A DNA stretch of 64,000 bases, taken from positions 1,426,001-1,490,000 of the forward strand of contig JAYWIR010000038.1 in NCBI GenBank assembly GCA_036172245.1. Reading direction: 5' to 3'. The stretch comes from Raillietiella orientalis (taxonomy: Eukaryota). The notes beneath the pieces were generated by a model, which worked only from the letters and a program-made list of their open reading frames with translations, made no database searches and was not told the DNA's origin. Position 1 is the stretch's first letter. Each line of letters starts with the position of its first letter. The position numbers and the translations under genes are program-made. Positions 1-64,000 of this stretch are shown here, piece by piece.

Positions 1-144
1 CTTGCTGATCAATGGGCGCAGATTCTGCCATCAGACAACGCATGTACTCCCCTTTTCCCTTAGCAACAAGGACGGGGATTTATAAATGATCAAAAGTCGA
101 GATAGCGTGAGTACTGACATTGGGTACTGAGCATCGACTAGCGG

Positions 145-1186
145 ATCATTCATCTCCCCGGTTTCGGATCTGGGCTGGGAGGCTCCCTTCTGCCACTTTG
201 CAAAGTCCAATCACGAATACCGCAGCACCAATGCGTGTATAGTCCCTGTTAAATTTAGAATATTCGAGAAATAACGAAGAAATGCTGTAGAAATTAATTG
301 TGCAAAGTGTCCGTCCTGACTTCTAAACGAATTTACGTCGATCTAGGGCACTGCCAAAATAGGAGTTCCACGAAGTTATAGCGTTTTCCCACACTGTTTA
401 GTCAAACATGTGATACACATCTGATGGCACGATATCTCTAAGCTTCTTCATAAGTTTTGCCATCTTTGCCGTAATTTTAGTGCAGGCATTGGGAAGCATT
501 CTTTTGCAGTTTCTCCGTTTGCAATTTTGCTATGTGCTATCTATTATCGGGTGTTACTTTGGTGAAATCCCTGGCCCTAACGTCAAGTTTGGAGATGCTG
601 ATTGTTTCCATTTCTGAAACTGCCAACAGTTCAATTCCTTCAGAAATGTGCATTCAATCTGAAATCAGGTTCAGCTTATCCCTGTGTTCACATGGTGCAG
701 AGAATCTCTTAAAACAATGCCTTCACAAATTTTGCCGACCCACCAAATTACAATCTTTGAGAAACCTTTGAACATATAATGATTCTTCACTAAAATAGCA
801 TGCAGCATCATTGGAAGGAGTTGCTGGACACCAAAAAAAAAAATAAAAAAAGGGTGAAAAACACAATATATTCCCTAATAAGAACTGAGAAGCATAGCAA
901 GGTTTGAAAAAAAGCCATGTAAAGAAATCAAATTATAAATGCTTGCTCTTCCCAGTCATCTTTGGCAAACTGTTGGGTGAAATTATGGGGCAGGATTTGC
1001 AAGTTATCTGGTCAGCTGAGGAAATCAATACTAAATTCGTTTACAGTTACAACACGAAATAGTTAGGAGTAACTAACAAGTTTGAAGATGCATTGACTTT
1101 AAGCCCAAAGCGCCTTTACAGGCACAAAAAGTTCTCCTGCACAATAGAAACCAACTTTCTCTCTCTATAAGTCTGGTCACTCTTGC
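145..1186 (-). other. Possible cluster of small spliced exons (unknown gene or spliced ncRNA/UTR)
   Basis: Series of minus-strand pyrimidine-tract acceptors (tttccacag at 1187, ttcctcag at 1016, t-run/gtccag at 824, gatttcag at 659, tttaacag at 246) and donors (gttagt 1077, gtgggt 743). Two of the implied introns are 62 and 85 nt. Pieces can be joined in frame (e.g. TPSNDAACYFSEESLYVQRFLKDCNL / IECTFLKELNCWQFQKWKQ), but one junction needs a GC donor and I do not recognise the product. Confidence 0.25.
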
Positions 1187-2119
1187 CTGTGGAAATGGAA
1201 ATACAAGGTAAAGCATGCAGGGATTTATTGATTTCATGTAATCAACTTTGACTTGCTTGCATAACAATTACTTTTTACATAAGCACCTTTTTCCTGAGAA
1301 AGAAAGCTATGATATTGTGCTCTTGAACATTCTGGATCCTTAGGTAATGCTTCCTGCAATACATGAAACTTTCAACTATACTGAGTGCACTGTCAATCCA
1401 AAGTCATGTTCATAGAACTCCATCTGTTTCCATGATTCTACGGTTTCCACTTTGACATGTTTTCAACATCTGAATGCTTTTTCCCTTTGTATAAAGTTTC
1501 TGGGGAAAATGTGGACAGAAAACTTTATGTAAAAAGCATAATGTGGAAAGGCCAAAAAGTATCAATGTAAGAAATATGAACAAATACAAGCAATAAGTTT
1601 AAAGGCTGGATTCTTCGACTGATGAATGCTTTATTTAAAGAGAATGATACTTGCAAAATAGGATTTGCAAAGTATCAGAAAATAACAAAATTGGAGGCAT
1701 ATAAATTTCATCACCAAGTTCAATACTATATACAATGATCAATTCTGTACATACACCATTACATAATCACTCTATAGTACTTTTTTGAAGAATGACAACA
1801 GGTACAAAATAAAGCATGTACATATCATACATATACTACACATGTTATATCTGATGGATTACACATATTAGGTGCAAATTGAGTAAGACATCTGGAGGGC
1901 AAATCCAGGTGCATGTAAGGGAATTCCATTTCTAAAGAACATTCTTTTGGTTGATGATACACTTCCTGAACTCTAAATAAAATCCAGTTTCCAAACAGCG
2001 GACCTAAGTAATTGAAAGCTGAAATTGCACCTGATTAGTGGCAAGCAGATCTGAATCCAGCAACTGGATAGCTAAGCTTACTAACATTTCATTAGTTGCA
2101 ACCCCACATGATATGAAGT

Positions 2120-2677
2120 TCAATGGTTATACATTCCATCAACAAAAAATTCCATTCGATCATATTGTCTTTTGCACCATAATTCACGTGCTTTCTTGAA
2201 ACCATAAGTCACTAAAATGATTGCTACCATCACACCCATCACAGACAAAGCTAATAGGGGCACAACAATATCACTATTTAGCTGGTGGTCCACTGCATTT
2301 CCTAAGCTTTGCATATTAAGGTTAGATTTAGGATTTGGATTAGAAGCATGAGTAATAGAATGAACTACATAAAGTGCGCTTTCATCAGCTGAGTTTACAG
2401 AAGCTTCCACATGCTTACGAGGTGACACTCCTTTACCATCATGTTTGTTGCTACTTGACAAATGCTTAAGCACATCAAAATTATCCGATGGGTCTGAAGA
2501 GATTCCTGTTTCAATTTTTTGTTCAGTTTGCAAAGTTTCATTAGTTTGTTTCTGTACACCTTTTTTGGGCACCACAGATCTTGATTTTATTTTGTCATCG
2601 CTATGATTGTACAAAATAACTGAATTTGAGAAAAACAAAACACATAAGCAAAAAGAATGTCCCAGATTCACTGCCAT
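2120..2677 (-). CDS. Type I single-pass membrane protein, MANSC1/C11orf24-like cytoplasmic tail
   Basis: 185-aa ATG-started ORF: hydrophobic N-terminal signal, low-complexity S/T/N-rich ectodomain, one TM (IVVPLLALSVMGVMVAIILVTYGF), basic stop-transfer, and tail KRQYDRMEFFVDGMYNH. The tail resembles the Y-x-x-x-D-Y-L-I-N-G-M/I-Y tail of MANSC1/C11orf24. AT-rich 3'UTR with minus-strand AATAAA near 1630 and 1224. Confidence 0.8.
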   Translation of the reverse strand: MAVNLGHSFCLCVLFFSNSVILYNHSDDKIKSRSVVPKKGVQKQTNETLQTEQKIETGISSDPSDNFDVLKHLSSSNKHDGKGVSPRKHVEASVNSADESALYVVHSITHASNPNPKSNLNMQSLGNAVDHQLNSDIVVPLLALSVMGVMVAIILVTYGFKKARELWCKRQYDRMEFFVDGMYNH

Positions 2678-2722
2678 GTCTTCATTCTGTTTCAGTATGC
2701 ACTTTCACATTAACATACCGCA

Positions 2723-2997
2723 CTGAAACAAGATCAAATGCATTAGACACTCTGCTGTTATTCTATAATCACATCAATCTGCATAATTTGAAAGAGAGGA
2801 GAGTGTTTTGCAAGCATACAGTGCAACGATCACTAAAATTCGTACGAACCCAAACTACTTATGGCCGTGAAGCTAATTTGCGTCGTTATTATGAATTTCA
2901 ATGTACTCAAAACACACGGTACCTAGAGGCCACTTGATTTACAAGAAATCTTACAATGTACCACACCGGTGTCTCGAATGCACTTTACGTTCCTTAC
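2723..2997 (-). other. Putative 5'UTR intron of the 2120-2677 gene
   Basis: Minus-strand donor CGG|GTAAGG at 2997 and acceptor gatcttgtttcag| at 2723, 45 nt upstream of the ATG. Confidence 0.4.
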
Positions 2998-3999
2998 CCG
3001 GAAACAAATGTGGGCCCGATAGATTCACCATTCACAATGAAAAAGAAAAAGAGAAAAAGCAGTGAAACTGAAACCAAGGCCACACCGCCTGCTTGCTGTG
3101 TTCTTCGTGTAGTCTTAACGGCTCCGTACACCGATCACAACAAACGCACATTCGCGATGTACATTGCATTTCACATGGAGAATTCGATCACATTCCAAAA
3201 ACAAAATTAAAAAAAGGGGGGGGGGGTTCCCTTTTTTTTTCCCTCTTGGCCAAACAGAATACGTTTTCGAAAAAATGAACACCGCACGAATGTGCTTGGA
3301 GAACCAGTAAAGGACACGCAGTTACTGTACAGCGAGGAAATATTTCAACGGTACATTCAGTTTTCTGATTTATTCCGACGTCGCGTTATTCATTTGCTTC
3401 AGACAAAACAAATCAGCTTAATTACTATTTCTAATCGCGAATCTTGCCATTTGAATTCCATGCATTTTGCATTTCCCGATAAAGTCCGGGGAAGGAATGC
3501 ACACGGGAAAAAAATGTACTTTCACGTACGATGAAACTTGCTGCAACACGCGAGGGAAACTTGTTGAATCCGGCAAAAAATATATGCACACACATATACC
3601 TTAATTGTACAGTCACAAACGAATTGCATCTAAAATTACGTGTAATTCTCACGGATTACGTGAAGCTGCTCCGGTGAAAGTTCAACGGTTGGCACATTTC
3701 TTCCCCATATCCACCAAACTTTTTTGATCAGCTAACGATCATGGAAATGACGTAAAGTTTCGAGTAGTTTCATAAAAAACTCCAAAGCCTTTGAACTGGA
3801 ATGCTTTGCTTCATCACAAATCAATCCCTCAGTGATGAATCCCAAGACTTGATGGGGACGTCTGAACCCCTCGAATACCCAGTCTGCTGCTACCAAAGAG
3901 CTCGAAGTCCCACTAGGATCGTGGCCGTGGTCAGCGTCCAAGAAACCTGAAACCTAGCAGGGGGTCAAGAGGGAACAAGAAAAATCTGCCAATGGAAAG

Positions 4000-6400
4000 A
4001 AAAACAATTTCGAAAAAAATGCATGCATGCTGGATTTCTTGAAGCACGAAGCTGAAGTTTAAACACGAGCTCACAAAACGGGTTAAATGGCTTTTGAACT
4101 TTGGCAATCCTGGAATTCTAATAAAGGATTACAGGTAGGACTGCTTTACGGTACTTGTAGGTCTCCGAAGATGACGACCTAATTATTCGACTAAGGTGGA
4201 AACTTCAGGAATTCCGAGGTTTCATGCTTTTCCTGATTCTAGGTGACGGTGCTTCCCATTCTACACCTATTTTTTCAGATGGCTGCATTGGCATCGACCA
4301 GCTATTTGAATATCCTTTGAATCACTGCTTCGACTTGCATCTATTCTCACTCTCTTAAGAGAAGCTTTGTTAAGTAAGCTAGACTTTAGAATGGAAAAAT
4401 TCTAGAGGGGCAAACTTGCATTGTGGATAATTGCTCTTTTGTAAACTCTGTAATTTTCAATAGAATCGAAGAGATGAACTGGAAGATAATGTCTGATACG
4501 ATGATGTGATTCTAACATCGGATGAGCAGAGTCAAAATACGCGAATGTTGGAAATTTTGGAAGAATCCGGGAAGGTTTCTGGACTGGGATTGATGATGGG
4601 AGATTTGTAGGAAAGATGAGCACGAAGGAATGACATAGTTAGGATGATAAAACGAGAGGGATAAATACTGTCTGTTTACATATCGCCAGGAGCGTGTTGT
4701 TTTGGAGATTGAGAACTGATTGCGAGAGTATATGGAAGGAAAGATGATGGCAGCTCTCCTGCAAAGAGTAGACAGATAAGCTGAAGCAGTCTATTTAACT
4801 GAAGACATCATCACATGATTTGAGCTTAAACAGTACCAAGCTAGACTGGCTTCTGTCTTATTCTGTTTTACGTAATGATTTTTTTCTTTTTCATACAGAT
4901 CGAAAAGCCGAACCATTGCCCGATTTTGAAACTTATTTTAAATAAATTTTCAATTGGCTAATGATGGCACAAGAACTGCTCCAGATGCCAGTGTGATGTT
5001 GGTTGGCTTAGAGATTTTAACCAAGACTCTGGTAATTCGTGGAATCTATTAGAGTATTAGTGTGCTAAATACCACTAGGGTTTCCGGTAAATACTTTGAA
5101 GTTCTTTATTGGAGATCAACGCGAGCTGCTTCACAATAACAAGTCTGGCTACAGATGGGTCCTGTGATTTTACTTAAGATCAGGCTGAGGATGCGAGTAG
5201 TATTCCAAGAGAATGAGGATGAAACCGGAGATTAAAAGGTTTAACACCATTTGTGTGCGTGAATCGTGAAGATGCTCATGTGGAGCCTCGATGCAGTTTA
5301 GAAACAGAGGAAGGGTGTACATTTGTACAGTCTGTTAAACGATATGTTCATCATTGTTGCCACGGAAACGTGATTTGTGGAGGGAGCGGTACGGACGAAG
5401 ATGAGAGAGAGGGTTAGGGAACTGGTTAGCTTTTTGTAGGGTAGGAAGAGTGCTGATGTCAATTGCGAAGAGATGGGCAAACTCAACGGTTGGTTCAGAA
5501 TTTTCAGAAGCGACACGGACTGGGGTCAAGGCGGGACGTGACTCATGTTATGTAGAGGTTCAGTAGCAGTTGATTATTTACGGGTGCGAGGGATGTGATT
5601 CCGGAGTTTATTTGCACGTGTGCAATTCTATAATGAAGGCAGGTCGTTCCACGATTTGGTTGTGATGAATCAATGTGCTGAGGTCCCATTTTGTTTTTCA
5701 TCTTCCGTGTTTTGCTGGGAGGTATGGAACAGTTACGCCCCAGTTATCAGTAAATGAAAAATCGGTCACGAATGTGCATGTTAATGCTGGATATTAATGG
5801 GATGTTTTTCGATGGTGGTATGAGGCACGAAAAGAGGAAATGCCTCAACTAATTTTCTTTTGGAAAATCCCTGCTTTATTTGAGCCGTTAGGATTGTGAC
5901 TTGTGATGGCTGCACAGTGGGAAGAACCAGAGTAAGAAAAAAGTCATTTGCCTGATGGGTAAGAGACGGTAGCAATAACTTGGGTTTCTCAGCATCTTAG
6001 GATTGGAAAACGGCAGCACGGTGAAGACGCAATGTTTGGAAAATAATGCTATAGGAGAAACGGACGGATTTCTAATTTTTGATGCTTATAAGCAGATTAA
6101 AAGCTTCAATTTTACTGGGAATGGAGCAGAAGATAATGTGCAGAATGAAACATTCTGGTTGAAGATGGATGAAATGTAGAGAGAAGAATCGGCTACGATT
6201 TGCATTGGAGGAGCCGTGTTCTCGTAAGAATGAGATCATGTTATGGCTGGTGAAGGCATTGCAGAAATAAGTTGTGTTGGCAGATCGAAATGTGAAATTT
6301 GCCTTCAGGAGGGTACACATCTTAGAATGGAGTCGCCACTGGGGCAGTGAAAAATACTAAGCCAGGTATTAGGTTGGAGGTATTTTTGTGTGCATGGGAG
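4000..6400 (-). mobile_element. Highly decayed L1/Tx1-clade LINE ORF2
   Basis: Interrupted minus-strand peptides in L1-like order: LKANFTFRS (late endonuclease), LPTVQPSQVTILTAQI, LIHHNQ (cf. IHxDQ), SKYL (cf. KYLG), VVIFGDL. Many stops and frameshifts. Confidence 0.45.
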
Positions 6401-7449
6401 ATGTGAGGGTGTTGCTTTTGGTCATGCATTTCACTCTTCCGACTCTCGCTGCTAGTTGGTGTACTCCTCACAAGATCTCGACTCGGCTCTCTAGGTTTTA
6501 TCTCTATTTCCGCTTTCTTTCCTCAGCGGCTTCTCATTCTCCTTCAATTTCGGCATCCTCCCGGCCACTGGATCTGCAAGTCGAACATTTCTGTGTTTTT
6601 ACGAGTTTCCGTTCGTTTTTAATTCCCAGCTAGCAAAGGTGTTGCCTATCTGCCTGTTGATGCCAAGTGATGGCATGAGCGACCAAACATGGATGGCAAT
6701 TTCTTCATCGCAACTCGTGGTGTGTCACTTGGCTTGGATGGACTCAAAAAGGTGTTCACAGCTTACCTAGTTTCTATGAACGCTAGATTTCTATGATTGC
6801 AATATTATTAGCCTTCATTAAGATAACTTGCTAATTACGCTATTTTTGTATGCATGATCTATTATATACTTCGAACCTCTGCACTTTGCTCTCGTCAATT
6901 ACACACTACAATACATATTAATTTAATAAGCATCGGTCAGGCCGCTAATTAGCCGAGGTAATGTATGACTAACATCGATAGTATATTAATCCAGAATTGC
7001 TGCAAAATATGTAGCATTCAGTCGAACCGTCTTTTGCGCCTCCTTGTTTACTAGTATTGGAATCATTTCATGAGTGTTGGGATTACATATTGGGCGTAGG
7101 AAGGATTCTTATCGTGGGGTATGAAGCTGAAAACCGGATGACACGGAATGTGGATCTCTCCCGGTGCCTGGACATCCATGCCGAAGATTCAAACACCGGA
7201 AACGGGAACAATAAAATGAGATTGCAAGGACGACTGATTAAGTAGAAAGCGGATTGGCATGAACGATTTTTGAGAGGAGCTGGAGAAGTGCGTGAAACAT
7301 TCCTGTCAAGTGATTCCAGATTAGAATGTTGAGGTCAGAAAGGCTCCTTTTTGCTTTTCGAGATGAACTGGCTTCTAGTCCAGGGCATGGAAAGGCAAAA
7401 AATCTACTAAAACCGATGCTACAGTTTCAGAAAGTATAAGAAGCTGAGT

Positions 7450-9300
7450 GTGTAGGAGTGAGTTTTAGCAGAAGATGCTACTAGCGATTCTATTGTACAC
7501 GTTGATGCGTGAGAAACAGATTCCACACGAGTCTCAGGAAGCCCGAAATGGCACCCCATATACCAGCAATTTCCCCCTCTCTCCCGAAATGCTCCAACCA
7601 ACGTCACTCCCTTCACTTCTAACGTTTCCTCTAACATCCTCCCAATCGGTTCCAAATCTCTTAGAAAACGGATTACACCTACCAAAACAAAACAAAGCTC
7701 TCAAAGCTGCTTACACAAACATGCAAACTCCAGTTCCGAAAAGTTTCCTTTGAAAACCCCACGATGTGACAGTCGCAACCGTAGGAATTATCCCACCATC
7801 AAAACAACACACCATGCATGAGATCTCCATGTCACTAAAAATCACCGTCGCCAACCCCAAACATCAAACATCACCTGACTTCTCCATGCTTGTCTTCCCA
7901 TGATTCCCTGATGCCAAGATGGCCGCGGAAAAAGTCCAGATGCCTGGTTGCGCCACCGAGTTCGCTGCCGCGCAACACACCTCCTTGAGGACCGAGCTAA
8001 GGGACATTGGTCCCTCATTGCGAGGTGTGATGGATGAAACGGGCGCGGAACAGGGAATTTCGGGAACGTTTCTTTTTCCATTTTTCATTCAGTGCAGTAG
8101 ACCTCCAAGCAAATTGCAAATGCGCGATGCTGAGGTGTACCAAGTGCAACGGATTTCTTCCTCAGAAACACCGTAGTGATTCTCTGGAAGGGTTTCGAGA
8201 AAGAGCGTTGCATATCGTTCCTACCTACCTTTCTTTGGCCACAGAGCAACGCAGGCATTTCTCATCCGAGAAGCTGTTTCATCTCTACCGTATTCTGTTT
8301 GAGTGGGTGAGTTATCTTCACTCTGGTGGATCAAAGGCATCCAAACCTCAAACGCAAAAGCCATGCGACAGTTATCCTAAATGAAAGGCAAGATGGAAAA
8401 TGCATATGCATTTCCATGGAAGCAACTTATCGTGGTCATCAAACTGCAGAACAGAAGAGTGCAGCCAAAGAAGGAACACGGAAAACGGTAATTTTTTCCA
8501 TCCTATGTAGCATCTTAATGATTGCTCGACTGAAGAATCGGAAACTGCTTCATGGATGTAGAAAACATCATCGTGATCACCACAGTCAATTTATTGAATT
8601 TTCTGGATGTCCTTGTATATTTGTTCGACCTTTATTCAGTGTTCATCCCATCCAGCGTGCTCCCATTTCGATAGAAATCTGCGTCGTCCTAGATGAGTCT
8701 AGTATCTAAATAGCAAATATTCTTGCCCAAGGTAAAGGAGGGAAAAGATCCCGGGATAAATAAGCTTAGAATCTTGAGGATCAGGGGTAGGTCTTAAAAC
8801 ATCCTATGAAATGAGATTTGCAGAGAGTGGTTCCAGAAAGTGCCAGTTTTGGGGATGTTCCACTCCCAAGAAAAGGCGTGACGAAGAAAAACCAACCGCA
8901 TGATGATGAGCATGAACCTGGGAAGCTGGGATTCATTGCTACTGGATACGGGCGAAGTTTCTTCCACAGTTTCTCCCACAGCCACTTCCTCAGCCGGATT
9001 TCCGGCTGAGGAAGTGGACTGGGTAGGTTATGATGTGGACGACTCCACCTGAACTGGAAAAGTGTGGTGGGGACATCAAGGTAACAGGAACTGCTATGTG
9101 TAAAAGCAATGAATTCTTCCATAGTTGCAGAGAACAGGAAATGGTTCTCTCTTAGAAGGGAAGAAGGCAAAACACACAAAAAACAAAAACTCACCCTTTG
9201 TACTAACGTGGCATCATCCCTCTCCTTAAATACATAGAAATCAATGATTGGAGACTGACCAGTTCTTGATGAGGATTGCAAACGGAATAGACTGGGGCTC
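7450..9300 (+). mobile_element. Decayed non-LTR retrotransposon fragment
   Basis: Knuckle-like RCTKCNGF at ~8130 and VPLPRKG (cf. IPIPKKG) at ~8860. No intact frame. Confidence 0.3.
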
Positions 9301-12099
9301 GTAAGAGATGCGAGGTCGCAGAGCTGTCATTTCATCCCAGAGAGTTTCGAACAGATTCTACTGTAGTGCTACTGGGAAGCCCGCACAAGAGTCAGGACTC
9401 CTTTTTCTCCGAAAAAAAAAAAGGAATACCAGAAAACAACTCTAGTGCTAGGTGATGTCGTGGTTTCTCTTGCTAGATATTTGGCAGCATTGGGTTCTGG
9501 GATGCTCAGGGCTAACTAGAGAGAGGTGAAGAGCGGCCACCGACCGCAGGTATTTTTAGTGACATGGAGACCTCTGTGGAATTCATGGTCTGTGCTGGCG
9601 CACAGAGTCCAGGTTGCTTCTAGTGACGTGTCACTCGCAGCTGCCTCAGCGAGATCGATGAAGACTCCAGACGGACCTACGCTTGCGCTGGAACCGGGCG
9701 GAAAGCAGCGGGAGGTCGAAGTGAAAGCGATGAATCCATCGGGCGAATGTTCTAGAACATTGCAGAAGGCGAAGAAACCGTAACTTTTTTTTTTTAAGCG
9801 GAAGGGGAGGGGGCAGGTTCGCATGGGATAGAAGGAGACGAAGCCATCTGGTCTAAACCCTTCACTCGACGTTCCAAGAGTTTCTCTTCGAGGAAGATAA
9901 TGCTTTACTCGCCTGGAGAGGAGCCACAGCTCGGTTTCCAGGATCTTCCTGCGAGTGGAACCCGTCTCGTTGCAACCACGAAGGAGGGGCCGTGGAAAAC
10001 CCTTTCTTCGTTCCGTTTGAGACGGGAAATTCCTAGGAGATCACGACCTAGTGGCAACGAGGTGTTTCGAATCCGCAGCGGCGGTAGCACGACCGTTCTA
10101 GGCTGTTGTCCTCTCGAGTTCAGATGCCACCATCAGGAATAAACCAAGGGATATTCAGTCAGGGGATGAATCGGTGGCTTCCGCAGAAGGAACTTTGCTT
10201 TTTTCTCCAAGTTCTTGGGAGAAAAGTTCGTTGCACGTTTTCCCCCCTCATGAGGAGGTGAGACCTCGGTGGAGAAGCGGAATGCGACAGAAGCTGGATG
10301 TGACTGATCACGTGACTGGGGTCACACGAGCCATGCAGTGACGAGGACCGCAGAGTGAGAGTGTGGTTGGCCTCCAGGTTCATGACGCGACAGCAACGTG
10401 AGAGCGGAGATCATTTTGAAACTCGCGGAAGCGTTCGGGAGCGGAGGAGGGCCGGAGACGATGGAAGGAATCACACCGAGGTCCCAGTCCAGTTCTAAAC
10501 TCTTCCTCCTCTCTGCGCTCGCCAGCAAGAATGCTCACATTCACATTCACTGACCGGATTCACAGTTGATCCCTTTGCCGTTCTGCTCGCATCGACCTTT
10601 CTGCACAGAGGCTGGCGAGTGCATCTCTCAAAGCAGTGGGCAGCTCATCATTCATGGTCAAGGGAAGCCGCTTTTCCAGATCGGTTTCCCTTTTCGAAGC
10701 TTCAATCTGGAAAGATCAAAGAAAGAAGTTCTGATTGCCGTTTCCCTGATGGTCTGCGAAAAAGAGTAGCTCGGAAAACGATCCGTTTCTCGCTGGGTCA
10801 GAAATGCGAGGGTTCTGCGACGAATCCCTGGTCAACGGGATACTGGGGCTACGTCCTTCATCACTGCCCTTGAAAAGTTCTTCCATAACTCTCGTGTGTC
10901 CACCTGTTAAGGGTAGTGGACTTTACGACTTCCGTTTTGATCGAATCTCTTGATCGTCCTTCCACTCGACTCGAGACAGTGCCTTCTGGAAAATTCCTTC
11001 TACAAATCTTCCAATAAGGAATCTGCTATCAGTTGCTTGCATGTGCGCCACACGATGCATATTTGGCCAGCTCTGGAACGGTTCAGTGTTCCTGTGTGGA
11101 TGAAAAAGAACCTGGAGAGGTACTGCTGAAGTCACGGATGGATAGAGCACACATTCGGAGTATCCTTGTGATCCGAGTCATTGGTTGACAGCAGATTTGG
11201 TCGCAGGGGAGAGGGAGGGCATTTGCTATCAATTAGGTAAAGAACGTGCCGTAGGGGGCTGTGCTCGAAAAGAGCATGAAAGAGACGACAGCGATTCAGA
11301 TGAATTCAACGCTTTTGTGTGGCACGTGAGGTACACTCGGACTTGGTAGGCTTTTGCTGATAACAACACATTCAGACAAGGTTTTTAGAATCCTCCAGAG
11401 AATGCAGGGATCGTCTGTGATTCCTTCCTCACCCCTTTCACACACTCACATACACACAAGAATCATTTTTTTTCATTTCTTTCTTTCTTTTTTTTTTTTT
11501 TGAGATGGAAGCATATTTTATAGTGAGCAATTAACAATCGGTGGGGATCTTCGGCTAAGTACGCCTACCAATGCCACTGTAAAGAGTGCTCCAGATTGGC
11601 ACGCAAATGTTAGTTTGCAAGGTCCAACATTTGAATCAAGGACTAGTCTTCGCACTCTTCCACCTCCGTGGTAGAACGCTCAAACTCCCGAAAATCCTTC
11701 ATGAAAAAATTGACGATTCTTGAACCCAGGGTAAGAATTCCCTGTAAAGATACCCATCGAGCAAGTAGTGCGGTGTGTGTGAAACCGTTGCTCCACTAGA
11801 TTTGACAGCTTTGGAAGGTGCTTCCGGAGTAAAGAAAAGAAGGTTCTTGAGAATTCATGAAACCTGGAGCACGTGACGTGAAGCCCTCTTTCCTCAAAGT
11901 GGTTCTTTTCCTGGAAGCGGTAGTAGCACGTTTTTCTCCTTCTCTTCTTCCCTTTCCCACTGTTCTCGGAGCGGACCTGGCTGACCGGCTTTTCAGCACC
12001 TGCCCTCCGGTCGCTCAGACTTGGTAGGGACTAGGGCCCTGCTTCTCATTCTTAACTTTGCGTTGTTATTCGCGATACGAGCCCCGACACCACTGACGC

Positions 12100-12900
12100 C
12101 AGCAGGGTTTTAGCAGAATGCTTCCTAGGGATACCGCAGACTTCACCTGAGAACACGAATACCCCGGCAGCGATAGGGAGGTATTCTTTTATTCATTCCC
12201 TTTCGTTTTTCACAAATTCTGTGAAAAACTGATTTCATTCTGACGGCGGACGGATTCTCTGCCATCTCTCCGCAGACTGGGAGAGGCTGTGGTCTCTTCC
12301 TCCAGTCTTCCCCAGTCCGCGGGGGGACTTGCTTTACAGTCGGCAGTGACTCTACCGACACCCCTAATGAATATCTCGACGAGGCTGAACGATGAAACTC
12401 AGCATTCTCTTTCTCACGGCTTGGTTCCTCCTGGAACGTTTCCTGGCTTCTGTAATCTTGAGGCGAGTGCCCGTGCAGACCGCCGGACTATTTGGATGAC
12501 AACTAGAAGAGATCTGGTTAGGATAGGACGAGTCAGGCAAGACCTCCACCGTTGCTTAGTTCCAGGGAGTCTTTGGATTTCAAGAGGACCCGATTGATGA
12601 CCTAGAATAATGTTCTGTAAGTTTGACGACGCTCACAAAGCAGTTCTGTTTGATGAAATCTTCTTGATCACGCCTAAGGAGCGGCTTCCAGAATATGGCG
12701 AGCTTATCTATGGATGTTCTTCTGTGAGAATCCAGGCTTGTTGTCAGGGATTCAAATCCAGACCGCGAACAGGCCGCACTGCTTCTGTTCCAAACGTTTC
12801 TTCCCGATCACGAAGGATTCATCTCATTTTCTGCTAAGATGATGAAGGAGAAGATGGGGCATCTGGGATTGGTCTTCATAAAACCTACTGCCACCATTTA
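12100..12900 (+). mobile_element. Decayed L1/Tx1 LINE 3' fragment
   Basis: SLPQSAGGLAL (LPxxxGGLG motif) at ~12305 and IHLIFC (zf-RVT-like HLLxxC) at ~12820. Confidence 0.4.
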
Positions 12901-15299
12901 GCAGCTTTCCTGATTCAAGCTCTAGGATTTAGTAGTCCAAGCCGAAGAAGTACGGTGATGAATCAGATTTCAGGCACGAGTTCTTGTAGATTTCGTTTGA
13001 AAGTTGGGGACCAAAGTAGACACGCCGTTCCTCCGGTGGCTATTTCAAAACATGGAATGCCATCCAATCGCGTGACCATGAAAACGAGTTGGTTTCAGTG
13101 GAGCAATCTGGTTTGGCCCTACCGTATGCATTCCTGTATGTACAGAACTCTCCTTCGCGAAACAGCATAAATGTCTCTCTACTCATTCCGACGAGGATTT
13201 GAGGTACTGAAGTGCTTCATGATGCTTGCTACAGAAGCCTTGCGAATTTGTTGCTACTACCAAAGAACACAGCTAATGTTCCCCCTCCCCCCAATCACGA
13301 AATGAAGAACACCCGACCGAGCCTACTTTTCCCAAAAGAAAGTACCGGAAAGACATTCTTGAACTGCTGCTGCTGTAAACGCATGCAGAAGACTGTGATC
13401 AGAAGCCATCGACTGGAAAGCAATCCGCGTCACTCTAAAGGACTCACCTATTCAGTGAGGTTTGCCTCGAGAAATCGCCTTTCGTCTGTAAATTCGGAAC
13501 CATCGTCAATTCGTTGCGTATCATCAGGGGAGAAAGTTGAAAACAAGAGCTTTGCATTCACCATGAATTTGGCCATCTCCCCAACAGATGGTGGCACCGC
13601 TCAAAAATTTCCAGGTGGTCGAAGCCACTTTTTCCAGCCGCGAGAAAAAAACGTAGTTCCAATTTATTTACGGCAGTGTGAAAACTCCTTCAGAGCTTAA
13701 CAGAGTGACACCTCCCCCCCCCCAAAAAAAAAAAAAACCTGGCTTTAAAAACTACATCGAGTCCCAATTTTGTTTCCAAAAGACTGCAATTTTTTGCGAT
13801 GGGGATTTCTCAATCCTTCTACTCTGCTGCTGGGTGGTCTGCGTTGCAGATCTCGAAAGATCGCTTTGGCCACAGCTTCCGAAGCCATAAATGCTCATGG
13901 CTGCTTTGGACTTGAGACTTGCCCCGCTGCTGCAAAGGTGTCTCGCTGAAGAGAAGAGCACCCCAGTAGTTTTCGGAAAGCAAAGAAAACGTCTGGGAAT
14001 TCCGGGAAGGAAACAGGGAACTTGAAGAAAATGATGTGGAACGGGAAAAGATTTCGAACTGCTTTGCACATCCTCCATTTCGATGGTAGACAAACGCGCG
14101 GAGGGATAAGAGATCCAAGAAGAACCTCCACGAAGTAAGTGGTCAGTGGCTGAGACGAAACGAGCAGCCACGCAAACCTCCCATCCGTTCGATCCACCAG
14201 CGCATACGCACGGAAAACCACGAGGGCAAAGTAAGTCCCTTCTGCGAATGCATTCCGTCCCACAGGACCTCTTTGCCAGAGTTGCCCGTAATGAGATGCG
14301 CACATTTTCATCGCGAATCGGGGCCAAGTGCAAGCTAAATGTGGGTTCCCGGCGAGCCGGATGAAGATTCCATCCAAAAGGTCTGCTCCGGAGTGCGCCC
14401 GCTTTCGCCCCTGCTCTCGTTGCCAATGCTCTCTCTCCCTGCAAAGTTCCCAAGCCCGTAAATCAGTTGCTGTAACTACCCGAAGCATCCTCGAACAATG
14501 CAAGTCAGTGAACAGCCAGGATGTGTACACAAAGTGCAGCTTAGAAGGCCGGGCGAATTTAATTAGCAAATTGCCTTTGATACGTGCCGCTATGATTAGG
14601 TTCTCAAATCGGCGTGCGTGTATTCCTCCCTGGATAACCGCCCCGTAAACTGCGCTGAAGCTTCATCATGGAGTCGTTTCCCCCTGGAGGAAGACACATA
14701 AAGCCAGTTTATTTGCATGCTTCCGTGTGCTTTGCAAGTGCTACATGTTGCTGAATTCCTGCTCATCACGCTGAAACGTAAGCGCGAATCGGTTCCCAAA
14801 TGTATTGACGCTTCGTCATAAAAACGCTGCTTTTGTTTAACCTCGACTGGGAAGGCTTTCTGGATGGAACGTTCCAGAACTCATCGGCAGAACTTTCACC
14901 GGGGCAGCGGGATGGGCGGGGGGGAGGGGGAAGCAAACTGCTCCAAGCAACAGGTAGTTAAATTTATGGAGAGGAACTTCTCTCAAACGGAGCCCTTCGT
15001 ACGGGCTCAGTCCTCACGCTTCGACGAAATGAAAAATATTGTCATGGAAACGGCTTCTGAGGAAAGCGATGATCCGCATGCGTTCCACACTAGTCGTGCC
15101 ATTCAAAGTGCCAAGCCAGGACAAAGGAAAAAAAGGAAGAAAAACGAAATCCTCTGTGCAATTTTTCTGACCTGCCCCCAATCCCATGTCCTTTGCTTTA
15201 AGAAGAGGGATGCAGAGCTCGTGGCCAGGCCGAGGCAGCTCTTGGTTTGGACTTGCAGATAATATTTCGACTTTTTTCACCCAAGTGATAACTCTCAAA

Positions 15300-16500
15300 A
15301 AGACTGGGTCAGCTGAAGAAGAGTACCTGAATACGGAAGCGTGCCTCGTGGCATTCGATTTACCGATGCTTCCTTAGATTTTCCCCTGTGGTCAAGCACC
15401 TACCGTCTGCAAAAGCGAAACCATTCCAGCAAGGACTCTGGTGGAACCGGAAGTCTTTTCACAATAAGTAGGCAACGCTCTGAATGTTCTGCGCTTCATT
15501 CGGTTCTGCGCTTCTTCTCCTTTTATCGATGCCCTGCGGTCCTCAAGAGAAACTGTCCTCTCTTCGGATTGCATTTGATAAGTCCCCCAAGTAGTTCTGG
15601 TCAATATGTACCATCTTTCCTTTTTCATTTTCATTCGAGGGCACGGTGGCCCGCTCAGAATCTCTTCGTCATACAATGCCCATACGTTCTCAACATTGCC
15701 TTTGGTAAGAAAAGAATGTACATGAACCAGAATACCAGAACAAAAGTGCATAAAGTATGTGGCATTTTCTCCGGAACTACGAGTTCTTCGATGATACTAC
15801 AAAAAATCATGCCCGACGACGTAATCACTGTTTGAGTCATCTGAAGCAGAGAGCCAATCAGAGAGAAACTTTTATTCGGTCCTGACTGGATCGCTGCAGA
15901 AGCAAGCAGTGGAAGCCGGCAAATGCAGCTGGTGCACCAAGGATTCCATCTTTGATGTACGCCCTCCATAAAAGTGGAGCTGATATTGCAATGAAGACTT
16001 CATCCACGAGCCGAAAACTTGGGATGACCTGAAGAGATGGTAAATCAGGATGTCAGTCAGTTCCCACGATCTCCAGTTGAAGAGGATGCAGCCCGCGACC
16101 TCCTCCTTTTCCTCTGGACACACCCCATTCCACCGACCTCGGTTAGCAACAGTGCTTATGGACTCTATGTCAAGTGTGTGTCAGCGCGTCTCAGGGACTG
16201 CATTCCTGGGAACGATCATCATATGCCCACAACGGAAAGGTTTTCTAGCACTTGACGGAGTGCTCGAGCACAACTTCGTGCTGCAGACTAAAGTGGACCA
16301 CATAAGACATACATCCAAGTATCTTGGAATAGTCTTCGTAGCCTTGGCTAATGCCCTGAAGAAGGCAACGTGGTGGTACGAAGAAATTCATCAGACGAGG
16401 AAAACGTGCTGGGTAAAGACGAACGAACCAGCAAGCTCAGGGTGCTCTTAGCAGATGTATGCCCGAGGGGAGCGTTGCAAGACCAAAATCTTATGTCTTT
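15300..16500 (+). mobile_element. Decayed LINE 3' fragment
   Basis: AARDLLLFLWTHPIP resembles the ESALMLLHWGLP segment of the better-preserved copies. Otherwise degenerate. Confidence 0.3.
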
Positions 16501-16533
16501 AAGAAAAGTTCATCACTCAACCACTCTGGGATT

Positions 16534-17500
16534 TTTATTGACTACCAACAAAAAAGTTGAGAAAGAAACGGAACAAACACGCGGCAGTTCGAGGGGAGGA
16601 TCCTCCGACCGTACCCTAAAGGTGGGAGGGGGCAATAAAATGAATATAAAAAGAACACAGAAGGGCAGTCTTTGCCATCATCCTCTTCTTTAAAAAGCGG
16701 GAAAGGTCTGGAACGGATGAACGGGGGACAATGAATAAATAAATAGGAGGAAGGGTATGGAGTCTTTGGTATCGGCCGTTTTTTCCTCTGGAGCCTTGTT
16801 GGTCGCCAGCGATCTCCGTTCTCACTTATTCCAGGTGAGACCACCTGTCAACCGTCCTCGTGTAGGCGGCTGCCACACGGGTGACCTCCCGTAGCTGCTC
16901 TGGAGAGCTGCAGCGCGTGGCGAGGCGTGGCGATGGCGCGGATGCCGCATATGGCCGCGATCACTGCGCCACTCGAGAGTCTGCTGTGCACCGAAGAATC
17001 TCCGCAGGTCACGGGCGGCATCCTACTGGTGCAGCGGCTCAGAAGCCGGTCTCCACCATAGGTCTCTGAGGTCACCGGAATCGACCAGCCCCTGGAACAT
17101 CTCGGGGATGCAGCTCCCCTGGAGACCGTGAGGTGTCAGCACCGATTCCACTGGAATACCCAGTGCAAAAACAGCAGCACCTCATGCTTCCAGTTTGCCG
17201 GGAGCCGTGGCGTCCAAACACAAGACAGGGACCGCAAATTCTTCGAAGCAGCGCTAAAAAGTTGCCTCAGCTTTGCATGGGCACGTGGGGCGGAGGTATC
17301 AGCAAACTCAAGCGTCTTCCAGCCACCCTAGAAGTTCAGTCTTTCCCGCAATGGTGCAGGAGAATTTCCACTTTGCAGGTAGGAAACTGCTGCCCTTGGG
17401 GCAGGCAACGCTGCGGCAAGGAATGCGGTGACCAGGTTAGACCACTTTGCCGAGTCCTGCATTACTTCATCCAAGGGGTGGCTTAGGAATAGTCTCAGGG
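16534..17500 (-). mobile_element. Tx1-like LINE 3' fragment (diverged relative of the 18165 and 33290 copies)
   Basis: Minus-strand RLPANWKHEVLLFLHW, LVDSGDLRDLW, ARDLRRFF, AICGIRAIATPRH and HEDG..WSHL align in order with the 18165 copy. T-rich 3'UTR and AATAAA at 16534-16539. Confidence 0.65.
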
Positions 17501-17544
17501 ACAAAGTTCCTCTGGGGCTAACTTCTGTTTTCGCTGCTTCGCTT

Positions 17545-18160
17545 CGTAGCATTTTTGGCGAGATCCTATTTTTCGATTCGCCGAGTGCCGAAGAACCACT
17601 CGCTTCCTTAGAGGGGGTCTCAAAGCTCTCAATGCACCATGCACGTCACCCGAGGGTACATGTAACTCCTCAAGTTAGGGAGCAGCCCCATAGGGACCAC
17701 CCTATGAATCCAGAAAGACTCCGGAGGAAGGAGTCCGTTCTTCTTATGCTTGAGAAAAGGGAATTTCCTTCTTATTCTCTCCAGAGATACCCCCATAGGA
17801 AGGGGCACCCCTTGTTTCTTCTCTGGAGGGAACCCGGAAGGACCGCTTCCAAATTTTCCTGAAGGGCGCTCCCCGAAGGGAGCAGCGCGCTTTTTTAACA
17901 CTGGAATGGCAACCTCCCTAGGAGGGCATCAACCAGTTCAATGGAGCGTGATGAAGGATCCCTCCCCGAGGGAGGATACGGCTGCATTTTCACAAGCGGT
18001 GAGAAACCCTGAAGGGAACCAGATCTTTCCATCCCTGGAAGGACCACGGAGGGCAAACTCCCAATCATGGCCAGTCAACGGGGGCATCAGTTTCCACCAA
18101 TGCGAAACCCACAGACCAATCAGGATCATCTTGTGGGGGGACTCGAAACTCATGGCGCAA
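17545..18160 (-). mobile_element. Long tRNA-headed SINE-like repeat, body and 3' part (head missing here)
   Basis: Collinear similarity to 41539-42268, 47143-47925 and 30696-31704 (e.g. tctctggagggaacc, ccccgaagggagcagcgcgc, ctggaaggacc, ccagtcaacgggg). Confidence 0.8.
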
Positions 18161-18164
18161 CTCT

Positions 18165-19608
18165 GATTCTTCTTCCCCTCCTCCGCCCCTTGCTTTTTGT
18201 TCACCCCCTGACATGCAGCATTAGAAAGAGGACGAAGGACTTCCTCCGGATCGCCCTTTGGGGCAAAAGGAGGCCCCGAGTCCGCCTAAAGGACTTGTGT
18301 GTTCCGCGCCGGGACGGCGGCCTAGGCCTTCTGACGCTGGAGCGAATGGAGCTGCAGCCCCAGTTTGGAACCCTTGCTATCGTGGCAAATCTCTGGAGCA
18401 TCACCTGGTGCCAACCTGCACGTCTTCTTGTCCAGAAAGCCACCGGTAGTGCGGGGCTCGCGTCCTTCCTTGCTTGCCGTCCATGCAGTCTCATCCATGG
18501 CGGATTGCAGCTGTGGCAGGTGGCAATGCTGGCGAGGAAAAAAGGATGAATCTCGTGCCGGTCCGCGAACGGTAATGTATGGTTGCAGGAAGCCGTTCGC
18601 ACGTAGGCGAGGACCCAAAAGCCAAATGGGGAACAGGGGAGACGTTTCCTGAATGCGCGCACCAACAAATGCACGCTCCGGGAGATCCTGGAAGATCACG
18701 CGAAGAGTGCATGGGCAAGCAGGACCTCCCTCGCCGCCACACTGCCTTTCTTGGGAAGCATATAGGCAGCAGACCTACGGCTAGATGGGAGGTCACTGTG
18801 GAAACCTACGGAAGGAGAAGAGGACTGGTCGAGTGGACGACGGGCCAGCTCACCGACGCTGCGACCCCGAGTGCTGGACATCGTGAACTTTTGAGCTGGA
18901 GCGTGCTACTAAGTATTCCGGAGAAAGATCTGCAGTGGCCCCCGGTGCTCATGAACATCCGCACCTTCCCTTTAAAGTGGCAGGAGTCGGCGTTGATGCT
19001 GCTGCACTGGGGCCTCCCGTGCAATGCGCGTCTGCATCATTGAACCCGGGGGGTTTATGGACCCAAATTGTGCAAGGTGCAGGGAGAGAGAATCCCTCCC
19101 GCACCTTCTAGTGGACTGTATTGCTCTCTGGTCCCTTTGAGGACTCTTTGCCGCGACCCTTGGAACCCTCGGCGGCAACGCCAGAGACGTTTGAAAGCTC
19201 CTCTTCCTGCGCGACGCCCTCACGCCGGTCGCATTCCCAGCAGCACTTTGCTGCCTACGCGGGATCGTGGCCTCATGAGGCAACTCCAGAGGAGGCCAGA
19301 ACGACAGGGACGTCATCTATTTTGCTGTTCTCTTCATGAGGATAGCGCTTCAAAATGGTCCCATCTGGGAGTCTTGAAACAGGAACTTGCCAGTATCCTG
19401 CGAAGGATGCAGAGGACGTCCTCCAGCACCCTGTGATCCCTTTCCGAACCCTCCCAATTTTTTGTATTTTTTGTTTGCCCTTCCCCCCTGCTGCCGAGGC
19501 GAACCCCACTGGCCGGCGCGCCGGTTCCCGGAAGGTTCCTCCTCGTAGTTGTAAGTAAGGTGGCAGGAGCAAATGTCCTGCGACACACGTTTATTTTTTA
19601 TGAATAAA
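18165..19608 (+). mobile_element. 5'-truncated L1/Tx1-clade LINE (ORF2 C-terminus plus 3'UTR), dead
   Basis: LWGKRRPRVRLKDLCVPRRDGGLGL motif; zf-RVT segment LHWGLPCNARL...DPNCARCRERESLPHLLVDC; T-rich 3'UTR; AATAAA at 19603-19608. Contains stops and frameshifts. Confidence 0.9.
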
Positions 19609-19790
19609 CGCCCCGGCGTGACCAGGTGTCAACGAGTGCTGGCTCACCCGAAGTCTACAGGTCAACCAGCGTCATCCTGCGGAGGGACTCGAAACCATGA
19701 GGCACCCATTTGCTAGGCGTGGATCCTACCCCGCACGGGATTCAAACCCGCTACGCTCGGTGTCGCACGGAGGCCTCAGCCAGACGGGGG
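19609..19790 (-). mobile_element. 5' (tRNA-head) part of the long SINE-like repeat
   Basis: cagcgtcatcctgc..gggactcg..gcacccatttgctaggcgt matches 42130-42190. Reverse B-box variant gggattcaaacccg. Confidence 0.75.
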
Positions 19791-20449
19791 TTTCTACGGG
19801 GACTTGGGATTGACCGGACTGTGCTCAGTGGCTGCTGGCATGGAATCCTCCTCCACAACGGACCTCCAGCATGTCACTGGAGTATTTGCAAGTACCACCA
19901 ACATCTGCACCGACGGCGGCTGGAGACGACCTCGCGCCCAAGCCCTTCTGCGCGCACCATCGTAACCTTCCTACCAGACGAAACCTGAGGAACCCGCCAT
20001 CCTCCGGTGGCGGTGTGCCGGAATTTAGGAACGCCTCTGCCCCAGCGGCCGGGTGCAGGCGGGACTCCTGGGATGCAGTTCACTTCCCGCAGGGCGCGTG
20101 ACTCCGGGTGGGTGAGTCGTCGGGCGAGCCCTTAGCGGATTCCCACTTCCAGCGTCGCCGCCCTGCTCTCCATAGCAACCAGCCAACAACTTTCACGGGA
20201 TTTGGTGAGCGTCGCATCGGGCACCGTGACGCAACATCTGGTTCGTCCCGTGGCTCCAGATCTGCTCACCGAAATTGGTTGTCTCTGTGCAGCCCAAGAC
20301 ACAACCGCCTCCTGCTGACAGGCATTCGAGTTCATCGGGAGGCTGAAGTTTCATCAGTGGACTTCCAGCTGAGCAGCAAGTTGCCTCAGCGGTAAGCCAA
20401 AGCCCCACGCCCTCTAGCGGAAGGACGGCAGCAGCGAGAGGTCTTCAGG

Positions 20450-21950
20450 AATCAGAACCTATTCGGATCTCGAAGGGGAGACGGGCAGCGTTCCGGAGTT
20501 GCGAGCTCAGTGGTAGCTTCCGAAGGCTATGAGCGAAACTCTGACTTTGTACTGCGATGCCTTTAGGATATTTAGGATATTCTCGAAAAATGATTTCGCG
20601 ATCGGAAGTCCAAGGAGTGCTCCTTCGGGCGCCTTGTTGAAAAAAGCGGACAGCAGATAGGGAGCACTTGTGCAGCGCGGAAATCGAAGGTGTGCTTTTT
20701 GCCCATCCTGGTCACGTGGCCTCAGCTACTCTTCGCTGGAGTTTGAAGCACTGAGAGGCCGGCACTGATGTTTCAGGCAGCTCACCTCTGGGTGGCGGTC
20801 TCGTCGCGTAGCCTTCTTGGAGAATGAGCAAACTTTGAACTATGACCGGGATCAGTTCTTGACTCTATTCGGGTCATCCGCGTCCAGCGCCTGCGTGCAA
20901 ATTTATGAGTGCAAAGTTGCGAGCTCGTCTGAGCGCCCTCGCCAGCATCGTCTCAAGCCGAAGGAGCAAACGGAAGTCAGAACTTCCCGACTTCTCCGTG
21001 ATGAAAATGCGAGCTCCTGGCCGACCGAGGGATTCCAAGAGCAGGCAGCATCAACCGAGCTGCGAGCGACCGAGTGGAATCCACGTGTTGCATGGTTGAC
21101 TTGCCTCCCGTGTCATAAATAAACACGATCCCCCATCACTTTCAAGGTTGAGTACGCATCCAGCGTTTTCAGCATCCATTTCAGTCCATTCCGGAAACGC
21201 GGGATTTAGGCAGCTACCCGTACATGCTGCTGGCCTTGAACCGAGCTGAATGAGTAGATTGTACAGTTCGGTAGTCACAGCCAAAGAACTGTGGAAATCG
21301 AAGTTCATTTCGGCCGCGTTCCTTAATGGAGGAGCGAGTCCTCGGCGCCAGCCACAGGAACATGCGCCGCAGAAAACTGTGGGGGAAATCCTCATTGAAG
21401 GACGAGGTGCGGAACAGTTCCTGGTTTGTTATCATCACAAACGAACTCGTCTTTAGGATCCCGCATCAAGCTTGAGGGATCTCCGAACGTGACGAAACCC
21501 GCTTCCAGAGAGGCTCCCCTAAATCCTTGTGCCTCGATGGTAACTTTCAAGGGGTTACAGAGTTCCGCATCACGAATAGCGGAAGCAACCTTCACTCTTG
21601 GAAGTCAGCATTATGGGTACGCAATAGCCGGCAGCACTTTGCTCAGGTTTCACTGCTTAAACGCTTGGCTCGATCTGCTCCACGCACGCAACTGCTGCTT
21701 TTCCACCTTCTGTGGATTCTGATCGCTGGCTGCCGCCGGTACCCACTTTGCGCTTTGCCACCTATTTCTGGCTTCCGTTTGTTTTGAAACTCCCACTCTA
21801 CTTCTTGTGCTTTTAGGAGTGCCTGTCATAATGCAAGAGGGAAAGAAGTGTGCCAGGGGACTCGATCGAGGACGATTCACCACGGCGCCACTTCGCATTG
21901 CGGCTGCATCTGACCTCGTGACCACGTGAAGTGCGAGGTTGAACGCAAGT
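20450..21950 (-). mobile_element. Decayed LINE ORF2 N-terminal (APE endonuclease) region
   Basis: Minus-strand GFVTFGDPSSLMRDPKD (cf. GDFN) and GARIF (cf. GAxiRsr). Heavily interrupted. Confidence 0.35.
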
Positions 21951-23099
21951 GGGATCGAGCGTGTTTCGAGACAGGGATTGGGGGCTCATGGCGCATGGGT
22001 CGAGGAGTGATGTACCTACAGTGATGCCACACTACGGTCTTCCTTGCGAACTGAGATCAGAAAGCGAGACTGAATCACAGATACGAGAATGCACTTAGGT
22101 GATCCTTTAATTAATAATTAATGCTTTCCATCGATCTTGACATTAGAACAGTATGGATAATGGAATCCGAAAATTTTCAATTTCCATTTTCTAGATCCGT
22201 GACCTTATGAACCGAAACAAGCAATAAGGAAACACGTCAGTAACAAATAAGAGAACAAGAAATAAGTCAGCCCTTTCACAATTTGAGTCTCCATAAAGCC
22301 GTAGTATTCCTTGAGGTGGAACTTTGCCATGTTATCGTTCTTGGAAAGTGTTCAAATTATAACAGGGCATCCAATCACACCCTTGCTTCGAAGAACAGTT
22401 TCCACTCCAGAATTGGTCCCTGTACGTACAGTGTTAAAGAAACCTGCTAAATTTCAAGTGCTTGCAAGAAACTGAAACTCATCAAGTTCTTGTACGAGCG
22501 TAGAAGAAAGGTTAGTCATTTTGGAAGGCAGAGAGAGAGAATCCTTTTGTTTGGTCAGCTCACCGTTTCTGAAGACGAGGGATGACGTTTTGCAGGATCC
22601 TTTGGTAACTTTCCGTTTCATTTGTAGTGACCCAATATGTGCACCCGTAGAATGATGCGGTCGGAAATTCGCCGAAGACGCGCATTTTCCGTGCTACATA
22701 TGAGAAAGGAAAAAAAAAAAAAAAAAAATGCAGCGGAAAGGTAAATGAGAAATAGCATCATCCGATACGAAAGGTGACTCGTGTAAAGCGAAACTCGTAA
22801 AGGGGATGGTGTCTGTAGGCACTTCAGTTAACTTTCCCCCGATTCTCATGACTCAAAAGTGGTGATGATTCATCGTGCAAACCCGCGAAGGGTCCCATAA
22901 AAAATCTCGCAGATTGCAGTTCGCGGACAACCTGATCTGCAGGAAAATGAAAAAAAAAAACGGAAAGAAAGAAAGAAAACTCATTCTGTGCGCCGTTGCT
23001 TCGTATTATCTCACTTCTTTTCAAGGTCAGCTATGAATCGAACGGTTAGACGAGTTTGGATTGAGCTTTCGAATTCCCGGAAAAGCATCGGGTGACATC

Positions 23100-25560
23100 C
23101 CCGCACACAAATAGAAGGTGCTTGTTTCTGCCTTTTACAGGTGACAGATCAGCAAGTTTACTTCTTTTCGAGGAACAGCCTTTGGACGAATGTTTAGCCC
23201 CCCTCAATGGTTGCGATCATAGGGTTCACAAGAAGGGAGCGCGAGGTCGTGTAGCCACAAACGAATCCCAGAACGCCTGACCCAGGTCAGAAGAGTATTC
23301 TTTGTTTTCCCTTCGTAGATTCCAGTAGTTTGCATTAGCCGTGTTGATGGAAAATAGTGGGTGCAAGAGGAAGACGACAGTTATTGACGAATGTACCTAA
23401 GAGTTTTGCCGATGGCGGTATTCTTGAATATTTCAGTACTTCTTCTCAAGAAAGCTTGAAAAGGGAAGCTGTTTGCAGGTAGGAAAAGTTCTCAACTCTG
23501 CCTTACAAGCGCACCACCGTCTTGCTGATACCGTAGGGACCACCGTGTGCTTCCGACGGAAGGACAATGCTTGCCATCATTGAATTACACTACATTTGTA
23601 TACGCCTTCCAAGTTGTTTCAGACCGACACTACCTTTAATTTTTTGTAGAACGAGTCATTTCAGTACATTTCCCTTTCTATAACTGTCTTGAGCATGCTG
23701 CTGCCTTCTGGAAAGATTTCGAAGATCTGAAGAAATCAGCCAGTTCTATTTGGCAGTTCTCCTTTCATGGTTTAGCCTCGCTTGTCGAAAACACTTTTCC
23801 TTTCATAGGCTGAAGCCCACCAATCATGAGACCTACTGCCTTCGTTTGAGCTTCTAGCACATGAGAAGCATTCAGACCTAGTAATCCACCTAGCTCCTTT
23901 CCACGACTTGGTCTTCATCCCGTACATCTCAGCGTACACCGAGTGCACGTGCCGTCCATCATGTGATAGCATCAAGCAGATTCGAAACCAAAAAGCTTAA
24001 AATGCTGTCCTCTTTATTCTTTAGAGGCACGAGCTACATTATTCATTGATTCGAGGCCCAGAGGAAACTTGAAGTGTTAGGTAATGAGATTGGTAATCTT
24101 GAGTTTCGCTTTTTCCACAAAAAAGTATCCATGGGCTGTCGTGACCTGTGACCTGTAATTACTAAGGATGCGATGCTTGGAGTTCATCATGAAGAAAGAC
24201 TGCTTTGTATGGGCAAACTGAGTGGCATGTGATCAGTCGTCTTTTTAAGTAGAACCTCCTTCACAAATTTTTTTCCAACTTCCTCCATGAGAAACGTGCC
24301 GTTTCGATTTCACTCTCGCTTTTTTGGATTTTCCGAGTCGAATCAATTTTGCATCTAATTTTACATCTTACCTCCTTCTTGCGTGTTACTTGCAGAAGCA
24401 GCATGCATCCTGCATAGCTCTTAAGAATCCTTTTGACTTACCTCGATACCTCAGGTCCCAAAGAGCAATTGCTTCAACACCACTCATACAATTCATTATC
24501 AATGACTCTGATACGTCATTCAACCGTTCTTTGCAGGTACTGGAGTGAAGAAGCGAAACGAAAAATGAATGGCATTTAGTGATTCTCTTTCAACAGCGGC
24601 AGCATCCGCAGCGTGGGGTTTTCACATGGTTGGATATCAGTGCACTTGAAACGGAGAGCTGAAGAGCACATCGCTGTTGAAAGTTTCCAACAGGTGCCTC
24701 GACAAATGAAACCATTTCCAGATGTGCAGCTTTCGCACAGCTCGTGTGAAGCGCAGTACGAGACATTCCTTTGGAAAGGATTGGGGCAACAGCTAAGAGA
24801 ATCTTCTCTTGATCTTTAACGTCTTCTTCAGTTTCTTTGCATGTCTTTGTAACTATTCTTCAAGTCCTCTAGGCAAGGTTTGAAGTCTGTCACCATGATT
24901 TTGCTTTATTGGCTCACGAGGAGGTAAAGTTCCCAGCACAGAGATTGCCATAGCGTGAGCTTCAATCTGGTAATCACAAGTGTGATTACCAGATTGCCTC
25001 GGGTGTTCACACACGGTGGACTTTTAAGGACGCCCTGATCGATGTGTTTATCCTTCATATGCATTATCAGGACACCAGAATCTTGTTGATGCGGTGGGGT
25101 CTTCCGCAGAAACCAAACGGTCACCATGCAACCTCGGAAAATGACCACATCGCAGAGTCGGTACAACCACCACGCACACATCTGGGATTCTTCAGGCTGC
25201 ACCAGGGCTCTACCCACACCATAATGACACTCCAATTCCCCAGGGATGGTTCCAGTACTCCTTCGGATTTATTGGTGGTGATCTTTTGCCACTTGTGAGC
25301 AGCAGCCATGGCAATGATGAATCTTGTCGCTATCAAGGGAGGGAGTCATTCGCAGCTGCCTTCTTTCTAGAGGAAGATGGGGAGGAATGGACCAACCTGG
25401 ATAATAGGATCAAAGCATACCTAGAGATAACTGACGACAGACTTGGGATTGACAGGTGAGCAGCACCTTATTGCCTTCCTTATCCCTACCCGGGTCTCTA
25501 TTACTCGGGTCCCACGTTCACGAAGGACCTTCCTTATTGGGAGAGGGTCAGTTCCTCCAC
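23100..25560 (+). mobile_element. Decayed Tx1-like LINE, RT through C-terminus
   Basis: Ordered degenerate motifs ISVLLLKK, CASDGRTM (cf. C-x-PGRSI), FRPSNPPS (cf. RQGCPLS), ISAYTEC (cf. AYADD), KLEVLG, YQDTRILLMRWGLP, and LEEDGEEWTNL (cf. LHEDSASKWSHL). Confidence 0.6.
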
Positions 25561-27299
25561 AGCATGCGGGATATGGATTGAAGGATCTCCCAAGGGACTG
25601 CAATGTCCTTCGTCCGAGGTGAGAACACGTGGTTGGCACTCATCGATCAAACTTTCGAAAATCAGAAGCGATGCTTCATCTTCATCTCATTTCTTCGTCC
25701 GCGATGGACTTCCAAAAACTACGCAACGATTACCATCAATTGGCACTCTTGTGCTGCAAGCGCTCCGGCATTGGGCAGCTCGTCCTGAGGAGGTGCACGC
25801 CAACAAAAGTGAGGGACCATCCCTTCTGGCCATTTTCATTCTATGAAGAGCGGCGAGGTGGTCTCGCCTGACCTCCACAGAAAGGAAGCACACCGAGGGC
25901 TGGAAGAACTGAAGAACGGTGGTGATCCCTTCACTCCTCACTATATACCCTTCACTATGTAGGGGAGTATGATTATTTCTGCATGTCTATCTTTTTCACT
26001 CTAGGGCTCGCTCCCTAGTACAACTAACTGCGCGTCGGGCAAAATTCCACTTCGTACAACCCCAATGAAAAATTAGTTCCAATAAGTATGTTATTTTTCT
26101 TATTTTCAATAAATGGCTCGGTCCATGTGATACGGTCAGGTCATGACTTCCAAGCTATTCGCAGTATCTCGGTCTTTGGGAATGCTCACTCCATGATGCT
26201 TATACAGCTGCATAGGGAGATTTTTGCCGATTTCCTGCTGAGATTTGTAGGCAGCAAATTTAGTGATTTTGAGCTCCAAAACGTGTTGGACCACTCTTAA
26301 GCTCCTAGCTTAGGAAAGCAATGTACGAGCGATATTCTTTGTCTGATAGCATACGGAGCAGGAATAGATGAAGAAAAGAATGAAAAAGAACACCAATCAC
26401 AGAGATTTTGCAGATTGACGCGGGCGGAGAAGGAATTAATGAAGAAGAAGATAGCCATCTGAAGCTTAGATCAATTCCTATGGAATTAAGAATCGCCATC
26501 ATCGCAAAGTATACCACAAATCACACCACACACGCAGCACACAGACGAATGAAGCTCCCCACATAAACAGAATTCTGCCTTTACCATCAGAAGTCACCTA
26601 AAAGCCTCTAATCCATCTTGTGCCTTATCCATCAATAGTCGACATCCTAATTGCAGGGACTACTATCAAAAAGATTTCATGTAAAACTGCAGCGCTCAGT
26701 AGAAAAAAAAAAAAAAAATCAAGACCCTGCGCATCCATCTTTTGGAGGACTACTCACTATGAACGAAAGATGTCCAAAAGGGCCATTGGGAAGTCCGCGA
26801 AGGTCCTGGAGGGGAGACTTAAGTGCGAAGCAAGATAAGTGCATCCGCGTTCCTTTTTATGGACTTCTGGGCTTCTTAAGTTGGCGTGATCCGTTTCAAA
26901 GATTTGGATCAATCAGTGCCTTTTAAGGTTTTTTTTCTTTTTGACTGTCCCTGGTTCCTAAAGAGGGTGTTGGGTAAAGTGAGCTCCACAATTTCCTGGA
27001 AGTTCGTATGGACGCATCAATCACGAAATCGTATAGAAAAATTTCTAGATTTCTGTAAGAAGCAGCAAGCGTTGTAGCTCGTCACTCTCTTCTTGGAACT
27101 GATGAAAGCAACTTCTCAGCAGGCGGAGTTCAGATTTCCACCAGTGAAGCGAAGAAAGGTCAGGCAGGAACCACTAAGGAGCGGAGCGCAGACATGCGAT
27201 TTTGACAGCTTCCAAGAACGCTTTGAAGAGAGGCAATGTGTTTGTTTGCCTTTTGGATATTTGACAAACCCTTGGAAGTCATCATTCTACTAGCGAAGG

Positions 27300-29160
27300 T
27301 CGAATCTTCAGGCAGGATTCCTTCCAAACTGTTTCCGGAGCAAGAGCTGCCAAGGTGGCATGCCCTCCAAACATCGAAAACTCATCAACCAAACTTCTGA
27401 AACTAAAGGGTGTCTATGGAATTTCCAATCTCTTGTCAGACTGAAGTATGACTCGGCTCCACGGATGCTGAGGAACTATCCATGCAGCACGCGCATGCAA
27501 CTTGGATACATCATGGTTGCAAACACTGCAATGTCTACTCTTCAAGGGAACTTCTTGGAGATTTTCAATCATACAATTCTGAAGTCTTCAGAGAGACACC
27601 CTCTCACCTTTGCGAGTCTCTTGTTCAGAATACCTTGAAAATGAACAGCTGAAACAAGAACTGCGGGCGTTGTCGCAGACGTAGGAGATCATCAGCAAGA
27701 AGTGCAGGCAGGAAGAGGAAGTAAACTGCTCATTTCCTGCACAACTCCAATGAAAAACGGATGCCGGAGTTTAGATCTCTTTCCATGCTACCTTGACCTC
27801 TAGCTTTCTTGATGTCACCCTCTTGGTTTCCTGGATGGGATCGTGTTCGCTCCACACCTCCACCATCTTTGGTAATTCTGCAGAGGCTGAGCATTTCACA
27901 ATCTGTTCCCCTGTAGCTTCCTCCAGTGGCGAAGAAGGAGGACAGCTTTTGTGGCTCAGCAGCAAGTTCGGATCCGAAATTATAAATTCCAATGTGTCAT
28001 GTTGAAGCGAGGCAATGGATTTTTAGAATCCGTCGCGCATCTTCCCAGGAGAGAGGTCGTTCCTAAAGAGACTTTAGAGATCCCTCCGAAGAGAAAAGGA
28101 CGTGTTTGCTTCCCAGGGTACTTCCATAATTGGCAAAAGAACTGACGGGTCTTTTGTACAAGAAGAGAAATTGTGGATCGCGTGTACCATCAAAGATAAT
28201 TGTTGATGGTTCGGGCGAACAGAATTCTTTCCGAGCAGCCGTGTGCGCTAATTGCACGAGACAGGACGGTTTCATCCTGGAAGTGCCTGTGTGCTCCATT
28301 TCAGCGTTGAACAGTCTCGCTGGCATCTTTCGGGAAAGTCCCTAAATGGTGTGGCGACGTGAAAAAAGCCATCTCTGCACAAGAGCGCCTTGTCCCCCCC
28401 CCCACACCTCTCCTTGCCGAAGTCTGAACAGTCGGCAAGAGTAAATCTCGCCTCTTTCGGTCATAATGCAAATCTTGCTGAGCTTAAATCTCGAGGAAAT
28501 GGTTGCTGCTTTCTTATCGTCGTGCTGCTCGAGAAGGATTCGGAGGAGACCAGCACCGTTTGAAATCCAAGCAGCAGGATCCCGTGGCCCATACAGCAAG
28601 CACGGAAAGAACACCGTCGCCTTTACAGCATCCTTCCCGGCTAGAGAGGGGACAAACCTCTGGGTCGCCCTTCGTTCTTCTTTGCCGAGCTCCATCGCTA
28701 TCAGAAATTTGCTCCACCATCAGGTGGCGCTGCAGAATAAGACGCTCAGTCAACGTGACCAGCACCCCTGGTCTCTCGAGAACACCTTGAAGTGTCCAGT
28801 CCACCCTCCACACTGGAAGCAAACCAATGGAATGGTGTGGAATGGCCCTCTGCACTTCCCAGTTCATCTAGCGCTTCAGCCAGGAACAAAGCCTCTACGA
28901 GGCATGCTGGGCGTGTGAGGTCAGCGTCGGGTGAACTGCATCGCGCCAGGAGCTGCAGCTTCCCTTCTTCTTCGACCACTCGCGCGAGTTCTCCCCCTTC
29001 GATCGCGCCCTTCAAGGTTCCTTCCCTAAGTTCAGTTTGGACCAAGGGGAGGTCCCGTCGCTTCCAGCTGGCGGACTGGGCGAGTCCACGTTCGACGAGA
29101 TCCCACTGGACCAACTGCTGCTGCTCGTGCTGGTGTGCCTGTGAACCCAAGGAAGGCATA
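27300..29160 (-). mobile_element. Decayed L1/Tx1 LINE ORF2 (pre-RT and RT)
   Basis: Minus-strand GEIYSCRLFRLRQGEVWGGGQG (cf. EEIxxALxxLxxGKSPGxDG) and FCSPEPSTIIFDGTRD. Interrupted frames. Confidence 0.45.
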
Positions 29161-29167
29161 TCGTTCG

Positions 29168-29659
29168 AAATCCCGGAAAATCATGAGAAATAAACACGCG
29201 CTTCTTGCACAGAGATTCATGTACAAATCTATTTTAGCATACATAGTTATTCGTATTTATTAACATCATATAATTAATGGTAATACAATTTTAACGTATA
29301 CATTTGTCACGATTGATTCACATACATTTTATTCATATAATGAATAAGTTGCTGATTGTATAGATAATATAAATATATATATATGTGTGTGAATATAGAT
29401 TTGTACATAAATATACATGTAAACATAAATATTACATATTTTTATGTATGTATGCGTATACAAATTCACATTCACATATTTTATTATTTATATATATCAA
29501 TAAATTGAATGAACATATACGTTGATTTTTTATGCTCTCCGTAATTATTAATCGTATGATGTCAAGAGATATGAATAACTATGTGTGCTAAACTAAATTT
29601 GTACATTGATCTATGCAGAATGAGCACATGCGTTTATTTCCTATGACCTTCCAGGATTT
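29168..29659. mobile_element. AT-rich foldback/MITE-like element with ~115-bp imperfect terminal inverted repeats
   Basis: Left arm aaatcccggaaaatcatgagaaataaac...atgtacaaatctattttagcatacatagttattc is the reverse complement of the right arm gaataactatgtgtgctaaactaaatttgtacat...gtttatttcctatgaccttccaggattt. Interior is very AT-rich. No target-site duplication seen. Confidence 0.75.
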
Positions 29660-30695
29660 TTTTGCTCGGCAAGTCCACGAAGGCGTCACAGGGCGCGCGA
29701 AAACTGCTCGAGGCGATTTTCTGTCTTCCCGAATTCTCTCCAAAGTCCCTTTGCAAAGGATGAAAGCGGACGCACTTGAAGAACTTGCAGGACGCTCTGC
29801 AGTCCTGCCGTCACCAAATTTTTCTGTCTCACCCTCGCAGAACGGAAGACAAGAATTGTTTTAACCTCAGGAGTACCAAAATGAAGAAGTCCTCCTTTTC
29901 CAGAGCTGCTACAGATTCAAAAGCTGGTGCTACTTCCGAGCAAATCTCGTATGCTCTTCCCTTTCCTTGCCTCGATGACTTCTTCCTCCTGGAAAGGTTG
30001 CATGGCAACGCATTTGTTGTTCTCCAGAAACCCTTGCTCTAGAACTTTTATTTCGAAATCTTTCATCATTCTTAATCTCACATCATCCCGATTGTGCTTT
30101 TTGAAGAGCAGTAGCCACCCCGAATCGAAGAAACCTACCCAGTGATTATCTCGTCACTGAATATGAGCGAAGAAGGATTGTGTGATGATGCATGTAGTCT
30201 TTCACTTCCACGAATTTCTTTTTTCTTCCTTGGAAGGCAAGAAGATTAAAATGAAGGGAACATGGTGAGAAGATGCCACTGAGATGAGCGGAATCACAAG
30301 AAAGGTGTTGGTCTTATGTCGACGTGTCACTCGAAGCCGCTCTCTTCCGAATTAACCGTGCCGGTTTTCTTGTTAACAGACATCCTCGTGTGCTGGATCA
30401 TTCCAAGAGGAGTAAGCAGTCTTTAATGGTCCATCACAGAATATCATCAGCAGATGGCTCAAGGCTGTCACACTCCAGTGAACCATGGCTTGTTAAGCTG
30501 AAGACATTGCCTTGCGAGCATCACTGTTGCTGCTTTCAAGGTCAGCTCGGTGTCTCCGGTGGTACTTCTTCAGCTGCCTGCAACTCGCAAAAGTTTGAGG
30601 GCAGTTTCAGAATTATCCCTACAATGGATAAGAAAAAAAAATGGCTCGCGTTATACCGAGAGATTCGATGTCCTTCCCTTCCTTCAGGAAAGACC

Positions 30696-31704
30696 TCAGC
30701 AACCGCTCACCCGGGACTCGCGAGCCTCTTTAACGCTGTCTGCTCCACCCGAAGGTGCGTGTTAACTCTTCCAGTTAGGGAGTTTCCCGGGAAGGGACCA
30801 TCCTGTGAATCCAGAAAGGCTCCGGGGGAAGGATTCCAGAGGAGCTTCTAGAAAGGGAACCACTTCCTCATTCTCTCTAGAGGAACTCTCCCCGGGTGGG
30901 GTCGCTCCTCGTTTCTTCTCCAAAGAGAACCCAGGAAAGGATCCGCTCCTGAAATTTCTTCTCTGGAGGGAATCCGCAAGGGAACTGTTGCTTGTTTCCT
31001 CCCCTGGAGAGGAACCCTGGAAGGGACGCTTGAGAATTTTTTTCCGAGAGGCTCTCCCCGGAGGGAGCAACGCTCTTCTCCACTCTCTGGAGATGTAGGG
31101 AAGTGCTCTGCCACGAAGGCGAGTCGCTGAGCTCCATGGTACGCGATCCTTCCCTAGGAAGGGAATGGCTCCATTTTCACAACCGGAGGGAAACCCTGAA
31201 GACCTCCTTTCGTGGAAGAGTCCATGAGTTTCAATAGCAGCAAAGAGTACACCCAGCATTCATCAAAAAAGCAAACTTTTGAAAGAGAATCACAAATGGA
31301 GCCTTCAATCGTACCCAGCAGGAGTCAGCTTCCGTAAAGAGGAGCGCATCCATCTTGTTCATTGACGCGCCTGAAAGCAAACTAACATCTCTACATCTTC
31401 ATGACTCCGTTGATAAAAACGAGACACAGCCAGGAGAGAAAGCTGTGCAGCTCTTTCTGGAGGCAGTTTTTTCGCAACCAGAAGGGAACCGGCTCCTTGA
31501 TGTCCTGGAAGGACCCTGGAGGGTCAACTTCCAATCCTGATCAGCCAACGGGGCATCAGACTTCCACCAGTGCCGTACCCGGAGCCAACCGAGGCCAACC
31601 AGCTCCGTCCTGCAGCACACCCATTTCTCGTCTTGGGATTCGAACCCGCAGCGCCTGAGTACTGCACGCGCGGCGACCGCAGTCATACAACCGCCAGCGC
31701 GGGA
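30696..31704 (-). mobile_element. Long tRNA-headed SINE-like repeat interrupted by ~200 bp of unrelated sequence (~31230-31440)
   Basis: Reverse-strand perfect B-box GGTTCGAATCC near 31636-31646. Body is collinear with the other copies. Confidence 0.8.
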
Positions 31705-31719
31705 GTGCCTTCGGAACTC

Positions 31720-32150
31720 CTCTCCAGAAAGGGGGACAGCTGGTCATCCTGGTTCACCCTGTGGAGTTCACGATGCTGGGTGTGCGGCACGTTCACGAAG
31801 CTTTCAGGAGCTCAGCTCGGGAGAGCACGCGGTGTCCGGCACTCACGTTGGCAGAGTTTTGCAGTCTCTCCCTGCATCCCTCGAGCTGGCTTCCTCGTAA
31901 GGAGCAGAGGTGGACAGTCCACGATCTGAGCGTGTAGCATGGTGGCGGCTCGGCGAGTGGGGAGATCTTCCAGCCATAGTGGTCACTTCGCAATGGAATG
32001 GGAACGCCGAGCGTTCAACCTGTCTGAAGCTAGGAAACTTCGTGCATCGCAGTGTTGCTTATGGGCAAGTCGATCTCCAGGTTCGTGCCACAGGCCTTCC
32101 AGCCACGGCCTTTTCGACTGGGATGCCTTAAAGATCTGTCATTAGGTCCT
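31720..32150 (-). mobile_element. LINE endonuclease fragment
   Basis: Minus-strand PGDRLAH...SDHYGW, matching the SRID/SDH end of an APE domain. Confidence 0.35.
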
Positions 32151-32498
32151 GCTTGTGGAGGATGGATGTCACTTGGAAAAGTGGATGGAGTCCGAGCTTG
32201 AAATCAAGAAATCCTCCAGGCGTGTTCGAGCTTTCAGGAAGAGTTTGCAGAAGTAAAGTAATTCGGGATGTCCTCAAAGAGAACTCGAACGGAAAGTGTT
32301 CTCTTCTTCCCTCATTCGCGAAGAGCAAAGATCGGATGTCCCCTTCAAATGTGAAAATCAGGGTGGCTTCCCTTGGAAGTCCTGACGAACAGAAGGCGAA
32401 GCTCGGAAAGGGAAGAAAAATGAAATGAAATATGCGAGAAGCCAGAAAACATCGGAAATGGAAGACGCTGCAACCGGTAAAAGGCACTTTAAAAAAAG

Positions 32499-32842
32499 GC
32501 AGCGTGCTGGCCGAGGACCTGAACCCACGACCGGTTCCTGTACCACGGAGGAAAGTGCTGATGACGGACGCCAGTGGGCTGCAGGAGGACATCCTGAGCG
32601 GCGAGGAGCTGTACAGGGCCGCGCAGGACTCTCTCTCGAAGGAGGCCACCAGCGCCGCCACCACGTCCACTATTGCCTCCCTGCGTCGCCTCCTGATGAG
32701 TGTCTCCCCACCCACTCCCTCTCTCTTGCGACCTACCCCTTCCTCTCCCCCCGTCTCCTCCAACGCCGCGCCAGGAACGGCTCCGTTGCCTAAAAGTAGG
32801 AAAGGAGGAAGCCCTCAAAAAGAGTACTTGGTCTGCTGGTAG
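32499..32842 (+). CDS. Putative terminal coding exon of an unidentified gene (Pro/Ser-rich, ends QKEYLVCW*)
   Basis: Strong GC3 codon bias like the receptor exons (GAG GAC CTG...CTG CAG GAG GAC ATC CTG AGC GGC GAG GAG CTG TAC). AG acceptor at 32497-32498 (alternative 32501-32502). TAG stop followed by T-rich UTR-like sequence. Upstream exons not found. Confidence 0.45.
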
Positions 32843-33289
32843 CTATGGAATTTTCATCATTCCCAAGCCATTGTTATTCTTTGCTGTTGCTGTTGATGTG
32901 ATTTGTTTATTTTGTTTTTTCTCATTCCTCTTTACCTCTTCGTGATGCTGTAGAACCCCGCAGGAACTTTCCAAGAGGTGATCGGACTTGATGAAACGCA
33001 CAGTCCCACCGACTTCTGTCTGTGTTTATTTATTTATTTACTTTGCAGAAAATAGACTCTCCCGAGCAACTGGATGAAAATCCCACGATCTGAGCGATGT
33101 AAACTTGCAAGGGATTCCAGTATTTTATCCCGTTTTCCCCTCTGTACGATAGAAGCACTTTAATACTACATGCCGAGCTTGGATCATGTCCGAGGTGGAG
33201 CGTTCAGCACTCACATCGCCTTCGTGTGACAACACCTCATTAATCTTGTAAAATCCCACCCTTTCGCACCTCCTAAAAATGCCTCTATC

Positions 33290-34197
33290 GTGGGAGTCCG
33301 CTGCGATTTCAGATGCATAAAGAGGCGATCGCTGCACCGTCTCATCTTGGATCTTGGACGACTTTCCCTCTTTGACCGCTCAGGGAAACCTTTCGATCCC
33401 AGTCCTCGACATTACGCGTTTCGACTTTCTGTCGTCCCGAAAGGCTGCCCTCCCAAGCTTGACTCTGAAAAAACTGACCGACTCTTGGTCTTTCGCATTC
33501 TTCCGGAGGAGGTGAAGTGGCCTCCAGTGTGATAGAACAGTGCAAACCTCCCATGAAGTGATAGGAGTCGGCGTTGATGCTGCAGCAGTGGGGCCTCCCG
33601 TGCAATGCGCGTCTGCATCATTGAACCCGGGGGTTGTATGGACCCAAACTGTGCAAGGTGCAGGGAGAGGGAATCCCTCCCGCACCTCTTAGTGGACTGT
33701 ATTGCTCTCTGGTCCCTTTGAGGACTCTTTGCCGCGACCCTTGGAACCCTCGGCGGCAACGCCAGAGACGTTTGAAAGCTCCTCTTCCTGCGCGACGCCC
33801 TCACGCCGGTCGCATTCCCAGCAGCACTTTGCTGCCTACGCGGGATCGTGGCCGCATGAGGCAACGCCAGAGGAGGCCAGAACGACAGGGACGTCATCTA
33901 TTTTGCTGTTCTCTTCATGAGGATAGCGCTTCAAAATGGTCCCATCTGGGAGTCTTGAAACAGGAACTTGCCAGTATCCTGCGAAGGATTAAGAGGACGT
34001 CCTCCAGCATCCGGTAATCCCTTTCCGAACCCTCCCAATTTTTTGTATTTTTTGTTTGCCCTTCCCCCCTGCTGCCGAGGCGAACCCCGCTGGCCGGGGA
34101 GCCGGTTCTCAGAAGGTTCCTTTTTGTATAGATATGTAACGTAGCAGGAAAAATGCCCTACCACTGACCTGTATGCTTATTTTTTTTTATAAATAAA
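33290..34197 (+). mobile_element. Second 5'-truncated copy of the Tx1-like LINE 3' end
   Basis: 33563-34087 is nearly identical to 18982-19507 (DPNCARCRERESLPHLLVDC). AATAAA at 34192-34197. Confidence 0.9.
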
Positions 34198-34299
34198 CGC
34201 CCCGGTGCAACCGAGGTCAACCCATTCCGAACGGCCACTGAATGCACTGAGAAACCCATGATGAGGAGCACTGGAAGCGAGCACTGTTCGTGCGAGCTC

Positions 34300-36109
34300 G
34301 CGCTGTTCCCTTCAGGACACATCCCTAAGATCATTCATTAGGCTCCCTCTGATCCAAGATTCACCATCTCTCCTGTATGCGCGGAAAAAATCGTTGCGTC
34401 CTCTGGAATACCAAGTTCTCCACTTCTCCTTCTTTTCCCTATCCGTTGCCCACGCCAGGAAAGCGAAAGTGAGCCGTCGAGTGCGCTGAAATTCTCCCGG
34501 AACTTTCAAGTTCCATTTCTTCTCCACTTAACTTTGAAGAAAGAAACAACTAACGCTGGAACGCTCCATGCATTCGGCGTTTGGCGCCACAGCTGCAGGC
34601 TGGGAAGCTGGATCCACTTTACCATCTTCTGCGATCCCAGGGCAGGTTGGGGTTTCGCACGGACGGGCTGCAAAGTTCCTGAGATCCGAATCTGTTCCGA
34701 ATCGCTCGCTCGCATCGTCAGTCCGTGAGCAGCAGCCGCATCTGCGTCTCGTTAATTTGCGCATCCACTTGCATGTTCTTTTTTTTTTGCTTGCCGCATT
34801 CACGAGACGGGCGAGGGACTCTGTTGCTCTGCCAGATGATAATGGATTTTTTGGTTAGCCAGAGGGGCTTCGCCAAAGTTTGGGATGGGAGTTTATGGCT
34901 GCTTGGAGCTCAAGCAAGTTTAATTTTATGGGCAAAGAGTAGGCTGATGCCAAGCAGCGATGTCTGCTACCCTGCAATCGATGGGAGGTGTCGCCGTGGA
35001 AGCGGGAAGCAATAAAATTTCGAAATTCTTCCCATCCGGTTAACCCGGAAGTGCAAATCAATCTGTTCTTTCCCGAAGTCTCTCTGCTGAGTTACGAGGC
35101 TCTCCCTTCCCAGAAGGAAGGAAGGAACCTCCGGCGAGAGGGGCAACCCGAAAGGGTCGCCGAACCGAATAACCAGGTCCTTCCAGGATAAAGGCAAACA
35201 ATCAGGTTCCCTTCCTTTTCATCCCGGGCCCGAGAAACCTGAGGGAGACAGAGCGGCGTGGGGTGCGAGCCTCGCGCAAAGTCCGTCCTAGCAGGGCTTC
35301 CAGGCGTTGCTCTGGATTCCGGCGGGAAGCGCGAAGGCAAAAAAACGAGATGGGCCCCCTTTTTTGGTCGTCGCTATGCTTGCAGACCTTCTGCGAGTTC
35401 TTCAGAGCTGGTGCTTTCGCTTCTTTTTCCCCGCCATCTCCCCGTGGAAGCTCTGGAAAGGGAAGAGTGGGAACAGAAGTCAGCAACCCTCCCGGTCGAC
35501 CCGAGCAGTCGCAGCCCTTTCTCATTCGACTCACGAGAGCCCGCAAACAGTTTCCTTTCTTTTTCTAGATTTTTCTTCCTCGAGGGGCGCTGTGGACTGA
35601 TTTTTCAGGAGAAAAAAAAAGGGAAAAAGCAAGAGCCGGTAGGTTCCTTCCTTCACTCACCCTGGAAGACCTAGGAAAATTGGTCTTGACCCTTCGCAGA
35701 AACGGGGTCACGGGTCACGTTCTTCGCGTCTGTGGTATCCTGTCCTCCGAGGAATTGCATCGCTGTGGCCCGAACGTGTGAGCGCGTCCCCTTCCTCCCA
35801 GTACTCGCTTCGGGAGAGTCGAAAATCTGGAGAGAAAAAAAAGACAACAACCGGTGTGGAACCCCCGGCGGAGGCAGAATCGATGAGGCGGGAAGCCGCG
35901 CGTACCGGGAGAGGGTGCAGGGAGCGGAGCATGCACTCGGGAGAACCTTTAGCGGATCCCGGAGGTTCGCGGGACGTGAAAGTCTTCTCTCTGCCCTCGC
36001 GCCGGAACGGGCTGGAGCGCTCCGCACAGGCGCGTGGATGACGGCATCTGCTAGGAGGTCGCGAGATTAAGCCACCCCGCACGCAGCATCCACGTATTGC
36101 GGAACCCGG
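34300..36109 (+). promoter_or_regulatory. GC/CpG-rich region upstream of receptor exon 1 (candidate promoter and 5'UTR)
   Basis: CpG-dense sequence; arthropod Inr-like TCAGT at 34718; acceptor ccgcacag| at 36029 implies an upstream non-coding exon. Confidence 0.3.
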
Positions 36110-36218
36110 ATGGATAAGCAGATGGTCGTCGTAGCTCTATTGACGCTCTCCGTCATGCTGCCTGTTCCCTTCATCATCTACTTCTTCAGTCCCTGGTATC
36201 TGGACCATCGCCATCCAG
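36110..36218 (+). CDS. Lgr3: Receptor exon 1 (signal peptide/anchor)
   Basis: MDKQMVVVALLTLSVMLPVPFIIYFFSPWYLDHRHP; strong phase-1 donor CAG|GTAAGC; joins in frame to the LDLa exon. Confidence 0.75.
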
Positions 36219-39200
36219 GTAAGCATCGTCTCTCTTTCCTTGATCTCGGTTTTGAAATGATCCGGAGGCGATGAGCGAGGAGTTGGAACTCTTTCGTCCT
36301 TGCGAGGACAGGAAAATTCACTCCTGTTTTCGGGTAGAGTTCTCCTGGAACCTTTTGTTTTCTGTAACCTTTCTGGAATCAAGAAGACACTCCCTTTCGG
36401 GCTCTTCCGACAAGAGGGGTGCGTCGTCGGGTTGTCCGTTGCGAGGCAACACGGCGTGATCCTCCCCAGCTGGGACAGATCTGCTGGCGCAGGCCGGCCT
36501 AACAGCGAGCCCCAGAGAGCACACGCTCGCTTTTCCTATGGGAAGGCGAAGGAAATCCCGCTTTCCTCCCGGTCCCCAGTGCGCACAGGGGCTTGAAAAC
36601 CGCGTCTGCAAATGCAGGTTGGTCCCTCGACCACGGGACGCGAGCTTCCACGTTGCTAGAGTGGTAGCCACGCTGCATGGTGCAGCAGTACTGCGAAGGG
36701 GTAAACAGAAACGACCGCGGGCCAGGAACCAGGGGCTACCCCTTTCCCCCCGGGGGCACGGACTCTCGCCGCGCAGACCGCACTAGAGGGGGTCGAGAAC
36801 GCGCAGGGGAAGAAATTCCGGGGTGATCAGGAAGCCCCGGGCGTCCACTCTGTCTCCTCCTATCAGCTTCCCCTCCTTCCTCGAAAACAACTTTCCTGCA
36901 TGAACATTCTGGGAAATCCCCATTCCGGGAGTGCCGAGGCACTCCTTCCTTCCATGCTGACCTCATTTCATCGGAGGAAGTGAAAGTTCGCCGGTAATCT
37001 CAGCCGGGAGGGCTCGCGGTGTTCGGTGTCTCCTTGACAAAATCCGCGAACTCGGGAAGGGGAAAAGTCTTTTTTGAAGGGATTCGGGAGGAAGGGAGGG
37101 ACAGCCTCTTCCCGAAGCGCTAACGACCGGGCGTTCGTCCGAGAGCGGGATTCCAGGAGCCGTTGTCGCTCAGAGGAAAATCACAGGCCATGGCTGGAAC
37201 TCTTTCAGGACCCTGGTGGATCGGGGGTTTCTTTTTCCCCTCCCATGCCGACAAAGCTGGGCGCACGCGCACGAATCCCGCTAGGAAGGCACGGCGAGGG
37301 ACGTCGCCTCCTCTCCAGAGCCCTCTCCTCGTGAGGAAGGGGCAGACTTCTCGCTAACCCGCGCGGGAGCGGGCCCATGAGCCAGTACCATCATCCCGGG
37401 GCGCCAGCAGAAGTGGGGCGTCGAGGCAGATGCAGACGGCGCTATCTGCTTCCGTGACTACTCCGAAAGCCGATCTTCTGGAAAGTCGGTTGCTGCTCGC
37501 TCGGGAGCCAATCAACCAGCCGACCCCCAGCGAAGAGCGGAAGGCAGCATCCGTGCGCGCTCAGGGGAGTTGAACATACGTTGCGGAATCGAGCTCGCAG
37601 ACGGGATGCTCCCTGGAATTCCATGGACGAGCCTGCCTGCTGTCTGCTTCAGCCCCGTCTTCGCCGGCAAGCGAAGCAGGCATGCGTTCCAGCCTTCCCA
37701 AGAAGGAAACTGCTCTCTGCCAGCTACCCACTGCTCGCTTTCCTGAGGTGACTCAGGTCTTGACATAGGCGGAGCGAGGCCAGCTCACGTCCCTAGCAGA
37801 GTGCAGCCACTCTGTTCTGGCTGCCTGCCACGGAGGACAGGGGGAGGCTGCAGACCCTTAGTTTACACCACGAGCTGTAGAGGAGGAAGATCAGGAGGGA
37901 AAGTCCGAGCCCAGATTCATCTCAGAGGGAGAGGGGCAAAGCAGAGGGGGGGCGGGGGTGAGGGAAGAGGAAGAACTCTAGAGAGCGCGCTGAGGAGAAC
38001 CGGCGCTTCGATCACATGGAAATCCTTCCCCGAGGACCCTCGTCTTCAGGAAGCGAAAAATGCCGGCCTTACCAGCTGCTTGACTTTGGACCCCCGCGTG
38101 GAATTTTCGAGGCCTAGGTCCGAAGGCAGGAAATCTTCAAGGATCGAGGAATTGATTTTTTTTTCCTCCTGTTCCCACCATCAGTGGCAAGCTGCAAGAG
38201 ATTCCCTTCTGCGACGGGAGACTGAGCACCTTGGGAGAGAGCTAATCTTGTCAAGGATCCCGGGAGGAAAGGTTGACCTTGAATATCCAGCACAGGAGTG
38301 AGCTGAAAGTCTCCGTGGAGGTAATGCACGGAGAGATTCATGCATCCAGCGCATCTCGAAGGCATCCGCAAGCCATTCGACCAAATGACTGGAGACTTCA
38401 TCCTTTCGAATCGGCCAGAGTCTACAGCTCTTCCTCCAAGGAAAAAGGACTTCCGGATGTATCTCGCGAAGGAGCAAGCCTGGCCTCAGCAAAGCTTCGT
38501 GAAATCCATCCCATGTGCTGTTCACTTCCACAAAGGATCTTCTCTGGTGAAATGCGAGTGTCACTCAAAGATGCAGGATTCTGGAGCTCAGCGATTTTCT
38601 CGCTCTTTGCCGCTGTCCTCTCTTCTCTTTCGCTAAGGAAACCTTGTCAATGGATTGTTACTGGCCGTACATAAATCCTGCTCATCCCGTGGTAACCTGC
38701 ATACCTTCCTGACTAGGGTGCACTCCCGAATCTTCTCATCTCCCTGCCTTGCTTTCCTCTTGGAAACGAGAACAGATTTCAGTCACACGTCGTCTAAACT
38801 TGGTCTCTTTCACTGATGATTAGATTCCTGGTGTTGGCAATCCACCTCTCACTGAGGGTTGTTAGTGGATCTGTGTCTTGGAATCGCTGATATCCAAACG
38901 TCTCAATCAAGGATCAAAGAAGATCGAAAAGTCACTCGTCTACTCGGCGCGTTGGTAACGTCCAACGATCTTCGTATCCGACCTTCCCTTTCTTGCCCGG
39001 TGTGCTGGAACATCCCATTCCAATGTAACTTTCCTCTTTGCTAATGATACCAAGTTCTTTAAACTGAACTGTGCGCGCATCGAAAGTGGGTCAGTGGCTG
39101 GATCTCTCGTTTGCATGCATGCGCAGATGTACGTAACCTTCTCAAGAAATGAGTTTCATCCTTGCCTGTGGTTAGGCTGACCAGACAGCTCCACCAAAGT

Positions 39201-42200
39201 GGCACGCTTTGAGTGTTCCGATCTGTTGTGTTGCACTCTTTCCCGGTACTAATCGATGAATGATACTCTCCGCCAACTTGAAAGTCACTTAGGAGAGATC
39301 TCCATTTCAATGAAGAGTGGGTCCAATTTTCGGTGATCTGAACATGCAACCGCATGATATGAAGTGTCGCCTACATGATCTGCAACGCGTCGGATCCAGT
39401 CCCCTTATCAAATGCAAATGGGAAGAAGCAAGAAAGCTTACCAAGGACATCTCTCCCGAAATCGATTGGATTCTTTCAACTCTCCCCTGCTGAAACAAAC
39501 GGATGCAGTTCCTTAGCAACTTCCATCCAGTTCCCAAACGCGGATGTGTATTTGTGGATCTTCTTCCTCTTTTACACCTTCTTGGAAACTGCCTGATGCA
39601 CACTTATCTTTTGTCTATTTTCGAGCGTAAAAGGGGAACACTTTCGCCCACGTTGGATGGACCAAAGGCATTGCAAGGGATCTGAAAATTTCTACAAAAA
39701 ATTCCAGCGGAGGAAGGAATGGATGAAGGGAGTAATTACAAGTGATGTGTACATATATCTGAATAAGACCGAGAAAACTTCGCAAAGGAGCAGGAAGCTG
39801 TATTCATCATATGTTCTATTCAATCGTACACAATTGGTTCGCATACTAAGAGGAACTGTTTCCCCAAGTGCCGATGGGGATGTGAACCCCCACCTTCAAG
39901 TCTGCCAATAGCTTTCGGACAGAAGGCCACCTACCAAATGGTCCACCCTAGCATCCCCCAAAACTTGCTCTCTTCCCTTGTCACTTTTTCGTCCGGTGAA
40001 CGAACGTTTCAATTATTCCTGTCATCAATCTTTCGGCAGTCTTCTTTCATGGGGCTCGATTCTCTTTATTGACTTCAGTCGTCAAGAACAGCTCGCCTTG
40101 TTCCATTTTCCTTCAATAGCCGATCCGATAAGTCATCACGCATCGGAAGGTATTGCTCAGTGACACCTCCCTGTAAAAAAAGAAATGCCAGTGGATGGTG
40201 GCAATCGATCGTTATCACGTGCTACCACCTCGCAACCATGTGTGGTCAAGACTAGTTGTCCAAAGGTTATTTCGGAAAATTCCCTCTCATCTTGTCGAGA
40301 AATTGAACACTCTCGGATTGTGTGGTGGTAGCGAAAATGCACCACAAACCGCGTGCACATTCCACAGGAGTGCTCAAGTGGCGAGAAACGCAACTCGGAT
40401 ACAAAAGTTGCCCTTGAGCGAAATGCGAAAGGAAATCAATGATTTCCCAAAGTTGCGGCTTGACATCTCCTCATGTTCTCCGAATAGCCATCATTATTTA
40501 TTCCTTAATGGCATCGTCATTTTGCCTTCTTGTTTATGCAGAACCCAACTACATCGATGGCGATCGGCCGAACTCTTAACACTGCTGTGCATACAGCGTT
40601 CTCATGAATTGGTTTCCTCCCAGAGACGTGCACCCAGTGAACAAGCGTGTAACGGAATCTGAATCTTGACCCCATGGAACATTTGTCAAGGATAATTCCG
40701 ATGGAAGGGGAAGTTCGAATTTAAACGATCCCCGCCCTTCTACCGCCTCTCGCGCTCTTCTGAGAGCACGCATGCTTTTCTATCCTGGATTCGATCTTAT
40801 CTAGAAGTGAGGAGTAGAAATGCACTTCATCGTTTCTTTCTCTTCTCGGCGACCTACCTGAAGACTCACCGAAAGAACTCGTCGGATCCACATGCTAGCG
40901 GTTTCCTAGGAAGTGGTCACCTCTTCTTATCGTTTCTACGACGAAATCCCCGATGCGGATTCACTGCGTTTCCGAAGCACTGAGTTGTAATCCTTTCTTA
41001 GGCAGCATCTTTAGGTTAGGTTAGGTTAGGTGAATCGGTGTCTTGCGCAGAGCAGGACACTCGCGTTCCCGTTCTGTGCGTCCAAGATCTAACTGAACCC
41101 TTGGAGATCGCCAAACTGCCCCGTGGCAATCCCTTCCCTACTTGGACCGATTTACACTTCTGGGATTTCCGGAGGCAGGTGCCTTCACTCGCATTTATCC
41201 ATCCTGAATGTCTCCTCCACCGGAGCTCCTATGAGATAGGGTGGTCCGCCAAAGTTTGGAAGCACCCAAAACGGATTTTTAGAAAAAATTCCGCCACTTC
41301 TGTTCAACTTCCAAAGCTCCGTCTCTTTCCACATGATTGCGGAATGCCCATTCAGAAGATTTCTTTGTTCCTGTTTGCGAGCTACCTGGAGCGTGCCTGC
41401 TGTGAAATCTCGAGTCAAAGGGCGCCATTGTTTTCGACACCTCTGCTTACGTCGAACCAACCAACGGCGTTGCAAGTGGTCCAACGATGGTCTGATGCCG
41501 CAGAATGTAAAAAATATCATCAGAGATTTTCGATGGGATTTTTTTTCTTTTTCTTTTTTTGGTTCGTCAAGTGCTGATGAACCGCCTCCTTCCTTTAAAC
41601 ACTGTCCACGCCACTTGAGGGTGCGCGTAACTCTTCAAGTTAGGTACAACCCTCTAGGGACCACCTTGTGAACCTAGGAAGGCCCCGGAGGAAGGAGTTC
41701 ATTTCTTTCTCACGCTTGACAGGGAACATCGAATTTGATTTCCTCCTAAAGTGCCTCCCACCTCATGGGATTGTCCCCATAGGGGGCACTCCTTGTTGCT
41801 TCTCTGGAGGGAACCTCGAAGGGCCGCTTCCAAATTTCTCTGAAGGGCTCTCCCCGAAGGGAGCAGCGCGCTTCTTGCCCTCTGGAGAGACAGCTCCCCG
41901 AGGGAGTATCAACCAGCTCCATGTTACGCGTTGGAGGGTTGTCCCCCTCAAGGGGGGAACGGTCTCTACCACAGACGGGGATGCATTTCCTCAACCGGAG
42001 GGAAACCCCCAAGGGAACCGGCTCCTTGATGTCCTGGAAGGACCTTGGAGGATCAACTTTCAATCCCGGCCAGTCAACGGGGTCATCCGACTTCCACGAG
42101 TGCCGCACCCGGAGCCGACCGAGGCCAGTCAGCGTCATCCTGCGGGCGGGACTCGGAATCCCCGACGCACCCATTTGCTAGGCGTCGATCCTCTCCCGGG

Positions 42201-45200
42201 AGGGTTTCGAGCCCGCGACTCTGAGCCGCGGCGAGCGGAGGCCGCAGTCGTAAGTTCGCCAATGCGGATCTCCAGACTTTCCATTTCGGAAAGAAATTCA
42301 TGGGGAGAGAATGGGGAGTGAAGGAGCGTTTTCCAATCGTCAGGACAACGAACGGCTTCGAAAGAGCAAAGGTGGAGAGGAAGGCGAGTGGCGATCGGCG
42401 CGTCAGCGAGTTAACGAAAACGCGTCCCCAATGGGCAGGCGGAAATCGGGAAAATCATGGACGAAGCGGTGAATTCCAGGAATTCTTTCGAAGCAGTTGC
42501 CTCCCGCTGATTGCTCGCCAACCTCCTGGAGACTTTCTGAGCCGGGGAACGGATCTTCCGGGATCGATAACTGAAACGTCGAAACCCCCCGAATCGGATT
42601 CCCATTCCGGCACGACAAAGACACATGTTGATGCCACGGACCCCATTCCTCGGCAGCCATCGACTGGGCCGACGCCCGTGGGACGTAACTGCTTCCTCGT
42701 ATGTGCTGACGACTGTTCCGCCGCATTCAAATAAGATGGAATGGATTTGGCTCCTAATTTGGCGCGGAGAGGACGCCGTGAAAGCGAGCCGGAATTCATC
42801 AATCTGCAGAAATTTATATTGAGCCTCTGTGTCAGCCCAATGCTAATGGGGAACGCTGTCGCTGAGCGCCCATCATGGGGCGCTTAGAGTGAGTGCTCCG
42901 GGAAGGTGAATGCATAAATAATGCTTCCTCGTGGTGGAGCAGAGCGATTTCAGCAGCTACTAGCCAATGGAAACCCATCCCTGGGAAACTTCAGAGCATC
43001 CAAAACTTTCCTCCCACCTATAGGGTGTTCAAAAAGAAAAAAAGAAAAAAAAGGAAAATGGCCCTGATAGTATGCGAAAGGGATTCCAAGCGTTCCTCCT
43101 ATATGGGGTGGGTGCTTCTTCCCAACAGAAATGTTTCGTCCGCTTCGTTCTCTGGGCCCGTAATGAGCCCTCGAGTCGGAACAGCCTCGACAAGCGCGAA
43201 TGACGTCACTGCAGCTCAGCACGTTCCACACACCTCCGGAAAACGGTGTGCCGCGAGCGGGATACTTGGGATGCAGAAGGACACGCCTTGCTACGGAAAG
43301 GTGCGGACACGCGCATTCCAGAAGACGGAAGCCAGCAGCTTCGATCGCTTCGGAATTCTGAATTACCTAGAGCAAAGAGTGCAAGGGGGAAGAAGAACCA
43401 AACGTGACGGAGGGACACCCCGCTGCTCCATCCAGCACGCGAATTCCTCCGATGGAAGAAGTTTCTTCTGGAGACACCTCCAGCTGACGTGCCTGCTGCT
43501 CAGGCTGCGAAGGCGAAGGGGACTGTTGTCAGAAAGACGGAAGAGGAAGGGGGGGGGGAGATACGGGTCAGTTCAGTCATCGGTCGTCGAAAATGCTCTC
43601 TACGGAAGGTGCCGAGAGTGCGAGAGAGGAATGCTGAGAGAGGACCTCTAGCCAGAGCCCATTTGCCTCAGGACTCCAATTTGCTGTTGGAGTTTCCGAA
43701 AGCTGGAGACTACCGCAGGGTTTCAGAGTCCTCCAGCGTGCTGAACAAGCGCTCAGAACTGGCGGCTCCTGCGAGGAAGCCGACAGCAGATCGAACTCGC
43801 CCCAAGCGCCAGAGATGGGGCGGAACGCCGCCGCACACATCTTCAGTCATTGCAGGAGATGCTTCCAACTGTATGCCAGGAGGAAAAAGCGACGAGGAGG
43901 AGACTCGGAAAGAACAGATCCTTGCCAGCAACCAGGAGAGACACCCGGAAGAATTCCTCGTCGTTGCATCTAACACTGCCCTGAAAGTGGGGATCCGCAT
44001 AGCCCTATTCTACTCTTCATGCCCACTTGGAAGTGACATGGCACCTCTCGGGACTGGCGCGGGGGAGAAAAGGGGAAACGCATCGGAACCCAGGCGCGCT
44101 TTCTTTCCTTCTCGAAAGCACAGGGGTCAGTTCAGTCTCTCAGTTGCCATCGGTCCTTTGGGACCTAGCGATTCGCGTTGTTTCTGCAAGAGCTGGCAGT
44201 TTCGACAACTGGTCCGCACAGCCAGCTGGAGGCGTCGTCCGGCATACGTCGCGCATCCGGAACATCCTCCAAACGCACCCGCTCGGGACACCTTCCAAAC
44301 CACCCGAGTGACCTGAGCAAGGCCGCGGAAGACCAGGAAGGAAAAGCAAGAAGACTTGGTGACCGTTAGCGAGAGGATGGCCGAGGAGTCGGACCGCCAA
44401 GGCGAGCCCATGCGACGAAATCCTCGTCTAATCTCAGCCTTTCTCCCTTTCGTCCTACCCTCCCTGTCCAGGGGGCATTTGAGGATCACCCCTTTCCTTC
44501 AGCAGCGGAGAAGCTGAAGAGGTCGAGAAGAAGTGCGGCCTGCATGAAATCCCTTACTTGATAGCGAATCTTCTGGATTCCAGGGGCTGGAGTTCCAGCA
44601 AAAAAAAAAGTGGGTCTCTGGCACAAGGTACTCAGGTCAGGCGCCACAGTCAGTGTGTCAGTAGGTGATCGGAAGTCCTGAAGGTGCCCCCTCTTCGGCG
44701 TTCCTCCTCATGTCCGATGCGAACGAGTCGCTAAGACCCAGGACCCTTCCCGCACGAGTCAGCATCAATTCGTGAACCTGGGTCACGGTCTTGTACCTGC
44801 GAAAGGGAGGCTGGAAGTCTCGGAGGGAAGAACCTGGAGTGAAGTTCCTGGAAGAAGTTTCGCCACCGGGAACTCCGCCTCAACCCGCCAGGGCGGCCTC
44901 TCCTTCCAGCTTCCTCGTCCTCGCTCGAGCCGCCCGCTGTCCCTGTTCTCCCGGTAGAATTTCTGCTTGCTCCCGGAAGAATCCGGAGCCGGATGGACTC
45001 TTCTTTTCTCCTATTCTGAAGCCCCGCTGCTCTTTTCCAGGGTGCCCCTTGGGAACGTTTCCTTGCTCCAACAACAGCGACGTCTGCATAGAGCAGCATC
45101 GGTTCTGCGACCAGGTGGAAGACTGCCTCAACGGGTCAGACGAGGACGAGGACACTTGCGGTAGGCATCCCCGCTGAGCTGAGACACCGCGCCGTGAGCA

Positions 45201-48200
45201 GAATCAGCTTGGACACTTGCATTCGCTAGGTGGAGTTAGTGGTGGGGGGCACCTCTCGAAAGGGAACAGCAGGGGATGAAAACGGGCACGGATAGGGAAT
45301 CGAGGAACGCGCTCTCCTCCCGTCCTCTTCCCCGGACACATCTGCCTTGGCGTTTTCTTGGCCTATTCAACCTTGGAAAAGAGTGACACCTTCCCTTTCT
45401 CTGTACCTGTCTGGGGGAGGGAGAGGGGGAGCCGAGTCCCGAAACAGTCCTTCGAAGGGATCCCGACGGACCTCTCGCCAACCTTTTCGGAGGTTCGCCC
45501 GCCTCCTACATCAAGGGCGAGAGCAAACAAACCTTCCTGCCCTAATGGGCCTCAGCAAGTTCGGATAAGAAAGTATGAGCTCACCGTCGAATAAGCGGCA
45601 TCTTGTGGAGTCCTTCAGGTCACGGAGACGGCTTGCACTTTTGCCTGCTCCGCCCGCCGCGTGAAGTAGCACGTCAACGAGTGGTGCAGGGGTGCGGTTA
45701 GCTCTACAAAAGTACGTGTCGGGAGCCCAAGGTCTTCCCATCCCTATTCCGACAAAGGGAGGGTGGACCTCGAGCAGAATAGGGAACGGCCCCGCCCTCC
45801 CTGCTCTTCTGGCCTTCCCCCTTTACACGGTGCGCCTACTTTTGGGTTTGCGCTCGACCTCTCGTTCCCATCCGGAGCCCGTTTGCTGAGTCGCCCCAAG
45901 ACTTCTCCTCCTGAATGACGCTGAGGAACTTCCAGGAGCACAGTCCTCTTCCCTACTCCTTTCTTTTCTTTCCCTTGTGCCGTGAGAAAAGGAATTTTTG
46001 CTTTGGGGAGCAGGTAGGAAGATCAGTGGAATGGGGGTTCGAAGGTGGGGGAAAAGGGGCCAGTAAGAGCAAACGAAGATGACTTTTCCCTCCTCACCAG
46101 TTCTATCCCTCACTTCAGGATAGGGTTACCACCTTTCTTTTTTCCTCCACTTTCTGTTTCCCTTCGATTCTCGAAAAGACTGTCCTCGGAAGACTGTGAG
46201 CGGGAATTCTCCCCACTGAAGGGGTGAAGTTGAGTCCAGAAGTTGAAAATCAACTGCCACTTTTTTTGTGTGCTTTGCTCTACTCTCCTGGTGTGCTGAC
46301 CGACGCAGAACCAGCTCTTGCACTTCTTGTCAGCAAAGGAAAATGACCTGGAACTACAGGCCGTTGTGGGACAGCCCACTCTGGAGCAGAGACGTCTTCA
46401 AGCATATCTCCTCCGCATTAGCGGCAGTCTCAGCAGTATTCCCACTCTTTTTTCTTTGTTCCGTTTTCTGCCCTCTTCTTTGCCTCTTTCCCACAAGGGA
46501 TTCTAGTAAGCGATCCATCTGCTACCTAGGAGACCCTCTAAGGAGATCCCTTAGCATCCCTCGCACCACCTTTAGGCTTCCCGGGATCTAAGAAAACTCC
46601 ATCGCTTTTTCATCCCCTCCTCCTCTTTGAAAAGGTCTACGAGTTACGTGAACGCCTACCTCAGCTTTTTCGCAGGGGGCGGTTCCTTGAAGGCAGCGTC
46701 CTCTTTGCTGGCAAGGATGTCCACACACCCTGGCGTTTCAACCGAGGATCCGACTACCCGGGAGGCCGCTCTCTCTCTTCTGCTCTAGAAGCAGCCCTCT
46801 CGCCCGAGTGGGGAGAAACCCACCAAGGAAAATGAAATACAAATGATTCCGCAAGAAAAGGAAGAGCAAAAAATTTTTGGTCACTGCAAAAATCGACAAC
46901 AAAGAAAAGGATTCTTGCATGCAGGATGGAGTTCAGTATCGACACACACACACATACACAAAGGAGCCAACCAGTGTCTGAAATTTCCAGGCAAAATGCA
47001 GCCGATGGAAACAGATGACAGCTTCGAAGAACCCTCGACGGACCTTACGGGGACAAATGAAAACGAGCGTCCTGTTGGTCGAATAGAACACCTGCTTCCG
47101 TCTTGAAAAGAACAAAAGCCACAAGCCACAAGTAGATACAAGTCCCGCATTGGTGACCGTGTGGCTGCGGTCTTCGCGAGCGTGGCACCAAGCGTTGCGG
47201 GTTCGAATCCCGCCCAAGAAAGGGTCGACGCCAAGAATCGGGGTTGCATTGTGAGTTCAGAGTCCCCTCCTCAAGGTGACGCTGGTTGGTCTCGGTTGGC
47301 TCCGGATGCGGCACTGGAAGCCGCATGCCTCCGTTGACCCGCCAGGATTGTGGATCGACCTTCCGGGGTCCTTCCAGGAATCAAGGGACCTTTCGTGGTT
47401 CCCCTCCGGTTGCGATAAGGCAGCCGTCTCCCCCTTTGGGAAGGAGGGATGCAACTTTCCACCACGCAACATAAAGCTGGTTGATACCCCTTCGGGGGGT
47501 TGTCTCTCCGGAGAGCAAGAAGCGCGCTGCTCCTTTCGAGGAGCAGCCTTCAGAGAAAATGGGAAGCATCCCTTCGAGGTTCTCTCCAGGTGGGTAACAA
47601 AGAGAAGTTCCCTCCGCAAAGGAAAAAAGGAATGGCCGCCTCCAAGGGACCTCCCCCGAGAGAATAAAGAAGAGTTCAAGAGTTCCCTTAGAGGTTCCTT
47701 TGGGAGACAACCAGGAAGACAACCCCTGCCGAGCGTAGGAGGAACGGAGTCCTTCCTCTGAAGCCTTTCAGGATTCGTATGGTGGTCCTTTCCTGGGGTA
47801 TCCCTGACTTGAAGAGTTAACACACACCTCCTGGTGGTGTGGAACAGTGTTGAAGAGCTTCGCGAGTCCCTAGGCGAGCGGTTCTTGAGCACTCAGCGAA
47901 GCGAGGTAAAAGCAAAGCTGCTACGCCGCCTTGTGTCTTTGCTCATCTGCTCAAGAATGAAATTCGGAGCCGTCGTCGCCTGCAGCGTCCATTAAATTCT
48001 TAACATGTGTCCTGCTTCACCTTGCAGTTTCCACCTCCGTGTAGCCAAGGAATTGACAGGGAACGAACGCGTTCCAGAAGACACGAAGAATCAGGAGGAA
48101 TCGGTTGGCATTCCAGTTGGGCAGGTTCCACGGATTCTTCCTTCGTTGCCGATGAGTTGCACTTTACGAGACCTTCCTCAATAATTATGGACGGTTGGCC

Positions 48201-51200
48201 ATGTGCCAAGGAAACGCCAGAGAGAAGCAGGAAGAGAAGTGCAGCATTACCATGACAGAAGAAATTGAATCGGGACTACGAGAAGCGATCGTGAATCATC
48301 ACAAAAATGTGAATTTCCTGCTGCCAGCTGCAAGACTCAGGTAGTCCGCCATGATGACGTGCAAAGTAAGGTGCTTGGCCGTGCGACTCTCTTCGCAACA
48401 CTCGGGGAGGGAATTTCTTCCTCTGTGAGCAATGCTGGACAGCCGACTTATTTGGATTCGGCAACGCCTATGTTGGTGTTCAACGGCCGACTCTTGCAAG
48501 GATAACTCTGCCTGTGGAAGGTGACTGACGGCTCAGCAGCTTGGCCTTCGCCGCAGCCGTTGCTAAGCTTCCTTCACAGGAGGGAGAAGAGAAGAAATGG
48601 ATAATCACAGAGAAGTTCGGTTGCTCATAACTTCGTTCGCGGCTCGCCTTGCTCACTTCCCCGAAGTTTTTACCCCTGCATCCCCAATACGACAGGTTTC
48701 CAGCAAATAAAAAAAGCTCAGTAGACAACGAATCCCCCCCCCCCCCAAAAGGTCGGAAACTCTGTTCGTGGAGTTTTGTTGGCGCTCCTGTGACATGCCT
48801 TTTTCATTTCGGGGATTTCTAATTTTCGACGAATCTCCCTTTGCGTCATCGTTTTCTTCAGTCCCTTAAAAAGCAAGAGAGGTCTAATATTAGACCAACT
48901 GTACTCTTGCCTTAGGAACTTCACTTTAGCGCGTACAAAAAAGGGGTGCTGCGCAATAAATGGGAGTTCCACATGAATTTCCATATCTTTTTTTTTTCCC
49001 ATCGGAGAGCAAAGCAGCGATTTCATGCAGGAAGTACTGATATTGCTTTCCGATCATGACTCCATAGTAGGAAAAAAGGGATGCCAGAGTAACCGGACGT
49101 CATCGGACGTGGACTGTGACGTCTCACAAAGTCCGTGATCGGAAGAGATTTCCGAGCTCCTTGTCTGCTCTGCAAGCTGATAACACGAGTAATACCTTAT
49201 TTTGTTAAGGATGACATGTAGGACACTATTCAGGAGAGGGGAAAAAAACTCGCTTATTTTTCAGATTTCACCCATGGAGCAGACAGCATCAAAGAGAAGA
49301 TGATCAAGGACGAAGCATATCTTGTTCCATGCGGTGAGCCCAAACTCTCTATCTTCTCCTGGAAACCGTTCCGTGCACACTTTTCGAATTGCAACCGTTC
49401 CCCTTTTTCCTCCAAAAATCCCGCAACAGCGCTGAATCTCAGTCCGCGTAGGGAGTTGAAGCGAGTGGTCATGACATGCGGTCCAGTGCGAAATCGAAAG
49501 AGCCGGAGGAGGGAAAGAACCCGTTTCCATGCTGATTCAAATAAGATGCAGCTTGCTCATCGGACTTCCCATGCGCAGCAAATGTTGCAGCAGATTAAAC
49601 TGAGAGCATTGATTAAGATCTCGCCACATTGGAGTGCACCTGCGATACGGATGGTTCCTTCATTGCTCGTGAGATACAGGGCTAAGGAGCATCCCGATGA
49701 TGTAATGGAAACGAACGATGTGTTCATCTCGATGTAAGACAATGTAAAGCGCAAGCGCAAAGAGCAACCGGTGACTCAGACCAATTCGAGAGAGAGTTCC
49801 TGAAGGCAAAGAAAGAAGAACACAAACAAACAAAAGAGTTTACAGTCTTCACGCATTATCTTATCTAAGATTAAGAGAAACAGTGAACTGCCCAGTTTAA
49901 AAATGAAAATGAAAAAATAAAAATCACTGCCTCCTTTGCGCTACTGTGTCTTCCATGTTGACTATACTGAGTGCCGACAAACAGTAGGAAGAATTATATT
50001 TTCAATAGCCTCTAGATGAACGATGCAGTGATGCCAGTCCATGCTCTGGCACATTAATAATTCAGGGATAACCACATCAAATGCTAATCCATCCGAGGGA
50101 GGACGAGGATGTTGCTCTGAGGAAGATCGGATAAGGCTTTTGGGATCTCATTCATTGCCCAGCAACGAAGCGGCGGATCCGATGGCATTCCCTTTTAAGA
50201 TGTTCTTTAAGCTACTTAAAGGTCAATTTGGAAAGAAATTTCATCGGATCTCATCGGAATATGTGGTTCGAGCTTTTAAAACCCAAGATGAAAGGGAAGT
50301 TTTCAAGAGATCTTCGCATACCTTGCAGAAGCCTCCCGTGAACTTCTGGAATATGTGTACGTCTCTATGCTGTTGGCACCCTTTCCAAGAGTAGTTCTCC
50401 AGAAACCGGTGATGAATGTTTCTCATTAAGATGAGCGTGCGTAAAGCAGTGTCTGTTGGGACATTCCCTTAGAGTGCCAGTCCGAGCGGTTCGCCTTCCT
50501 CTACAGACTTTTCCCAAAGCCTGTGGTTTCAAAAACCTCGTTCCTCATCCTTCCTTTCTGGAAGAGACCGGAGATGCCTCTACGTCATCATTCGGCTTCC
50601 ACTTTCGCTTTTGTGACCGAAAGACGTGAGACTCGCCAGATTTCATCCTTAGAAAATGCGACTGCTCTAGAGATGAAGTCCTTAGAAACGCAACGTTCCC
50701 TTATTTTCCTGATACCAATCTTTTTGGTGTGCTGCAGCTCTTGAACGCTTCTCACGCTAGACTCGATTTACAATGGCTCAGGGCACTAACGTAATGAGCA
50801 TTAAGCGGTTGTTGTTCCTCTAGTTGACTGTTCTTCTTGAAAGGGAGCTGAATTATTGCATTGACAGCGTTGAATACCTAAGGGTAAACAAAAAAAGTTC
50901 CACATACCGAATCTTTTCCTTGGTCGATGCTTCGAGTTCAGAGCTGCCGTTTAATGAAAACGGGAAGCACCGTAATGAATTAAAGATGACTTAGGTTTGA
51001 AAATGATGGCTTTTGAATCTCTGGGAAGGATGGGAACTTGACCGCACGTGGTAGGCCTTGAAGGGCGTGTCCAATATGATCCCGAAAAATTCGAATGTTC
51101 AGGAGCAAACTCTAGCCTCTCTTGTACAGATGCTGGAATGGATGCTTTTGTCAGCCTAGCAGCGGGAATACACCTGAGTGCACGTTCCGAAAACGACTCA

Positions 51201-54200
51201 GCAGCCTTGGGACGACTAGCAATCCGTGGTACTCCTCTGCACTCCCCAAATTTCGGAAGATCCACGGATGTTCACTTTCTGCTGTTCTCGAAAGGAAAGA
51301 AATGAATTCCTAGGAAGCACGCGTTTCCTGAAAAGCAAGGACCAGTATCGAAGGAAAATGAGTGGATGAAAGAATGGCTTTAAGTCGTCAGCGTCCACAC
51401 GAGAAAGCCCAAACATCTACCGAGGAGAAAGAGAGTGATAAAGTATCTTCTTAAGGCCAAAGTCCTTTCAAGAAACTGCCAATGCAGGAATGGAAGTCAG
51501 AGAGCGATTAGGGCAGTGCAAGAATTCGGCTCCAAGCACGCTTTACCGGCGTCGCCACCTGTCCACTTTTGCCGCCGACCTTTGAAAAAAAAAAGTTCAC
51601 GCGCTTTCCGTGTTCCTGAAGGAATCACAGTGGCCACGCGAAAAGTGAAGCCTTCCGGTCACTATGCGAGGCTTTAGATGCAGACTGCACTCTTTGCACT
51701 GGTCAGTGATTAGTTCGTTACCACAACATGACAGCCAATGACGTAAGATGGGGACCACGGAATTACATGTCATCATTTGCATGTACGTATCAAATAAGAC
51801 TTTCGCATGATTTGCGTATTGTATCGTATAATACAAATCAAGCGACGACAGAGTGTGCTCGAAACGTATGAAAGGAGTGCTCGCGGCACTGGATTACTAC
51901 TACTCTTTGGATTACTACTGCTTTTGTACTGATGAATAAATGATTTCGTCTTGCCTCAGGGAAGCTGTTTTTTAACCGACTGTGCCAGCTGTAATGATCT
52001 TCTGTGTATACGCCTCGTTTTCGGGAGTGAGATCCGGTGTGAAGGTGCAAACACCTTGAAAACTGGATGCATCTTATACCGTGTGGCTGCTAGGAAATCC
52101 GATCCACACTTGAGACCTCCGCAAACCACCGCAATGGAAGAGCAGCAGAACCTGGGCACACCGGCCAACGGGCGAAAAGGCTACCTCGCTGGCTTGTTTC
52201 CATGGTTTTCGAGTGGACATCCGGGTGCCATCCGGCAACGCGCGAATCGCAAGAAACTCCTCCTCGAACTGAGCTTGTAGGCCATACTCCCCACTCCCAA
52301 GGAAAGTGGGAACGGCAGGCTTGTCTTGAGCGCGCCACCAGTAGGGACTTTCCGATCGGGCATGTTTCCCCCCTCCCCCCTCACCTCACCCCAGAAAAAA
52401 ATGAAAACTGCCGGTACGAAAATTTGTTCCTTTCTTTCTTTTTTCCATGTTCAGAACAAACACTGGCGCCACCTTGCTGCACATGCTTCTATCGTAATGG
52501 CATGAAGGAATACTTGGGAATATCCTGCTTTACAAACGATTCAGAGATCCCTACGAATCTACCGGCGAACATAACTCGATTGTGAGTAAATACGATTTCA
52601 TTTTGCGCAGTGGATGAAGTCACCATTTGGTACCTTTGCAGTAACCCTGACCCTTCCACCTTTCCCGCCATCTCGCAACGAGACGCCTTCTGGACAAAGA
52701 CAAAATGCGCCTAAGAATACCGTGTGACTGTAAGCTGACAGATTGCTGAGATTCTGTTCCCTGAAATTCTCGCACCGAAGGTTGAAACGTGACTGGTCAG
52801 GGCGCTTGCCGTCTTCGGCGGTCGCCGTGTCAGTTCTGTCTGCTAGGTTTTGCGAGTGGACGGAACCGTTCCCAGAGCACGTTTGCTTCCTCTCGCGGCA
52901 CCCACGTGCCACCGAGCCGAAACACCTCAAGAGCACGGATGTGCTCCGTGACTTTTTTGCACTGCGCCTCTTGAGAAACACCGCCATATGCCAACAGCAT
53001 AACGTTTTCGTTCCGTAGCTTACCGCGCACCGTACTGACTTGTACGGTTGTACGGTTTGTCTATAGGAGAAGAATTGCGTGCCGGTAATACAACTGCGTT
53101 GCTCGTAAGTAGTTTGTCCCTGCTTTGAAATTGCTTCCCTCTGAAGTTCCATCGAGTATATGCTTCCGCAAAGGCGGCTAGGAAATTACGTTTTCATTCC
53201 TTTTCGGTGCGTGAATCACTCCTTGCTATCATTTCGTGATGCTCCGGAAGCTCCGTGACGGGAGTATGACCACTGCTCTCAGCGGAAATTCTGAACCCGA
53301 GTACCAACGGATAGAACCACTTTCCTCAAGACACAACACTTCCTTGCCACCATCGGTTCCTCAAGGCGCTCTTTAGAGATTCATTGACTTGTTTGAAACT
53401 CTTAGCGTCTGAACCCGTGTCACGTCTGAACTAGTCACCTGGTAATCAGTCGAACGGTCTGGAAATACGTGAAGGAATCCGGAGCAGAGATCACTGCTGG
53501 CCGTTGTTTCGAGCTTGCGACTGGTGAAGGACTGATCTACTGAGGGCTTTCAAGGATGGGGGAATGCCTTGCGGTCGGAAAGTGTGCCCAGCCTGCTGGT
53601 TTGAGCGTTGGCGTTTGGTAGGGGCGAAGGTCGCTCCGTTCCGTGTTCCTCTCAGGTCTTTCAGCTGACATGTGCTTACTATGGTAGATCTTATCAACAG
53701 GTGATGACTTCCATCCTTCTGTGATCAGGATATGCATATCTTTTGGTCTTTCTGAAAGTTGGAATGATGCTCATGAGAATGTCCTTCTTGAGGTGCGATA
53801 CACTCGTTCCTGAACCGTTCCCATAGAGAAAACGCATGACCCAGATTCCCAGTTCACCCCATCCCTGCATTACACACCTCAAGAAAGAGCCGTTTTGATG
53901 AAAACAAACAAACTCTGGTTCCACCAAGCTTTGTCCGTCTCCTAGGAGGAAGTCGGAGCCAATGGGAAGGCGTGGGCTGTAGGTTGGATGCAATGCTATG
54001 TCGATACCGCGTGCACATGAAAGGTTGGGACCGCCTCTCCTTCAAAGTTTGCAGCATCCCGATGTAAAATGACCTACTCTTCATTCTGACGGATGCATTC
54101 GAATCGAATCACTATTTCTGATGACAGCGTAAAACATGTGGCGGGTCTTCCTTTTACTTGTGGTACTGAGGGAGAACACAATTCATCATCTTCACAACAC

Positions 54201-56012
54201 CCATAAAGTGTTAAGGGAAATGGCTTCAAGCATTCCGTGGGCTGCAATCTTTTGAGCTGTACGAGAAGGCTTGAAGAACACTTCCCTTGCGTGGTTTCCA
54301 TGGCTTCTGCCCTTATGCCAGTAATTTTTAGAGTCGCTGTTTCAGAAGCTTCACTTTAGTCTTGTCGCAGTCCAACTACTACGTCATGTGTGATTGCATT
54401 TAGTGATTACGTTCTAATGACCAGCAAGGCTGGCGCCAAGTCGTATTCCTCTTAGGTGGATTTCCCAACGGCTCAGAGCAAATTGTCCGTGGAACAGTCA
54501 GTCTGCTGCTTCCGGCACAGACTCCTTAGTTCTTACGGCTGCTTTCCTGTTGTTTTCACTGCTTCATTCACGTGGAAATCTTACTGCTGACAGAGCGAAT
54601 TTCGCGTTCTCATGCCTTTCCTTGCACAGAATATGCACCATCTGTCGTCAGTAGTTGAGCTGAAGTTCAGTTGCTTGTTACTTTATTCATTGCAGTCTCC
54701 AGGAGGGATAGGCAGCCTGCCACGTCACATAAGCTACATTCGAAGTCATGCAGCTTCGTGATGATAGAGCTTAGATAAGCATCCAGAATTCCTTTCATAC
54801 ATCTGGGAATCCTCCAGTGACCAAATCAGTCCGTGGTCACAAAGGTTTGGCAACTCTGAGAAATCGTGCAACACCACCTAGGATAGTTTGTATCTCGAAG
54901 ATGGCTGCAGCGACTTTGGTTGGAATCTGCAACCAAAGCTAATCTTTCCCTCTTGGGGAGGGGGGGAAGGTGTTCCTGTGTCAAAATGTTTCTGATTGTT
55001 CAAGAACTTTCACTTTCTGGGGCATGAGAGTAACGAAAAATAGGTCTGCGAGCGTGTAAGTGTTCTCTCATCTGACAAATCATCACACTATCTAAGAATA
55101 CACCACACTTTCCTATTTGGCGGGACTTTTGTTTCAAGATACGCCACGACTTTCGAGGCCCTCTTGGGTAGAGGTCTTCCCTTAGTGACTTAGTGATGCT
55201 GGAAAAATCAATGTGTAGCGGACAAGAAACCAGCATAGCGTGCAGAGATCTACGATAGCTGGAAGGTAGCCGAGAGGAAGGAAAGTTTGATGACACATTA
55301 AGCGATTCAGTTTACCGTTCACCTTATTTTGTTCTTAAATACAAAGAATGAATGTGGGAAGATGACAAACCCGCTGCATAGGCGCGTACGCAATGGAAGG
55401 CGAAAAAAAAAAAAAAGCTATTCGTTCGTTCTTAACGCCACTGATTCCTAATTGGCAACAGTGATGAGTGCATCTATCCGTTACAGATCTATTCACACGA
55501 CAAATCGTCTTCAGTTAAGGGATAATAGCTTCGAAAATTTTACCACGTTAGAAATACTGTAAGCACAGTTCCTTGCTGTTTCACAAGCTAATGCCATTTG
55601 CGTCAGATCTCTGATAAGAAATCGAATAGCTCATCTGCCTCCCAAAGTCCTGCACCCTCTGAGGAGCCTCAGAATCCTGTAAGTGTTTCATTGTCAATGA
55701 CGAAGGTTTGCATCTGGGGGAAAGATTTCTGGTTGGGAACAAGATACAATCTCTGCACCCTGCTCTGTTCTCTCGAAATGAGAACCTGAAGGAGGTGGTC
55801 CTGAGCAGAAACCTGTTGCACGCCCTCGACGCGAGCGTCTTCTCGCCTTTGAAGAGGATACACTCGATGTAATGCTTGCACAAGTTTGGGTTCTCTCCTT
55901 CTGTGACCTCCTTGTTTTGCAGAAACCTGAGCAAAAATCAGCTGACCCTGGTGAATGTGACCATACCTCCTCTGGCAAGTCTGAGACAATTGTGAGTATT
56001 CTTGAAGTTTAA

Positions 56013-56044
<32 letters not shown>

Positions 56045-59000
56045 ACTCACGCACGCACGCACGCACATGCGAAAATCCCGCGCAAATTTTACTGTAACCA
56101 TCTGGTCATTCGTCTTCACAAACACTCAGCACCGTCTTGTCGAAATTCCTTCCGCTCCTGTGTTCTCTTAGAAATTGCGCTCTCCAAATGGCATCCATCC
56201 TTAAGCATCCCGTCGTAAAAGAAGTGCCCCAGGCTCTTGCGAGCTTTGGGCACTTTTTTCAAGGGGTCTCTGCGCGAGGCAGCGAGTCCATCAATTAGGC
56301 GCATTCCACCTCGCATTAAAAAGGAATTCTTGCAAGACAGACATGAAATTGGCTCCTGAAGATTTAAAAGTGTGGTCTAGTCCAGTGTTAACCTTTCAAG
56401 ATCATCGCTTACTATTCACCACTTCATCACCTGGTTCGCCTTTCACTAGCTCCTGGCGCTAAACTATACCTGCTACTGGTAGTGGTTTATAGATTTTGTC
56501 TTGCATCTGCATTCAACCTGGAAAGGCACCGTGGGCTATCTAATAACGATTGAATTATTGGATCAAGCAGACCCCAGACATCTGTTTCATGCTGCTGTCC
56601 AAGTAGAGGTGCCTGTAGGATGCAACTGGTGGGAAACTCTCTTCGACGTTCCCTCTTAAAAGCGCTCCTTATCTCTGACACCGCAGGAATCAAATTTCTC
56701 GCAAGAGTAGGCATCATCGACTCATCTGATGATAAGAAGCTCTCCAGAGAAATGCCGTGGTCCTTACTGGCATCTGACTGTTTATTTTCTTCCCCGATCA
56801 AGTGCACGCATTGTGTGATTCCAAGCTGCAGTTGTGGTTTTCAGGATTGCTGCTTCTTCGATCGTTGAGGTTTCCTTGGTTGCTGCACTTCACGTGACCG
56901 AACGGAACGCAGCTCACGCCCTGCACACCTGCAGTGTTCTGCCACTTATAAATGACCCTGTAGCTCCGTCTGCCAAATTCATGGTGGTGTATTTCAAAAG
57001 CGCTCTTTGCAAAAGAGAGTTCTGTCTTCTGCATTCGTGAAAGCTGCTGGGGTCAGATGCTCCACGAACGCTTCTTTTCTGACCAAGTTACCGCATAAGT
57101 AAAGGTTCAGTTCTCTTTCACCTCAGATAGAAGCACGCCAATTTTCTCGATGAAAATGCTGGATGGTTAGCATCATTCATTAATCGAGGGGCTGTAGCAT
57201 TTGCAGCATCTTAGTGAGAATTGGAAGAATGTCCACTTGAAAAACACCTCTTGTTTCTTTTTTGGGGGTATGTTTGACCTTCTCTTCGAACAGTCTTTTT
57301 TCTCTCTTCCTTATCTTTTTTTTTCTTTCTAATTTAAAAAAGGCCTATTTTGGTGCCTTCGAGGGAGAAGCAATTCCAGTTGGCTGCATTCCTTCTCAGT
57401 AAAGGAATGGAGCCGAAGAATTCTTGTCACATCAAATCCCCACCGATTGGGATGTCGGAATCGTGATCTCAGTTGACCGACCAGACTATTCTGCTGATGC
57501 TTTACTCTCCTGATCTGTTTTCTTCGTACCACTTTGTAATTCTTTCCAAGTCTTCTTCCGAGAAGAATTGAGGGAGTGGTGCCTCTTGCGTGAACACCCC
57601 AAAAATTTCCATCCGTCTTTCCTTCTTGGTCTTGTCCTTCAAGTCTTCCATCTCCCCTGGAAGCTCCTTCGATGACGTTCGAGGACAAGGAGTCCTCTCT
57701 GCCAACGCTTCCTCATTTCGAGTACACTAAGTTGCGGTTTCTCTTGGCTGAACTCACAGCTGCCCTGGTTCACATAGTTTTCCACGAACTCTTCCGTTAT
57801 CTGCCGTCACCGCGAATTCTCGCCGAAGTCCTAGCAAAAGTAAGTTGCAGACCACAGAGGTCACGAAATAATTCAGCTGGGTCGTGCATCAAAATACGGT
57901 CCCCCACCCACGATCTTATTGAGATATTCCTCCCCCCTCCCGCCCCCATGGCAATCTGGCGATTCTTAAAATGGGGAGGAAAGGGAAAAGAAAATGTTTC
58001 TTCTTTTCATTTCCTCTTCTTGGAGTTTGGTCTCTTCGGTCGAGTCATGCTGATTTCGAAAGAAAGTGCTTCTCTGGATTTCTAGCTGTTGCATCTCGTA
58101 TTTTCACAATCTGCCCTATCCTTCCCTCAAAGAAGCAATCGAAAAAGTGACTACCTCTTTGGTCTTGCTGTGACAAACTGGTTGGCGACAAATGACAGCT
58201 GCTGTCGCGACTCTCTGATGAGTGACGGCACTGTTCTGGAGCAACAGTAAACTCATCAGCAGGGACTGCGAGTGTTCGAAGAGCATCGCGAGTGAGGACG
58301 CGGGTAGAGACTGAAAGCGAGGCATTCACGCCTCGGGGGAGACGGAGGCAGCGAAACTGACCAGCACCGTCCCGATTCCAGGAAGGAAAGCGTCTGCATT
58401 CCTCGGTTCCCTTGAAGGTACACCGGGAGAGCCACCTTCCCCCAAGCAGCGACTGATGGGGATGCTCCCTACCATGGCTGTGCTGCGGCACGGCATCTCC
58501 TGCGAGGGCCGAGGTGGATCTTCAATCCACCACCACGTTTTCTTGATGCAAAATTCTCTGAAGGATAGGAGAGGAGGGGTCCACCCCAGTGCGATTTCCT
58601 CCTTCCGGATCATGTGGATAGGAAGAAACTCTGCTACTCGCAGTAGAAACTCGCGCTGAGGTGCAGAGCGTCCCCTGTGCTCCTAACTCCGAGGAAGCGG
58701 AAGGAGGCTTTTGCCACTCGGGAAGCATCCCTGCGTGGAGGGAGTCCGCGAGCGGTTTCGAAACGACCATTCCCCTCTTTGCTTCGCATCCGCACAGTAC
58801 CGCTTCCCCCTTCAGGGTAGGAAGGTCGAAGGTGGCAGACAGACGTTGCTCTGTCTTCGTACTAGGAGCATCTGAGGCTCCCATCCGCCATCCCTCTTCC
58901 CACGCGATGGCTTTTTCCATCCCACCTGCCGTGGAGACTTCCTTTCCAAATTTCCCTTTCACCCTTTGAGGACTCCTTTCAGATGAAGGTTGAACCAGAT

Positions 59001-62000
59001 AGGACTCGATCATTGGCAGGGAAGGAGGGGAGAGAGACAGTGATGGGAAGGGAAAAGAACGAGCGGGAAAAAACGAAGGACGGAAAGTGGAAAAGATCGA
59101 ACTCTTCGCCAATCGGGCTGCTGGAGGTTCTCTCTTTCATCAGCTTCCCTTACTCTTTGCCTAGGAGCCTGTCGTACAACCGCATCAGGGTCATCTCGAG
59201 GTCGCTGCTCGTGGAGAACCGCCGGACCCTCTACATGCTGTGAGTAGAGTAAAGCTTAACCTGCGGTCCTTCTTCCTCTCCTCATCCCTTCTTACTCCTT
59301 CTCGTCCTTCCCCTCCGCACCCGCCCGCACACACGCACGGTGCCGTTCCTTCCCAAGGGATCTGGGAAACAACCTGATCTCCTACATAGAAAAGGACGCT
59401 CTTCCTCCCAGCTTGGGAAACCTGTAAGTATTGATCGATGTTTCCCCTTTGGTTGGTTGTCGGGATTCCTCGTCGCGACTTCCGAGGAGGGGAAAAGCTC
59501 TTTGCCGTTCCTCCCACAGGAAGTTGTCCTACAACAGACTGAGGAATCTTTCGGAGGACCTGTTCTGGAACCTCTTCCAGCTGAAGGAGCTGTAAGTTAC
59601 CGAGCAAGGGGATGGAGGGTGATGTGGCTGCTTTTATCTGGGGAGAAGAAGGGAGGAAGAGAGAGGGGGACTTTCGCTCTCGCATCACTAGGGGTGTGCG
59701 ATACCCCAGTGGGTTGCTCCCATCGGGGAGGTTTCTTTGCCGAAAGTCATCGGTGTCCCCAACAGCGCTGCGTCTCCATTTCGACCTCCTCAGTCCCGGT
59801 TATCCTTGGCTTCTTCGTGGTTTTCTTTGCCGCTTCGCACGTCCCCTCCGCTCGCTGTGTTACACAAGCAGCGGAGGTATAGAGGTTGGGACCTGCACGA
59901 GGGTGGGCGCTGCCAGACGACCAGATGCCTCGCTTCCTCCAAAGAGTACACCTCTCTATTCCTGGAATGCTCTCACTTCGACGGCTGCAGGACTCGATGA
60001 GACGGGAATGCTCAGTTCGTCGACTGCCTTCTGGCCGCTTCCGAAGCGTATTCAAGTTCCGGGTTCATCTTCCCGGACTCCGTTTGCCCAGAAACACAAG
60101 CTCTTCTCATCGGTAGGCTTCTTGTTCATGTGTCAGCGTCCCTGATATCCTTCGGCCACTTTCCGAAAGAGCGTTTGGATACGAGACAAAGTGTGAGGCA
60201 GTTGATACCCTAGGGTATGCGAGAGACTCACGGGCTGTTGAGGCTGCTTGTACTGGCACACAACTCGAAGACGGATGGGTTCCATTGCTGTTGATTAACA
60301 GTTGCTTTGGCACCTCGAGTGCCGCAATTTCTTACTTTTGGACGCTTCTGAGAAGGACTCTCGGCCGTTCAAGACAATCTTCACGTCAGGGAAGATGACG
60401 AGATGACGTATTGCGACATGGCTCAGGGGCGGTTCGGACTGATCTTCGGAACGAATCCGAAAACGTGGCTCGCATTGCGCACCTTTCTTTTCTTCTTCCT
60501 CAAGCCACTTGCTGCAAATTTCCATTCGCGTCCTTCAAGATGAATGGGTGGAAAGTAGAGGTTTCTAGGAGACTTGGAACGAAAGGGTTCACGCCGAGAC
60601 TCCCTTATAATGAGTATAGAGAAGCTGGTAGACTCCATAAATACCCAAGGTGCTTCATCAGAGGCAGCCATCATCTTATCATATTCAATTTTCGTCCTCT
60701 GAGGACTGTTTTTCTGAAAGATAGAACTGCTCTTTCTATTAACGAAAGAACTTCTGAAGCGCAGAAGTTTGGAAAAGAGAGACCATTGGAAAAGAGAAGG
60801 AAGCAGCTCTATCCAGATGGAGTGTGTCATCTTTCTGGAAGTTCTCCCGATCACGGAATGGGATTCTGGATATGGTTAGCAGGCAGCTACCCAGTCCACA
60901 GTGACTTTGAGCGGAAGACCCGGGAAATTCCGGCTCACCCCCAAAATAGATGCGACTCACGGAGATGCTGGTCAAGCTGAGCGTGAGAGCAGAATCAGGA
61001 ACTGGCAGACGAACCGGTCTGTGCTCCTCGACACGACTACTCCTTGATAGAATGAAGCAGAGACGAAGCAAGAGATCTACTGAGACCAGTGGAGAAAAGT
61101 CTGAGCAGTCGGAATTCCTTCCGCCAGGATTTCTTGAACAACAGATTTCTCCAAGTTGGAGGAGAATCCAGGCAGGATCGAAAGGGTGGGAGTGAGTTCC
61201 GCTCAGGAGAAAAACGCACACCGTTCAAGTGGTTTGTAGGCAGATGAGTGAGATACCAATCCGAAGGAATGCACGAGCAGATCCAGCAAATTCGTATGTG
61301 AAGACATCTGAAGCGGCCCTCGCATTGTCTGCTGGAACTCGTCGAACACCGAGTTGAGTTCCACTCTGCAAAGAAGACAACAGCAGAATGAAAAGAGAGA
61401 GAAAGAGGATGTCGAACTCACTCTTCTGGAAAGAAACTGGCTTTTCCATTGGCGACTTGCCTCTGTCTCATCCCACCTCATCCCCGGTCCCTTGGGAGGA
61501 CGGAAGTTGCACTCCTCAAATCCTTCCAAAGTCATGGCTTCGGAGACAGATCTTCGGTTCCTGAACAAGAAAAGGAAGGATACTGGAAGATGAAGGAAGG
61601 AGGATGCATGAGAAAAATAAGCACGAAATTCCGTTGCTGTGGATGTAGTCGTCATCAGCTTCCCGCGATTTAATGAAGCTGACAAGAAGCGGACCTTCAG
61701 GCGGTATTCCCTCACTCTCTTGCTTCCCACAAGTGATCACCATAGAAATATCTCCACCGACACAATCGCTTTTGATTTCTCATTTCAGAGTGGGAGGATT
61801 TCTTGGTTTGCCTCCCAGAAGCTCTTTCCCATATCCGAAGTGAAAGCGGGAATAGTTCCTCTTCGATTTCTGCCGAACTGAGTCACCCTGCAGCACTTTT
61901 AGCAACACTTGACGTTCATTGAGCGCGCGAGTCTCAGGTGCTGCAATTCTCAAAGAACCTTCCTGTTGGAATTTCGGGATAAACTCTGATTTCTAAAATT

Positions 62001-64000
62001 CGGTCCTGAATTCTCACTTAGGAGATTTGCGAAGGGGACGTTCCATTACCGGGGTGAAGCCGAGCAGTAGACAAGATGACAGAGAAACTCGAAATCAGAG
62101 CTGAAACCGAAAAGGGACAGCTGCTCTCTTTAAAAAAAGGCTGAGTGAGATACGCGAGGTGCAGTGCCCGAAGGGTCAGGGAACGATTTTGCGACCACAA
62201 AACTGAGCCAAGCGAAGCAAACATCAGCACATGGTTCCTGTGCACGGTCGAGTGTGGCGGTTTCTTTGTGGGATCGTCATGGAGACGCTTATTCACGCTC
62301 GCTCAACGAGTTTTGAAAAGAAGCTGCCACGGCTGTTTAACCATCCTCCCAGGATCCACTGTTTAACCAGGATTTCGCTGTGATGAAATTAAAAGAGGGC
62401 AGCATTTTTTAATCTTTACTGCAAAAGAAATTGGTGAGGAAAAATTCTAGCCAATGATGGGGATTCCTTGCCCTTTGTTTCCCTGCATTCTTTATACGAA
62501 AGCTGTGTGCAAGTCGCCAGGGTCCAGAATGCTGAGGATGAAATCGTCTGCGCGTGATTCTCGATGGGAGTGGACAGGAAATCGACTGCAATTCACAGTG
62601 CTTCCTCACAGCTAAATGAGAAGATTGAGAGCATCCAGAAGCATCCAGTTTTCTTCGTTCCGGACCATCCTCTAGGCATGAGTCGGAGCGGGCAGGACAA
62701 CTCTCCGGATAAACCTTCTTACGTCCAGGCAGTTTGGGATGTTTCCTTTTGCCTGGCCGCCTTCCTCAGTGAGAACGCAAAGAGTGAAAAGCGCAGTAAA
62801 GGATGTAGGGCAGAGATGCCGGTTCTTCAGCACAGCCTTGATGTTTTCAGCAGCTGAGCAGAAATTTAAATGCATGCGATCCGAGAAGAGTTTCGTGCCA
62901 TCGGGCAAGGAGAATGAATTCCATTGCACCCTGAGGGAATTCGTCTCTGCCCGTGCCTCTCGCTTGCATGTCTTTTGTGCATGTTGCAGCAACCAGAACC
63001 CGAACCAGCTCTACCTCCCTGATTATTGTGTTTCAGTGACTTGAGCTGGAACCCCGTCACAACGCTCCCCAAGGGTATTTTCAGAGACTTGAATAGTCTA
63101 ACTTCTCTGTAAGTAAGAAATGCTTTCATCTCTTTGAAGTTTCCACACTTCTTCTCATCCGCGAACGAGCCGTTCCCTAGACGATCTCTAGCGTTTCCGT
63201 CGCGAGGATCGTGTAATTCAATGTAAAAGAGGGGCGCATTAAAGCTTGGAGGAGTCTTAGCGAGTCTCCTCGAGTGCCCCCGGACAGATTCCGAAAACGG
63301 TTTCGAGATAGATCGAGCAAATCGGCCCTCTCTCGGTCGCCAGTTAACGACTCTTGCTGTTTTCCCAGGAAACTGAAAGGCATCCACCTGCACAGCGTGG
63401 ATCCGCAAGTGTTTGCGCCTCTGAAGAGCTTGTGGGATGTGTGAGTATCGGGAAGCAAAGTGAAAGGTTCAGTCCAGCTGCTTCTCCATCCCAAAGGATG
63501 TTTTACAAATTCCGGTACTGCAGTTACTTGCCAGCCGTGCGTCAATGCTCGCCGAACACGGACGGTGAGTACCGACCCGGGGAAACCGGAAGTGGGACTT
63601 CGGGGAATGCTTTCGAGCGATTGCTCCCCGGAATCACGGGGTCAGACCCTAGACCTCACCACTTGTAGGAATTTCCTCCATCTCTCGCCTGATGGACTCC
63701 CGAGTGCTGCGCCATGCCATATGGCTCATGGCTATACTGACCACCTCTGGTAATTTACTAGTGATATGCTGTCGGTCGATCACCAGAGAAGACAGCTTAG
63801 TTGTCAGCCTGTTTATAAGGAACCTGGCAGGTAGGGAGGGAACCCCTGTAAATCACCTGTTGACGAGTCGTTCAAGCCGCTGATTTGATAATGGGGCTGT
63901 ACTTGTTCTCTATCGCAGGCTTGGATAGCGTGTACAAAAATTCGTATTACAGATATGCTCACATATGGAAGTCATCGTGGGGATGTCGCTTCATTGGAGC
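36110..64000 (+). CDS. Lgr3: Relaxin/gonadulin-family receptor (type C1 LGR: LDLa + 10 LRR + 7TM), 16 exons in window, 3' incomplete
   Basis: All exons join in phase with GT-AG sites. Hinge FRYCSYLPAVRQCSPNTDGISS matches the RXFP/Lgr3 hinge. TM1-TM2 LRHAIWLMAILTTSGNLLVICCRSITREDSLVVSLFIRNLAAADLIMGLYL is closest to insect Lgr3 from memory. Family call is secure; Lgr3 versus Lgr4 orthology is less so. Confidence 0.9.
37400..40700 (-). mobile_element. Decayed LINE within receptor intron 1
   Basis: Minus-strand LGTGWKLLRN (cf. WKLN) and LALSQGAQSPV (cf. RQGCPLSP). Interrupted. Confidence 0.35.
41011..41030 (+). repeat. (TTAGG)4 interstitial telomere-type repeat
   Basis: ttaggttaggttaggttagg read directly. 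Confidence 0.85.
41539..42268 (-). mobile_element. Full-length long tRNA-headed SINE-like repeat with A-rich tail
   Basis: Reverse strand: tRNA-like head with B-box variant GGCTCGAAACC, GC-rich hairpin body, and A-rich tail (T-run 41539-41560 on +). Confidence 0.85.
43400..44450 (+). mobile_element. Decayed Tx1-like reverse transcriptase fragment
   Basis: LLEFPKAGD (cf. LIPKKGD), NWRLL (cf. NWRPI), VIAGDASNCMPGGKS (cf. IxxDQxxxxPGRS) and AYVAH in RT order. Explains the 275-aa ORF. Confidence 0.55.
45041..45160 (+). CDS. Lgr3: Receptor exon 2, LDLa module
   Basis: CPLGTFPCSNNSDVCIEQHRFCDQVEDCLNGSDEDEDTC; ttttccag| acceptor, |gtaggc donor, phase 1-1. Confidence 0.95.
47143..47925 (+). mobile_element. 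Full-length long tRNA-headed SINE-like repeat
   Basis: A-box-like TGGTGACCGTGTGG and B-box GGTTCGAATCC at 47200-47210. Body is the reverse complement of the other copies. Confidence 0.85.
49265..49333 (+). CDS. Lgr3: Receptor exon 3, LDLa-LRR linker
   Basis: DFTHGADSIKEKMIKDEAYLVPC; ttatttttcag| and G|GTGAGC, phase 1-1; supplies the first N-cap Cys. Confidence 0.8.
52455..52581 (+). CDS. Lgr3: Receptor exon 4, LRR N-cap
   Basis: EQTLAPPCCTCFYRNGMKEYLGISCFTNDSEIPTNLPANITRL; phase 1-2; donor |gtgagt. Confidence 0.88.
55487..55558 (+). CDS. Lgr3: Receptor exon 5, LRR
   Basis: 72 bp, phase 2-2: SIHTTNRLQLRDNSFENFTTLEIL. Confidence 0.88.
55607..55678 (+). CDS. Lgr3: Receptor exon 6, LRR
   Basis: 72 bp: SLIRNRIAHLPPKVLHPLRSLRIL. 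Confidence 0.92.
55725..55868 (+). CDS. Lgr3: Receptor exon 7, two LRRs
   Basis: 144 bp: FLVGNKIQSLHPALFSRNENLKEVVLSRNLLHALDASVFSPLKRIHSI. Confidence 0.92.
55923..55991 (+). CDS. Lgr3: Receptor exon 8, LRR
   Basis: 69 bp: NLSKNQLTLVNVTIPPLASLRQL. Confidence 0.92.
56013..56066 (+). repeat. (AC)n plus (GCAC)n microsatellite
   Basis: Direct read, about 20 nt downstream of the exon 8 donor. Confidence 0.9.
56450..58900 (-). mobile_element. Probable decayed LINE in intron 8
   Basis: Fragmentary minus-strand peptides (RFRHPNRWGFDV, cf. PxxxGGLG). Same sequence texture as the other decayed LINEs. Confidence 0.25.
59165..59239 (+). CDS. Lgr3: Receptor exon 9, LRR
   Basis: 75 bp: SLSYNRIRVISRSLLVENRRTLYML. 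Confidence 0.92.
59358..59423 (+). CDS. Lgr3: Receptor exon 10, short LRR
   Basis: 66 bp: DLGNNLISYIEKDALPPSLGNL. Confidence 0.92.
59520..59591 (+). CDS. Lgr3: Receptor exon 11, LRR
   Basis: 72 bp: KLSYNRLRNLSEDLFWNLFQLKEL. Confidence 0.93.
63037..63108 (+). CDS. Lgr3: Receptor exon 12, LRR
   Basis: 72 bp: DLSWNPVTTLPKGIFRDLNSLTSL. Confidence 0.93.
63369..63440 (+). CDS. Lgr3: Receptor exon 13, last LRR
   Basis: 72 bp: KLKGIHLHSVDPQVFAPLKSLWDV (cf. RXFP1 SLEGI repeat). Confidence 0.93.
63497..63564 (+). CDS. Lgr3: Receptor exon 14, hinge
   Basis: MFYKFRYCSYLPAVRQCSPNTDG; phase 2-1. Confidence 0.95.
63669..63830 (+). CDS. Lgr3: Receptor exon 15, TM1 and start of TM2
   Basis: ISSISRLMDSRVLRHAIWLMAILTTSGNLLVICCRSITREDSLVVSLFIRNLA. 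Confidence 0.95.
63877..64000 (+). CDS. Lgr3: Receptor exon 16 (truncated by window), TM2-ECL1-TM3 start
   Basis: ADLIMGLYLFSIAGLDSVYKNSYYRYAHIWKSSWGCRFIG. Confidence 0.95.

Follow-up and report, generated by a model that had tools for sequence, protein, structure and literature searches.

Can a LINE that ends without poly(A) have taken its 3' end from a SINE, and does such an element then prefer SINEs as insertion targets? The question arises from a 64,000-nucleotide stretch of Raillietiella orientalis DNA (hereafter the window), in which one copy of a LINE family, c1, lies within a SINE and the terminal sequence of a second copy, c2, resembles the same SINE read antisense. The coordinates of the features discussed are collected in Table 1.

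Table 1. Repeats, tails and SINE sites of the locus, in window positions.
Feature	Position	Strand	Remarks
LINE copy c1	18174..19608	+	5'-truncated 3' fragment (post-RT region, CCHC-like motif, 3'UTR) up to AATAAA; many stops
c1 3' tail	19609..19633	+	after AATAAA, without poly(A); 19/26 identical to c2 tail
LINE copy c2	33497..34197	+	same family as c1, 5' truncation deeper
c2 3' tail	34198..34222	+	20/23 match to antisense SINE site 2
Core tract	18985..19505 vs 33566-34086	+	97% identity, ungapped, four in-frame stops in common; gene-conversion-like
SINE piece A1	17583..18173	-	body with 3' end, lacking the head (model positions 1-587); SINE sense is the minus strand (box B)
SINE piece A2	19629..19800	-	head, model positions ~505-654; GGTTTGAATCC at 19748, minus strand
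SINE site 2 (antisense read), copy D	31578..31600	+	best match to c2 tail
SINE site 2, copy B (41570-42268)	42108..42130	+	3 mismatches to degenerate motif
SINE site 2, copy C (47143-47894, opposite orientation)	47284..47306	-	2 mismatches
Third copy, diverged relative of LINE 3' region	16719..16890	-	nhmmer E=0.013, marginal; collinear weak tblastx matches

A probable L1-superfamily LINE in two truncated copies

The two LINE copies lie in identical orientation, 14.6 kb apart. With their tails included, c1 is a 1.46-kb 3' fragment (18174-19633) and c2 a 0.73-kb one (approximately 33497-34222), and the translations of both contain many stops. The 5' boundary of c1 is marked by the SINE, whose model alignment stops at 18173 (nhmmer). 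By eye, the PLLRPLLFV motif of P0001, a 619-aa RVT_1 protein (E=4.7e-24) and the nearest protein to c1, is readable in the c1 translation from 18175. Residues 447-611 of P0001 match c1 at 18196-18687 in tblastn. A separate alignment gives 60% identity to P0001 over 115 aa at 18202-18546. Around c2 and its tail there is a weak candidate for a 5-nt target-site duplication, CATTC (33496-33500 and 34223-34227). Searches of metagenome, genome and viral collections found no further copies of the family.

An affinity of the family with the L1 superfamily is seen through P0001, whose best solved relative is the human L1 ORF2p (E ~1e-39, as against 7e-17 for R2). Full-length relatives, at most 30% identical to P0001, combine Exo_endo_phos (PF03372), RVT_1 and zf-RVT (PF13966). 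The APE-type endonuclease part is missing from the c1 and c2 fragments and is seen in these distant full-length relatives only. A C-x2-C-x7-H-x4-C string (CARCRERESLPHLLVDC) can be read in both copies; the ORF pieces in which it lies had no Pfam match. Scans of 26 and of 150 window ORFs (leaving out five ORFs of 100-102 aa and those under 100 aa outside the copies) detected no Pfam RT domain, because what is left of c1 and c2 begins downstream of the RT. The affinity seen is with the L1 superfamily (L1/Tx1 group) and does not establish the Tx1-like label of the original prediction; the words "Transposon TX1" in source names are no more than automatic labels.

The original prediction had described both LINE copies as well preserved, and BLAST does align c1 18916-19616 with c2 33501-34205 at 90% identity over 712 columns. 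This figure is a mosaic of two kinds of sequence. The core tract, which is repeat D1 at a spacing of 14581, is identical at 506 of 521 positions, whereas the edges on its two sides are identical at 49/71 (69%) and 78/112 (70%; Fisher p=3e-24). Both copies are in fact stop-riddled fragments, and they would look well preserved because the 521-nt core was homogenised later, probably by gene conversion across 14.6 kb, as judged from two sequences only.

A diverged third copy with a weakly similar 3' end had also been proposed. A marginal relative of the LINE 3' region is present, with CAATAAAA near 16532-16539; the similarity of its end did not survive comparison, since the sequence after its AATAAA is no more like the two tails than are random 25-mers (fractions 0.10 and 0.45).

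A common 3' tail and its likeness to the SINE

As had been claimed, neither AATAAA (19603-19608 in c1, 34192-34197 in c2) is followed by an A-run, and the two copies have a tail of ~25 nt in common. CGCCCCGG stands directly 3' of AATAAA and is identical in both, the first 8 nt of the tail being the same. Overall, the 25-mers at 19609-19633 and 34198-34222 are identical at 19 of 26 aligned columns (73%). The 14-mer AATAAACGCCCCGG has two exact matches in the window, with a chance expectation of 0.27 at up to two mismatches. A third match on the minus strand (19046-19059, two mismatches) lies within c1 and is irrelevant. Homology between c1 and c2 stops at 19632-19633 and 34221-34222 according to both BLAST and nhmmer, and the LINE model ends in c1 at 19632 (nhmmer).

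The 25-mer could be part of the element or part of the target DNA. In nhmmer and MAFFT alignments the c1 25-mer can also be placed on a SINE site, site 1, which would make it target DNA and leave only CGCCC as element-borne. It is, however, identical to site 1 at only 12-15 of 26 positions, as against 19 of 26 to the c2 tail, and at 12-18 of 27-28 to SINE site 2. The identity between the tails is close to that of the neighbouring LINE edges, and the flank of c2 is not SINE. On this comparison, the better supported reading is that the 25-mer travels with the LINE as its own 3' terminus, because the retrotransposed RNA would have ended ~25 nt past AAUAAA and given rise to DNA copies without poly(A). 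A tail without poly(A) is unusual for the L1/Tx1-type group, which counts against the explanation that we favor below.

The SINE itself, described by a 655-position model, occurs at four loci and in both orientations; by their spans, these make up ~4-5% of the window. Its copies are short and dispersed, and their heads have a common end point, whereas only copy B has an evident A-rich end. The element had been called a tRNA-SINE. The second half of that name holds, whereas the first is left to box-B-like motifs on the SINE sense strand, namely GGTTCGAATCC in two of the four heads (C and D) and GGTTTGAATCC in that of A2, as ARAGORN found 0 tRNAs and Rfam no tRNA match. On the same strand, copy B has GGCTCGAAACC.

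The c2 tail matches SINE site 2 in copy D at 20 of 23 nt (local score 16), and the site recurs in copies B and C, in agreement with the original prediction. The same SINE site was found by nhmmer in the c2 flank (E=0.024 within the 252-nt flank). Also as predicted, the match does not continue: beyond 34222 no SINE was found, random segments being as SINE-like as this flank (fractions 0.30-0.76; 327/500 and 436/500). Taken alone, the c1 tail shows no significant likeness to the SINE: it scores 8 at best in local alignment, below the random mean of 9.9.

Could the likeness be a coincidence, the 25-mer being an ordinary LINE terminus the nesting of c1 due to chance and the resemblance to the SINE a chance similarity of GC-rich sequences? 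Old repeats are piled up here, nesting by itself is unremarkable given the share of the window that is SINE, and the random-level score of the c1 tail fits this explanation as well. However, the score of the c2 tail was equalled by only 5 of 3000 random 25-mers and by 0 of 2000 GC-matched ones. The match also has the orientation of the c1 junction and lies within ~30 nt of it on the 655-position model, which by rough arithmetic contributes a further factor of ~0.05. All of these significance values are post hoc, with nulls taken from a single window and only two informative LINE copies. We consider coincidence improbable; with the c2 tail surpassing random 25-mers and c1 lying antisense in the SINE 6-30 nt from the matching site, the link between tail and SINE is likely real.

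Nesting of c1 and the question of site specificity

The proposed position of c1 between a collinear SINE body and head that overlap was confirmed. The overlap of A1 and A2 depends on where A2 begins: it is ~100 model positions if A2 starts at 19614, model position 488, as in nhmmer (19614-19800 corresponding to 488-654), or ~80 if it starts at 19629, as in BLAST (19629-19779 aligned to 42093-42247). c1 is antisense to the SINE. Its junction, at model position ~488 or ~505, is 6-32 nt away from site 2, where the tail would place it.

Strict site specificity predicts that the flanks after AATAAA fall at one fixed SINE coordinate and continue into the SINE head. The two window copies have no such common coordinate: the flank of c2 is not SINE, and c1 is off by the distance just given. 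The junctions are out of register, against what strict annealing to site 2 requires. Only one of the two informative LINE copies in the window is within a SINE, and of the four SINE loci, B, C and D have no LINE at the site. No clean target-site duplication around c1 was seen in the alignment of the A1 and A2 overlaps. The original prediction had offered homing into the SINE or a SINE-complementary tail; these observations do not bear out strict homing and leave the tail as the better supported of the two. A preference of the LINE for the SINE as a target is plausible but unproven. A broader version, in which an L1/Tx1-type LINE without poly(A) homes to a tRNA-like SINE region by means of its 25-nt antisense-SINE tail, through RNA-DNA pairing and/or its endonuclease, is possible but doubtful; the SINE would then be a safe-haven target, and the tail, being complementary to SINE RNA, could also link LINE and SINE through their RNAs.

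A true SINE-targeting LINE might nevertheless account for both junctions if the endonuclease motif occurred twice in the SINE, at sites 1 and 2, ~32 nt apart. c1 would be on target at site 1, with its 25-mer after CGCCC being SINE DNA, and the c2 tail would be target DNA of site 2 whose remaining SINE was lost later. The nhmmer start of A2, the collinear SINE on either side of c1 and the close match of the c2 tail to site 2 agree with this. In the overlap, A1 and A2 have small indels in common as compared with B, C and D (by eye), which would fit a single SINE copy whose target-site duplication was long and has decayed, and targeting of other transposons is known for Tx1-clade LINEs (PMC4494074). 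On the other hand, the overlaps are identical at only 48/63 positions with 20 gap columns, A1 and A2 are no closer than A1 and B or A1 and C, and A2 is closer to B. Sites 1 and 2 are themselves only weakly alike (13/27 and 16/29), the c1 25-mer resembles the c2 tail better than site 1, SINE is lacking past c2, and at most one copy would be on target. We judge this explanation unlikely.

Copying at the DNA level offers another route: a small segmental duplication or gene conversion could have derived c2 from the c1 locus, or replaced part of it with c1 sequence, taking the LINE end along with 25 nt of SINE flank. The common 25-mer would then be flank DNA and imply no insertion preference. The 97% core with its four common stops does show that DNA exchange, or something similar, took place between the two loci, and the copies have like orientation at their distance of 14.6 kb. 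The tail, however, falls outside that tract, where identity is 70%. The c2 tail also agrees with site 2 (20-22/27) far better than with site 1 (13-16 of 26-27), although site 1 is the one that adjoins c1, and c2 begins as an ordinary 5'-truncated copy would, possibly with a CATTC duplication. We consider such copying very improbable as the origin of c2.

Proposed history and relation to known systems

The explanation that we favor, and to which we would give slightly less than an even chance, is that c1 and c2 are ancient and dead remnants, both 5'-truncated, of a single LINE family, presumably APE-type and with a CCHC-like motif, that has its own SINE-derived terminus, that c1 inserted near the source junction, and that the core was converted later. 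For the terminus, an origin in the SINE is the most likely one: the LINE copy that served as source would have lain antisense in a SINE at approximately the boundary between GAGTGC and CGCACCC. We infer that read-through transcription from this copy into the next 25 nt turned that stretch into the tail of the family. c2 would be a copy that carried the tail to a non-SINE site, while c1 would have landed antisense in another SINE copy, 6 nt from the presumed source junction (~30 nt by an alternative alignment). This suggests a possible regional preference for part of the SINE, which could be exerted by the endonuclease or, in target-primed reverse transcription, by base-pairing between the nicked target and the SINE-like tail of the RNA. 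Homogenisation of the core would have been the last step.

Parts of this history have parallels. Tx1-Mar LINEs of crocodilians, members of the Tx1 clade (Kojima 2015), have as their target a Mariner transposon, which they enter "around position 240" and in opposite orientation to it, a target being defined in that study as a sequence found in >20% of flanks (PMC4494074). In both cases insertion would be regional, into another interspersed element and in opposite orientation: here c1 is antisense in the SINE, and the tail corresponds to the antisense SINE strand. The systems differ in that the Tx1-Mar target is a DNA transposon hit by many copies, with poly(A) being normal for L1- and Tx1-type elements as well as for the SINEs mobilised by Tx1-Mar, whereas here the candidate target is a SINE, poly(A) is absent and one or two events are seen (PMC4494074).

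In R1Bm and SART1Bm, both target-specific LINEs, the RNA has at its 3' end sequence taken from the target or resembling it. For R1Bm, downstream target sequence is needed for accurate reverse transcription, 3' transduction is also seen, and RNA ends that resemble the target over a short stretch may pair with it once it is nicked (PMC7265360). The tail described here would likewise give the template RNA a target-like 3' end able to pair with nicked target, and read-through into downstream target sequence is described there too. Those elements, however, belong to other clades and insert with precise junctions into rDNA or telomeric repeats, unlike the out-of-register junctions and the tailed copy outside a SINE found here. 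A further parallel is L1 3' transduction, in which a source copy takes its downstream flank along to new sites (PMC7265360); the presence of 25 nt of SINE behind AATAAA at a non-SINE site would thereby be explained. L1 transductions, though, have poly(A) at their end and as a rule are confined to a few offspring, whereas the tail lacks poly(A) and appears to be a family feature, being present in two copies that are ~30% diverged.

Should the preference prove unreal, what is left is a nest of old repeats like many others, with the main lesson that local gene conversion can give dead LINE fragments a young look. If it is real, SINEs would join DNA transposons, LTR elements, snRNA, rRNA and tRNA genes and microsatellites as targets of L1/Tx1-type LINEs. 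The family would then also provide a natural example of an RNA tail, captured from the target, that stands in for poly(A) in the priming of reverse transcription, which would bear on the evolution of target choice and on the design of LINE-based insertion tools.

Affinity, mosaic identity and age of the LINE copies

The two 3' fragments of the LINE, c1 and c2, could be aligned by BLAST and nhmmer from 18916/33501 to 19632/34221. Only c1 reaches further upstream, to about 18174, and the alignment of the adjoining SINE piece A1 stops at 18173. The translation of c1 (PLLRPLLFV...ALWGKRRPRV...GGLGL) is typical of the stretch just after the reverse transcriptase (RT) of a LINE, and a CCHC-like string follows further downstream. 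In a large protein collection the closest relative was P0001, a 619-aa RVT_1 protein with 60% identity to c1 over 115 aa. The best solved relative of P0001 is human L1 ORF2p (E ~1e-39; R2, 7e-17), and the full-length proteins related to it, none above 30% identity, carry endonuclease, RT and zf-RVT domains. This affinity and domain make-up argue, at the level of sequence comparison, that the family of c1 and c2 belongs to the L1/Tx1 group. Since P0001 is its single close relative and the full-length relatives are so distant, the family is poorly represented in public protein sets. P0001 is itself one fragment from a 2870-bp contig, and the nearest ESM Atlas clusters are RVT_1 groups without names from mixed taxa. 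Among metagenome contigs P0001 matched seven loci, all distant relatives with 22-61% identity over short segments and uninformative on junctions. A CpG-free 22-mer of the LINE 3'UTR had no match in metagenome, genome and viral contigs. The CpG observed/expected ratio of this eukaryotic window is about 0.8.

Pfam detected no RT domain in the 176 window ORFs scanned, and c1 was the sole window match when P0001 and nine further relatives were searched by tblastn. A stretch near 15900-16400 on the plus strand that appeared RT-like by eye received no support from Pfam. A continuation of the LINE to the left of A1 found no support either, as tblastn with P0001 gave just a weak minus-strand match (17305-17024, E=0.23) at odds with the tblastx hits. 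The original prediction included a diverged third copy with a weakly similar sequence after its AATAAA; a relative of the LINE 3' region is indeed present, though marginal, but the sequence past CAATAAAA was no more tail-like than chance (fractions 0.10 and 0.45).

Features of the window and identity between the two LINE copies (c1 coordinates unless stated)
Feature	Position	Strand or orientation	Evidence or identity
SINE piece A1	17583-18173		nhmmer, model positions 1-587
SINE piece A2	19614-19800		nhmmer, model positions 488-654; BLAST homology starts 19629
SINE copy B	41570-42268	plus	nhmmer model
SINE copy C	47143-47894	opposite to B	nhmmer model
SINE copy D	30691-31704, three pieces		nhmmer model
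Marginal relative of LINE 3' region	16890-16719	minus	nhmmer E=0.013; weak collinear tblastx hits
c1 vs c2, upstream edge	18916-18984		49/71 (69%)
c1 vs c2, core	18985-19505 (33566-34086 in c2)		506/521 (97%), 521 nt, gapless
c1 vs c2, downstream edge	19506-19608		78/112 (70%)
c1 vs c2, tail	19609-19633		19/26 (73%)
LDL-receptor class A domain ORF	44776-45174	plus	PF00057, E=5.6e-6, above cut-off
Eukaryotic LSU rRNA, weak match	19908-20342	minus	30.4 bits vs gathering score 50, E=0.0021, sub-threshold

The identity between c1 and c2 is a mosaic in which core and edges differ strongly (Fisher p=3e-24), and the cores share the same four in-frame stop codons. Both copies had been described as well preserved, a view that had to be abandoned, as they are 5'-truncated and full of stops. 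The 70% edges and the shared stops also contradict the idea that they are young. Had the copies been young and independent offspring of an active master, they would show neither shared nonsense mutations nor a switch from 100% to 70% identity within a coding region. Instead, we infer from the two sequences that both copies are old, differing by about 30% and of roughly the same age as the SINE copies. Their middle would have been homogenised at the DNA level, and the simplest route is gene conversion between repeats that lie 14.6 kb from each other in the same orientation. At such an age, their target-site duplications would be badly decayed by now.

The SINE family and the pieces flanking c1

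Comparing the window with itself, and searching it with an nhmmer model made from the SINE copies, defined four loci of one repeat about 655 positions long, with 63-86% pairwise identity among copies. Box-B-like motifs are found on the sense strand at the end termed the head, GGTTCGAATCC in C and D, GGTTTGAATCC in A2 and GGCTCGAAACC in B, and the far end of B is A-rich. It is therefore reasonable to take the plus strand as the antisense reading of the SINE. While these motifs agree with the earlier designation as a tRNA-SINE, they do not establish a tRNA origin, since ARAGORN detected no tRNA in the window and Rfam gave no tRNA match there.

The nesting of c1 between a collinear SINE body (A1) and head (A2) was borne out, although the two overlap by 80-100 model positions rather than the roughly 70 bp proposed. 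Identity in the overlap was 54/86 (63%) in one alignment and 48/63 aligned positions with 20 gap columns in another. Here A1 resembles A2 no more than it resembles B or C, while A2 is nearer to B; the overlap is therefore not a recent duplication, and a recent target-site duplication was rejected as its source. By eye, two small deletions relative to B, C and D are common to A1 and A2 in the alignment. Given the age of the copies, it is possible that A1 and A2 are one SINE with a long, decayed target-site duplication, and equally possible that they are two different SINE copies.

At 31226-31461 copy D is broken by some 235 bp of unrelated sequence that is richer in AT, with model positions 395-458 on both sides (...CAACCGGAGGGAAACCC... 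and ...CGCAACCAGAAGGGAACC...). The arrangement resembles an insertion bordered by a long direct repeat, a structure of the same kind as that around c1. Model positions 206-268 are also present twice in D with no insert (30961-30983). The SINE body is made of similar GGAGGGAACC and GAAGGG motifs, which can blur alignments. Two of its stretches read antisense, site 1 (collinear with the c1 tail) and site 2 (matched by the c2 tail), lie about 32 nt apart (model around 42085-42135 in copy B), are weakly alike (13/27 and 16/29) and both finish in CCA(C/A)C + (C/G)AG; they may reflect an old internal duplication of the SINE. Between the inverted copies B and C (inverted repeat I1) lies the LDL-receptor class A ORF, probably a host-gene exon. 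The LSU rRNA-like match just past the head A2 could be either noise from GC-rich sequence or an old fragment resembling rDNA.

The 25-nt tail and its likeness to the SINE

As predicted, neither LINE copy has an A-run after its AATAAA; both continue with an identical CGCCCCGG, and their homology ceases only after 19633/34222. This 25-mer has diverged as much as the LINE just before it (73% vs 70%). The c1 tail is nearer to the c2 tail than to the SINE, with 12-15/26 at the collinear site 1 and 12-18 of 27-28 at site 2. In addition, nothing behind the c2 tail is SINE-like. These comparisons point to a 25-mer carried along by the element. Alternatively, CGGCGTGACC... in c1 could be DNA of SINE site 1, to which nhmmer and MAFFT are able to align it, with just CGCCC borne by the element.

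The SINE-free flank of c2, also anticipated, was evident in every comparison. In the c2 flank, nhmmer picked up just the tail itself. An anchored semi-global alignment of the flank to the SINE scored below shuffles, with 436/500 shuffles and 327/500 random segments doing as well, and local alignments from an alternative register were ordinary (fractions 0.30, 0.47 and 0.76). The flank was thus at random level in all three tests, and its reading as decayed SINE, suggested by an A2-like GAGAAACCCATGATGAGGAGCAC seen by eye, was dropped. A 5-nt repeat, CATTC, brackets c2 and its tail (33496-33500 and 34223-34227) and is too short for much weight.

The reported match between the c2 tail and the antisense SINE was recovered as 20/23 at site 2 of copy D (31578-31600), a site also present at 42108-42130 and at 47284-47306 (minus strand). 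When 25-mers from unique parts of the window were scored against any SINE copy on either strand, 5/3000 random and 0/2000 GC-matched 25-mers reached the score of the c2 tail. The match is on the antisense SINE strand, the relative orientation in which c1 is nested. A2 picks up again after the c1 tail (GAGTGC...) about 6 nt upstream of the match, or about 30 nt on another alignment. Even allowing for a post hoc search, it is unlikely that likeness, orientation and proximity to the c1 junction would coincide in these sequences by chance, and coincidence is accordingly an improbable account of the whole. By itself the c1 tail shows no significant likeness to the SINE (its best local score is 8 vs a random mean of 9.9). 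Such a value is acceptable in a sequence that is 73% identical to a tail matching at 20/23, but it lends no independent support.

Possible origin of the terminus and insertion preference

The LINE terminus thus lacks poly(A), extends about 25 nt past AATAAA, is common to two old copies and resembles the antisense SINE, and one copy is nested antisense beside the resembling stretch. We propose, tentatively and from two copies, that the tail is element-borne and SINE-derived, with a likely but unproven regional preference. A source copy inserted in a SINE (junction about GAGTGC|CGCACCC) would have been transcribed 25 nt onward, so that this terminus was captured. The distance of about 25 nt fits cleavage behind a poly(A) signal. 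Reverse transcription would then begin at the captured end, and insertion may be biased to this region of the SINE by the endonuclease, or else by base pairing between the SINE-like tail and SINE DNA that has been nicked.

Parallels exist in the literature. In a Mariner element, Tx1-Mar LINEs insert "around position 240" and in the opposite direction; among Tx1-clade elements, target preference is described as frequent (PMC4494074). For R1Bm, accurate reverse transcription needs downstream target sequence, 3' transduction was seen, and annealing to the target is possible for short RNA ends that resemble it (PMC7265360).

The original prediction had offered either homing into the SINE or a SINE-complementary tail, and the second is the better supported. 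Strict homing is doubtful, since the two junctions do not fall in register, c2 lies outside the target, and nothing interrupts the site in B, C and D, three of the four SINE loci. Moreover, poly(A) is present on the SINEs that Tx1-Mar mobilises (PMC4494074), unlike the tail of c1 and c2. Copying of the flank at the DNA level is the least probable account.

LINEs that prefer other transposons are already known. In the open-access literature searched, we found no paper with a SINE as the preferred target of a LINE and none with both "Tx1" and "inserted into SINE"; a SINE may therefore represent a new class of LINE target.
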